Origin: Promethearchaeota archaeon
Lineage (GTDB): Archaea; Asgardarchaeota; Lokiarchaeia; Sigyniarchaeales; SOKP01
DNA length: 41,653 nt
Reading direction: 5' to 3'
Assembly (NCBI GenBank): GCA_018238625.1
Contig: JABCSY010000028.1
Location: 1-41,653, forward strand
The position numbers and the translations under genes are program-made. Within the stretch, counting starts at the first letter, position 1, and every line of letters starts with the position of its first letter. This document shows positions 1-41,653 of this stretch, in pieces. The notes beneath the pieces were generated by a model. It was not told the DNA's origin. It saw only the letters and a program-made list of their open reading frames with translations, and did no database searches.

Positions 1-2
1 AT

Positions 3-1250
3 CAGAGCGATGTCCTAAGCGGATCAACCGTTGTATTACACGATATCAATAAGGACCACTTAGAAATCATTTTTGAGTTAATTGAAGCTGAAAATAAGAT
101 CCATAATAATAAATTCAAAGTTGAACGCACCACAAACCGTAAAAAAGCTTTGAAAGGAGCAAATTTCATTATTAGTTCTATCGAAGTTGGAGATCGTTTT
201 AAGTTGTGGAGAGAAGATTACGAAATCCCTAGAAAGTATGGGTCTACTCAGATATTAGGAGAATGTGGTGGCCCAGGAGGGACTATGCATGCTTTTAGGA
301 TTATTCCTCCAATAGTAGAAATTGTGAAAGATGTTGAGGAAATATGTCCCGATGCATTTTTCATTAACTTTTCAAATCCCATGGCTAGAGTATGCTTAGC
401 AATCAAAAGAACGGCTCCAAATCTTAAATTCGTAGGGCTTTGCCATCAAATCGGATTTCTTAATTATCACCTCCCTTTAATGATGAAAAAGAAATTGGAT
501 AATTTAAAGTTGAAACCATATGGATTAAATCATTTTGGGTTTTTAATGGGACTCGAGGAATTAGCTAACGGTAAAGATTTAATGCCAGAATTTAATAGTA
601 AAGCAATGGAGTACTTTAAACAACAAGAAGGGAGGTTTGAATTTTCTACCTTAACTTTTGAGGTTTATAAAAGATTTAGCTATTTTCCCTATGTAGGTGA
701 TAATCATCTCGGTGAATATTTACAATTCGGAGAAGAGTTTACTGAAACGCAAGATATGATCGATTGGATTGATATATGTGATAAACACGGTAAAAGGCGT
801 TATAGACGCGTTCTAAGAAACTACAAACGCCTTAAAGAAGGGAAGTATCTTAAAAAAGGAATGCTCTCTATGGGAGCTTCTGGAGAAAGAGCAATCCCTA
901 TTATTGAAGCAATAATTACCGATGCAAATACTTATGAGAGCGCTGTAAACATTCCAAATGATGGGATCGTTGAAAATTTACCTCAAGACCTCGTTGTCGA
1001 ATGTCCAGTTAAGGTGGATAAAGATGGCGTACATGGAGTCAAATGGGGGGTGTTGCCAAAAGACATTGCTGCAATACTTAGAATTGAAGCAACTATTCAA
1101 GATTTATGCGTTGAAGCCATTTTAAAGAAGTCAAAAGATATTGCAATAGCAAGCTTAGCTGTTGATCCAAACGTGGGAAGTTTTGAAATTGCGGAAAAAA
1201 TTTTTACCGAAATAAAATCTAACAGTAATTACTATGATTATTTTAGATAA
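3..1250 (+). CDS. Family 4 glycoside hydrolase (NAD+/Mn2+-dependent, alpha-galactosidase-like), 5'-truncated by window edge
   Basis: Frame is open from position 3 (..VVLHDINKDHL..TTNRKKALKGANFII). GH4 motifs GECGGPGG, NFSNP, GLCH, GLNHF and NIPNDG..NLP..VVECP are present. Confidence 0.9.
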   Translation, partial: QSDVLSGSTVVLHDINKDHLEIIFELIEAENKIHNNKFKVERTTNRKKALKGANFIISSIEVGDRFKLWREDYEIPRKYGSTQILGECGGPGGTMHAFRIIPPIVEIVKDVEEICPDAFFINFSNPMARVCLAIKRTAPNLKFVGLCHQIGFLNYHLPLMMKKKLDNLKLKPYGLNHFGFLMGLEELANGKDLMPEFNSKAMEYFKQQEGRFEFSTLTFEVYKRFSYFPYVGDNHLGEYLQFGEEFTETQDMIDWIDICDKHGKRRYRRVLRNYKRLKEGKYLKKGMLSMGASGERAIPIIEAIITDANTYESAVNIPNDGIVENLPQDLVVECPVKVDKDGVHGVKWGVLPKDIAAILRIEATIQDLCVEAILKKSKDIAIASLAVDPNVGSFEIAEKIFTEIKSNSNYYDYFR

Positions 1251-1477
1251 CCAAGCGAAATAATTGACACAGTTTAATAAACAAAATTGAAGTGAAACAT
1301 ATATTCTTCCCTTTTCTAATAATTGTTCAAAAGAATATTTATTCTTTTTTTACATAAATATCAATTTTTTTTTCATATAATGGTGCTAGAGCGTGAGACT
1401 TAAAACTATCAAAAATTATAAAGGTTGAGAAATTACGATTATGCGCCAATTCTTAGAGCTTTACGAGTAAAATGTAG

Positions 1478-1493
1478 AATTTACCGGTAAATT
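1478..1493. promoter_or_regulatory. Perfect 16-bp palindrome AATTTACCGGTAAATT abutting a TATA-like element; candidate operator
   Basis: Self-complementary sequence about 40 nt upstream of ATG 1536, overlapping TTATAT at 1492-1497. Confidence 0.45.
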
Positions 1494-1535
1494 ATATCAA
1501 TACATTTTTTTATGAGTATCACCTTATGCTAGCTC

Positions 1536-2477
1536 ATGGATTCTAATGTTGTAAAAAAATCTGAAATTAAATACGAAAAAGCTACAAATATTCTTTGGAA
1601 AGTGTGGTGGTTTTGTTGGTATTTACTAATTGTTCCTTCAGGTATTACGGCATTGGGTTACTTTATATTTCGATTTATAAGCAATGACTTTTACATTTCG
1701 TTAGGATTTTCTGTCCTCACATTTATTTTTTCGATACTATTTTTTTATAAATTTTATGATAAGTATCGAAATGATCCCGTATTCCTTAATCAAACAAACA
1801 ATCCTACCTCAAGGATTCATATTTTATTCTTAATAACTATCTTTTCCTTAATTGTAACCCCCATTTTCGTGCTTATTGATCCTTCAGATTACTTTTTTGA
1901 ATTATTACCTTTAATTTCTTTTTGCGTTCTCTATTTAATAGTTTTTTATTACTACTATTTCAAACCTATAGACTTCTTTAACACCTCTATAGGCGAATTT
2001 AAGCACTCAATTAACTTTTCTTTAGCATCCAAACAGCTTTACAACATTGTCGTAATCTTAAATTTTATTATTCATATTTTATTTCTCTCTTTCCTATTTA
2101 ATACAAAAGTTTCATGGTTATTCGCACTTATAACAAATTTTTCTTTTTACTTCATCACATTAGTATCTACTAAAAAAATACGCAAAATAATTAATGATTC
2201 AATCAAAGAGAATAAAATATTTTTGAAAGAATTGATTATATTTCATAAAAAATACTCAGTTTCAATTCTTAGCTTAATTTTCGTTCTGTTAATCCAAATA
2301 CCTTTTGATATTATTGGAGTTTATAGTATAAATTATGAGATACAACACACGCTTATTGAATTAATAAATGCTTTCTTTTTATCCATGATGTTCTTTCTAA
2401 TTTATTTGAAAATTAGAGTATATCTCGCTTTTTACTACAAAAAATTACTTATGAGGTTACCCAAGAATGAAATCTGA
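1536..2477 (+). CDS. Polytopic membrane protein of unknown function (about 8 TM helices)
   Basis: 313-aa ORF with paired hydrophobic segments; overlaps the next ORF by 11 nt. Confidence 0.8.
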   Translation: MDSNVVKKSEIKYEKATNILWKVWWFCWYLLIVPSGITALGYFIFRFISNDFYISLGFSVLTFIFSILFFYKFYDKYRNDPVFLNQTNNPTSRIHILFLITIFSLIVTPIFVLIDPSDYFFELLPLISFCVLYLIVFYYYYFKPIDFFNTSIGEFKHSINFSLASKQLYNIVVILNFIIHILFLSFLFNTKVSWLFALITNFSFYFITLVSTKKIRKIINDSIKENKIFLKELIIFHKKYSVSILSLIFVLLIQIPFDIIGVYSINYEIQHTLIELINAFFLSMMFFLIYLKIRVYLAFYYKKLLMRLPKNEI

Positions 2478-5400
2478 TAAAGTTGAGGATAGTCTGCCTG
2501 AAGCGTTCGGTAAATACCAGAAGTTAAATCTAATTTTGTCAATTTTAATTTTAGGGTTTCTTATTTTATTATCGTATTTGATAGAATTTCCGATACTTAT
2601 CCTATTCTCTCTACTATTTTTAATCGTCATCTCGTATTACGAGCAAAAAGCAAACTTTTGCCCAAAAAAATATAGCAAATACATTTTTTTAGTTAACTCT
2701 ACTGGGATTTTTGCGACAATTGTTTTTTGGTTTGTGCCTTTGCCATATAATATTAAATTTATAATATTGATTATAGGATTATACTTAATCTTAGAGATTT
2801 TTGCGACAAGAGGTTATTTCGTTAAAGAGAACATTTTAATTGCTCAACATGTTTTAGCTGTTTCTAGTTTTATTGTGATAATTTACTCTTTTTTCGATAT
2901 TTTTTCTTTTATTTACATTGATTTTACAACAGATCCTATTCTAATAATGTTTTCAAAATTTTTACTACATGCTTTAACGATTCTATCACTAACTTTAATC
3001 TCTTTTTATTACGTCTATGTGCGACACTTTCGAAAACATCCATGGGATAATTTTAATAGATGCATAATGATATTAGTTTTATTAATAGAATTAACATCAT
3101 ACATCGTAATTAATCTTAGAAATTATTTCTCGTTAGACTTACTATTATTTATTAACGGTTTGATTTTGTCATCAATCTTATTTCCAGGTATTTTTTTGAT
3201 ATTTACTTTCGTAAATTATTTGATTGGCGTTTTTTCATCAAGAACATCTCTTTCTTACAGTTACTACTCGTGTTGGGGATTAATGCTGACTATTGGTCTT
3301 TCGATTATGTTTACTTTTGCATTTGTTGTAAGTAATCTGACAATTGTAATTTCCATTCTATTGTTTTTCTCAATCTCTTCGTATTATCTATTGAAATTTG
3401 GGCAGAAAATCGAAAAAATAAGCGAAAGTTCAATAATTAAGTTTACTCGTATTAATTCTTATTTTATTTTTATTGAGCTATTTTTCCTACTATTTTCTGT
3501 ATTTTTTAAACTATTTTCATATTTTGTATTATATGATGCCATTATTATTTCAACATATGCGGCATTTATGGGAATAACCTTTCTAAATAACATAATTTTT
3601 AAGAAAAGATTAATCTCAGAATCGAACAGAGTTGTAATAAACGAGCTTTCTTTAATATTTACATCCGTTTTAATTTTTTATTATTCATTTATTTATTTTT
3701 TCGGTTCTTATCTCGTACTGGTTTTTCCTTTTTTAATTTCAAGTATTTCATTTTATTTACCTCTCAGATATATATTAACCAAAACAACCCATCAAACCTT
3801 TATAAAAAGCTTAATAAAACTGAACAGCATTGTATTATGTTCGTCATTGCTCCTTATTCCAACGGTATTTAGCTTGGAGTTGGTATCGATAGGATACGAT
3901 TTCAATACGTTTAATGTCGTTAATTTTACATTATTCATTTTTTATGGAATTTTAGTTTTTCTTTATAATTTTTCAAGACAACTCAATATTAGAGAAACAA
4001 GAAAAAAACTAATGGTTAAATTACAGATTATCGTTGGATTTATCGTTACAGGTACCACCATGTTCTACTATCCATATGTCTTGCTTATAGAAACTTCCTA
4101 TTCAATAATTTTTTCATTGCTCTCTGCTTCAAGTTTCTTATTTATTCCTCTTATCTTTTCTTATAAAAAAGAATGTTTTAATACCAAATTAGTTAAAAAG
4201 ATAATAATTCTGAATAGTATCCTATTTTGGATCATCATCATTTTTATACCTTCTATGATCGGGTTAGAAATAGTTAGATTAGGGATGATCGCTGATCCTA
4301 TCTTAATTACTTTATTTTCCGTAATATTATTTTTTGTTTCTTTAAAATTCTTTGATCAGATTTCGTCCTATATCGAATTAAAAGAAGGATTGATTAATGG
4401 TATTAAGATAATTCAACCAATTACTTGGTTATTCATTAGTATTCTAATTTCTTCAATCTTTTTCAATCTAAATTTAACCGTAACAATTACTTGGTTAAGA
4501 AATGTTATTTTTGCTGGCGCGCTTTTGTTATTTTTTATACTTAACACATACAATTTAGTTCTTTTAGAAGATTTAAAACAATCAGTCTTTGAAGACGAAA
4601 CAAGTAAGTTTGATTATTACAGGATTTACAAAATTTATGAATTTATTAAGAATATTATAATTTTCGGCGTAATAATTTCAGTATCTCTTATATTTTCATC
4701 AATCGTCCAAGTGTTTAATTATAACCAATTTTTTATTGATATGGATCTTCAATTATTAGGTTTTACCCTCGACATTGCCATATTTTTACTAATATTATTA
4801 CTCATCCTTAATGTAAGCGATAAACTGATAAAAATCGACTTCGAAAGAGTTAAAGTTACTTCTGAATTGATACTATGGATAATTCTAAAATCTATTATAT
4901 TGTTTACTTTAGCCTTGTATCCTATTCAATTGTCGTTATTCAGTAAAATAACACTATTAATTCTTGTCTTCGCCGTTTTAAGTCCAATTTCTCATTTTTA
5001 TTTAGAAAGAAGATTTTTACTCTTAGAAAATACTCAATCAGCGATAAGAAAAAGTATAGGGGGCTTGTTTTTCTTATCAATTATTTGTCTTTCCATTGAA
5101 ATTATTTGGAATATCTCTTCAATAATTTTAGCCCCACATTTAAATCAAGAGATGCTTAAAATTCTTGTTTTCGGGAAAATATTTCTATTTTCAAATTTTT
5201 ATCTTCTACGATATAAAGTTTTTACAGAAAGAGAATCAGGGTTTCATATATATAGCATATTTGGAATTTCGTTAGTATTACTGATTTCATACTTATTCCC
5301 TCTCTCATTAGTTTTCTTATTACCCTTTATGATATTATTATCAGAAAGAAACAGAACATCCTATTTTCGCTTGTTTTTCTATTTGATACTAAGTATTATA

Positions 5401-8400
5401 ACATTTATTGAAGCAACAGGGTTCTTGATTTCATATGAACTTCTACCTTCCCTTGAAGCATTATCGATTAGTACATCGTCTACTATATACTTAATATCTT
5501 TATTATCTGTATTTTTTACATCGATTATCTTGAATTTAGAAAGAGAAAATAACATTGAAAAATTCATACTTTATTTTTTAATATCTTTACTTTCGTTTAT
5601 TTTGTTATCACCCTATATATATCTAATATACAACACGACTACCTCATTATTCATTTTCTTGTGTTTAATGGGCGTCTTCTATTATAGGAAAGAGGAACCC
5701 CGATATAAATGGTTTATTAAACCATGTGTCCTTCTTATGATTTTTAATTTTATTAGTTTTCTATCTTTTTCATTCTTTTTTAATAATATTATATTTGCAT
5801 CCTATAATCCGATACTAAGTTTTACGCTAACTTTAAGCGTGTCTGGATTTGCGTTTGTATTTCTTTACAACGATTCGCCAAGATTGTTTCGAAAGAGATC
5901 ATTTTATATCGTTTTAGCTTTAAATATAATTTCATTTCCCGCATTTCTATATTTCTTCTTGATTTCAGTATACTCACTTCCGATTTTCGATCTAATTATA
6001 TTAATTATAAGTATTAATGTAGGAGTTGTTCTTTTTTATCTTTCAATAGCAATTTATCAATGGAAATTGTCTTGGGCTGTATGGAAAATTGGTTATAGAT
6101 CGTGGATAATCTTTCCTATTATAAATTACGCATTGATAAGCGAAGCATTTACAGGTATAGATGTATTCACAAACGCTTTAAATTTATTTGGTGTAAATTT
6201 ATATGGTTCAAATCTTTTAGCTTTTATTCTATGCGTTCTTCTATCCTTACCGTTCTGGTATACATGGATTAAGAAACATTTCACTAATGTTTTATTTATT
6301 TCATGGGGTTTATGTCTATTTTTAATCTATTGGTTTAGCCAAAATGCATTTTTTGGAAACCCAGATTTGAGCTATTTGTCATTTATTGGCATCTCAGTTA
6401 TAATACTTATGCCAATTCTAGTAAGGTTAAGATCGTGGAATATAGTATCTATCTTATGGATAATATTCTCAATAATCTTGTCAATTTTTCTATTTTCTCT
6501 ATTTGAAGCAGTAGGATTTCTAATTGAGATAAATTACCCAATAATTACAATAGTATGTGGCCTACTTTTTATTACTCTCTCGTTTTTCCCTAACTTAAAA
6601 GCTCAGAAGAATGTTATATTAATACTGGCCTACTCTATTGCATTAACAGGGATTTTCTTATTAATATTTCATCTTATGTTTTTGTTGACCTTGCATCCAT
6701 TTATTTCTACAAACATAGCGTTAATTATTATGTCCTTAAGCTTATTTTCGTCAAGACTTCTAAAATTAAAACACATTATCTTTAATCGTTTAATTTCTAC
6801 AATTTTAATAGTAAACTTCTCTTCACTAACTTACTTTACTTTTAACTTAATCCCCAATTTTGGATTGTTTTCATTATTTTTAGCGGTAACAGTCTTCGGT
6901 GGGTCGTACTTCGTATTTAACTACTATAAATTATTCTTTCCATCGAAAAAAATTATTCCACTAAGTATTCTTTCTTTTGGAATTTCATCTTCTGCGTCTT
7001 CAATTGTATTTTTGTTGTTACCCGATTCACTTTTTATGGTTGCCGCAGTATTTATTGCTATAAATTTAATTTTAATTAATTTTTCACTAGGGAATTATCG
7101 ATTTATAATGTGGTATTTAATCCCTATTCCCTTCACACTTTTTATATTACAGTTTTTATTTTATATTGAACTTTTTCAACCTCTTTTACTGTTTACTTTA
7201 GCAGGATTAATGTTATACACTCTTATCTTCCAAATCTTTATAAATCTCTTCAATAACGATATTGAACTTTCAATCGAATCAAAATCCTATAATATTATGA
7301 AATTTTTTGAGGATAAAAATCAAATTAAAGTTCTAAATCTAATATGTTTTTTATTAAATTCAGCTTACTTTTCAATTTTTCTCGCGTTTCTTAGCCCATT
7401 TAACATATTCTACCAAATTCTCGAAGTTTTAATATTGTGGTCTATTTTAACATTACTCAGTGTACGATACGCCGAGTCTTCGAAAATAGAAATTGATATC
7501 GAAAAATTTACTATATATTTGAAGAAATTTAGTTCAGTAGTAGCATTTCTATTATATCTTGAAATCTCTTTTTTTGTTTTTGGAATAGCTCTTGATTATT
7601 TAGGGTTGGGGTTGATTGAGAATGTTTTATTATCATTAAGCTGTTTATTTATCCTCACATTTTTCGATTTCTATTTTATAAAGAAGGTTAGTAAAAGGAT
7701 AATCTATCCAATTCATATTTTTGCGTATATTTTAATGTCTATCCTTTTATTTATTTTATTAAACCAATTCTTAATGATTGGTTTAGAAAGTCTCTTTTTG
7801 AACCTTGTAATTCTGTTAATTATGCAATTTTATACTGAATACGCCATCTTTACGTATTTAAATCAATTAGGTCGATATGACGCAAGTAAATTAAACGAAT
7901 CCATGATTCAGATTAGAAATGTCCTAATAAATATGATTATATTTACTATAGGCTTCTACACATCTTCCTTAATGACTTCTTTTCTAATAAGTTCAAATGA
8001 GATTTTTATAGGATTTCCAGCGTTATTTTTCTTTTTAATGATTCTTTCTGTTATTATGTTTGCTATAAACCTTTTAATGAAGTTTAAGTTCAGAAATTTT
8101 ATTATATGGGGGTTCTTTTTAATGTTTCAAGTTTGCTTTACAGCTTTCTACAGTTTATCAGTTTTACTCTTTACGGATTTCAATATATTTAATTCTATGC
8201 TTTTAATTTTAATTAATACGCTCTTCGCTTTTTATTCTGTTTTCTCAATCAAAAGAATTTTAAAAGAAAAAGCGAATGCTAAAACCATTCAAAATTATTA
8301 TTCTATTCTAATGGTATTATCGTACTTAGAAACATCCATTTTATTTTACGGATTGTTTAATCTTTTGTTTGGAGTAATTGAAAGTTTCTTAGCGTCACAA

Positions 8401-10083
8401 ATCGTCTTATTTTTTATTAGCATAGTAGAGATTAATGTTGTAAAAAGAATTAAAAGTAAGTACATGTTTTTAGTTCATACAATTTGCTATTTCAACATTT
8501 CATGGTCTGTATTATCGCTAATATTATTTTTATCCCCCTCAAATTTGGCTTTACAAAGTTTTGCCATCTTGGTTTTTGCTTTAATGCAATTCTATACAAA
8601 TTATTCTTATTACAACACTATGCGTAAATTTAACTTGGATAATGAAGAATCGTTATTAAAGTGGAAAACACATCGAAAATGTTTCATAGGGGGGGTAATT
8701 TATATAGTATTATCCAATTACATTTTTCAGACTCTATATTTAGCCAACATTGAGCTTCAATTAATTTTATTTTTATTAAGCATATTAATTCACATCTTAA
8801 TGATTTTTGATAGGTTTGTCCTTAAATTTCTTGGTAAATATTCAGTCTTTTTAATGACAGCTTCGTGGGTATTTATTTTTGGATTTTCAATTAATTATTT
8901 TTTGGGTTGGATTCCTCAATACTCAATTTCTATCGTTCCGATTATTATTATTATCCTCTTATTAGAGTTAGTTTATGGTTATGGGTTAAACCTATTCGAT
9001 TTTTGGGGTTTAATTAAAGAAAACAAATTAAAACTTAGAAACTTTCTTATAATTGTTTCGTATATCAATTTCTGCTCTTGGCCACTGTATTATTTAACAT
9101 TAGATATATTAAATATTACCACGATGATTTTAATCGTATTTGGAATTTTACTACTTTTAATGTTACTTGATAATGATAACAATTTTAATTCTATTAATCA
9201 AAAAACTAGAAAACAGGTTAGTCATTTCAGCCTGATCGGTTTTGGCGTATTCTCCTCATTTGATGTGTATTTTGCATTAGCTATAATGGATCCAACAAAA
9301 CTTTTATTAAATATTTCAACTTCCCTATTAGTTTTTATGGTATTTGTAGGCTTCTTAGTCAAACCCTTTAAAAAACGGAGACTCCTCTCTTTTGCTTATT
9401 GGGGGTTAATGGTAACTTTAATATTTTTAATTTTTTACGCCTTTTACTCATCTGGTTGGAGCTGGTCACTTTTAATTCTAGGTATTTTATTATACCCATT
9501 TATTTTCATGTTAGAGGAGTTAAAAGAATTCTTCGATAAAATAGTTGAAAATTTGAGCGCTTTATATCAAATTATTAAGAACGCCTTTAATTCTTTAGTT
9601 CAGGAAGTAATTAAATTCTTGAGGGTTAATTTTAAAGTTATCCGCATTATTTTGTGTATAATATTAGGATTAGTTATGGGAATTCTTTTTTCAGATTTAG
9701 TATGGCATTATTTAAACCCATTCCATTCAATTTTATTAGCTTTAGCAATTTTTGGGATATCTTATGGAACTATTCCAGGAGTGAAATCTACGGATATTGA
9801 CGAGATTTTTAGAGAAAAAATGAAGAGATTTATTACAATATGGATAAGCATAACGGCTTTTATTTCGGCTATTATATTACCCTATATAGTATCTATTGTT
9901 CTTATATTTTTCCTTGTAATATTATCAATTTTAGGGCTTGGAGCTATTCTATTAATATTTATATACCGATTAGAAGAAGCAGAGAGAGTTTCGATAAAAT
10001 GGAGGTTTTACACCTTAATATTTTTCTTTATTTTACTTGGTATTGAAATTTTATTAGGAGCAGCTTTATATCTTGGCGGTTAA
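2467..10083 (+). CDS. Giant (2538 aa) multi-pass membrane protein with internal ~125-130-aa repeats
   Basis: 7.6-kb uninterrupted ORF, hydrophobic throughout. Repeated motifs: K.(L/I)I.LNSI..IP..LE..G and YLE.S..G..IE..L.S..MQFYT.Y. Confidence 0.85.
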   Translation: MKSDKVEDSLPEAFGKYQKLNLILSILILGFLILLSYLIEFPILILFSLLFLIVISYYEQKANFCPKKYSKYIFLVNSTGIFATIVFWFVPLPYNIKFIILIIGLYLILEIFATRGYFVKENILIAQHVLAVSSFIVIIYSFFDIFSFIYIDFTTDPILIMFSKFLLHALTILSLTLISFYYVYVRHFRKHPWDNFNRCIMILVLLIELTSYIVINLRNYFSLDLLLFINGLILSSILFPGIFLIFTFVNYLIGVFSSRTSLSYSYYSCWGLMLTIGLSIMFTFAFVVSNLTIVISILLFFSISSYYLLKFGQKIEKISESSIIKFTRINSYFIFIELFFLLFSVFFKLFSYFVLYDAIIISTYAAFMGITFLNNIIFKKRLISESNRVVINELSLIFTSVLIFYYSFIYFFGSYLVLVFPFLISSISFYLPLRYILTKTTHQTFIKSLIKLNSIVLCSSLLLIPTVFSLELVSIGYDFNTFNVVNFTLFIFYGILVFLYNFSRQLNIRETRKKLMVKLQIIVGFIVTGTTMFYYPYVLLIETSYSIIFSLLSASSFLFIPLIFSYKKECFNTKLVKKIIILNSILFWIIIIFIPSMIGLEIVRLGMIADPILITLFSVILFFVSLKFFDQISSYIELKEGLINGIKIIQPITWLFISILISSIFFNLNLTVTITWLRNVIFAGALLLFFILNTYNLVLLEDLKQSVFEDETSKFDYYRIYKIYEFIKNIIIFGVIISVSLIFSSIVQVFNYNQFFIDMDLQLLGFTLDIAIFLLILLLILNVSDKLIKIDFERVKVTSELILWIILKSIILFTLALYPIQLSLFSKITLLILVFAVLSPISHFYLERRFLLLENTQSAIRKSIGGLFFLSIICLSIEIIWNISSIILAPHLNQEMLKILVFGKIFLFSNFYLLRYKVFTERESGFHIYSIFGISLVLLISYLFPLSLVFLLPFMILLSERNRTSYFRLFFYLILSIITFIEATGFLISYELLPSLEALSISTSSTIYLISLLSVFFTSIILNLERENNIEKFILYFLISLLSFILLSPYIYLIYNTTTSLFIFLCLMGVFYYRKEEPRYKWFIKPCVLLMIFNFISFLSFSFFFNNIIFASYNPILSFTLTLSVSGFAFVFLYNDSPRLFRKRSFYIVLALNIISFPAFLYFFLISVYSLPIFDLIILIISINVGVVLFYLSIAIYQWKLSWAVWKIGYRSWIIFPIINYALISEAFTGIDVFTNALNLFGVNLYGSNLLAFILCVLLSLPFWYTWIKKHFTNVLFISWGLCLFLIYWFSQNAFFGNPDLSYLSFIGISVIILMPILVRLRSWNIVSILWIIFSIILSIFLFSLFEAVGFLIEINYPIITIVCGLLFITLSFFPNLKAQKNVILILAYSIALTGIFLLIFHLMFLLTLHPFISTNIALIIMSLSLFSSRLLKLKHIIFNRLISTILIVNFSSLTYFTFNLIPNFGLFSLFLAVTVFGGSYFVFNYYKLFFPSKKIIPLSILSFGISSSASSIVFLLLPDSLFMVAAVFIAINLILINFSLGNYRFIMWYLIPIPFTLFILQFLFYIELFQPLLLFTLAGLMLYTLIFQIFINLFNNDIELSIESKSYNIMKFFEDKNQIKVLNLICFLLNSAYFSIFLAFLSPFNIFYQILEVLILWSILTLLSVRYAESSKIEIDIEKFTIYLKKFSSVVAFLLYLEISFFVFGIALDYLGLGLIENVLLSLSCLFILTFFDFYFIKKVSKRIIYPIHIFAYILMSILLFILLNQFLMIGLESLFLNLVILLIMQFYTEYAIFTYLNQLGRYDASKLNESMIQIRNVLINMIIFTIGFYTSSLMTSFLISSNEIFIGFPALFFFLMILSVIMFAINLLMKFKFRNFIIWGFFLMFQVCFTAFYSLSVLLFTDFNIFNSMLLILINTLFAFYSVFSIKRILKEKANAKTIQNYYSILMVLSYLETSILFYGLFNLLFGVIESFLASQIVLFFISIVEINVVKRIKSKYMFLVHTICYFNISWSVLSLILFLSPSNLALQSFAILVFALMQFYTNYSYYNTMRKFNLDNEESLLKWKTHRKCFIGGVIYIVLSNYIFQTLYLANIELQLILFLLSILIHILMIFDRFVLKFLGKYSVFLMTASWVFIFGFSINYFLGWIPQYSISIVPIIIIILLLELVYGYGLNLFDFWGLIKENKLKLRNFLIIVSYINFCSWPLYYLTLDILNITTMILIVFGILLLLMLLDNDNNFNSINQKTRKQVSHFSLIGFGVFSSFDVYFALAIMDPTKLLLNISTSLLVFMVFVGFLVKPFKKRRLLSFAYWGLMVTLIFLIFYAFYSSGWSWSLLILGILLYPFIFMLEELKEFFDKIVENLSALYQIIKNAFNSLVQEVIKFLRVNFKVIRIILCIILGLVMGILFSDLVWHYLNPFHSILLALAIFGISYGTIPGVKSTDIDEIFREKMKRFITIWISITAFISAIILPYIVSIVLIFFLVILSILGLGAILLIFIYRLEEAERVSIKWRFYTLIFFFILLGIEILLGAALYLGG

Positions 10084-10092
10084 CCGAAAAAT

Positions 10093-10257
10093 TTAGTCAA
10101 GATTCTTCTCTTTCCATTCCTGTAAAAACTTTTTAAAGTTGTTTATCGGAATTCCTATAGAATTTATTTTTTCTCGATTACTCTTAACTCTTTCCTTTGA
10201 AAGCTGATTTTTACGGAAACTTAATTCCCAATCAAAATAAGAACTTGATTTTGACAT
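10093..10257 (-). CDS. Unannotated 54-aa microprotein (paralog A)
   Basis: Manual translation MSKSSSYFDWELSFRKNQLSKERVKSNREKINSIGIPINNFKKFLQEWKEKNLD; homologous to the ORF at 10421-10591. Confidence 0.75.
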   Translation of the reverse strand: MSKSSSYFDWELSFRKNQLSKERVKSNREKINSIGIPINNFKKFLQEWKEKNLD

Positions 10258-10420
10258 TATAAAAGGTTTATATTTTTACTTATTTGTAAATCGTATAAAA
10301 AAATGTATTTATACCTCTTTAGATTTTCAATGAATTTCGTACTAAAAGAACGTAAATATATAAAAAAGCAAAAAATAAGGATGGGAATTAAAAATTCATT
10401 AGATAATAAGTTAAATTATA

Positions 10421-10591
10421 TTAAGAAAGGTTTCTATTCTTCCATTTTCTTAAATAATTTTTAAAGTCATCATCAGCAATTCCAATTGAATTTAATCTAT
10501 TTTTTTTTGTAAGCGTAATATTTGAAGTTCTATCTGTGTTACCTTTAAAACCAAGAGACCAATCGTAATAAGATATTACTTTTGATGACAT
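10421..10591 (-). CDS. Unannotated 56-aa microprotein (paralog B)
   Basis: Manual translation MSSKVISYYDWSLGFKGNTDRTSNITLTKKNRLNSIGIADDDFKNYLRKWKNRNLS; shares SY(F/Y)DW.L.F, NSIGI and FK.(F/Y)L..WK..NL with paralog A. Confidence 0.75.
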   Translation of the reverse strand: MSSKVISYYDWSLGFKGNTDRTSNITLTKKNRLNSIGIADDDFKNYLRKWKNRNLS

Positions 10592-10796
10592 AATTTAATT
10601 TTAACATTAAACAATAATAAAGCAATACTGAGTGCTAATTTACTAAAAAGTTAATCTTAAAATGGCAATAGAAAGCGTGTACTATAATCTAATAATTAAA
10701 AAATTCAAGCAAAAAAGTACAAAAATCTCGACTATTAAAGTTTATAAATTTTAAGATTAATACAATTAAATATCAATAAATATTTTAGTGAAAATA

Positions 10797-11342
10797 ATGG
10801 AAGAAGAAAGAGAAAATAAAACCTTAAATGTTAAAGATTGGATTATTCTTAGTACAACCATGATTGCTGCTGTTTTAACAATTCTAGCTTTAGTATGGCA
10901 AGTGCCACCTTCAAGTGGTATAGTTTCTGCAACATTCTTGTTAATGCTTTCATTTATATTTTTTGTAAATTCGGTATCATCTAACTCAAAAGCGAATTAC
11001 GAAACAAGAGCAGGGAATATGCCAGAAGAACAGATTAATAGGTTTGTGATGTTTGCGGAATATTCGTTCGGTTTCGGATTTACTTTGGTTATTACAGCAT
11101 TTTCTATACTTGGTTATAAATACTTATTAGGTTTCGTAGGACGAGAATTATACGTCTTATTCTTGCCAATAGTTTTCCTATTAACCACATGGGTAATAAT
11201 ATTCATCTATAATTGCATAAATTATTCGGGAAAAGCATTGAAAGGCCTAAGAAGTTTAAAGCGCAATCTTTGGACAATATTAGAGATAGGATGTCTAGTA
11301 TTGATCATATTTGACTTTTTCGAAATAATTTTAATTCCCTAA
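10797..11342 (+). CDS. Small integral membrane protein (about 5 TM)
   Basis: Hydrophobic ORF (ATG 10797; track start GTG 10788). TATA-like TTTATAAA near 10741 and a T-tract after the stop. Confidence 0.8.
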   Translation: MEEERENKTLNVKDWIILSTTMIAAVLTILALVWQVPPSSGIVSATFLLMLSFIFFVNSVSSNSKANYETRAGNMPEEQINRFVMFAEYSFGFGFTLVITAFSILGYKYLLGFVGRELYVLFLPIVFLLTTWVIIFIYNCINYSGKALKGLRSLKRNLWTILEIGCLVLIIFDFFEIILIP

Positions 11343-11574
11343 TTCTTATTTCTATTTTTTTTTTATAATTACAATAAACGCAAAAATTGGATTGTATTAA
11401 GTAAACCTACATCTGAACTTCGTTTTTTGCATTATGCTTACATTTTTATATTTTATTTTGCTAGCATTAGATAAATAAACTCCCGCTTATAAAATTCATG
11501 AGCTTTTTTAACTGACATTCTTCAATAGTTACAATCTGCTAAGCAGGATCACTTCTATAATTCAGTGACCAAAT

Positions 11575-11811
11575 GTGAAAAAACCACGATGTGAAAAATG
11601 CGGACGGGAAGTTCACCCCGCCAAATCTGCTATACAAAGTTTTGATACTATTTTCTCAAAGATTCCTTCGTATTGTCCTAACTGTGGAGCGGAACTTTCA
11701 GATACAAAGCAAAAACAAGTGGATAATTATACAGATTATCTTTCTATTCTTAAATGTATTCCCATAATAGGGTTCATCATTCTTATTATAATTCTAATAA
11801 TGATATATTAA
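11575..11811 (+). CDS. Zinc-ribbon protein with a C-terminal membrane anchor
   Basis: CEKC...CPNC pairs; terminal hydrophobic helix IPIIGFIILIIILIMIY; GTG start. Confidence 0.7.
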   Translation: MKKPRCEKCGREVHPAKSAIQSFDTIFSKIPSYCPNCGAELSDTKQKQVDNYTDYLSILKCIPIIGFIILIIILIMIY

Positions 11812-11918
11812 ATATTGTAAGTTAGTACAGGTAATATAAATTTAGACATTCCATTACTAATTGATAATCCATCCACTAAATTGATAAATGGAAGTGGACA
11901 AAACAAAAGTTTTGTTAT

Positions 11919-11930
11919 AAAAAGGAAAAA
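11919..11930 (-). terminator. Oligo-U terminator of the candidate ncRNA
   Basis: UUUUUCCUUUUU starts 3 nt after the 3' strand of the closing helix. Confidence 0.55.
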
Positions 11931-11933
11931 GGT

Positions 11934-12161
11934 TCAAGAAGTTGCAATGAATACCCGAAGGCTCATTGCTAGTATTTCATTCTATATTTTCATATAAAAT
12001 GTCTCAATGAGCAACTTATTTAATCGTTAGTCCGAAAACCAATGATTCAAATCTATATCCGAAGACATAGTCTTTCCGTTAAGGAAAGAAAGTTTTACCA
12101 ATTTGTCATACCGGAGGTATTCCAATTGGTTATATCATTGAGAGTTAATACTACTTCTCGA
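11934..12161 (-). ncRNA. Structured non-coding RNA of unknown class (~228 nt, nested multi-branch fold)
   Basis: Hand-folded: terminal 9-bp helix UCGAGAAGU/ACUUCUUGA, nested helices, three UUCG tetraloops and one GAAA tetraloop, and G-U pairs valid only on the minus strand. Upstream TATA-like element and downstream U-tracts. Confidence 0.8.
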
Positions 12162-12184
12162 TATTCACACCATAAGGTATGAAT

Positions 12185-12200
12185 AATATATATTTTTAAC
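12185..12200 (-). promoter_or_regulatory. BRE/TATA-like promoter for the candidate ncRNA
   Basis: Minus strand GTTAAAAATATATATT; archaeal spacing predicts a start near 12161-12165, the first paired base of the RNA. Confidence 0.5.
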
Positions 12201-12220
12201 TGATCATATTTAAATGGGAC

Positions 12221-12246
12221 TATTAAGGGATTATATTAAGGGATTA
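12221..12246. repeat. Tandem 13-bp direct repeat TATTAAGGGATTA x2
   Basis: Exact duplication at 12221-12233 and 12234-12246, with a degenerate copy (..AATGGGACTA) just before. Confidence 0.8.
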
Positions 12247-12295
12247 TTAAATATTTATGTCGATAGAGTTTGGTTATAATTTCTTTAAGTCGGAT

Positions 12296-14704
12296 TCATT
12301 CGATATAGCATGATAAATCCTTCTGATTGGATTTCCTCATGATATCCGATTTTAATAATTCTTCGAGTTCAGGGAATTTAAAAGGAAAAATATTCTCAAA
12401 AGCTCTTTTTAGTAATTCTATATACTTTTTTTTGTCGTACTGATGTTTTTTTTCGTCGTAAAGATCTGAAAGAATCACCTTCTTTTCGGGAAAAGCTGGG
12501 TCGGCATCAGCATTGAGTATAATATAGCGAACATTTTTACCGGGAGTCACTACCACACCTGATCTTTCTAGTTGTCTCGCAGCAACAGCCTGGTACGAGT
12601 TTACTTTGTACTGTGAAGGTTTTCTGGAAACCCTTTGGCGAATCGTAAGTTCTTCTCGCAAAACTTCACCCATCTCTATCTTGTCCACATATCGATAGAG
12701 CATCTTCTTTACTTTTGGGATTCTTCTCATAAATTCTTCGACGGTTTTTGCGCCTTGAAATACATCGATAAACGCGTACTGAGCGTCTTTAACGATTTTT
12801 GGCGCGTCTCTGCGCCGAACTTCAATTCCTCTTACTTTTATCTCTCCATCGCTTTTAATCCCCCAATAGTGACTTAGCGCCGGAATGTCTGGTTCTGCAC
12901 GAGAAGGAAGAAAAACGATAAAATTGTACTTTCCGTCCCAGCTCATTGGAATACCCACTTGTTCAGTTATTTCTTCAGCAATTTTTTTAGTTTCTGCTTC
13001 GAACTCCTCGGGAGATCTACTTTTTGTATCTTTGAGCCAAATTGAATCCACAATTCCGTGAATAACTTTGCAACCATGTTCTTCTGCTATCTCCGCAGAG
13101 CGCATAAGGAATTCACGAGCAAAAGCGCAAACCGTTTGATGAGCTTCGATCTTTCCGAAGCGAGCATTTTTAAACCCTAAATATCCGAAGCTTACTACGA
13201 GTACCCATTTTAGAGCAATATCGGTGAATTTGTAACGAAGGTTCCCAGTTTTACGGACATACGCTTTGTACTTTAATCTTTTTGATAAAGGCAGGCTTAT
13301 TGATTTCGATATGATTCCTTGTCTTTTTGAACAGATATGAAAGTCCAATCCTGGAACTTTTACACCCGTACCGTCGTCTTTACAACACTTACAATTAATG
13401 GTTTCCGAAGAAATATTAAAGTTTGCCATTAAAGAAGGATACATAGAAGAAAAGTCTAGTTCTACCACTTGTTCAAAAACGCCAATGATGGGTTCGAATA
13501 TATGGCCTCCACGGTCGCTTCTAATTAGGTCCATTCCAGTGTTGAATCCTTCCGGATTTTTCTTGAATGGAGGTATTAAATGGTCAAGCTTATAAGCGTT
13601 ATAAAATTGAATCGACTGGAGCGCCCCCCCGATTGTTATGCGACTTAATCTTTGGAGCGAAATTCGCGATATACGGGCGACTTCAATAACGCCTGGAATA
13701 TTTCCTTCCGTGAAATGGAGACTGGCGTATGTTGTTGTGTCCAAATGAAATCTGCCAGATAAATAGACTTGAGTCTTTGAACGCCGTCTTATTATACCAT
13801 ACGACATATAATGATCTGAGCCACCAGAAAGCTCGAAAAGACAGTTCACCAATGGTTTTTTATCCCGAGAAAGGTAAAGATCTTTTGTTACTCGATTCTC
13901 TGAAGCCCTAGCAACTAGATACGGGAGGAGAAATTCGTCCCCATTTTGGGTAAGTATTATATCAGGATCGAGACGTTCGATTACTTTGCTTATGGTCTTC
14001 AAGGTTTCCGCTTCGTTTGCTTTAGCGATCAATATTTTTCGTTTTATGTATCCATCTGCTCGTGGAACATTGCCCTCGTCGTTTTCAACAATATTGATTT
14101 CAGCATGAGAAATGGGATCGTTATAATATGGTCTTATCCCTTGGTGCTGAATTTTTACATCTAACCAAACAGCTTTTAGTGGAGGCAAATCGTAGAATAA
14201 CTTTTCGTTGTCATCTTGTAAATCTAGAGAAACAAGGCGTAAAATATTACTTCTCTTGTCTTTGCCCTTTTCAATTTTAACTTTGAAACGACAGAAAGAC
14301 ATAGGGAATATGTCATTGACATAAAAATACATCTGAGTAATAGGAAGATCCGTATTATGCAAGATAAAAAGTCCTATTCTGTCAATCTCTTTAATTGTTT
14401 TCTTAAATACCGAGGGTTTCGTTACAGTGACGCCAAGAACTTTCGATTTTTCGTGATCTTCGAGTTTTGCATATTTTTCACAGATTCGCACCTCTTTTAC
14501 ATTTAGATTTTGAGTAAGGATATATTTCAATCGCTTTAAGTCGTTACCGACTTCATTTCTGGGCACGGCAAAAAATTCAGGACAGAATTCTTGGTATACT
14601 TTTATTACCTTCTGCTCTTTTGAGGTTTTTACCCAAAGGATAACCCCTTCGCTAAAAGTAGATACATCTAAAAGCCAACCGTCAAAAACATTCTGTGAGT
14701 CCAA
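12296..14704 (-). CDS. polB2: Archaeal family B DNA polymerase, PolB2 group
   Basis: Motif A LDFSSMYPS, motif B KWVLVVSFGYLG and motif C HGIVDS (PolB2-type replacement of YGDTDS). KVRGIEVRRRD, a CKCC..HIC cluster and eroded exonuclease motifs. TTG start 3 nt after the upstream stop. Confidence 0.92.
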   Translation of the reverse strand: MDSQNVFDGWLLDVSTFSEGVILWVKTSKEQKVIKVYQEFCPEFFAVPRNEVGNDLKRLKYILTQNLNVKEVRICEKYAKLEDHEKSKVLGVTVTKPSVFKKTIKEIDRIGLFILHNTDLPITQMYFYVNDIFPMSFCRFKVKIEKGKDKRSNILRLVSLDLQDDNEKLFYDLPPLKAVWLDVKIQHQGIRPYYNDPISHAEINIVENDEGNVPRADGYIKRKILIAKANEAETLKTISKVIERLDPDIILTQNGDEFLLPYLVARASENRVTKDLYLSRDKKPLVNCLFELSGGSDHYMSYGIIRRRSKTQVYLSGRFHLDTTTYASLHFTEGNIPGVIEVARISRISLQRLSRITIGGALQSIQFYNAYKLDHLIPPFKKNPEGFNTGMDLIRSDRGGHIFEPIIGVFEQVVELDFSSMYPSLMANFNISSETINCKCCKDDGTGVKVPGLDFHICSKRQGIISKSISLPLSKRLKYKAYVRKTGNLRYKFTDIALKWVLVVSFGYLGFKNARFGKIEAHQTVCAFAREFLMRSAEIAEEHGCKVIHGIVDSIWLKDTKSRSPEEFEAETKKIAEEITEQVGIPMSWDGKYNFIVFLPSRAEPDIPALSHYWGIKSDGEIKVRGIEVRRRDAPKIVKDAQYAFIDVFQGAKTVEEFMRRIPKVKKMLYRYVDKIEMGEVLREELTIRQRVSRKPSQYKVNSYQAVAARQLERSGVVVTPGKNVRYIILNADADPAFPEKKVILSDLYDEKKHQYDKKKYIELLKRAFENIFPFKFPELEELLKSDIMRKSNQKDLSCYIE

Positions 14705-14707
14705 CTT

Positions 14708-14983
14708 CTACTCTTTTCCCTTAATTATTTTCTCTATTTCGATAATCTTTTTTTCCAACAACCCAATTTTCTTTTCTTGCTCAATCGCAAACGACATGAA
14801 AAGAATTTCTGAAAGCATAGGGCGAGCACTTAAACTGCCAGCATCAGCATGAATTCTCGCAAAGTTCATTAATTTATCAAATATTTTTTGATCTTCTGGC
14901 CTAAGCGCTCTTTTATAGTCCTTCCAGCTTTCGATCTCGTGTTCAAGCGCAGGACGAAAGCTTGGCACTGTTCTACCACACAT
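14708..14983 (-). CDS. Small helical PolB2-associated protein (arCOG07300-like)
   Basis: GRTVPSFR..W..YKRALRPED..F..L...AR.H..A signature; immediately upstream of polB2, as in the conserved archaeal neighbourhood. Confidence 0.8.
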   Translation of the reverse strand: MCGRTVPSFRPALEHEIESWKDYKRALRPEDQKIFDKLMNFARIHADAGSLSARPMLSEILFMSFAIEQEKKIGLLEKKIIEIEKIIKGKE

Positions 14984-15020
14984 ATTTACTTCAATTTTTT
15001 TTTAGTTTTTCAAGCAAACC

Positions 15021-15038
15021 CAGAAGGGTAGTCTTCTG
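15021..15038. promoter_or_regulatory. Inverted repeat CAGAAG-N6-CTTCTG in the leader of the polB2 unit
   Basis: Lies between the minus-strand TTTTAAA element (~15043-15050) and ATG 14983. Confidence 0.35.
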
Positions 15039-15150
15039 AAACTTTAAAAAAAATATACTTCGAAAATTTTCTAATTTTCTATCGAAATAAATAATATATA
15101 GAACTTTAACGTTCTAAGATTATAGTTAAAAATTAATTATTGGATGAAAT

Positions 15151-16119
15151 ATGGAATATAAAATTATTGACTCGCTGTGCTATGTCCCGACCGAAGAGGT
15201 TTTTATTGATCTATTGATCTCTTTACCTCCTCAGATGGCTAGATATCTTCAAGATATTTTTGGTCCACGAGTTGCTCCTCTACTTGGGATAACAGCAGAA
15301 GAACTCTATATTATGAAAACTACACTTAGTACAACAGAATTAAAAGAAGCTATTAAACCATTTCTACCTAAAATAAGGAAACTAACAACTTCAGTTGAGG
15401 ATTTTGTTTATAAACTTGATAAAATGGGAGTTGAGAAAGCAGTTATATTTAATCTTGACGAGGAAACGCCTAGTGGAATTGCTGGGCTTCCAAACGACTA
15501 TTATGCCGATATTGTTAAAAGACATCCAGATAAATTCGTAGGATTTGCAGGTATTGATCCTTTAAAACGAATGGAAGCCATAAGAGAGATAAGAAGATCT
15601 TACGATTTAGGACTTAGAGGCGTAGCTGTTAGACCGTTTATGTTTGGAATACCGCCTCATCATGCGAAAATGTATCCAATTTATTCCACATGCGTGGAAC
15701 TTGACATCCCTATTTGGTTTCATCTTTCTATAAATTATTCCACTAATAATATGGAAGTTGAAAGACCGATCTACTTAGATATTGTCGCTCAGGATTTTCC
15801 TGATTTGAAGATTATTGCGGGACATGGTGGATGGCCTTGGGTAAACGAATTAGTAGCTGTTGCTTGGCGCAATCCTAACATATACATTGATATTGCATCT
15901 TACACTCCTAAGTATATTGGTATGCAAGGAACAGGATGGGAGCAACTTATTCATTTCGGTAATTCAGTTCTTCAAGATAGAATTCTATTTGGATCAACTT
16001 GGCTTTTTATGGGAATGTCAATAAAACAATTAGCAGATGGCGTTATGGAATTACCTCTTAAAGAAGAAGTTAAAAGAAAATGGCTCTACGAAAATGCTGC
16101 TAGGCTTTTAGGGATATAA
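15151..16119 (+). CDS. Amidohydrolase_2-family TIM-barrel protein with atypical metal ligands
   Basis: ND..A....HPDKFVGFAGIDP, YPIY..C.ELDIP..FH, FPDLKIIAGHGGWPW, NIYIDIA, RILFGS and ENAARLL motifs. Confidence 0.85.
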   Translation: MEYKIIDSLCYVPTEEVFIDLLISLPPQMARYLQDIFGPRVAPLLGITAEELYIMKTTLSTTELKEAIKPFLPKIRKLTTSVEDFVYKLDKMGVEKAVIFNLDEETPSGIAGLPNDYYADIVKRHPDKFVGFAGIDPLKRMEAIREIRRSYDLGLRGVAVRPFMFGIPPHHAKMYPIYSTCVELDIPIWFHLSINYSTNNMEVERPIYLDIVAQDFPDLKIIAGHGGWPWVNELVAVAWRNPNIYIDIASYTPKYIGMQGTGWEQLIHFGNSVLQDRILFGSTWLFMGMSIKQLADGVMELPLKEEVKRKWLYENAARLLGI

Positions 16120-16149
16120 TAAATAAAAAAATTATTGATAGAAAATAAA

Positions 16150-16584
16150 ATGAGCAATAGGTATTGTTATATGAGCGTATATTATAAGGACCATGCCCCT
16201 TGTGGAATATATTGCAAAAGATGCCCGGGGGTAAAGGTTTATAAGTGTAAAGGTTGCCGGGAGCAGAATGGTCAAATAAAAGATTTCCCCGTATGTAAAA
16301 CATTTGAATGCGTAACTAGTAAGGGGTATAAATTCTGCTACGAATGTGAAGAATTTCCTTGCGAGAAATTACAACCGATCGTAAATTTTGAAATTTTCTT
16401 ACCTCACAATTCAAAAATTTATAATCTCGTTATGATAAAGAAGCATGGCATTGTTAAGTGGAACGAAATTTGCGAGAAGAAATCAGACTTTTATTATAAA
16501 GGACGGAAAATTCAATTTGGTGGCGATCCTTTGACTCTTGAAAAAAAGAATCCAAATTTATACAAAAAGAAGGAAAAAGGCTAA
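16150..16584 (+). CDS. Cys-rich DUF3795-like protein
   Basis: APCGIYCKRCP, CKGCR, C..C and FCYECEEFPC pattern (track start TTG 16135). Confidence 0.75.
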   Translation: MSNRYCYMSVYYKDHAPCGIYCKRCPGVKVYKCKGCREQNGQIKDFPVCKTFECVTSKGYKFCYECEEFPCEKLQPIVNFEIFLPHNSKIYNLVMIKKHGIVKWNEICEKKSDFYYKGRKIQFGGDPLTLEKKNPNLYKKKEKG

Positions 16585-16698
16585 CATTTAATACATTTTA
16601 TTCTTTTTAGATTTTCTTGGAGGAATGATTGGTAACTATTGTAAGATGGTAGTTTGAAAATCTCAAAAATGGATAGGCATAAAATTATATTTGTAAAG

Positions 16699-16983
16699 CT
16701 ATATTTTTAATAACCTATTACCATGGATAATCGAAACGATTTCAAGAGATTCTCCATAGGTTTTATAAATAATCCTATAATTTTGGCAAATTAACTCTCG
16801 AATACTTATAATATTAAATTCTGGAACTTTTCTACCTATCTTAGGAAAATCTCTAAGGTTTTCAATAACCTCAAATATTCTATCAACAAAAAGTTCAGCA
16901 TATTCTTTTGAGGTTTTGGAAATGTATTGTTTAATATCCCTTAGTTCTTCTTTTGCAGAATCAGACCAAATTACATCTACCAT
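16699..16983 (-). CDS. RelE/ParE-family type II toxin
   Basis: VIWSDSAKEELRDI..YI, L..FPKIGRKVPE, IRELI..NYRIIY and IIHG.R motifs. Confidence 0.88.
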   Translation of the reverse strand: MVDVIWSDSAKEELRDIKQYISKTSKEYAELFVDRIFEVIENLRDFPKIGRKVPEFNIISIRELICQNYRIIYKTYGESLEIVSIIHGNRLLKI

Positions 16984-17171
16984 TTTTTGGCCATTTCCTT
17001 TACTTCTTCATGAGTATATGTATTTCCATCCTCAATATCCTTCAGACCTTTAATAATTTTCTGCTTTACGTAGAGATGGTACATAATTTCATCCAGAGTT
17101 ATATCATCGGGTAGTTCATGTAAAAGAGAAATGACTTCTTCTTTAACTGAATTAGATTTGATTGAATTCAT
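16977..17171 (-). CDS. Cognate antitoxin of the RelE/ParE pair
   Basis: 64-aa acidic ORF (LPDD.TLDEIMYHLYV.QKI.KGL.DI..G....HEEV) upstream of the toxin, overlapping it by 7 nt. Confidence 0.8.
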   Translation of the reverse strand: MNSIKSNSVKEEVISLLHELPDDITLDEIMYHLYVKQKIIKGLKDIEDGNTYTHEEVKEMAKKW

Positions 17172-17443
17172 AATATCTCATATTTTAAAGGGTCGTTTTC
17201 TTATTTATATTTATTGAATTAAAATTACTCAATTTCTAATTAATTTTTTAGGATTGTTAAACTGATTATGAACAAGGGAAAAAAAATATCAGAGATTTCA
17301 TTACATGAAACGGTACTTAACAAAAGATTAGACTGTTGTTCTTAGTATAATGTCCTTCCTCTTGAATGAAATCATGAACATTCTGGACTGTTGGACGTTC
17401 CTCTGAATATGGACTCTAATATGTATAAAAAGAAGGAGTAAGA

Positions 17444-18223
17444 TTAAAACCAACAATCTAAAGTCATGTTTTTCGTAGTATTTGCCAAATTTCTTTTAGG
17501 AATGCGCGGTTTCCACTTTAAAAGGCGGTTTTCTGGCAAAAAAGGATGCTGGACTAAAACATATTCTGTATATCGCTCGTCTTCGTTTATCAATGCTAAT
17601 ACACTTCCGAAGTGGGAGAGAATTTTGCCGCCATTAGGTCTATAGAGAGAATATTCGTTTAGGGGAGCAGTTAGGACGATGAGCGGTCTTGTTTTAGAGA
17701 GAATCGTTTTAATCCCGTTAATAGCTCTCAGTAAATCCTCAAACATCTGCTTTTCGTAACTCTGAAACAATGTAGTAATACCAGAAATTAAAACAACTTT
17801 GACGTGTTCAAGCTTAGAGAGCCTATTTTCTAAAAGCTCTACCATTTGATCCCAAGTAAACGCGCGGGCGATAAGAATATTCCCTAAAACTTTCTGAGGC
17901 GATAAATTTTGGGAAACTGCAAACTTGCTTACGTTATATGGGTTAAAGCGGTTATTTGCGTCAATGAAAGCAACTTTTATTTCTTCTCCTAAACCTCCAT
18001 TATTAAAAGATTTTTGAGCGATAACCGCGGTGGTCAATAGAATATTCGCAAGTTTTTTTTTATCGCCATAAAGTAGATAAACTAAGTTTTTACGAAAACC
18101 ACCGCCTCCCAATAACTCGTCTAGCGTTGAATCCCCGCTCGAAACTAAAGGAATTCTCTTGTTTTTTCTATAAAAATTAAACCCCGAATTAAACGACATT
18201 ACATAAACTGATGAATCCATCAA
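17444..18223 (-). CDS. Inactivated RadA/RadB-like RecA-fold protein of the PolB2 module
   Basis: SSG..LDELLGGG, FIDANNRFNPY and NILIARAFTWDQM motifs. Walker A is degenerate (YGDKKKLAN) and Walker B lacks Asp (VVLISGI). Confidence 0.85.
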   Translation of the reverse strand: MMDSSVYVMSFNSGFNFYRKNKRIPLVSSGDSTLDELLGGGGFRKNLVYLLYGDKKKLANILLTTAVIAQKSFNNGGLGEEIKVAFIDANNRFNPYNVSKFAVSQNLSPQKVLGNILIARAFTWDQMVELLENRLSKLEHVKVVLISGITTLFQSYEKQMFEDLLRAINGIKTILSKTRPLIVLTAPLNEYSLYRPNGGKILSHFGSVLALINEDERYTEYVLVQHPFLPENRLLKWKPRIPKRNLANTTKNMTLDCWF

Positions 18224-18500
18224 AATAAAAGTGGGTTACTCCGACAATTTTCTAAAATTTACTTACGATACATGTAAATCGAATAAGATAGGTGTTCTAG
18301 ATAGAAATACAATTCTCTTTGAAGGTAAAAGCGTTTCGTGGAGACGGAGGGAGGATAGTAGAAGTAAAAATAAAAGGAGGTTAAGAATCTCGAGCTTTTA
18401 TGGTGCCGACAAAAATTACTATTGTTAATTGACTGAATTCTACAGTGATCAAAATTCTACTTTATCTATTAAAAATTTTAAATAATGATCACTAAGTCAA

Positions 18501-18523
18501 AACTTTATAACTAATACCATCAA
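18501..18523 (+). promoter_or_regulatory. Promoter block AACTTTATA-N9-ATCAA of fadD paralog 1
   Basis: The same block recurs at 20440 and 22318. Confidence 0.65.
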
Positions 18524-18579
18524 TAATAATTATTATCAACTATTTTTAACTAAAAATGTAAAATTGATGTGAAATTAAA

Positions 18580-20292
18580 ATGACAAGCCCATATACAGAT
18601 CGTTTTTGGCGTAAAAATTGGGACGAGGGATTAGCGGACTTGGATCCTATCCTATGGGAAACTTCTTTCATAGATGCGGTAAGGAATATTTTTGAGAATT
18701 TTCCGGACAAAATGGCTTTATCTTTTCAAGGTTTAGAAATTACCTTCGGTCAAATAGATAAATCTTCTAACCAATTTGCTCACATGTTAATTGATCAAGG
18801 ATTTAAGAAAGGAGATGTCGTAGGAATTAATCTTCCAAATACTCCGGAGTATGTTATAGCATTTCTTGGGACTTTAAAGGCTGGTTGTATTGTTTCTGGC
18901 GTAAGTCCACTCATGTCAGATGTTCAAATGCATTATCAAATAAATGATTTAGGAGCAGGCAAAAAAAATGTTGCTTTAGTTACTCTCGACGCGATTTTTG
19001 AACATCGATTGAAAAACATAACATCAAAATTACCACAATTAAAGCTTGTAATAACTACTAGCGTAATAGGGTCATTTCCAAAGGAACAACAAGCTAAAAT
19101 TAGGGCTGTTAAAGAGATTCCTTTTGGAAAAGTAACTCCCTTAGAAGGAAAAACTGTTCTCGATTTTCACGATGATATTTTAGCTAAATACCCAACTAAA
19201 CTACCTACAGTTGATGTAACTCCAGATGATATTGCATTTATTCAATACACTGGAGGAACCACAGGACCTCCAAAAGGTGCAATGCTAACTCATAGAAGCG
19301 CAGTTTCAGACCTTATAATTGTTCGAACATGGCTCGGTTGGGAACAGGGGGCAAGGATTGCGCTTTCAGGGTTCCCTTTTTTCCATATAGCGGGTCTATT
19401 TTTCTGCAACTCCTGTCTATTTCTTGGTTGGGGTCAAGTCCTTATAGCGGATCCCAGAGATACCTTAACAATTTGCAATGAAATGAAAAAATATAATCCT
19501 ACGGCACTGGTAAATGTTCCATCATTATTTCAAATTCTTATAAACACCAAAAAATTTAAGAGATTAGATCATTCTAATTTAGATGTTTGTATTTCTGCTG
19601 CGGCCCCATTTCCAGTTGAATCTCAACAAAAATTAGAAGGTATCGTTGGAGCGGGTAAACTATTGGAAGCTTATGGAATGACTGAATGTTCTCCACTCTC
19701 AACAATGAATCCTTACAAAGGAAAACGAAAGTTAGGCTCTATAGGCCTACCTTTATTAAACGTTGAATTAAAACTTGTTGACCCCGAAAGTGGTGAAGAA
19801 GTTCCATTAGGAGAACCAGGGGAGATTTGCGTAAGAGGTCCTATGGTTATGAAAGGTTATTATAACAAACCTGAGGAAACTAAGAACGCAATTGACTCTG
19901 ATGGATTTATGCATACTGGAGATGTAGCAATAATGAGTGAGGACGGATATTTGAGAATTGTAGATCGAACTAAGGATATGATAATTGTCGGCGGTTTCAA
20001 AGTATTTTCTTCTAAAGTAGAGGAAACATTGATTAAACACCCTGCAATTGGAATGGTTGCCCTAATCGGAATACCAAATCCTGATAGACCCGGCTCAGAA
20101 ATTGTTAAGGCAATTCTGCAACTAGATCCTAATTACGAGTATGATGGAAACGAAGAAGCATTGAAAGAGGATATTACAGCTTTTGCTAAAGAACATTGTG
20201 CTCCATATGAAGTCCCCAAAAGACTTGAAATAGCTAAAGAATTACCACTCACAGTAGTAGGTAAAATTGATAAGAAAGCTTTAAGGAAATAA
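18580..20292 (+). CDS. fadD: Long-chain acyl-CoA synthetase (FadD-like), paralog 1
   Basis: YTGGTTGPPKG, FPFFHIAG, YGMTE, GEICVRGP, HTGD, DRTKDMI and LPLTVVGKIDKK motifs. Confidence 0.92.
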   Translation: MTSPYTDRFWRKNWDEGLADLDPILWETSFIDAVRNIFENFPDKMALSFQGLEITFGQIDKSSNQFAHMLIDQGFKKGDVVGINLPNTPEYVIAFLGTLKAGCIVSGVSPLMSDVQMHYQINDLGAGKKNVALVTLDAIFEHRLKNITSKLPQLKLVITTSVIGSFPKEQQAKIRAVKEIPFGKVTPLEGKTVLDFHDDILAKYPTKLPTVDVTPDDIAFIQYTGGTTGPPKGAMLTHRSAVSDLIIVRTWLGWEQGARIALSGFPFFHIAGLFFCNSCLFLGWGQVLIADPRDTLTICNEMKKYNPTALVNVPSLFQILINTKKFKRLDHSNLDVCISAAAPFPVESQQKLEGIVGAGKLLEAYGMTECSPLSTMNPYKGKRKLGSIGLPLLNVELKLVDPESGEEVPLGEPGEICVRGPMVMKGYYNKPEETKNAIDSDGFMHTGDVAIMSEDGYLRIVDRTKDMIIVGGFKVFSSKVEETLIKHPAIGMVALIGIPNPDRPGSEIVKAILQLDPNYEYDGNEEALKEDITAFAKEHCAPYEVPKRLEIAKELPLTVVGKIDKKALRK

Positions 20293-20439
20293 TAAAATCT
20301 ATTTTTTTTCTTATTTTTATTCATCATCAGTTACGACTTTATAAACTACTTATTTTATAATAAAAAGAGTTCTAAGAAGAGAAGAGAACGAATTTGTAAG
20401 AAATTAATAAAATTGCGAAATGAAATATCTAAAAAATTA

Positions 20440-20462
20440 AACTTTATAATAAAATGAATCAA
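20440..20462 (+). promoter_or_regulatory. Promoter block of fadD paralog 2
   Basis: AACTTTATAATAAAATGAATCAA aligns without gaps to the other two. Confidence 0.65.
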
Positions 20463-20534
20463 ATATAATTATAATTATAATAATTTTTTCGAAATATAAA
20501 AATCAAATAATATGAAATAGATGAAAAGAAAAAT

Positions 20535-22241
20535 ATGTCGTATAAAGATAAATTCTGGAAAAAATCCTGGGATGATTATGTAAAAGATTTAGATCCAAAT
20601 GAATTTAATACAACTTATCCCGAAGCAATTCGAAGAACTATGGAAAAGTTTCCAGAGAAGATGGCTTTTGATTATTTAGGAATAACTTTAACCTATAGAG
20701 ATTTAGACGAGACTTCAAACCAATTCGCCAATATGTTAATTGAAAACGGTTTTAAAAAAGGCGATGTAGTCGGTATAAATTTACCAAATACACCTGAATA
20801 TTTAGTGGGCGTCATTGGTACTTTGAAGGTAGGTTGTATTGTTTCGGGTGTTTCACCTCTTCTTTCAGACATTCAAATGCAATATCAATTGAATGATTTA
20901 GGTACAGGAGGGAATAAAGTAGCATTATTAACTTTAGATGCTATATTTGCTGGTAGATTAGTTAAAATAGTTTCAAAATTACCACAATTAAAATTAGTAA
21001 TAACTACTAGCGTAGGAGGCTACCTGCCGAAAATAAAACAAGTATTGGGTAAATTAATTGGTAAGATTCCTAAGGGAAAAGTTACTCCCTTAGAAGGAAT
21101 AACAGTAATTGATTTCCATAAAGATCTCTTGCCTACTTATTCAAAAGAATTACCAACAGTAAAAATAGCCGCTGATGATTTAGCATTTATTCAATATACG
21201 GGTGGAACTACAGGACCACCAAAAGGAGCAATGTTAACCCATAAGAATATCGTTTCTGACATAGTTATATACCAGAAATGGCTTAATTGGGAACCAGGGG
21301 AAGGCGTAGCTCTTTCAGGGTTTCCATTTTTCCATATCGCAGGAACTTTTACTACCCTTAATGTAGTCTACCTGGGTTGGAGTCAGATTTTGATACCAAA
21401 CCCACGTGATTCAGATCACATTATAAAAGAATTGGCTAAATACAAACCAACGGTTTTAGCAAATGTGCCTTCTTTATATCAGATTTTGATGAAAAACCCA
21501 AAATTTAAAGAGTTGGACCATTCGCAATTAAAGTATTGCGTTTCTGCGGCAGCACCGTTTCCAAAAGAATCTCAAAAAGAATTCGAAACAATAGTAGGGA
21601 AAGGTAAATTAATAGAAGCTTATGGGATGACTGAAACATCTCCACTCTCAGCAAGTAATCCATCCAATGGAGTTAAAAAATTAGGAAGCATAGGTCTTCC
21701 TCTAAACAATACGGAAATAAAATTAGTTGATCCAAACACAGGGAAGGAAGTACCTGTAGGAGAGCCTGGAGAGATTTGCGTAAAAGGACCAATGGTAATG
21801 CAAGGATATTTCAATAAACCTGAGGAAACTAAGAACGCAATTGACTCTGATGGATTTATGCATACTGGAGATGTAGGCGTAATGGATGAAGATGGGTATA
21901 TGAAAATCGTTGATAGAACTAAAGATATGATAATTGTCGGCGGTTTCAAAGTGTTTTCAGCCAAATTAGAAGACACCCTAACTAAACATCTTGCTATAGG
22001 AATGGTTGCCACTGTAGGAGTAGATAACCCTGAAAGACCAGGTTCTGAAATCGTTAAAGCGTTTATACAATTAGATCCTGAATATGACTACGACGGAAAT
22101 GAGGACGCTTTAAAGAAAAATATTACAGCATTTGCCAAAGAAAACTGTTCACCTTACGAAGTTCCTAAAATAATTGAAATTGTAAAAGAACTACCACTCA
22201 CGACAGTTGGTAAAGTCGATAAGAAATCACTTCGAAAATAA
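20535..22241 (+). CDS. fadD: Long-chain acyl-CoA synthetase (FadD-like), paralog 2
   Basis: Same adenylate-forming motifs; colinear with paralog 1. Confidence 0.92.
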   Translation: MSYKDKFWKKSWDDYVKDLDPNEFNTTYPEAIRRTMEKFPEKMAFDYLGITLTYRDLDETSNQFANMLIENGFKKGDVVGINLPNTPEYLVGVIGTLKVGCIVSGVSPLLSDIQMQYQLNDLGTGGNKVALLTLDAIFAGRLVKIVSKLPQLKLVITTSVGGYLPKIKQVLGKLIGKIPKGKVTPLEGITVIDFHKDLLPTYSKELPTVKIAADDLAFIQYTGGTTGPPKGAMLTHKNIVSDIVIYQKWLNWEPGEGVALSGFPFFHIAGTFTTLNVVYLGWSQILIPNPRDSDHIIKELAKYKPTVLANVPSLYQILMKNPKFKELDHSQLKYCVSAAAPFPKESQKEFETIVGKGKLIEAYGMTETSPLSASNPSNGVKKLGSIGLPLNNTEIKLVDPNTGKEVPVGEPGEICVKGPMVMQGYFNKPEETKNAIDSDGFMHTGDVGVMDEDGYMKIVDRTKDMIIVGGFKVFSAKLEDTLTKHLAIGMVATVGVDNPERPGSEIVKAFIQLDPEYDYDGNEDALKKNITAFAKENCSPYEVPKIIEIVKELPLTTVGKVDKKSLRK

Positions 22242-22317
22242 TATTTAATATTTTTATTTTTATTTTTTTTCTATAATACATTTTTAAAAGGAATCTCAAT
22301 AAGATTTAGAAAGTTAA

Positions 22318-22340
22318 AACTTTATATTTAAAAGAATCAA
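22318..22340 (+). promoter_or_regulatory. Promoter block of fadD paralog 3
   Basis: AACTTTATATTTAAAAGAATCAA; 79 nt upstream of the ATG, as in paralog 1. Confidence 0.65.
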
Positions 22341-22396
22341 TACTATTTAGTAACAATTTTTTAATGAAAAAAAGTAATAATTTGAGTGAAATTAAA

Positions 22397-24109
22397 ATGT
22401 CAAGCCCTTATAGTTCAAGATTTTGGAAGAAAAACTGGGATTCTGGATTGGAAGATATTGATCCTAAAGAATTTGATATGACGTTTGTTGGTATGAGTGA
22501 AGACGCGTTTGTAGAATATGCTGATAAAATGGCGTTAGAATTTTTGGGAGTAGAGATTACTTTCAAAGAATTAGATAATTATGCGAATCAATTTGCAAAC
22601 ATGTTAATTGAAAACGGATTTAAAAAAGGAGATGTGGTGGGTATATGCCTACCTAATACACCGGAATATATGATAACCGTATTGGGAACATTGAGAGCGG
22701 GTTGTATTGTATCTGGAGTATCACCGCTACTTTCAGCGGTTCAAATTCAATATCAACTCAACGATTTAGGTACGGGCGGTAAGCAAGTCGCGTTAATGAC
22801 GTTAGATGCGGTATTTGCGGGTCATATGGTCAAAATTGCTTCGAAGATACCACAATTGAAATTAATAATAACTACAAGCGTAGCCGGCTTTTTGCCAAAG
22901 ATCAAGCAAATTCTAGGTAAAGCGTTAGGAAAAGTCCCAAAAGGTAAGGTAACTCCGTTAGAAGGAATAACAAATATTGATTTTCATAAGGAAGTTATAG
23001 CGAATTATTCCACAGATCCAGTTGATGTTAAAGTAACTCCTGATGACATTGGATGGATTCAATACACGGGAGGAACTACGGGACCACCAAAAGGAGCGAT
23101 GTTAAGTCATAGAAATTGCGTTTCAAACCAAAAATGCATAATATCCTGGCTTCAATGGAAAAGGGGAGAAGGTGTATTGTGTTCTGGCTTTCCAATGTTT
23201 CATATTGCGGGATTAACCGTTACTGAAGCAGCTGTAGCTTCGGGGTTCAGCCAAATATTGATCCCTAACCCTCGTGATACTAACCATATGGTTAAAGCCA
23301 TGAAGAAATATCGTCCAACAAATTTAGTTAATGTACCCTCTTTATATCAACTTTTAATAAATAATCCAAAATTTAAAGAGATCGATCATTCAGAATTAGG
23401 AACGTGTATTTCTGCAGCAGCTCCATTTCCAAAGGAATCTCAAGAAGAATTGGAAAGCATTATTGGAAAAGGAAAACTATTAGAACTCTACGGTATGACG
23501 GAGACATCTCCCGTATCGACAATGAATCCTTCGTTAGGGTTAAAAAAATTAGGCACTATTGGTATACCATTTTTAAACGTAGAACTCAAAATCGTAGACC
23601 CTGAAACTGATAAAGAAGTCCCCTTGGGGGAACCTGGAGAAATTTGCGTAAAAGGACCGTTAGTAATGAAAGGATACTATAACAAGCCCGAAGAGACGAA
23701 AAATGCGATAGATAAAGACGGATACATGCATACTGGCGATGTAGGGATTATGGACGAAGACGGTTATATTCGAATAGTCGATCGTACAAAAGATATGATA
23801 ATTGTTGGAGGTTTTAAAGTATTTTCAGCTAAATTGGAAGATACCTTGTCTAAACATCCCGCTATTGGAATGGTAGCTACGATTGGTTTGCCCAATCCTG
23901 ATCGTCCTGGATCTGAAATTGTTAAAGCGTTCATCCAGATTGATCCGAGTTATGAATTTGATGGAAACGAAGACGCATTGAGAGAGGATATAACAAAATT
24001 TGCTAAGGAAATGTGTTCGCCTTATGAAGTCCCTAAAATAATCGAATTTACTGAAGAACTACCTCTAACTACTGTTGGTAAAGTCGATAAAAAATCACTT
24101 CGTAAGTAA
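22397..24109 (+). CDS. fadD: Long-chain acyl-CoA synthetase (FadD-like), paralog 3
   Basis: Same motifs. Start set at ATG 22397 because GTGAAATTAAAATG and the N-terminus match paralog 1 (track start 22364). Confidence 0.92.
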   Translation: MSSPYSSRFWKKNWDSGLEDIDPKEFDMTFVGMSEDAFVEYADKMALEFLGVEITFKELDNYANQFANMLIENGFKKGDVVGICLPNTPEYMITVLGTLRAGCIVSGVSPLLSAVQIQYQLNDLGTGGKQVALMTLDAVFAGHMVKIASKIPQLKLIITTSVAGFLPKIKQILGKALGKVPKGKVTPLEGITNIDFHKEVIANYSTDPVDVKVTPDDIGWIQYTGGTTGPPKGAMLSHRNCVSNQKCIISWLQWKRGEGVLCSGFPMFHIAGLTVTEAAVASGFSQILIPNPRDTNHMVKAMKKYRPTNLVNVPSLYQLLINNPKFKEIDHSELGTCISAAAPFPKESQEELESIIGKGKLLELYGMTETSPVSTMNPSLGLKKLGTIGIPFLNVELKIVDPETDKEVPLGEPGEICVKGPLVMKGYYNKPEETKNAIDKDGYMHTGDVGIMDEDGYIRIVDRTKDMIIVGGFKVFSAKLEDTLSKHPAIGMVATIGLPNPDRPGSEIVKAFIQIDPSYEFDGNEDALREDITKFAKEMCSPYEVPKIIEFTEELPLTTVGKVDKKSLRK

Positions 24110-24120
24110 GTAATAATTAA

Positions 24121-24152
24121 TTTCTATTTTTTTTATTTATTTTTACCTTTTT
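24121..24152 (+). terminator. Oligo-T terminator after fadD paralog 3 (similar tracts follow paralogs 1 and 2)
   Basis: Long T-runs directly after the stop codons at 20292, 22241 and 24109. Confidence 0.55.
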
Positions 24153-24196
24153 ATTAACAGAAATTAGAGAATATGGGTTCCGTTACCTATAAAATG

Positions 24197-24976
24197 TTAT
24201 TTATTCTGATTTATTTCCCCTTCAACGATTTCAACAATAAGGGGGAATATATCGCCGATTTTTTCGTGGATTACAACATCCGCAAATGAATCTACATCCG
24301 TTTCTTGAATGTTAATAATTGCGATTTTAGCGCCCAAAGAAAGTGCTTTTCTAGGATAAAATGCCACGGGATATACTAATAAAGAGCTTCCAAGAACAAT
24401 TAATAAATCGCAACTATTAATTATGTCGTCTGCTCGACTTAATATTTCTGAACGCAATGGTTCTCCAAAAAAAATTGCGTTTGGTTTCAATAGGCCATTA
24501 CATACCTCGCATGAAGGACGATTCTCACCCTTCATAACTTGATTTATCATCGTTGTAATGGGAAAGATTTTATTACAACCCATACAAATTGCTTCGTGAG
24601 CTGTCCCATGTAACTCCACAATATTTTTACTATGCGACTTTTGGTGAAGCCCGTCAATATTTTGAGTAAGAATTCCTTTTAATTTACCAAGCTTTTGGAG
24701 TTTAGTTAAAGCTTTATGACCCTTGTTAGGTCTTGCTTTAAATATATTTAATCCCATCTCAAGCATAAAATCTAGATTCTTTTTAGTATCAGATACATAC
24801 GAATGGATGCTCGCAAATTCATCAGGGTTAACTTTTTCCCACAAACCAGTACCTGGGCTCCTAAAGTCCGCAATTCCGCTCTCTGTGCTCATACCAGCCC
24901 CGGTTAACACTACGATGTTGTTGGCATTAAGGATAAGTTGAGCAAATTTTTGATTTTTCGCATTCAAATCCGTCAT
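24197..24976 (-). CDS. cobB: NAD-dependent protein deacylase, sirtuin (Sir2/CobB) family
   Basis: TGAGMSTESGIADFR, TQNIDGLH, ELHG, CMGC..CEVC, FFGE and GSSLLVYP motifs. Confidence 0.93.
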   Translation of the reverse strand: MTDLNAKNQKFAQLILNANNIVVLTGAGMSTESGIADFRSPGTGLWEKVNPDEFASIHSYVSDTKKNLDFMLEMGLNIFKARPNKGHKALTKLQKLGKLKGILTQNIDGLHQKSHSKNIVELHGTAHEAICMGCNKIFPITTMINQVMKGENRPSCEVCNGLLKPNAIFFGEPLRSEILSRADDIINSCDLLIVLGSSLLVYPVAFYPRKALSLGAKIAIINIQETDVDSFADVVIHEKIGDIFPLIVEIVEGEINQNK

Positions 24977-25096
24977 TTAAGAAATTCTCCAAATTTATTT
25001 TAAAGTTTTGTTAAAAATAGACCAAATATTTAATATGATTAATTTTATTTATTGAATATAATATATTATTATAACTATATTAATTATTGAATCTCC

Positions 25097-25657
25097 ATGT
25101 CTGCTACATATTCTAAATTTCAGAAGTCATTCATTTATAAGATTTGCGTTGTTGGGAATGGTGGAGTCGGAAAGACATCCATGGTTCTTAGATACTGCGA
25201 AAATGCGTTTAGAGATAATTACTTAATGACTATTGGCTCAAATTTCAGTACAAAAACTGTGGAATTAGTCGATCATCCAGAATTTCAAGTAAAACTTCAA
25301 TTATGGGATTTAGCGGGACAAAAACACTTCTCCTTCGTTCGTCCACCGTTCTATCGAGGTGCAACGGGCATAATTTACGTGTTTGATTTAACTAGACGCT
25401 CATCATTTGCCGATTTAATAGAGTGGCGGGATGAAGTTGAAAAAGTAATTGGGCAAAAAGCATGCATTTTAGTAGGAAATAAACTCGATTTAGCGAAAGA
25501 GGGAAATAGAGAAGTATCAGAACAAGAGGGGAAAGCCCTTAAGAGCGAACTACACGTATTTAAATATTTTGAAACCAGTGCTAAACAGGGTGATTCAGTA
25601 GAAGATGTGTTTAAGCTTTTAACTTTAGAAATCCTTAAATCCTCGGGTAAAATTTAG
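25097..25657 (+). CDS. Rab-like small GTPase (Ras superfamily)
   Basis: G1 GNGGVGKTS, G2 TIG, G3 WDLAGQ, G4 NKLD and G5 ETSAK; RabF-like IGSNF, KLQLW, FYRGA and VFDLT. Confidence 0.93.
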   Translation: MSATYSKFQKSFIYKICVVGNGGVGKTSMVLRYCENAFRDNYLMTIGSNFSTKTVELVDHPEFQVKLQLWDLAGQKHFSFVRPPFYRGATGIIYVFDLTRRSSFADLIEWRDEVEKVIGQKACILVGNKLDLAKEGNREVSEQEGKALKSELHVFKYFETSAKQGDSVEDVFKLLTLEILKSSGKI

Positions 25658-25700
25658 TTTTCAATGTATAAAATTCTTGAAAAAAGATTTTAAAAAAAGT

Positions 25701-26435
25701 TTAAGTTTTAGGTTCTTCCTTTATTAGATTTAGGAATTGCTCTATTTCGTCCTTCGAGCACTCGTGATATTTTTTGTCTTCAGTCTTAATATAAACAAGT
25801 CTGACGTTCTCTTTGGTGGGAGCTTCATCGTTCGATTCTTTAAGCGTATTAAGCGCTAATTTTATTATCTCGTCGAAAGACATTCCCTCCTTATAATTCT
25901 CTTTTAAATAATCTCTTGCAGTTGCTTCGCCACTTCCTAGAGCGTAAGCTTTAAATGCCCGATAAATCCCACTTGGAGATGTAGTGTAAATTTGAGTGCC
26001 TTTTGCATCAACGGCAACGAAAAAAAGAGCACATCCGAACGGTCTTATACCTCCAAATTGCGTATACTGTTGTTTCATATCTGCTATCGACTTTACAAGC
26101 ATATTCAACCTTACAGGCTCATCATATGTTAAGCGAAAAGATTGCGCTTGAACTCGAGCGTAGTTAATTAAAGTACGCGAATCAGCATGCAAACCCGCAA
26201 TTGCAACGCCAATGTGCTCGTCAACTTGAAATAATTTATCAATGGAATCAGCATCCATTAATTTTGAAGGAATTTTAATTTGAGCCCCTAAACAAACAGC
26301 GTCTTTAGATTTTATAGCTACTGCTAAAGTACCGCGCCTTACAGCCTCTAAAGCATACTCTACTTGGAATAATCTTCCTTCGGGCGAAAATACCGTAAGA
26401 GCTCTATCATACTTTACTTGTCCTCCGCCAAACAT
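25701..26435 (-). CDS. psmA: 20S proteasome alpha subunit
   Basis: YDRALTVFSPEGRLFQVEYA, AGL.AD.R.L, YTQFGGIRPFG and PSG motifs. Confidence 0.95.
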   Translation of the reverse strand: MFGGGQVKYDRALTVFSPEGRLFQVEYALEAVRRGTLAVAIKSKDAVCLGAQIKIPSKLMDADSIDKLFQVDEHIGVAIAGLHADSRTLINYARVQAQSFRLTYDEPVRLNMLVKSIADMKQQYTQFGGIRPFGCALFFVAVDAKGTQIYTTSPSGIYRAFKAYALGSGEATARDYLKENYKEGMSFDEIIKLALNTLKESNDEAPTKENVRLVYIKTEDKKYHECSKDEIEQFLNLIKEEPKT

Positions 26436-26588
26436 TCAATAATCACATTTTTGCTATTATAAATAATTTGAATTATGTGATTATATAATCTAGAGAATTT
26501 TAATTTATTGTTTATAAGCTAAAAATCCTTCAGACTTGTTTATATTAAGGTTTTATTTTTAAAATAAAAAGAATTAAAAAAAAAGATT

Positions 26589-29588
26589 TTAATATACATA
26601 TATTATTTTTTCTTGAGATTCGTAGATAATAGCACTATCGACAATCAAAATCCATTTAAAGTAGAGTATTACGCCTGCTTTCGTAGTGTTTAACAAACCA
26701 TTTAGAACTAAGCCTTGACCAAAATACAATGTAGTATTAATTATAGTGAAATTTACTCGCGTATAGTCACCGTCTATAAATGTGGTGTTTTCAATTGGAT
26801 ACATATCTGGAGGTAAAATTAAGTTATAATCGACATTATTAGTAGTTTGGCTATATACAGATAGATTAACTTTGACATCCAAGCCAGGCGCAGAGAAGTT
26901 AGTATCGTAATTTTGAAGAGTTATTTCGAAGTTTGCTGGATTACTCGGATAAGTCATAGTAGTTTCCATCTCAAAGTTATACGAAATTGAAACGTTAGAG
27001 GTCGTTTCACCTTCCGTAAGGTTCAGATTGTCGTACGCATCTTGAGCGTTTTCACCATAACCAACATTTCTAACAAATGCTTCTACAAATCCGGCTAACT
27101 TTAACTGTTGAAGGCTGCCAGCAGTGCTATATGTAGGAATATAATAATAGATTGAGCCTCCAAGAGGATATATTAAAGTATTTCCGTGCCTAGCGCCCGA
27201 GATTAAAGTAAGATCTTGCGTTGCTTCAGATGCATAAGTTTCTCTCGCTGTTTTAGGACCAATTAAATTTTCGCCGGAATCTCTTGTATAATAGAAAATT
27301 GCTTCACCAAAGTGATCGCCGTGTCTGACTACATATATTCCTGCGAGTAGTGTTGCTGTTTGACCTTGATATTCAACCAAGTCTAATCCAATGTATTCAA
27401 TTCCATCACCTAAATCAGATTCTATGTAGAATAAATTACCATCTTCTGGTCTTTCGTGGAAATCATCGCCTCTTTTCCATGTTTGAGAATTTGTTACGTG
27501 ATATTTGTAATTCGCTTCTAATTGTAACTCAAATAAATCCTCTGGATAGCGCAATTGTGCTTTTAACCAAGTTGGAACTGGTTGCCAATCATATTTTGCC
27601 AAATAAATTTCCCAAAGAGGAGAAGTTGGGTCACCGCTAGGGTCTAAACTCGGATTTTCATAAAAAGTCATCTCCCCACTTATTACATCAATTAAGCTAA
27701 CACCTAAAAATCTTAATATAGGATATTGAGCGTACGAACCTACATGGATATGCGTATAAATCGAAACGGCATAATACATTTTACCTCGGGTTATATCAAA
27801 TACTAAGTAGGGATCACTGTCAATTTTTAATTGAGGAAGGAGTATCTGTTCAACTCTAGTTCTTACATTTCTATTAATCAAATACTGATGATCACTTCTA
27901 GAAGCGTAAGCAAAAAGTCCTATGTTTAAAGTTTTCCAAAACCCTTCTAAGCCAGTAAGAGTACCATCTGGTTCTCCCTCGTATGTAAACTCGTTATTAG
28001 GAATTTCATTTGACCACTCAGTGTTAAGTAATATATCGGAATCATAGGCGCCTAGAGCTCCCGTATCGGAATAACCTAAAGTTTGTTCGAGATATCGTGG
28101 ACTTTCGCTTTCCCCAAAGAAAATCGGATAATTTTCAGTAATGTTGAAAGTTAAAGACACATTTACCAAGTCACCCGAAAATGTATCCATTGCTAAAAAG
28201 CCCTCAACATGATCGTATAATTCAGTGTTAGTCTTGACAGAATCTAAAGCAAGTTCTGAAAACCGTACAGTTTTAGGCGCAACCCAATATTCCTTATTAT
28301 TTATATATACTATGTCTGAGTCTGCTAAACCCTCGAATGTAGAACCGATTGAAGCCGCTAAATACTGAACGGCAAAACTTTGATCAAATTGTCTAACTTG
28401 GGATACCATTAAAGCGTCGGAAGTTGTAGAAGATTCGGTAAAGTTCGAAATTGGCCGTTCTTCAAACATATCTAAACCAGCACACGCCGAAGTCCATTCC
28501 ACTTCTCTATTATATTTTTTTATCCATTGTTGTTCATTCCACACTGCTGTGTCGCTTAGGTTTAATGTTGGTCCAATACTGAATATTAATGGGGTAAGTG
28601 TGAAAGCAATTACGATTACTATGACATAGATGATTTTTTTTTGTTTATATCGCGAAAAAATGAAATTTGCCGAATCTTTTTCGGACTGCATTTTTCCGTA
28701 GAGGTACATGAAGATTCCTAAAGAAGTCATTGTTATGAAACCCAAAATAACTGCCCATATTTGTATAATACCAATACCGTCTAAAGGGAGCGTTGCAACG
28801 AAAAAGAATCCAAGCCCACATAGTAAACCAATTATTAAGAAAACATTTGAAATCACGTAAAAATCGTTTTTACGTAAATATGTATTCTTCACTATGTTAA
28901 GAACCAATCTAAGAATTAATACTCCAAAAATAAAAGTCATTACAGGGAGAATTAGACTTGAGTAGATAAAAATCGCTACAAAATTTGTGCTATTCTGATC
29001 AAATAAAACAGCAAACGCGTCTAATATTATGTTTGGAGTGATTTGAATTTCACCGTTTTCAATCAAATAGATTGTCCAAGAAAAGCCGCCACTATTTACA
29101 TCAAGTAGTAAACCTAATAAATAGAACATTACAAATCCAATCGTCCACCAAAACGCTAATGCTTTTAACCTTGAGGGTTTTCCGAATCTTAGCTTAGTAC
29201 CAATTATAGTTAACAAATTTCTTTCGGGTGGTAAACTCATTATAATAGATCCGATTAGCGCCCCAATTAATGCGGTCTTGTTAAATATAAAATTAGTAGC
29301 CCAGCCATTTAAGAAGTAGAAATCAAAGAAATCAATTCCACCCGCTTTAATTGAATATAATTGATCCTGAAGACTAATACTCCCGAACCAAGAGGGCCAC
29401 CACCAGAAAATGGCTATCGAAGCAATTATCGCAACAACTCCAATAATCAAGAGAATTAGTTTTTTAGATTGCCCATTTTTTTTAAATAGGTTGTAATTAA
29501 ACCGATCACCTCCTGCTATATTTGCAGCTTGACAGTCTTCGCAGTAGTAATTAAAGTTTTTATGTTTAGAACACGATTTTTTTGCCAT
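26589..29588 (-). CDS. UPF0182 (COG1615)-like membrane protein with a large extracytoplasmic domain
   Basis: N-terminal TM bundle, then LY.H..GF, PIFFGE, RNV..RV..ILLP.LK.DSDPYLV and LRYPEDLFELQ....KYHVT motifs. Confidence 0.78.
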   Translation of the reverse strand: MAKKSCSKHKNFNYYCEDCQAANIAGGDRFNYNLFKKNGQSKKLILLIIGVVAIIASIAIFWWWPSWFGSISLQDQLYSIKAGGIDFFDFYFLNGWATNFIFNKTALIGALIGSIIMSLPPERNLLTIIGTKLRFGKPSRLKALAFWWTIGFVMFYLLGLLLDVNSGGFSWTIYLIENGEIQITPNIILDAFAVLFDQNSTNFVAIFIYSSLILPVMTFIFGVLILRLVLNIVKNTYLRKNDFYVISNVFLIIGLLCGLGFFFVATLPLDGIGIIQIWAVILGFITMTSLGIFMYLYGKMQSEKDSANFIFSRYKQKKIIYVIVIVIAFTLTPLIFSIGPTLNLSDTAVWNEQQWIKKYNREVEWTSACAGLDMFEERPISNFTESSTTSDALMVSQVRQFDQSFAVQYLAASIGSTFEGLADSDIVYINNKEYWVAPKTVRFSELALDSVKTNTELYDHVEGFLAMDTFSGDLVNVSLTFNITENYPIFFGESESPRYLEQTLGYSDTGALGAYDSDILLNTEWSNEIPNNEFTYEGEPDGTLTGLEGFWKTLNIGLFAYASRSDHQYLINRNVRTRVEQILLPQLKIDSDPYLVFDITRGKMYYAVSIYTHIHVGSYAQYPILRFLGVSLIDVISGEMTFYENPSLDPSGDPTSPLWEIYLAKYDWQPVPTWLKAQLRYPEDLFELQLEANYKYHVTNSQTWKRGDDFHERPEDGNLFYIESDLGDGIEYIGLDLVEYQGQTATLLAGIYVVRHGDHFGEAIFYYTRDSGENLIGPKTARETYASEATQDLTLISGARHGNTLIYPLGGSIYYYIPTYSTAGSLQQLKLAGFVEAFVRNVGYGENAQDAYDNLNLTEGETTSNVSISYNFEMETTMTYPSNPANFEITLQNYDTNFSAPGLDVKVNLSVYSQTTNNVDYNLILPPDMYPIENTTFIDGDYTRVNFTIINTTLYFGQGLVLNGLLNTTKAGVILYFKWILIVDSAIIYESQEKIIYVY

Positions 29589-29716
29589 GTAAAATCAACA
29601 TTTTTTTTTTTACTTAAAATTAAAAGATAAAAAATTTTTAGATAATATAAAGCGTTAATATAAAAGATAATCACTAATATTAAGAATTATCTTTTTTGAA
29701 ATATAGGTACTTTCAG

Positions 29717-30112
29717 ATGGCCAAAAAGAAAAAAATTCGAGAGGACTTTGATGCGGTCTTCGCAAGCGGTAATGAAAAAGCGATTAAAGAAATGCTAGAT
29801 AAATATCCTTGGTTACTTGACGAAGTTTCAAACGAGATGAAAGGTAACATAGGAGAGCAGCAGCAAATGATCGCAGCATTAGGCGTAATGGAGGATGAGC
29901 TTGGAGGACCGGTTCCTTTAGACGAGATAATTTTTAGTTTAAGAATAGATTTCAATATTCGTAAAACAGAAGAAGAAGTACACGAAGTTTTAAGTAGCAC
30001 AGAAGACCTAAGTTTAGTTAAGAGAGAGGCAGACGGTTGGACTTTAACGCCTGAAGGAGGCAAAGTTTGCGACGATTTTCTAAATAGAACTTTAGGAAAA
30101 ATTGAATTTTAA
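29717..30112 (+). CDS. Small protein with probable C-terminal winged helix
   Basis: PVPLDEI..L..F....EEV..VL....L.LV.....GWTLTPEG pattern (ATG 29717; track start 29696). Confidence 0.65.
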   Translation: MAKKKKIREDFDAVFASGNEKAIKEMLDKYPWLLDEVSNEMKGNIGEQQQMIAALGVMEDELGGPVPLDEIIFSLRIDFNIRKTEEEVHEVLSSTEDLSLVKREADGWTLTPEGGKVCDDFLNRTLGKIEF

Positions 30113-30188
30113 AATTGCTATTAAAACGATATATTTTACCTATAAGTGTTTTGTAATTTAAATAAAAGCCTTTTAAATTTTCCCTAAT

Positions 30189-33100
30189 TTGATGATTAAG
30201 ATGGAAAAACGAGAAGAAGAAAAGGATAATAATCAAGAATTTAACGATAACAACCCAGACCCTACAAAAGTAGCTTTCTTTTCTGATATGGGTAATATGG
30301 AAGAAGAGATAGCTTCTGAAGCGATTGAATTAGTAACACACGCTTTATCGTTAATTGAAGCGCGTTTTTATGACGATAGCATCGAAATTTTTCGTCAGGC
30401 AATTGGGTTATACGATCAAATTAATAAAATTGCAGAAGTTGACGCGTTAAATAATAAAATTTCCGAGATTTATTTGTTAAAGGAACAATCGTTTAGGGAA
30501 AGTGAATTAGAAAGAGATACTATAATTCAAGATTCTCAAGAAGCTCTTTTAGAACAGACTGAAGAGGAATTGTATAGTCAAGCAGATTCCTTAATTATAG
30601 AGGCTCTACAACTTGTAACAAACGAAAGATTTGATGATGCTCTTGATAAATATGACGAAGCAACAAAAATTCTCCAAAAATTAAGTAAAGAGCTTGAATT
30701 AGCAAAACTAAGTGAATTGATTGAGGATTGTTTTAATAAGAAAGCAGAGTTTGTGCAAATACATAAGAAAGCGTCTACTGGGGAGATTATTACCTTAGAG
30801 CAAGAAAATGAAGGCACATTATCGAAATTAGAAATAAAGACACAACGAATTAGAGCATTTGAAGAATTTAAAAGGAAAGAAAATCAAATATCTAACCATG
30901 CATATGAATTAATTGGTAATGCAACAGAATTAAAAAAGATACGACAGTACGATGAAGCTATAAGGTTATACGACGAGGGACTTGCTTTATTTCAAGAAAT
31001 CAATTGGAACAATGAAGTTAAAAAAATTAAAAACATGATAGAACAAGTTGAGAGAGAGAAAAAAAGGTTTTTGGAAGAGTTTCAAAAAATCAAAGTAGAA
31101 AAAGAGCAAGCGGAAGAAATCAAAAAACAAAAAGAAGCTGCTTTAATAGATAGCGCTCAACTTCAAGAGCAAATAAAAGATCACGCTCAAGCAGAAAAGC
31201 TAAGGGCACAATCTGAGAGAAAACAAGAAGAGACGACATTTCAAAATGAAATTGCTGAGATGGTAGATTATGCTGAAAAGTTAGCAAGAGATTATGATTT
31301 AAAAGTTAAATCGGCGATTAGAAAAGGAAAACTACTCGAAGAATGCGTTTTTCCTGTGGTGATTAAGATTTACGAAGAAGTAAGCAAAAAAGTGAAAGAT
31401 AGAGGTTGGAAAGACCAAGTAGAACTGTATGCTAACCAAATTAGGCATTATCACGCGCTTTTAGAAAAAGATAAGAATCTACGCCAAATAGAAATTCAGA
31501 AACGACAGAAACAAAAAGAATATGACGAAGCATTAAAAATTAAAACAGATTCGACAATTGTTGAAGTAGATGTCGCACAAAAAAAAGGTTTTGAAGAACA
31601 GAGAAAGCAAGAAGCTGAAGTTAAAAATTTTAGAGAAATGATCGAGAATTTGGTGAATAGAGCAGAAAAAATTGGACGTGAATACAACACCGCTTTTAAA
31701 AAAGCAGTCAAAGAGGGCAATATGAATATAGAATCCAAATATCCAAAAATAATTAAAATTTACACTAAAGCAAGAGCTAACGTTTTAGAAAAAGGTTGGA
31801 ACGAGGATGCCGCTATTCTTTCAAGCCACATTAGAAAATATTCTGAATTATTAGAAAAAGAAAAAAGAATAAGAGAAATAGAAGCGAAGAAAGGCGAAGA
31901 AAAGAAAACTTATGAAGAATTTCATAAAATTCAAAAAAAGGAATTTGATGCAGAGAAAATAAAAGAAATTGAAATTAAAAAAGTAAAAGAATTTGAAGAG
32001 GATAAATTTCAAAAAGATATTACTGACCTTGTAGACAAAGCAGAGAGAATGGCGCGTGATTATGAAGTAGCTTTGAAAAAAGCAATAAGAGCGGGAGAAC
32101 TTATAGAAAATTCACCATATAGTAGAATAATTGAAATATATAATCAGATTAGAGAAGGAGTTATTTCAAGAGGTTGGAAGGACCAAACATTAATGTATAC
32201 GAACCAAATAAGAATTTACCAAGATAAATTAGAAAACGATAATAAGCTAAGAGAAATAGAGATATCTAAGATTCGAAAACGAAAAGAATTTGAAGAATCT
32301 CTAAAAGTTAAAACGGAAAGTATTCCCCTTGAAAAATTAAAAGAAATTGAAAGTAAAAAATCAAAAAAGGTAGAAGAACAAAATTTTCAAAAAGAAATTA
32401 CTGGAATCGTTGACAAAGCAGAGAAATTAGCTAGAGAATATGAAATAGCAAAAAAAAGTGCTATAAAAAAAGGAAAAGATTTAGGAAAAGATCCTTATTT
32501 TGAAATTATTGAAATATATACAAAATTGCGAAATAAAGTTTTAACAAGAGGATGGACTGATCAAGCGTTAATATATGCTAAGCAAATTAAAATTTATCAA
32601 GAAAAATTAGAAAGCGATAAAAAATTACGTCAAATTGAACTTGAAAAAATTCAAAAGCAAAAAGGCTTTGAAGAATCGCTTAAAGTAAAAGCGGAAGGAT
32701 TAACAGTTGATAAATTGAAAAATCTTGAAAGCTTATCAAAACAAGAACAGGACGAGGAGAAATTTGAAAGAGAAATCGATGACTTAGTAGACAAAACTGA
32801 AAAATTAGCCCGGGAGTACGATTTAGCTATTAAAAGAGGGCAATTTGAAAAAGATTGTCCTTATCTGATAATTTCAGAATTATATCAAAAGATTAGAGAA
32901 AAAGTATATGCTCGAGGTTGGAAAGAAGAGGCAGATATATATGGTAATCAAATTAATCGTTATCGAGAGAAATATGAAAGAGACAAACGGTTACGTGAAT
33001 TAGAGGCAAAAAAAGTAGAAAAACAAAAAGTCTTTGAAGAATCCTTTAAAATAACTAAAGAAGTTAAGGAACTTAAACTTCAAGAGATACAAGCAATCGA

Positions 33101-35057
33101 AAGCAAAGACAGAGAAAGTGATGGCTTATTGAACGAAGCTATGGCCCTTATTAATGAAGCTGAAAACGAAGTAAGAAGCTATGAGTTAAGTTTAAAAAAA
33201 GATCTTTTGCACAATATAAGCCCTTATGAAAAAGCAATTTCAAACTATGAAAAAGCTAGAAAATTATTCCACAAAATAGGATGGAAAGAAGAAGCACACC
33301 GATTAATAAGTACCATAACCTTTTATAAAGAAAAAAAAGTAAAAGATGATAATCTACGATTACTTGAACAACAAAAATTAGAAGCATCTAAGGAAAAGTT
33401 GAAATATAAACCGAAAGAAGAAGTTTTTGCTCATGAAAATAAAATTATAGAATTTGAGAAGTTAAAAGAAGCTACGACAAAAGAATCTGAGGGAATTTTT
33501 AATATTATCAATCGCGCCGAAAGATTGGCTCAGGAGTATGAAATTAGCAAGAAAAGAGGAATTTTGATTATTGAATCGCCGTACGAAGAAATAATTAATA
33601 TGTACATGACGGCAAAAAAAGAATTTGAAAAGATCGGATGGAACGAACAAGCTAATCAAATAACCAACTCTATACGGCACTATCAAGAAAAGTCAAAAGC
33701 TGATAAAAGATTAAGAGCCTTGGAAACAGAAAAGATCTCAAAAGAAGAAGAAGAAATAAAGAAACGTAAAATCGAAACACGTTTAGCTAGAGAAGCAGAG
33801 GTAGAGTTATCAAAACAAAAAGCTCAAGCCCTTGAACTTAAAAGAAAACAAGCGTTAGAATATGAATCCAAAAAAGAGCAAGCTTTCACCTTTATGGATC
33901 TTGCAAAAAAAGAGTTCAAGCAAAAAAATTTCGAAAAAGCAATAAAATTCTATAAGGAAAGCGAGAAAATCTTTGCTGAGATTAAATGGTCCGAAGGTCA
34001 AAAAATGATAAAAGAATCTATCAAAGTAATTAAGCTGAAAAAAGAAAGAATAGAACAAGAACAAAAAGTTGCCGAAAGGCAGGAAACAGAGAGATTAAAA
34101 CTTGAAGCTCAAATTGAAGATGAAATAATAAAAGCTAAGGATTTACAAAAATTGCAACAAGATCAAAAGAGACGAGAGTTTTTAGCTATACAGAAAGAAA
34201 AAGAAAGAGAGAAAGAAATTTCAGAAAACGCTTATCACTTTTTAGAAGAAGGAACTAAATTGAAAAATAAAAAGAAATTTGAAGAAGCTTTTGAAAAGTA
34301 TATTATGGGGCGGGATCTATTTAAAAAAATTGGATGGCAACACGAAGTTAGTCGAATAAACAACGATTTACTGTTTATCCTTAAAAAAGAAATGAAACAA
34401 ACAGAAAAGATAAAAGCCATGCAACAGAAAAAAGTTGAAGATAAAAAAGAGCTCGAAGGTCTATTAAAAGAAGCTGAGAAAAAACGAAAGGAACTCGATG
34501 ATATAAAAAAAGAAGAAAAACGTAAACGGCGCGAGGAAATCGTTCAAAAAGAATTAGACAGCGCCAATCAAATCATTAAAGACCTTAAATATAACGAAGG
34601 AATATTAAAGTTAAAAAATGTAATTAAGAAATTAGAAAAATTGAAACAAGACAAACTGGTAAAGCAAATGAATAAACAGATTGAAGTTTTAGAGAACGCC
34701 AGTCAAGTACCTATTATTACAACGAGTGAACTCGAAAGGGATGAAAATATCAATAAATTTGAATTAGCTTATCGCGCTTTAGACAAAGCTCAAATTTCTT
34801 TATCAAATAATCTTTTTATGAAAGCAATTACACAACTTAATGAAGCAATGTTTAACCTAAAAGAGACAAAAATTGGTATTAAGTATATATCCTTAATAGA
34901 AAATAGAATAAACACTTATAAAAAGGAATTAGATATTAAAACGGTTCAAGAACTGAAAGTAGAGGTTCCAAAAGAAGAGATTGACGATATACGAGTGAAA
35001 ATTGCTGCTAGACGCGCTGAAAGGAGGAAAAAGATTAAAGAATTAATGTCGAAATAA
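30189..35057 (+). CDS. Giant (1622 aa) charged all-helical repeat protein (TPR/MIT-like modules joined by coiled-coil linkers)
   Basis: E/K-rich; seven clear ~120-130-aa repeats LVDKAEKLAREYE..PY..II.IY..GW..Q..Y..QI..Y, plus shorter TPR-like units. True start may be ATG 30192 or 30201. Confidence 0.85.
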   Translation: MMIKMEKREEEKDNNQEFNDNNPDPTKVAFFSDMGNMEEEIASEAIELVTHALSLIEARFYDDSIEIFRQAIGLYDQINKIAEVDALNNKISEIYLLKEQSFRESELERDTIIQDSQEALLEQTEEELYSQADSLIIEALQLVTNERFDDALDKYDEATKILQKLSKELELAKLSELIEDCFNKKAEFVQIHKKASTGEIITLEQENEGTLSKLEIKTQRIRAFEEFKRKENQISNHAYELIGNATELKKIRQYDEAIRLYDEGLALFQEINWNNEVKKIKNMIEQVEREKKRFLEEFQKIKVEKEQAEEIKKQKEAALIDSAQLQEQIKDHAQAEKLRAQSERKQEETTFQNEIAEMVDYAEKLARDYDLKVKSAIRKGKLLEECVFPVVIKIYEEVSKKVKDRGWKDQVELYANQIRHYHALLEKDKNLRQIEIQKRQKQKEYDEALKIKTDSTIVEVDVAQKKGFEEQRKQEAEVKNFREMIENLVNRAEKIGREYNTAFKKAVKEGNMNIESKYPKIIKIYTKARANVLEKGWNEDAAILSSHIRKYSELLEKEKRIREIEAKKGEEKKTYEEFHKIQKKEFDAEKIKEIEIKKVKEFEEDKFQKDITDLVDKAERMARDYEVALKKAIRAGELIENSPYSRIIEIYNQIREGVISRGWKDQTLMYTNQIRIYQDKLENDNKLREIEISKIRKRKEFEESLKVKTESIPLEKLKEIESKKSKKVEEQNFQKEITGIVDKAEKLAREYEIAKKSAIKKGKDLGKDPYFEIIEIYTKLRNKVLTRGWTDQALIYAKQIKIYQEKLESDKKLRQIELEKIQKQKGFEESLKVKAEGLTVDKLKNLESLSKQEQDEEKFEREIDDLVDKTEKLAREYDLAIKRGQFEKDCPYLIISELYQKIREKVYARGWKEEADIYGNQINRYREKYERDKRLRELEAKKVEKQKVFEESFKITKEVKELKLQEIQAIESKDRESDGLLNEAMALINEAENEVRSYELSLKKDLLHNISPYEKAISNYEKARKLFHKIGWKEEAHRLISTITFYKEKKVKDDNLRLLEQQKLEASKEKLKYKPKEEVFAHENKIIEFEKLKEATTKESEGIFNIINRAERLAQEYEISKKRGILIIESPYEEIINMYMTAKKEFEKIGWNEQANQITNSIRHYQEKSKADKRLRALETEKISKEEEEIKKRKIETRLAREAEVELSKQKAQALELKRKQALEYESKKEQAFTFMDLAKKEFKQKNFEKAIKFYKESEKIFAEIKWSEGQKMIKESIKVIKLKKERIEQEQKVAERQETERLKLEAQIEDEIIKAKDLQKLQQDQKRREFLAIQKEKEREKEISENAYHFLEEGTKLKNKKKFEEAFEKYIMGRDLFKKIGWQHEVSRINNDLLFILKKEMKQTEKIKAMQQKKVEDKKELEGLLKEAEKKRKELDDIKKEEKRKRREEIVQKELDSANQIIKDLKYNEGILKLKNVIKKLEKLKQDKLVKQMNKQIEVLENASQVPIITTSELERDENINKFELAYRALDKAQISLSNNLFMKAITQLNEAMFNLKETKIGIKYISLIENRINTYKKELDIKTVQELKVEVPKEEIDDIRVKIAARRAERRKKIKELMSK

Positions 35058-35147
35058 AAAAAATCTCATTTTAAATTATTTTATAAAATTATAATCCACT
35101 TCCTAATATCAAGATTTTAAAAAAGAAAAAAGAAAATAGTTTAATTT

Positions 35148-35363
35148 CTAAATTTCGCTTTCAATCTCAGTTTCTACTAAACTTGGATTGAGGTTTCTTT
35201 TTACGGATTCTTCGATTAAATACTCCGTCCTAATCAAGTCTCTAATCCCGACCCGTATCGCTTCACTTCGATTTGGAAACTTTCCTTCCGAAACGAGTAT
35301 TTCTAAAACTTTTAAATAAGATTCTGGTAAATTTACTGAAATTAACTTTATTTTAACCACCAC
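35148..35363 (-). CDS. Ribbon-helix-helix (CopG/MetJ) regulator, CdrS-like
   Basis: ISVNLPE..L..LE.LV.EGKFPNRSEAIR.GIRDLI; GTG start chosen (track start TTG 35405). Confidence 0.85.
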   Translation of the reverse strand: MVVKIKLISVNLPESYLKVLEILVSEGKFPNRSEAIRVGIRDLIRTEYLIEESVKRNLNPSLVETEIESEI

Positions 35364-35646
35364 ATTTTTGAGTTCTTTGGAAAAACTCTTCGTTTTTCTA
35401 TACAATTATATATACCGAGGTGATATTTAAAGTTTTTAATGGAAATCGACCCCAAGAAATCCGACGAATTAAAATTAGATGTCATCTCTCTACTTAAATA
35501 TTATTTTAGATTTTTTTCTGCTCGCTTTTAAGATTATCTAACAAAATTTCGCTACCAAAAACTTTTTAAATGCCATATAGTATATATTATATGCCTTATA
35601 TGTAACACCTAACATTCATAATATTTTTTCAAAAAAGTGATTAAAT

Positions 35647-35970
35647 ATGGCTGATATTGAAGCTCAGTTAAGAAACCATCTAAAAACCGCAGCTGATTGG
35701 GAAAAAATGGAAGCTCCTGTACCAGGAGTTTTTGTAGTAAAGGTCCCTGCAACTAAAACTAGACCAGCATTACTCTTCTTAGAAATTAATCCTCTAAAGG
35801 ATGATGGTAAACCGATGAAAAGAAAAGGCTTATTTGTTGGTTCAAAAGAAATGCTGATAAAATTTGGAGAAGCTTTAAATGACGATAAAGTTTTTCAATT
35901 AATTGGTGAATTGGAAAAAATTAATCCTGAAGTGGCTACAAGCGGAACAGTAAAAAAGTTAAAAATGTAA
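35647..35970 (+). CDS. Conserved-looking archaeal hypothetical protein, possibly PC4-like fold
   Basis: Clean 107-aa ORF with GTGA ribosome-binding site, upstream TATA and downstream T-tract; motif LEINP..DG.P.KRKGL. Confidence 0.75.
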   Translation: MADIEAQLRNHLKTAADWEKMEAPVPGVFVVKVPATKTRPALLFLEINPLKDDGKPMKRKGLFVGSKEMLIKFGEALNDDKVFQLIGELEKINPEVATSGTVKKLKM

Positions 35971-36119
35971 TTTTACATCATTTTTTTTTTCTCTTACTAT
36001 TATTTTTTTTCTCTCTCTCAATTTTAAATGTAAAAAGCTTTAATTTTTTAAATATAAACTCTATTAATTATTTAAAATATTTTAAGCTAAAATTCCTAAA
36101 AAACATTTGAAGTGATTAT

Positions 36120-36401
36120 ATGGGAGAAGAATTTGATGGAAAATGTTGTATTCAATGTGGTAAAGAGACCTTTCGATTAGTTAACGACGACTGGATGTCG
36201 AGAACGTTTAGGTTCGTGGAAAAAGGCCAATTAAAGATGTGCGATGGCTGTGGAGCTAAATATTTGGTATGCCAGCAGTGTGGATCGCTTTTTACGAGAG
36301 TTCATCCCGCATTAGAAGCGTGGGAAATAAACCAAAAATGCGTTGTGTGCGGATATGAGGACCCTGAAGTAAAAGCATGGGATGGCGTTTCAGCTCGCTA
36401 A
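36120..36401 (+). CDS. Small double zinc-finger protein
   Basis: Four CxxC pairs (CIQC, CDGC, CQQC, CVVC). Confidence 0.8.
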   Translation: MGEEFDGKCCIQCGKETFRLVNDDWMSRTFRFVEKGQLKMCDGCGAKYLVCQQCGSLFTRVHPALEAWEINQKCVVCGYEDPEVKAWDGVSAR

Positions 36402-36460
36402 ATTTTCTTATTTTGTAAAAATTAATATTAATATAAATTCATTGAATAAAATTACATATC

Positions 36461-36492
36461 TTTCTTGATTTTTATTAATTGTAATCAAGAAA
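36461..36492. promoter_or_regulatory. Inverted repeat TTTCTTGATT-N12-AATCAAGAAA upstream of the GNAT-rfc operon
   Basis: Perfect 10-bp arms ending directly at an ATATAAAT TATA-like element. Confidence 0.45.
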
Positions 36493-36562
36493 ATATAAAT
36501 TTTGAAAAAGTAATTAATAATTGATTGTTAATAATTATGATTTTTTAATCCTCTAAAAGAAG

Positions 36563-37048
36563 ATGGTAGACATGAAAAATATTAGAATTGAAAATGCAAC
36601 GCCAGATCAAATTGATTCTTTACAAGCTTTAATGAAATTATTGATTTCAAGATATGGTGACAAATTTGATCACAAACGGTTTGATTGGGGCATCCGCAGA
36701 CGGCTTTATGATCCTTTACAGAGACACGGTATATTGATAGCGATAGATGAAGATAAAGATAACGAAGTTATCGGCATGATAATTGCGGAGTTGCGAATCG
36801 ATCCATTTGGTGCTTCTGAGGGGTATATTAAACAAGTTTTTCTTAAAGAGGGTTACAGGGGACAAGGTATAGGCGAATTACTCGTTAAAAAAGCTATTGA
36901 ACATTTACAGAAAATAAAAGTAGAAAAAATAAAAGTAAACATTAAAGAAAAAGCGAAGGAAGCGGCTAAACTTTACGCAAAGATGAATTTTAAGAAAGTA
37001 TATGAGGTTTTAGAACTAGATCTCTCGAAAGAAAGTCTTGAAGATTAA
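36563..37048 (+). CDS. GNAT-family N-acetyltransferase
   Basis: Motif A VFLKEGYRGQGIGELL and A.KLY.KMNF. Confidence 0.88.
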   Translation: MVDMKNIRIENATPDQIDSLQALMKLLISRYGDKFDHKRFDWGIRRRLYDPLQRHGILIAIDEDKDNEVIGMIIAELRIDPFGASEGYIKQVFLKEGYRGQGIGELLVKKAIEHLQKIKVEKIKVNIKEKAKEAAKLYAKMNFKKVYEVLELDLSKESLED

Positions 37049-37063
37049 AAGCATAAATATAGA

Positions 37064-38053
37064 ATGAGCTGTACCTTGATCGAAGAAATTTGGGTTGAAA
37101 AATACAGACCTCAGACATTTAACGAAATTGTAAGCCAAAATATCGCTATTAATAACTTAAAAGATTTCGTAAAAAGCGGTAACATGCCCCATATGATTTT
37201 TACGGGTCCTGCGGGCACAGGTAAAACAAGTACAGCGTTGATTATTGCTAAAAATGTGATTAAAAAACAGAATTATTTTGCAAATGTTTTAGAGTTGAAT
37301 GCATCTGACACCGTAAGAATGGACTATGTTAGAAACGCAATCAAAGGCTTCGTAAATCAAAATCTAGTTGTTGGGGATGATGCGTTAAAAGTTGTAATTC
37401 TTGACGAAGCGGACAATATACCTAAACAAGTTCAGCAGGCACTCAGGAGAATTATAGAAAAAACATCAAGTAACGTGAAATTTATATTGATATGTAATTA
37501 TATCAATAGAATAATCGATCCAATTATTTCAAGGTGTGCAGTATTTAGGTTTGCTAAATTACCTGAGGAGAAAATAATAGAGCGATTAAAGTTTATTTCA
37601 AAACAAGAAAAATTACAAATTCCCCAAATTCAAGCAAATGAATTTTACGAAGCGTTATTTTTTGTCTCAGGAGGAGATTTAAGAAAAGCTATTAATACTT
37701 TACAAATGTCCGTTGCGCTTGAGTTGTTAGACAATTTAGATTTAAACGAAGTTTTAAAGATTTCCGGTTTTTTGGATGGTTCAACGTTAGAAAAGTTAAT
37801 TAAAACGCTTCAATCTAAAAATTTTGAGGGAGCGAGAAAAATTTTTATTACAATTGAAAATTTAGACAGTAGAAATTTCCTAAGACAAATAATGGAAAGG
37901 TTAGGTAATCTAAATATAGAATCTAGCAATTATAACAAAATAATTTCTTTTATTGGAGAGATAGATTATAGAATTAGCCAAGGGGCAGATGCCAAAATTC
38001 AAATACTTGCTTTGATTGGTGAATTGATAAGAAATATCAAAATAGACACATAA
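37064..38053 (+). CDS. rfcS: Replication factor C small subunit
   Basis: WVEKYRP, GPAGTGKTS, LELNASD, ILDEAD, QQALRR, SRC and GGDLRKAIN motifs. Confidence 0.95.
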   Translation: MSCTLIEEIWVEKYRPQTFNEIVSQNIAINNLKDFVKSGNMPHMIFTGPAGTGKTSTALIIAKNVIKKQNYFANVLELNASDTVRMDYVRNAIKGFVNQNLVVGDDALKVVILDEADNIPKQVQQALRRIIEKTSSNVKFILICNYINRIIDPIISRCAVFRFAKLPEEKIIERLKFISKQEKLQIPQIQANEFYEALFFVSGGDLRKAINTLQMSVALELLDNLDLNEVLKISGFLDGSTLEKLIKTLQSKNFEGARKIFITIENLDSRNFLRQIMERLGNLNIESSNYNKIISFIGEIDYRISQGADAKIQILALIGELIRNIKIDT

Positions 38054-38079
38054 TTTTTATAATAAGGGAGGAAAAGGGC

Positions 38080-39126
38080 TTGCTTTCAGAAATTCCTATT
38101 TGGCGCGTTAAATATTTACCTAATGATTTAAATAATGTATGTGGCAGAGAGAACATTAAAGAAAGATTAACGGAATATATTAAAAGTAGAAATTTTCCAC
38201 ACTTGCTATTCGTAGGAACCGAAAGTATTGGAAAAACAACACTTGCACGCCTTTTTTCGAGAGAATTCTTGGGGAGATTTTATGACGCTAATTCAGAAGT
38301 GGTTTACGCAGATGTTCCGTTAACAGGCGAAGAGATGAAACAAGCTCGCTCAAATGCACACATATCAACTAGTAGGTTAGGAAGTTTGGCAGGAAAAACA
38401 ATTTCTACTCCTGCATTTATACAGGTTAAGATTAAGCCGTTTGTTTCAATAAAAGCTTTAGGGGATGTTCCGTTTAAAATTCTAATTGTAAAAAATTTTG
38501 ATTATTTAGGAGCTAATCAACAAGCTTTTCGGAGATTAATGGAAATTTATGGCACTAATTGTAGAATGATTTTGATTACGACAAAAATTTCAAAAATAAT
38601 TGATCCAATAATGAGTCGCTGCCAAATATTTTTAGTTTTGCCAGTTAATTATAGCTCTTTTGAAAGTCTTATACTTGATATTGCTCAAAAAGAATCCCTA
38701 AAAATTGAACGCGAAGTTATAGAATTTCTTTACAAAATCACAGGAGGGAAACTCTCGCGTGCGATAGATTTGTTACAACTTTGCTCTATAAATGGAGATG
38801 TTATTGACTTAGATATACTATACGACAATTCCATAAATTCTCAAAAGGACATGATAAGAAGCCTTCTATTAATGTGCTTCAAAGGAGACTTCCCTAAAGC
38901 GCGAGAATTATCTAGAAAAATTCAAACAAATTATAAATTTAATTCTCAAGAAATGTTTAAAATTATGCTAACCGAGCTTACAAAAATACCTTTAAGCAAG
39001 TATTCTAGAAGTAAATTGATAAATTTAATAGCAAATGCAGATTTTAGAGCGATTGATGGAAGAGATGTCGATATTCAAGTTTCGAATTTATTAGCAAAAA
39101 TCTGTTATTTTTCAGAATTTATTTAG
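38080..39126 (+). CDS. Second, divergent RFC small subunit with degenerate Walker B
   Basis: WRVKYLP, GTESIGKTT, IVKNFD (no DE), QQAFRRLME and MSRC; TTG start with GGAGG ribosome-binding site. Confidence 0.88.
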   Translation: MLSEIPIWRVKYLPNDLNNVCGRENIKERLTEYIKSRNFPHLLFVGTESIGKTTLARLFSREFLGRFYDANSEVVYADVPLTGEEMKQARSNAHISTSRLGSLAGKTISTPAFIQVKIKPFVSIKALGDVPFKILIVKNFDYLGANQQAFRRLMEIYGTNCRMILITTKISKIIDPIMSRCQIFLVLPVNYSSFESLILDIAQKESLKIEREVIEFLYKITGGKLSRAIDLLQLCSINGDVIDLDILYDNSINSQKDMIRSLLLMCFKGDFPKARELSRKIQTNYKFNSQEMFKIMLTELTKIPLSKYSRSKLINLIANADFRAIDGRDVDIQVSNLLAKICYFSEFI

Positions 39127-39135
39127 GTGAATTAT

Positions 39136-40497
39136 ATGGCAATAACTACTAATTCAAATATTACATGGGTGGAAAAATACAGGCCAAAGTCAATAAAAGA
39201 GATGGCACCTCCTGCTGCTAAAGTTGGTGGCCACAAAGTTGACTTAACAGAGGGATTACGCCGATTTGTAGTAGACTTTTTTAAAGAAAAAAGAAAAATT
39301 AACGAAACAAATAAAAAAATTCGAGCCTATAATCGCACTCACGAAGAAAAGGATCATAAAGAAGAACTAAAATTAGCCTCTAACAAAGCAGCAGCCTTAC
39401 TTGAGGGACCTCCAGGAGTAGGAAAAACTACCATAGCATATGCTTTAGCAAATGATCTGAATATGGAGGTTGTGGAGACTAATGCCTCAGATACTCGAAC
39501 TAAAAACGAATTAGAAGCCAAATTAAACGAAACTACAAAATCCCGAGGGATTATGGATTTTATAGTTGAAAGTAAAAGAAAATTGATTTTAATAGATGAA
39601 ATTGATGGAATTTACGGAGTTACTGATAGAGGGGCAGTCCCAACGATATTAAAACTTATAGAAGATACGCAATTTCCTATTATAATGTGTTCTAATGAAT
39701 ACAAGCAAAATCTTCAGTCATTGTACAAGAAAGTAAGAAAATTTGAGATATACCCCTTATCTAACGAAGAAGTGTCAAAAATCGCAAGAAAAATAATGAA
39801 AAAGGAAAAGATTTCAAACTTGAGCGAAAAAGATTTGAGTTTAATTGTTGAAAAAAACCACGGAGATTTGCGCGGAGTCATTAACGATTTGCAAGGCATA
39901 AGTCAAGGCTCTTTAGATAGGGACGCTAAAGAGTTGATTTTGAAGCTAAATAGGGATAGTACAGAAGAAATTTTTGTTTTGATTAGAGATTTGTTTCAAA
40001 AAACTAACACATTAATTGAAGCTCGAAGTTTAACGGATAAATCAGACGTAGATTATAATTTATTATACAAATGGGTAAACGAAAACCTTCCTACATTTAT
40101 TAGAATTAACAAGGAAATCGCTCATGCTTTAGAAAACCTATCTTTAGCAGACGAAATCTTTGGTAGAATCCGTAAAAACCAGTATTGGTCGTTACTACCT
40201 TACTTTTACGATCTTTTTGCTGGAGGCGTTGTTTTATCAAGAAAGCGGAGAAGGGTGGATGAAGGTTTTCGTAGAATAATGTTTCCAAGGTTCACATCTA
40301 CTGGCTTTTTTTCTTTATCAGCAAATGAAAAGTTATTAGTAGAAAAAATTCAAAAGAAGTACAAAATCTCAGATATCGAAGCAGTTCAAGATTTTATCCC
40401 ATTTCTAAAATCATTATGTAATTCTTCAAGAAAACAGTTAAAAAATGTAGGCGAGTGGTTTGAATTGGACGCTAAAGAAAAAAAGTTTTTGAAATAG
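39136..40497 (+). CDS. rfcL: Replication factor C large subunit
   Basis: WVEKYRP, GPPGVGKTT, ETNASDTR, LIDEIDG, GDLRGVINDLQ, W..EN and LS.AD motifs; ATG 39136 with GGTGA ribosome-binding site (track start 39127). Confidence 0.93.
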   Translation: MAITTNSNITWVEKYRPKSIKEMAPPAAKVGGHKVDLTEGLRRFVVDFFKEKRKINETNKKIRAYNRTHEEKDHKEELKLASNKAAALLEGPPGVGKTTIAYALANDLNMEVVETNASDTRTKNELEAKLNETTKSRGIMDFIVESKRKLILIDEIDGIYGVTDRGAVPTILKLIEDTQFPIIMCSNEYKQNLQSLYKKVRKFEIYPLSNEEVSKIARKIMKKEKISNLSEKDLSLIVEKNHGDLRGVINDLQGISQGSLDRDAKELILKLNRDSTEEIFVLIRDLFQKTNTLIEARSLTDKSDVDYNLLYKWVNENLPTFIRINKEIAHALENLSLADEIFGRIRKNQYWSLLPYFYDLFAGGVVLSRKRRRVDEGFRRIMFPRFTSTGFFSLSANEKLLVEKIQKKYKISDIEAVQDFIPFLKSLCNSSRKQLKNVGEWFELDAKEKKFLK

Positions 40498-40765
40498 AAT
40501 AATCTTGGAATGAAGATTATCTACTCTTTTTTGGGTAGAAAAAATATTCATATAAACAGATGTTAGAGATAATATATAGCTATTATGGAAATTTGAATAC
40601 CATTTTCGGAAATTATTTAAAATATTTTCTAATAATGACTAAGTAAATCAAATCTAATTTTTAATTCAATCCATAAATTTAGCGAATAAGTTATTAGAAA
40701 ATTCTTTTAATTGAGAGTAAATTTCAATTCATAACAAATAATAATTTAATAAAAATTGAATTAAA

Positions 40766-41440
40766 ATGGTTAACAAAGCAGAAGAACAAATATCTGAAGA
40801 AAAAGAAACGCAGATGTCTAAATCATCTCAATTAGTCTTACAAATAGCCGGCGCTGCCTTATTTGGAGCTCTTTCTATAGTATTCGCGGCATTTGTAACA
40901 CCATTTGTTCCGAGAGTTCCGGGATGGGGGATTGCTATTATAGATCCAGTGTCAATAATATGGGTAATGTGTTTTTTAATATTTGGAGCAAGATCTGGAT
41001 TACTTTGCTGTGTTCTTGGAACATTTGGTTTAATGCCATTTGATCCGTTTTCACCAATTGGTCCTTTGATGAAATTATCAGCAACAGTTGCCCTTATCAT
41101 AGTCCCTATTATGTTTTTAAAATTATATAAAACAAAAGATAGAGAAGAAAATATCCAAAAAATAAAAAATATTAGAAATTACGTTGTATACGGAATATTT
41201 GGAATAATCCTAAGAATATGTATTATGATGCTATTCAATTATTTATTGTTCATAACATTGTTTGCAGGCTTTTTAGCATCTGTTGATTTAAGCTTTATGT
41301 GGTTACCTGATATATCTGGTTGGACAGCGGTAATTATTGGAGTGATCGTTATTAATGCAGAAACGAGTGTATGGGATTTAGTAATACCTTATTTAATTGT
41401 TTTTGGATTAAAAATTGATGAAAAATTCGCGATTTGGTAA
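40766..41440 (+). CDS. ECF transporter S-component-like membrane protein
   Basis: About 5-6 TM helices, N-terminal AxxxA (AALFGALS) and D.......L.FG..SG pattern; substrate not assignable. Confidence 0.6.
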   Translation: MVNKAEEQISEEKETQMSKSSQLVLQIAGAALFGALSIVFAAFVTPFVPRVPGWGIAIIDPVSIIWVMCFLIFGARSGLLCCVLGTFGLMPFDPFSPIGPLMKLSATVALIIVPIMFLKLYKTKDREENIQKIKNIRNYVVYGIFGIILRICIMMLFNYLLFITLFAGFLASVDLSFMWLPDISGWTAVIIGVIVINAETSVWDLVIPYLIVFGLKIDEKFAIW

Positions 41441-41584
41441 TTTCTTATTTTTTCTTTTCTTTTTTTGAGATTTTCAGAATTTTTTGAATTTTAATAATTA
41501 AAATGATATGTAATTAAGGATCCTAAATTAATAAAAATAGAAACAAATTTTAATTTTAAATGGTATTCTAATAAGACGATTATA

Positions 41585-41653
41585 ATGGTTCAAAAAGATT
41601 TCAAGCATATAATATTTAAAATCGAGGATAATATCGGAGTAATCACTTTAAAT
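41585..41653 (+). CDS. Enoyl-CoA hydratase/isomerase-family protein, 5' fragment
   Basis: MVQKDFKHIIFKIEDNIGVITLN matches the typical crotonase N-terminus (..I.LNRP); runs off the window. Confidence 0.6.
   Translation, partial: MVQKDFKHIIFKIEDNIGVITLN

Follow-up and report, generated by a model that had tools for sequence, protein, structure and literature searches.

How is a 2538-residue protein built that appears to lie almost wholly in the membrane of an Asgard archaeon, and what might it do there? The question is raised by two overlapping genes on a Promethearchaeota contig (the window, that is, the whole stretch of DNA analysed, spans 41,653 nucleotides). The genome carrying both genes is 4.29 Mb in size and 98% complete, it holds one copy of the larger gene, and the close named homologues are labelled Promethearchaeota or Lokiarchaeota in database records, which places the source among the Loki-type Asgard archaea. 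A first-pass annotation of this DNA had described a chain of four-helix repeats coupled to a smaller membrane partner, and had proposed a membrane-shaping or mechanosensing scaffold. The relevant features are:

1536..2477, + strand: 313-aa gene, the split-off N-terminal module of the giant protein; 8 predicted helices, both ends inside
2467..10083, + strand: 2538-aa gene; N-in/C-out, with 81 predicted helices and ~40 hairpins; short outside loops, basic inside loops
3436..4536, + strand: N-arm repeat zone (aa 324-690); period 129-130 aa, equal to 4 helices; 2 clear units here
5704..6786, + strand: tryptophan-rich hub, conserved (aa 1080-1440, most tightly at aa 1171-1330); without a detected repeat
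7351..8820, + strand: C-arm repeat zone (aa ~1629-2118); period 256 aa, equal to 8 helices (two 4-helix units); 2 copies here
9511..9654, + strand: long amphipathic helix at the inner face (aa ~2349-2396); longest inside loop, helical in the model
9646..10083, + strand: terminal 5-helix module; conserved basic inside loop before the last helix, without a soluble tail

The overlapping gene pair

Both open reading frames are intact as annotated (1536-2477, 313 aa; 2467-10083, 2538 aa) and overlap by 11 nt. The idea that the smaller gene encodes a separate membrane partner was not borne out, as it corresponds to the first eight helices of the giant protein: relatives have open frames of 2,700-3,300 aa whose first ~310 residues match the 313-aa protein. 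The N-terminal module is carried by 69 of 108 long homologues, while 35 begin right past it (judged from protein starts, not all from DNA) and four are unclear. Among 27 distinct junctions read in DNA, 14 were fused in frame and 13 split. In the topology model described below, the 8 and 81 helices of the two products add up to 89, the same total as in a fused relative (G029). Taken together, the sequence comparisons indicate that the two overlapping genes are two pieces of one conserved protein.

The junctions are of several types: here the frames overlap by 11 nt and in G262 by 8 nt, G187 has GTGA, and G191 has an in-frame stop, its congener G192 being fused. In a hub tree of 119 sequences (FastTree, midpoint root, seven unclear rows and duplicates excluded) the deep rows are single-ORF forms, and the fused/split label needs six changes, five of them forced by well-supported branches; eight distant loci were scored as fused from a single ORF with a look-alike start, the N-terminal module profile giving no match there. 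The differing junction types and the changes on the tree show that the chain was cut more than once at one inside loop, after helix 8. Split pieces stayed adjacent in the loci seen. Expression and structure work could use this repeated natural split as a ready-made domain boundary.

It could be argued that the long frame is not a gene, having arisen from AT-rich, T-rich composition, or that assembly error split it. The GC content of 26-27% over the giant gene fits such a view, and single splits (G191, G032) could be sequencing errors. Against this, orthologues are found in 113 of 379 genomes, including a GC-rich-looking locus (G039), dN/dS is 0.33, the same junction occurs in five distinct close relatives, and in another clade a Shine-Dalgarno-like AGGAGG precedes the second start. 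Orthologues, selection and shared junctions have already largely refuted this explanation, which we regard as scarcely credible.

Topology, repeats and conserved modules

Hydropathy analysis found 71-79 hydrophobic segments in the 2538-aa protein, depending on threshold, and eight in the 313-aa protein. A home-made inside/helix/outside model, for which we chose the emission values ourselves, gave 81 and 8 helices; all helix counts reported here come from hydropathy and this model rather than from DeepTMHMM. The model places 154 lysines and arginines in inside loops versus 4 in outside loops, and the outside loops have a median of 5 aa and a maximum of 18 aa. When the loop order was shuffled, the model score fell by 76-96 log units in all eight controls. 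With ~81 predicted helices and outside loops of at most 18 aa, the larger protein indeed appears almost wholly transmembrane, with short loops and without a large soluble domain, as first described. The predicted total is 89 helices here and 85-143 across 21 relatives; single-ORF members of 3,950, 4,297 and 4,920 aa from single-contig genomes have 119, 129 and 143 predicted helices, and 143 is the prediction for G055.

The motifs that first pointed to internal repetition were recovered: INS/LNS/LNS at nt 3451, 3820 and 4210 (aa 329, 452 and 582, spaced by 123 and 130 aa), and YLE blocks at nt 7555 and 8323 (aa 1697 and 1953, 256 aa apart). A fourth LNS, at aa 1630, was absent from the earlier listing. 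Repeats were then sought with profiles of 120-residue windows built from 15 near-collinear orthologues and run on the protein and on a reversed copy. Off-diagonal matches reached 48 bits (E 7e-17) at an offset of 129 within aa ~370-690, and 39.5 bits (E 3e-14) at an offset of 256 within aa ~1630-2120, versus at most 6.4 bits for the reversed protein, establishing significant internal repeats. The unit that starts at the first INS (aa 324-435) matched weakly, and its 6.2 bits do not rise above what the reversed protein gave. When 495 window pairs were compared profile against profile, the same two zones emerged, together with weak C-terminal links at offsets of ~136, ~247 and ~500 (probability 51-66%, from a comparison run without a control). 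Neither method detected a significant repeat in aa ~700-1600, so that the description of the chain as built of four-helix repeats applies to the two zones but not to the region between them.

Unit number changes among orthologues. Among the matches listed, which cover 46 of 108 long proteins, P0048 has a single N-arm unit, this protein two, P0042 and P0115 four each and P0014 six, at a spacing of 122-135 aa. The C-arm unit, again among the matches listed, occurs once in P0121, twice here, three times in P0014 (256 apart) and four times in P0064 (250 apart). Its copies in G039 and P0128 follow one another at ~122 aa, indicating that the 256-aa period is a pair of four-helix units, and G055 carries a recent array with a period of 299 (up to 186 bits). 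These changes in unit number argue that the units are real modules, and the sequence data support a building unit of four helices and ~122-134 aa. N-arm lengths cluster near 1360, 1480, 1620 and 1730 aa (110 of 129 rows, with both ends assigned), and the two arms are unmatched in length, differing up to twofold.

Between the arms lies the tryptophan-rich hub. Across 25 diverse members its invariant columns are F, W, P and N only, with no D, E, H, K or R. An AlphaFold2 model of the hub reached a pLDDT of 85.8 and a pTM of 0.68, and blocks of the C-arm zone were modelled with pLDDT mostly 76-93. For an 854-aa C-terminal model the pTM was 0.46, too low to fix the global shape; this counts against the scaffold reading given below, since the arms could instead close into a ring or pore.

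The long amphipathic helix proposed before the last transmembrane bundle was confirmed, since aa ~2349-2396 hold all 15 of the protein's 15 highest hydrophobic-moment windows. The profile of the terminal module scored 23-57 bits in five of seven distant members of the same order. The chain ends two residues past the last predicted helix, with the C-terminus outside.

Distribution, selection and neighbours

A hub profile was searched against 379 Asgard genomes, each at least 70% complete, and matched 113, all in the class of the source genome. Matches occurred in 97 of 128 genomes of its own family, in 12 of 14 and 2 of 3 genomes of two other families of the same order, and in one of three genomes of a family in another order; the remaining Asgard families in this set had no hub profile match. 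A wider profile added only two matches, both weak and short, and none outside the class was convincing. Some genera mostly lack a match (one of nine genomes in g27, none of two in g23), some of their genomes being 96-99% complete. The gene is present once per genome, except in G055, which has two full genes, and in a few split assemblies. The member from the other order (G178), which has 2,615 aa and 89 predicted helices, clusters with proteins that carry the label Ca. Helarchaeota, and by sequence grouping these extend the family to a second order. A search of 1.84 billion representatives with the profile returned 48 proteins; each had E <= 1e-10, and there was no tail of weak matches.

Orthologues MDO8086144.1 (Ca. 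Sigynarchaeum springense), NVM52301.1 (Ca. Helarchaeota) and those of Promethearchaeota are labelled 'hypothetical protein'. They share the hub, the topology and similar end modules, and differ in being mostly one fused chain of ~2,550-4,920 aa with other unit numbers.

Compared with two close orthologues, dN/dS for the 2538-aa gene was 0.33-0.34 overall, 0.18-0.21 over aa 1171-1440 and 0.39-0.41 in the C-terminal part; for the 313-aa gene it was 0.18 and 0.32 against two orthologues. These ratios indicate that the giant protein family is under purifying selection.

No neighbouring gene is kept across the order. Many members of the source genome's own taxonomic family have a family-4 glycosidase gene upstream, which bears on the possibility that the protein is a membrane enzyme of GT-C or Wzy type, acting on a lipid-linked substrate and carried on long accessory arms. 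Such an enzyme could also account for the conserved hub, and two partial records (P0038 and P0158) are labelled 'O-antigen polymerase'. However, P0038, although so labelled, has no Pfam or NCBIfam match, and distant members lack the glycosidase neighbour. GT-C and Wzy enzymes have a large outside loop and conserved charged catalytic residues, whereas here the outside loops are at most 18 aa and the invariant hub columns contain no D, E, H, K or R. We consider an enzymatic role very improbable.

Comparison with known systems and possible function

None of the proteins in the window matched a Pfam family at E <= 1, the giant protein family had no Pfam, NCBIfam or PDB sequence match, and the check for a full-length match to a characterised family returned none. 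In the literature searched (mostly non-subscription papers) we found no description of the family, whose architecture is extreme.

The closest architectural analogy is with Piezo channels. PIEZO1 and PIEZO2 are likewise very large polytopic chains with tandem four-helix units, and in them too a long inside helix precedes the terminal ones; their blades comprise nine four-helix units, with a 90-A beam, and a review describes the 38 helices per chain as the most passes found so far in a membrane protein (PMC9256749). The family described here exceeds that number, with 89 predicted helices in this protein and up to a predicted 143 in a 4,920-aa frame. It also differs from Piezo in having a variable unit number (85-143 helices in total), repeat zones that flank a central conserved hub, and an outside C-terminus. 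The Piezo cap sits between the last two helices, where the loop here is short, basic and inside, and the ~45-residue amphipathic helix lies before the last five helices and not under the blade. No Piezo-type Pfam family was found in 14 + 7 homologues or 23 C-terminal pieces, and profiles A1, A2 and A3 found no Piezo chain among PDB sequences. Membership of the Piezo family was rejected, there being no detectable sequence homology, no extracellular cap and no C-terminal inside domain, but the protein may work in a similar way.

In a convergent Piezo-like mechanosensor, the arms would serve as blades and the amphipathic helix would act as the lever, and a tension-gated pore would form from the final helices contributed by several copies. 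The reality of the four-helix units agrees with this, as does the position of the amphipathic helix directly before a conserved terminal module. Nevertheless, the missing Piezo hallmarks count against it; a Piezo-like pore end was not found, as there is no extracellular domain and the chain stops just past its last helix. Moreover, a terminal pore predicts the reverse of the selection observed, in which the middle is more conserved (dN/dS 0.18-0.21) than the C-terminus (0.39-0.41), and MscS, in one case MscL, is already reported in Asgard genomes (PMC7997004). We judge this explanation distinctly unlikely.

Other very large or repetitive proteins offer looser parallels. Alpha-solenoids (stacks of TPR and 14-3-3 hairpins) are enriched in Asgard proteomes according to a study whose main text contains neither 'transmembrane' nor 'piezo' (bioRxiv 10.64898/2026.10.28.762692); unlike these soluble proteins, the giant protein is predicted to lie wholly in the membrane, has no TPR profile match, and the overlays obtained do not reach over several units. 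Giant Omnitrophota proteins are also very long, prokaryotic and rich in transmembrane regions, but are described as mostly extracellular, with SecA DEAD, peptidase and adhesion domains (bioRxiv 10.1101/2023.11.21.568195), whereas this family has no soluble domain.

The bacterial DUF2339 membrane proteins (PF10101) have many helices and little soluble sequence. One Atlas cluster with PF10101 on 46% of its members scored 0.75, which is chance level, Pfam scans gave no PF10101 match, and this candidate was rejected.

We favour an in-membrane structural scaffold of ~45 helical hairpins, with the hub between two extensible arms, and assign this reading a probability of roughly 45%. The computed build (~45 hairpins, little outside, basic loops inside, a conserved hub near the middle, fixed end modules, an autonomous N-terminal module, and arms that vary by whole four- or eight-helix units) is its starting point. 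The two genes (8 + 81 helices), translationally coupled, would yield one protein of ~89 helices in the single cell membrane, the N-terminal module folding alone and re-joining the remainder after separate synthesis. Hairpins packed side by side would form two long in-plane arms of tens of nanometres (our own estimate from ordinary helix packing), and the basic inner loops and C-terminal amphipathic helix would grip the inner leaflet. This one-sided build could make a patch of membrane stiffer or bend it, and other membrane proteins may be gathered by it; specific contacts would come from the hub and end modules, with arm length setting size only. Of the role first suggested, membrane shaping stands as the best inference, and mechanosensing is a possible further function.

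Alternatively, the arms may curve round and bring the end modules together. They would then enclose a lumen, filled with lipid or water, that helps to insert, fold or pass large substrates, for example lipids or giant surface proteins. A conduit or intramembrane chaperone of this kind would fit the combination of conserved end modules and hub with variable arms, the polar residues within repeat helices, and the presence of the N-terminal module beside the main gene after each split seen, which implies a need for re-association. Yet unmatched arms differing up to twofold would alter the size of the lumen, the conserved neighbours include no ATPase, SecY-like or ABC partner, and there is no transporter family match (two of the 23 C-terminal pieces hit MFS_1, at a best E of 1e-4). 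We regard a conduit as unlikely. The probability beyond the scaffold and the four rival explanations is left to unforeseen readings.

The scaffold reading can be taken further, as a doubtful but possible proposal. This class-wide family of 85-143-helix proteins might form a membrane-embedded solenoid skeleton in which arm length, tuned by four-helix units, sets the stiffness or curvature of an S-layer-free membrane, with tension coupled via the hub and amphipathic helix to a gate or partner. If true, no larger class of polytopic membrane protein would be on record, and the Piezo-blade principle would have been invented independently.

Dynamic protrusions are also reported in Hodarchaea (PMC13716822); together with the genera that lack the gene and the want of a convincing match outside the class, this counts against the scaffold reading and argues that Asgard cell shape does not in general depend on the protein. 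Searches of the other Asgard classes did not turn the family up, so that it is probably not ancestral to a eukaryotic protein. Should it prove a scaffold or sensor, it would add a membrane-shaping device in a lineage near the origin of eukaryotes. The family also raises the questions of how insertion and folding of more than 100 helices can be managed in a prokaryote, why the number of units varies so freely, and what shapes Loki-type membranes.

A smaller observation concerns the C-arm repeat, which keeps the in-helix polar residues E1955, S1957, Q2041 and H2109; these could line a conduction path, and were counted against the scaffold reading.

Interruption, duplication and loop insertions among relatives of the giant protein

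Within the C-arm, the C-terminal repeat zone of 4- and 8-helix units, the orthologue from genome G038 (L033:11420-11426) carries one in-frame TGA that divides it into pieces of 2068 and 803 aa. This codon could mark a further (second) split site in the chain, be read through, or be an error. Two paralogues of 4,920 and 3,151 aa are encoded in the single-contig genome G055 (loci L093 and L077), and the longer of the pair contains a recent array with a period of 299 aa. Homologues also differ by insertions in loops: a zinc ribbon occupies aa 167-190 in a loop of the N-terminal module of P0121, and the insertions in P0138 and P0141 are long acidic low-complexity stretches.

Genes flanking the giant gene

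The following features lie on either side of the giant gene in the window.

150-1250, + strand: family-4 glycosidase (PF02056, PF11975)
10788-11342, + strand: membrane protein of 184 aa, without a Pfam match
~11590-11810, + strand: short frame, spotted by eye and smaller than the ORF cut-off applied, whose product would have a CxxC motif and end in a hydrophobic stretch

The glycosidase gene probably starts before the first base of the window. Its position directly upstream of the giant gene recurs in many genomes of the taxonomic family, and among those having the glycosidase there, the order aminotransferase-like gene, glycosidase, giant gene is frequent. On the downstream side, many members of the genus, as well as genome G189, have the gene for the 184-aa membrane protein after the giant gene. 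In genus g28 (L084, L085, L087, L091, L092), a putative branched-chain amino-acid-type ABC cluster is found downstream on the same strand.

Other genes of the window

The remainder of the window includes the following genes.

12296-14983 and 17444-18223, - strand: 802-aa family-B DNA polymerase-like gene, 91-aa gene and RadA-like gene
18580-24109, + strand: three similar, putative acyl-CoA ligase-like genes in tandem (570, 568 and 581 aa)
26589-29588, - strand: UPF0182-family membrane protein of 999 aa (PF03699, E 1e-15)
30189-35057, + strand: highly charged protein of 1622 aa with evident internal repeats
37064-40497, + strand: three consecutive putative clamp-loader (RFC)-like genes

The polymerase-like, 91-aa and RadA-like set resembles the archaeal PolB2 cassette. 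A putative sirtuin-like gene and a putative small GTPase-like gene come after the acyl-CoA ligase-like trio, and purine skew is strong at the gene for the charged protein.

What the first reader, a model, noticed from the sequence alone, without database searches (positions are those of the whole stretch)
11934..12161. Unannotated ~228-nt RNA gene with a complete nested multi-junction fold
Seen: on the minus strand almost every base pairs. P1 UCGAGAAGU(12161-53)/ACUUCUUGA(11942-34); P2 AGUAUU/AAUACU; P3 CUCAAUGA(12142-35)/UCAUUGAG(12010-03); hairpin ACCAAUU..AUACC-UCC-GGUAU..AAUUGGU. Helix AACUU/AAGUU then closes a four-way junction with no unpaired linker bases, carrying UCUUUCC-UUAAC-GGAAAGA, CUAUGUC-UUCG-GAUAUAG and AUUUGAAUCAUUGGUU-UUCG-GACUAACGAUUAAAU. 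Two further hairpins are CAUUUUAUAU-GAAA-AUAUAGAAUG and GCAAUGAGCC-UUCG-GGUAUUCAUUGC. Three UUCG loops, a GNRA loop and strand-specific G-U pairs point to selection at the RNA level. A TATA element predicts a start at P1 and U-tracts follow P1. Knowledge: I see no hallmarks of tRNA, 5S, SRP RNA, RNase P RNA or common riboswitches. Inference: a stand-alone large structured ncRNA (ribozyme or RNP scaffold) of a class I cannot name, in a probable Asgard archaeon.
Basis: partly seen in the sequence, partly recalled or inferred. Interest (0 to 1): 0.92.

Follow-up and report, generated by a model that had tools for sequence, protein, structure and literature searches.

The report
New structured RNA gene in Asgard archaea
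This is a real gene for a tightly folded non-coding RNA of about 258 bases that matches no described RNA family, occurs only in one family of Asgard archaea, and has a role that is still unknown.

Summary
MFE is -74.5 kcal/mol, z = -8.07; the whole transcript gives -85.2, z = -8.35.

Rfam 15 has no match. RNase P and SRP RNAs lie elsewhere in the genome. A covariance model found homologues in 47 of 135 genomes of one Asgard family and 0 of 125 genomes of 26 other families. Covariation supports most hairpins.

Close relatives carry a form of about 735 nt made of three tandem modules. The window's copy is a one-module recombinant of that form.

The gene is accessory. A relative with 97% identical PolB lacks it.

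Contigs from four metatranscriptome studies cover module 1 of relatives.

No partner protein gene is conserved nearby.

Best guess: a stable RNP scaffold whose sequence-invariant terminal platform is the recognition site. The function is inferred, not shown.

The parts
11926..12183 (-). The ncRNA gene as inferred (about 258 nt): P0 hairpin, P1-P9 multi-junction fold, and a 3' tail ending in the first U tract.
   Evidence: Fold -85.2 kcal/mol, z = -8.35. Model R1 match 11930-12183 at 275.7 bits. The 5' end is inferred from promoter geometry and from ends of RNA contigs. The 3' end is inferred from the U tract.
12284..12292 (-). Upstream box 1 (CGACTTAAA), at -109 in this genome and at -96 in most relatives.
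   Evidence: The paired-box pattern occurs once in the 4.29-Mb genome.
12254..12262 (-). Upstream box 2 (CGACATAAA), at -79 here and at -66 in most relatives, always 30 nt after box 1.
12221..12242 (-). Proximal promoter element CCCTTAATA, present twice here (-59 and -46) through a 13-nt tandem duplication. Relatives have one copy, at -46.
   Evidence: The combination with the TATA box is unique in the genome.
12207..12214 (-). TATA box TTTAAATA, starting at -31.
   Evidence: Starts at -31 in 14 of 15 loci from different genomic contexts. In the 15th it is at -31 from an extra first hairpin.
12164..12183 (-).
   Evidence: Pair 7-38 is CG in 13 and UA in 7 of 21 sequences. A snap-back RNA contig turns at this hairpin (X15 record 2).
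12153..12161 (-). P1, 5' strand (UCGAGAAGU).
   Evidence: The GAGAAG/CUUCUC core never changes on both sides in 21 sequences.
11934..11942 (-). P1, 3' strand (ACUUCUUGA). In relatives this sequence is the 3' strand of module 3.
12147..12152 (-). P2, 5' strand (AGUAUU). It pairs with 11971-11976.
12003..12142 (-). Domain enclosed by P3: P3 (12142-12135 with 12010-12003), P4 hairpin (12130-12097), P5 (12094-12090 with 12017-12013), and the three hairpins P6 (12089-12071), P7 (12070-12053) and P7b (12052-12018).
   Evidence: P5 covariation was read by eye.
11978..12001 (-). P8 hairpin with a GAAA loop.
   Evidence: A loop of GNRA type is kept in most relatives (print-out).
11944..11969 (-). P9 hairpin with a UUCG loop. 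Its 5' half is of module-1 type and its 3' half of module-3 type.
11954..11961 (-). Crossover zone (CCUUCGGG), shared by the P9 hairpins of modules 1 and 3 in relatives. About 480 nt are missing here compared with them.
   Evidence: Pairwise alignments; blastn.
11919..11930 (-). Two U5 tracts; a likely archaeal terminator.
   Evidence: Comparable U-rich tails follow the RNA in all 15 loci printed.
12296..14704 (-). Family B DNA polymerase gene directly upstream on the same strand. A neighbour, not part of the RNA gene.
   Evidence: Pfam PF00136 at 1.3e-26 and PF03104 at 1.8e-13; NCBIfam.

Best explanation
Window 12183-11926 (minus strand) is an independently transcribed gene for a stable, compactly folded ncRNA. 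It belongs to a family that has not been described and that was found only in one family of Asgard archaea.

Shown here:
- The fold, and its conservation through compensatory changes.
- A bespoke promoter with fixed spacing: two CGAC-type boxes, a CCNTTAAYA element, and a TATA box at -31.
- Presence of relatives' copies in RNA libraries.
- The accessory, gain-and-loss distribution.
- This copy is a one-module recombinant of a three-module RNA of about 735 nt.

Inferred: the RNA works as the scaffold of a ribonucleoprotein. The terminal platform (P0 hairpin, P1, P2, P9) is invariant in sequence and would be the specific recognition site for a protein encoded elsewhere. The inner arms (the P3-enclosed domain) are a variable, expandable body: about 100 nt here, larger in a 347-nt variant, and multiplied in the three-module form.

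I put about 0.95 on 'real, new ncRNA gene' and about 0.35 on the scaffold mechanism.
For: Fold significance.

Covariation:
- On 21 sequences fitted to model R1, 92.2% of cells pair, against 35-48% when partners are slid.
- 40 of 74 pairs change on both sides, against 24.5 +/- 2.4 in shuffles (0 of 500 shuffles reach it).
- The covariation score is 0.400, against 0.055-0.093 when slid.
- A MAFFT-only alignment of 20 sequences recovers 49 pairs, 22 of them with compensatory change, in P0, P4, P7, P7b, P8 and P9.

Platform under sequence constraint: none of the 6 P1 pairs shows a change on both sides in any of 21 sequences (4 never vary, 2 vary only GC/GU). Other helices in the same sequences do covary.

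Variable interior: the 347-nt variant keeps P0-P3, P8 and P9 but has a different core. Module 3 of the long form matches the model end to end at 41-62 bits.

Promoter: the TATA box is at -31 in 14 of 15 loci. Both exact CGAC boxes sit at about -96 and -66 in 7 of those 15; in two more (this window and L032) both are present at the same 30-nt spacing but displaced. Each promoter combination occurs once in the 4.29-Mb genome.

Not coding: the longest ORFs are 27-61 aa and change strand and frame among 21 sequences.

RNA libraries: contigs from 4 metatranscriptome runs of 4 studies lie on 11947-12185. One is 720 nt long and runs on into module 2. Contig ends in all four runs fall at 12159-12174 without loose ends.
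Against: - No partner protein is known. Neighbours differ between loci (PolB, an unnamed 184-aa protein, a FabK-like protein, thioredoxin-reductase-like proteins, methyltransferases, GNAT, gelsolin, a histidine kinase).
- P1 and P2 show no covariation, so their pairing rests on energy and conservation alone.
- The model-fitted alignment slips by one base between subgroups in P3. Its '8 of 8 compensatory' count there is therefore inflated (my reading).
- The sequences fall into about five clades, so independent events are few.
- The RNA contigs come from long-form relatives. None covers this allele's own junction or its P1 3' strand (lowest position reached is 11947).
- The libraries are unstranded contigs, so the transcribed strand is not shown by them.
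- Loss in close relatives shows the RNA is dispensable, which fits regulatory or conflict-related roles as well as a scaffold.
Confidence: 0.45

Rival explanations
1. It is a trans-acting regulatory RNA, for example a protein sponge or a sensor, made on demand under a dedicated transcription factor that binds the two CGAC boxes. It would serve a stress or conflict (antiviral) response.
For: - A bespoke promoter with fixed spacing, unique in the genome.
- Accessory distribution with loss in near relatives.
- Copy and module number vary: one module, two tandem genes in G107, or three fused modules.
- High depth in one RNA library.
Against: - No defence, integrase or transposase genes lie beside it in the loci examined.
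- It is absent from viral, phage and plasmid collections.
- There are few unpaired conserved bases that could pair with targets (print-out).
Confidence: 0.2
2. It is an RNA-only assembly. Single modules associate into a defined oligomer, and the three-module form is a covalently linked version closed by one long-range P1.
For: - In the long form, the 5' strands of P1 and P9 of module 1 pair with the 3' strands of module 3 (RNAalifold; MFE). Modules can therefore exchange closing strands.
- Nearly every base is paired, and the P8 loop is of GNRA type in most relatives.
- Bacterial ornate RNAs form homo-oligomers (PMC12286853; abstract seen in the listing).
Against: - I saw no conserved self-complementary loop.
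- No test of oligomerisation is possible with these tools.
- The resemblance to the bacterial RNAs is by analogy only; Rfam models of such RNAs give no match.
Confidence: 0.1
3. It is a ribozyme, self-cleaving or otherwise catalytic.
For: A large, intricately folded, well-conserved RNA without a partner gene.
Against: - No match to any ribozyme family in Rfam.
- Junctions carry almost no conserved unpaired nucleotides, and the interior is replaceable.
- A 720-nt RNA contig spans modules without a break.
Confidence: 0.08
4. In this particular genome the copy is a decaying remnant: the 480-nt deletion and the 13-nt promoter duplication have disabled it.
For: - All 19 other loci with a module-1 match above 250 bits also carry module 3 about 500 nt downstream. 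At least 7 of these are the same records as genomes already counted.
- Only this genome has the duplicated CCCTTAATA element, which shifts the CGAC boxes by 13 nt.
- A relative with 97% identical PolB has lost the gene altogether.
Against: - The deletion restores exactly the architecture of natural one-module forms such as G006, G132, G127 and many in genus g22.
- It has a 9-bp P1 and a 10-bp P9.
- The model score is among the highest (275.7 bits).
Confidence: 0.15
5. It is a cis-acting 3' UTR element of the PolB mRNA.
For: It lies 113 nt downstream of the PolB stop codon on the same strand, and this position is kept in 19 of 30 loci tested.
Against: - It has its own conserved promoter.
- In loci L040-L050 the gene sits beside unrelated genes with no PolB within 1.5 kb.
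- PolB genes of G016 and G007 do without it.
Confidence: 0.03

Closest known systems
Ornate large bacterial ncRNAs of unknown or partly known role (OLE, ROOL, GOLLD, raiA motif)
   Same: Large, almost fully paired multi-junction RNAs. They are stand-alone genes, lineage-restricted, patchy in distribution and abundant in RNA libraries, and were found by comparative analysis before any function was known.
   Different: No sequence or structure homology: Rfam holds these families and gives no match. This RNA is archaeal rather than bacterial or phage-borne. It is smaller (258 nt; 735 nt in the long form) and built of tandem paralogous modules. Self-assembly was not tested.
Y RNA with Ro60, and similar RNPs whose conserved terminal stem is the protein-binding site
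   Same: The 5' and 3' ends pair in a stem that is conserved in sequence while the interior varies. A U-rich 3' tail is present.
   Different: This resemblance is recalled, not tested. This RNA is much larger, no TROVE-domain gene lies nearby, and no Rfam Y RNA match was found.
Archaeal RNase P RNA and SRP RNA
   Same: Comparable size (about 300 nt), stable structured RNAs with their own promoters.
   Different: Both are found elsewhere in the same genome. RNase P RNA is on contig C127 at 115.1 bits, above the cut-off. SRP RNA is on C176 at 54 bits, E = 3.4e-11. Neither model touches this locus. This RNA is dispensable.
Guide-RNA scaffolds of mobile-element nucleases (omega RNA / HEARO)
   Same: Structured RNAs of 200-300 nt with patchy distribution.
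   Different: No TnpB, IscB or other nuclease gene is adjacent in any locus examined. There is one copy per genome and no Rfam HEARO match.

Membership tests
Any Rfam 15 family (4227 models) | Score at or above the family's gathering threshold | tested here: not met
   0 matches on the whole window. At E <= 10 in 11700-12400 there were only three chance-level hits, none on the RNA. 0 matches at E <= 1 on 7 homologous loci and 0 at E <= 0.1 on 10 more.
Archaeal RNase P RNA (RF00373) | Match to the covariance model; a single essential copy per genome | tested here: not met
   The genome's RNase P RNA is at C127:14764-15086, 115.1 bits. This locus is not matched.
Archaeal SRP RNA (RF01857) | Match to the covariance model | tested here: not met
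   The best and only match is at C176:962-1274, 54 bits, full length. This locus is not matched.
tRNA / tmRNA | Cloverleaf or tRNA-like domain detectable by ARAGORN | tested here: not met
   0 genes in the window.
Group II intron | Domain V/VI match (Rfam RF00029 and the D1-D4 models), and the 5' consensus pentamer standing as a free 5' splice site | tested here: not met
   No Rfam match on short or long forms. The GGUGUG that drew my attention is the 3' arm of hairpin P0 and covaries with its 5' arm. The consensus pentamer is recalled from memory.
Omega RNA / HEARO-type guide scaffolds | Adjacent TnpB/IscB-type nuclease gene | tested here: not met
   Pfam scans of neighbours in 12 loci show none.
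Riboswitch or other cis-regulatory leader | Lies in the 5' leader of a regulated gene on the same strand | tested here: not met
   The next gene downstream is convergent in this window, in L002 and in L044 and L047. The RNA ends in U tracts.
Ornate large RNAs that self-assemble (ROOL, GOLLD, OLE) | Homology to those families | tested here: not met
   No Rfam match.
Ornate large RNAs that self-assemble (ROOL, GOLLD, OLE) | Defined homo-oligomer formed by the naked RNA | not testable with these tools
   Needs native gels, SEC-MALS or cryo-EM.
Y RNA / Ro60 RNP | A TROVE-domain protein in the genome that co-occurs with the RNA | not tested
   No genome-wide search for PF05731 was run. None is seen among the neighbours.
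L7Ae-binding archaeal RNPs | A kink-turn (three-base bulge followed by tandem sheared G-A pairs) | tested here: inconclusive
   The internal loop of P4 has GA on both strands in genus g1 and most of g22, but in a non-canonical arrangement, and it is absent in the G006 group (by eye, print-out). The motif definition is recalled.

The most novel reading that the evidence does not exclude
The RNA is a new kind of self-organising or catalytic RNA specific to Asgard archaea. One module of about 255 nt is a folding unit that associates with copies of itself by exchanging its closing strands. Evolution has repeatedly fixed this association, as two tandem genes or as a covalent three-module RNA of about 735 nt closed by a single long-range helix. 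It would be the first ornate, RNA-only assembly (or new ribozyme) from archaea.
Probability: 0.15. Interest if true: 0.9.

Novelty: categorically new. Interest (0 to 1): 0.75.

Why it matters
Large, intricately folded ncRNAs with no assigned function are rare, and nearly all known ones are bacterial. This one is from Asgard archaea, the closest known prokaryotic relatives of eukaryotes.

It comes with several handles for experiments:
- A defined promoter with likely factor-binding boxes.
- Clear transcript ends.
- Natural one-, two- and three-module versions.
- Natural knock-outs in near-identical genomes.
- Evidence that relatives' copies are abundant in sediment RNA.

That makes its role directly testable. 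The limits are that it is confined to three genera of one family and is dispensable. It is therefore unlikely to be a core cellular machine.

Tried and rejected
**Known RNA families.** Rfam at gathering and permissive thresholds gave nothing. The weak CRISPR-DR54 hit (E = 0.76) lies on promoter box 1 and is chance. ARAGORN found no tRNA or tmRNA.

**Group II intron idea.** This was prompted by GGUGUG just before P1. I dropped it: that sequence is the 3' arm of P0, and no domain V match exists.

**RNase P and SRP RNA.** Both are located elsewhere in the genome.

**Mobile or viral origin.**
- The 5' signature pattern gave 0 hits in viral contigs.
- blastn against phages and plasmids gave no match.
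- There is one copy in the window's own genome.
- I saw no terminal repeats or target duplications at cassette borders by eye.

**Partner gene.** Pfam on neighbours in 12 loci found nothing shared. The 184-aa neighbour has no Pfam or NCBIfam match, and it also stands next to PolB in the RNA-less genome G007.

**Shared promoter with other stable RNAs.** The upstream regions of RNase P and SRP RNA lack the boxes. My first box pattern found nothing, not even this locus, because my gap limit was too short for the 13-nt duplication. The corrected patterns hit only this locus.

**Missing 480 nt.** Not found elsewhere in the genome (best E = 0.038).

**Coding potential.** No conserved ORF.

**Motif readings by eye.** The kink-turn reading of the P4 loop was inconclusive. 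I looked for loop-loop complementarity that covaries and found none.

**Reads.**
- No RNA contig lay on 11600-11946 or 12186-12600.
- DNA runs X1-X6 hold the 301-nt stretch whole but are flagged as possible sources, so they are not independent.

**Loose ends.**
- Three metagenome loci with the pattern but no R1 hit (L084, L086, L109) were not followed up.
- The order-level search mostly re-sampled the same family and added only 19 genomes of three other families.
- Literature: five full-text searches listed no paper on a structured ncRNA of this kind in Asgard archaea. I saw listings and abstract openings only and read no paper. Supplements are closed.

Full report
**Observation.**
- MFE is -74.5 kcal/mol against -40.75 +/- 4.18 for 200 dinucleotide shuffles, z = -8.07, with 0 of 200 shuffles as good.
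- The plus strand reaches only -51.7, z = -3.97.
- The one helix not in the MFE, AACUU/AAGUU, is compatible with it and changes in step in relatives (UGCUU/AAGCA, AAUCG/CGAUU, AAUUC/GAAUU; read by eye).

**Gene limits.** It is kept in all homologues.
- Upstream, a TTTAAATA box starts at -31 from the first base of P0 in 14 of 15 loci taken from different genomic contexts. In the 15th it is at -31 from an extra first hairpin.
- A CCNTTAAYA element sits at -46 in 11 of the 15 loci. In G000 it also recurs at -59 through a 13-nt duplication.
- Both exact CGACNNAAA boxes stand at about -96 and -66, 30 nt apart, in 7 of the 15 loci. In two more (G000 at -109/-79 and L032 at -120/-90) both are present at the same 30-nt spacing but displaced; the other 6 have one exact box.
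- Both the paired CGAC boxes and the CCNTTAAYA-plus-TATA combination occur exactly once in the 4.29-Mb genome, at this gene.
- The upstream regions of the RNase P and SRP RNA genes lack them.
- After P1 come ACC and two U5 tracts.
- The transcript 12183-11926 folds to -85.2 kcal/mol, z = -8.35.

**Homologues and covariation.** blastn found the RNA in 8 of 24 other genomes of the same genus and in 0 of 16 genomes of three other families. A covariance model, R1 (255 positions, 74 pairs), was built from nine copies.
- On 21 copies of the one-module type aligned to R1, 92.2% of cells form standard pairs, against 35-48% when 3' partners are slid by 1-3 columns.
- 40 of 74 pairs show changes on both sides (shuffles 24.5 +/- 2.4; 0 of 500 reach it).
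- The covariation score is 0.400, against 0.055-0.093 when slid.
- Caveat: that alignment was fitted to the model. In P3 it slips by one base between subgroups that share the core CAAUG/CAUUG, so the '8 of 8 compensatory' count for P3 is inflated. Real exchanges there are fewer (for example G-C to A-U in G093 and G089; by eye).
- A sequence-only MAFFT alignment of 20 copies with RNAalifold recovers 49 pairs, 22 of them with compensatory change, in P0, P4, P7, P7b, P8 and the tip of P9.
- P1 and P2 are invariant in sequence. None of the 6 P1 pairs shows a change on both sides: 4 never vary and 2 vary only GC/GU. So they are conserved but not supported by covariation.
- The sequences fall into about five clades, so independent events are limited.
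- No ORF is conserved: the longest are 27-61 aa and vary in strand and frame.

**Not a known family.**
- Rfam 15 gives no match at gathering score on the window.
- Nothing lies on the RNA at E <= 10.
- There is nothing at E <= 1 on seven homologous loci or at E <= 0.1 on ten more, including the 347-nt variant.
- The genome's RNase P RNA (115.1 bits) and SRP RNA (54 bits, full length) are on other contigs.
- ARAGORN finds no tRNA or tmRNA in the window.

**What the relatives show.** In the closest RNA-bearing genomes the first 220 nt or so are followed by about 480 more structured, ORF-less bases. Only then come the 3' half of the last hairpin, ACUUCUUGA and the U tract.
- L002:1520-2250 folds to -210.6 kcal/mol, z = -12 on 20 shuffles.
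- R1 matches a third module end to end in each long form (41-62 bits). The middle module is not matched, but it begins with a P0-like hairpin and a P1/P2-like 5' strand (by eye).
- RNAalifold on eight long forms predicts 236 pairs, 28 with compensatory change. The 5' strands of P1 and P9 of module 1 pair with the 3' strands of module 3, so modules 2 and 3 sit inside P9.
- The window's RNA is identical to module 1 of G002 up to the P9 loop and to module 3 from there on. The crossover lies in the shared CCUUCGGG. It is thus a recombinant that lost about 480 nt and regained the one-module architecture seen naturally in G006, G132, G127 and many genomes of genus g22.
- The missing part is nowhere else in the genome.
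- All 19 other loci with a module-1 match above 250 bits carry module 3 about 500 nt downstream. At least seven of them are records already counted.
- G107 has two complete tandem genes, each with its own promoter.

**Distribution.**
- R1 finds the RNA in 47 of 135 genomes of the family: genus g1 12 of 41 without the window's genome, g22 33 of 54, g15 1 of 6, and ten other genera 0 of 33.
- Outside the family it finds 0 of 19 in three families of the order and 0 of 125 in 26 other families of the phylum. These searches used strict filters on samples of genomes, so the result is 'not found', not 'absent'.
- The 5' signature pattern hits 25 records among 185,579 species genomes. By title they are 14 Promethearchaeota, 4 Promethearchaeia, 2 'Hodarchaeota', 2 'Hermodarchaeota' and 3 'uncultured archaeon'.
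- The pattern gives 0 hits in viral contigs and 28 in metagenome contigs. R1 confirms 25 of 25 genome records and 25 of 28 metagenome contigs.

**Accessory nature and context.**
- The high-scoring copies lie between PolB and convergent genes; PolB is found in 19 of 30 loci tested.
- G016 has a PolB that is 97% identical and DNA that is 94% identical down to window position 12309. It has no RNA gene: a convergent 207-aa gene follows the PolB stop after about 30 nt, and R1 finds nothing there.
- G007 (PolB 85% identical) likewise has PolB, the 207-aa gene and the 184-aa gene with no RNA.
- The 347-nt variant of genus g22 and the copies in G141, G139 and G051 sit beside unrelated genes. These encode a FabK-like protein, DUF1326, a radical SAM protein, thioredoxin-reductase-like proteins, methyltransferases, GNAT, gelsolin, a zinc ribbon, a NosD-like protein and a histidine kinase.
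- Homology always starts at the first CGAC box and ends after the terminator.

**RNA evidence.** Contigs of four metatranscriptome runs from four studies lie on 11947-12185 at 80-99% likeness.
- They belong to long-form relatives: their loose ends continue into module 2.
- One contig is 720 nt long, starts about 9 nt inside P0 and, if it has the length of G002, ends at the long-range P1 (inference). Others are 608, 430 and 319 nt.
- Contig ends in all four runs fall at 12159-12174 without loose ends, which the tool rates as a weak hint of an RNA end.
- A 72-nt contig turns back on itself exactly at P0, as a snap-back cDNA primed at the RNA's 5' end would (my reading).
- Summed word depth reaches about 1,900-2,750 in X16.
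- Limits: these are contigs, not stranded reads. None covers this allele's junction or its P1 3' strand.

**Mechanism.**
- Shown: a conserved fold, a dedicated promoter, presence in RNA libraries, modular growth and loss, and dispensability.
- Inferred: the invariant P0-P1-P2-P9 platform is read in a sequence-specific way, most simply by a protein. The interior is a tolerant, expandable body. This points to an RNP scaffold (about 0.35).
- Alternatives: a factor-controlled regulatory RNA (0.2), an RNA-only assembly (0.1), a ribozyme (0.08), or, for this allele only, a decaying remnant (0.15).

**Novelty.** No Rfam family matches, and five literature searches listed no paper on such an RNA (listings only). 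I rate it a new RNA class.

Noticed in passing
window 12221-12242 (minus strand): A 13-nt tandem duplication of the CCCTTAATA promoter element, seen only in this genome among 15 loci. It moves both CGAC boxes 13 nt further from the TATA box and might alter regulation.
   Followed up: partly
window 2467-10083 (+) and 30189-35057 (+): Two giant ORFs of 2538 and 1622 aa with no Pfam match at E <= 1e-4. The first has an unusual composition (GC about 26%, negative GC and AT skew).
   Followed up: no
G000 contig C176:962-1274 (locus L020): The genome's SRP RNA matches the archaeal Rfam model over its full length but at only 54 bits, well under the gathering score of 96.5. SRP RNA of this lineage is divergent and would be missed by standard annotation.
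   Followed up: no
window 18580-24109 (+): Three consecutive paralogous AMP-binding (acyl-CoA synthetase-like) genes of 570, 568 and 581 aa.
   Followed up: no
L034 (G107) 1501-1545; also L032: In genus g22 the PolB-linked copies start with two successive P0-type hairpins instead of one, so the 5' hairpin itself has been duplicated.
   Followed up: partly
G013 contigs C179 and C46; G086 contigs C86 and C35: G013 holds two long-form copies on different contigs. G086 (genus g22, 79% complete) holds a long form 278.5 bits like genus g1 plus a g22-type copy. These could be real duplications or mixed bins.
   Followed up: no
L043 2350-2946 (+): A gelsolin-repeat protein (PF00626, 2.1e-11) lies next to the 347-nt RNA variant in G100. 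This is a eukaryote-type cytoskeletal domain, as expected in Asgard archaea.
   Followed up: no
window about 14000-15000: Cumulative GC skew has its minimum here, near PolB and a RadA/Rad51-like gene at 17444-18223. It may only reflect the odd composition of the giant ORF. I did not test it as a replication origin.
   Followed up: no
L084, L086, L109 (metagenome contigs): These three contigs carry the 5' signature pattern but give no R1 match at E <= 0.001. They are either chance matches or more distant variants.
   Followed up: no
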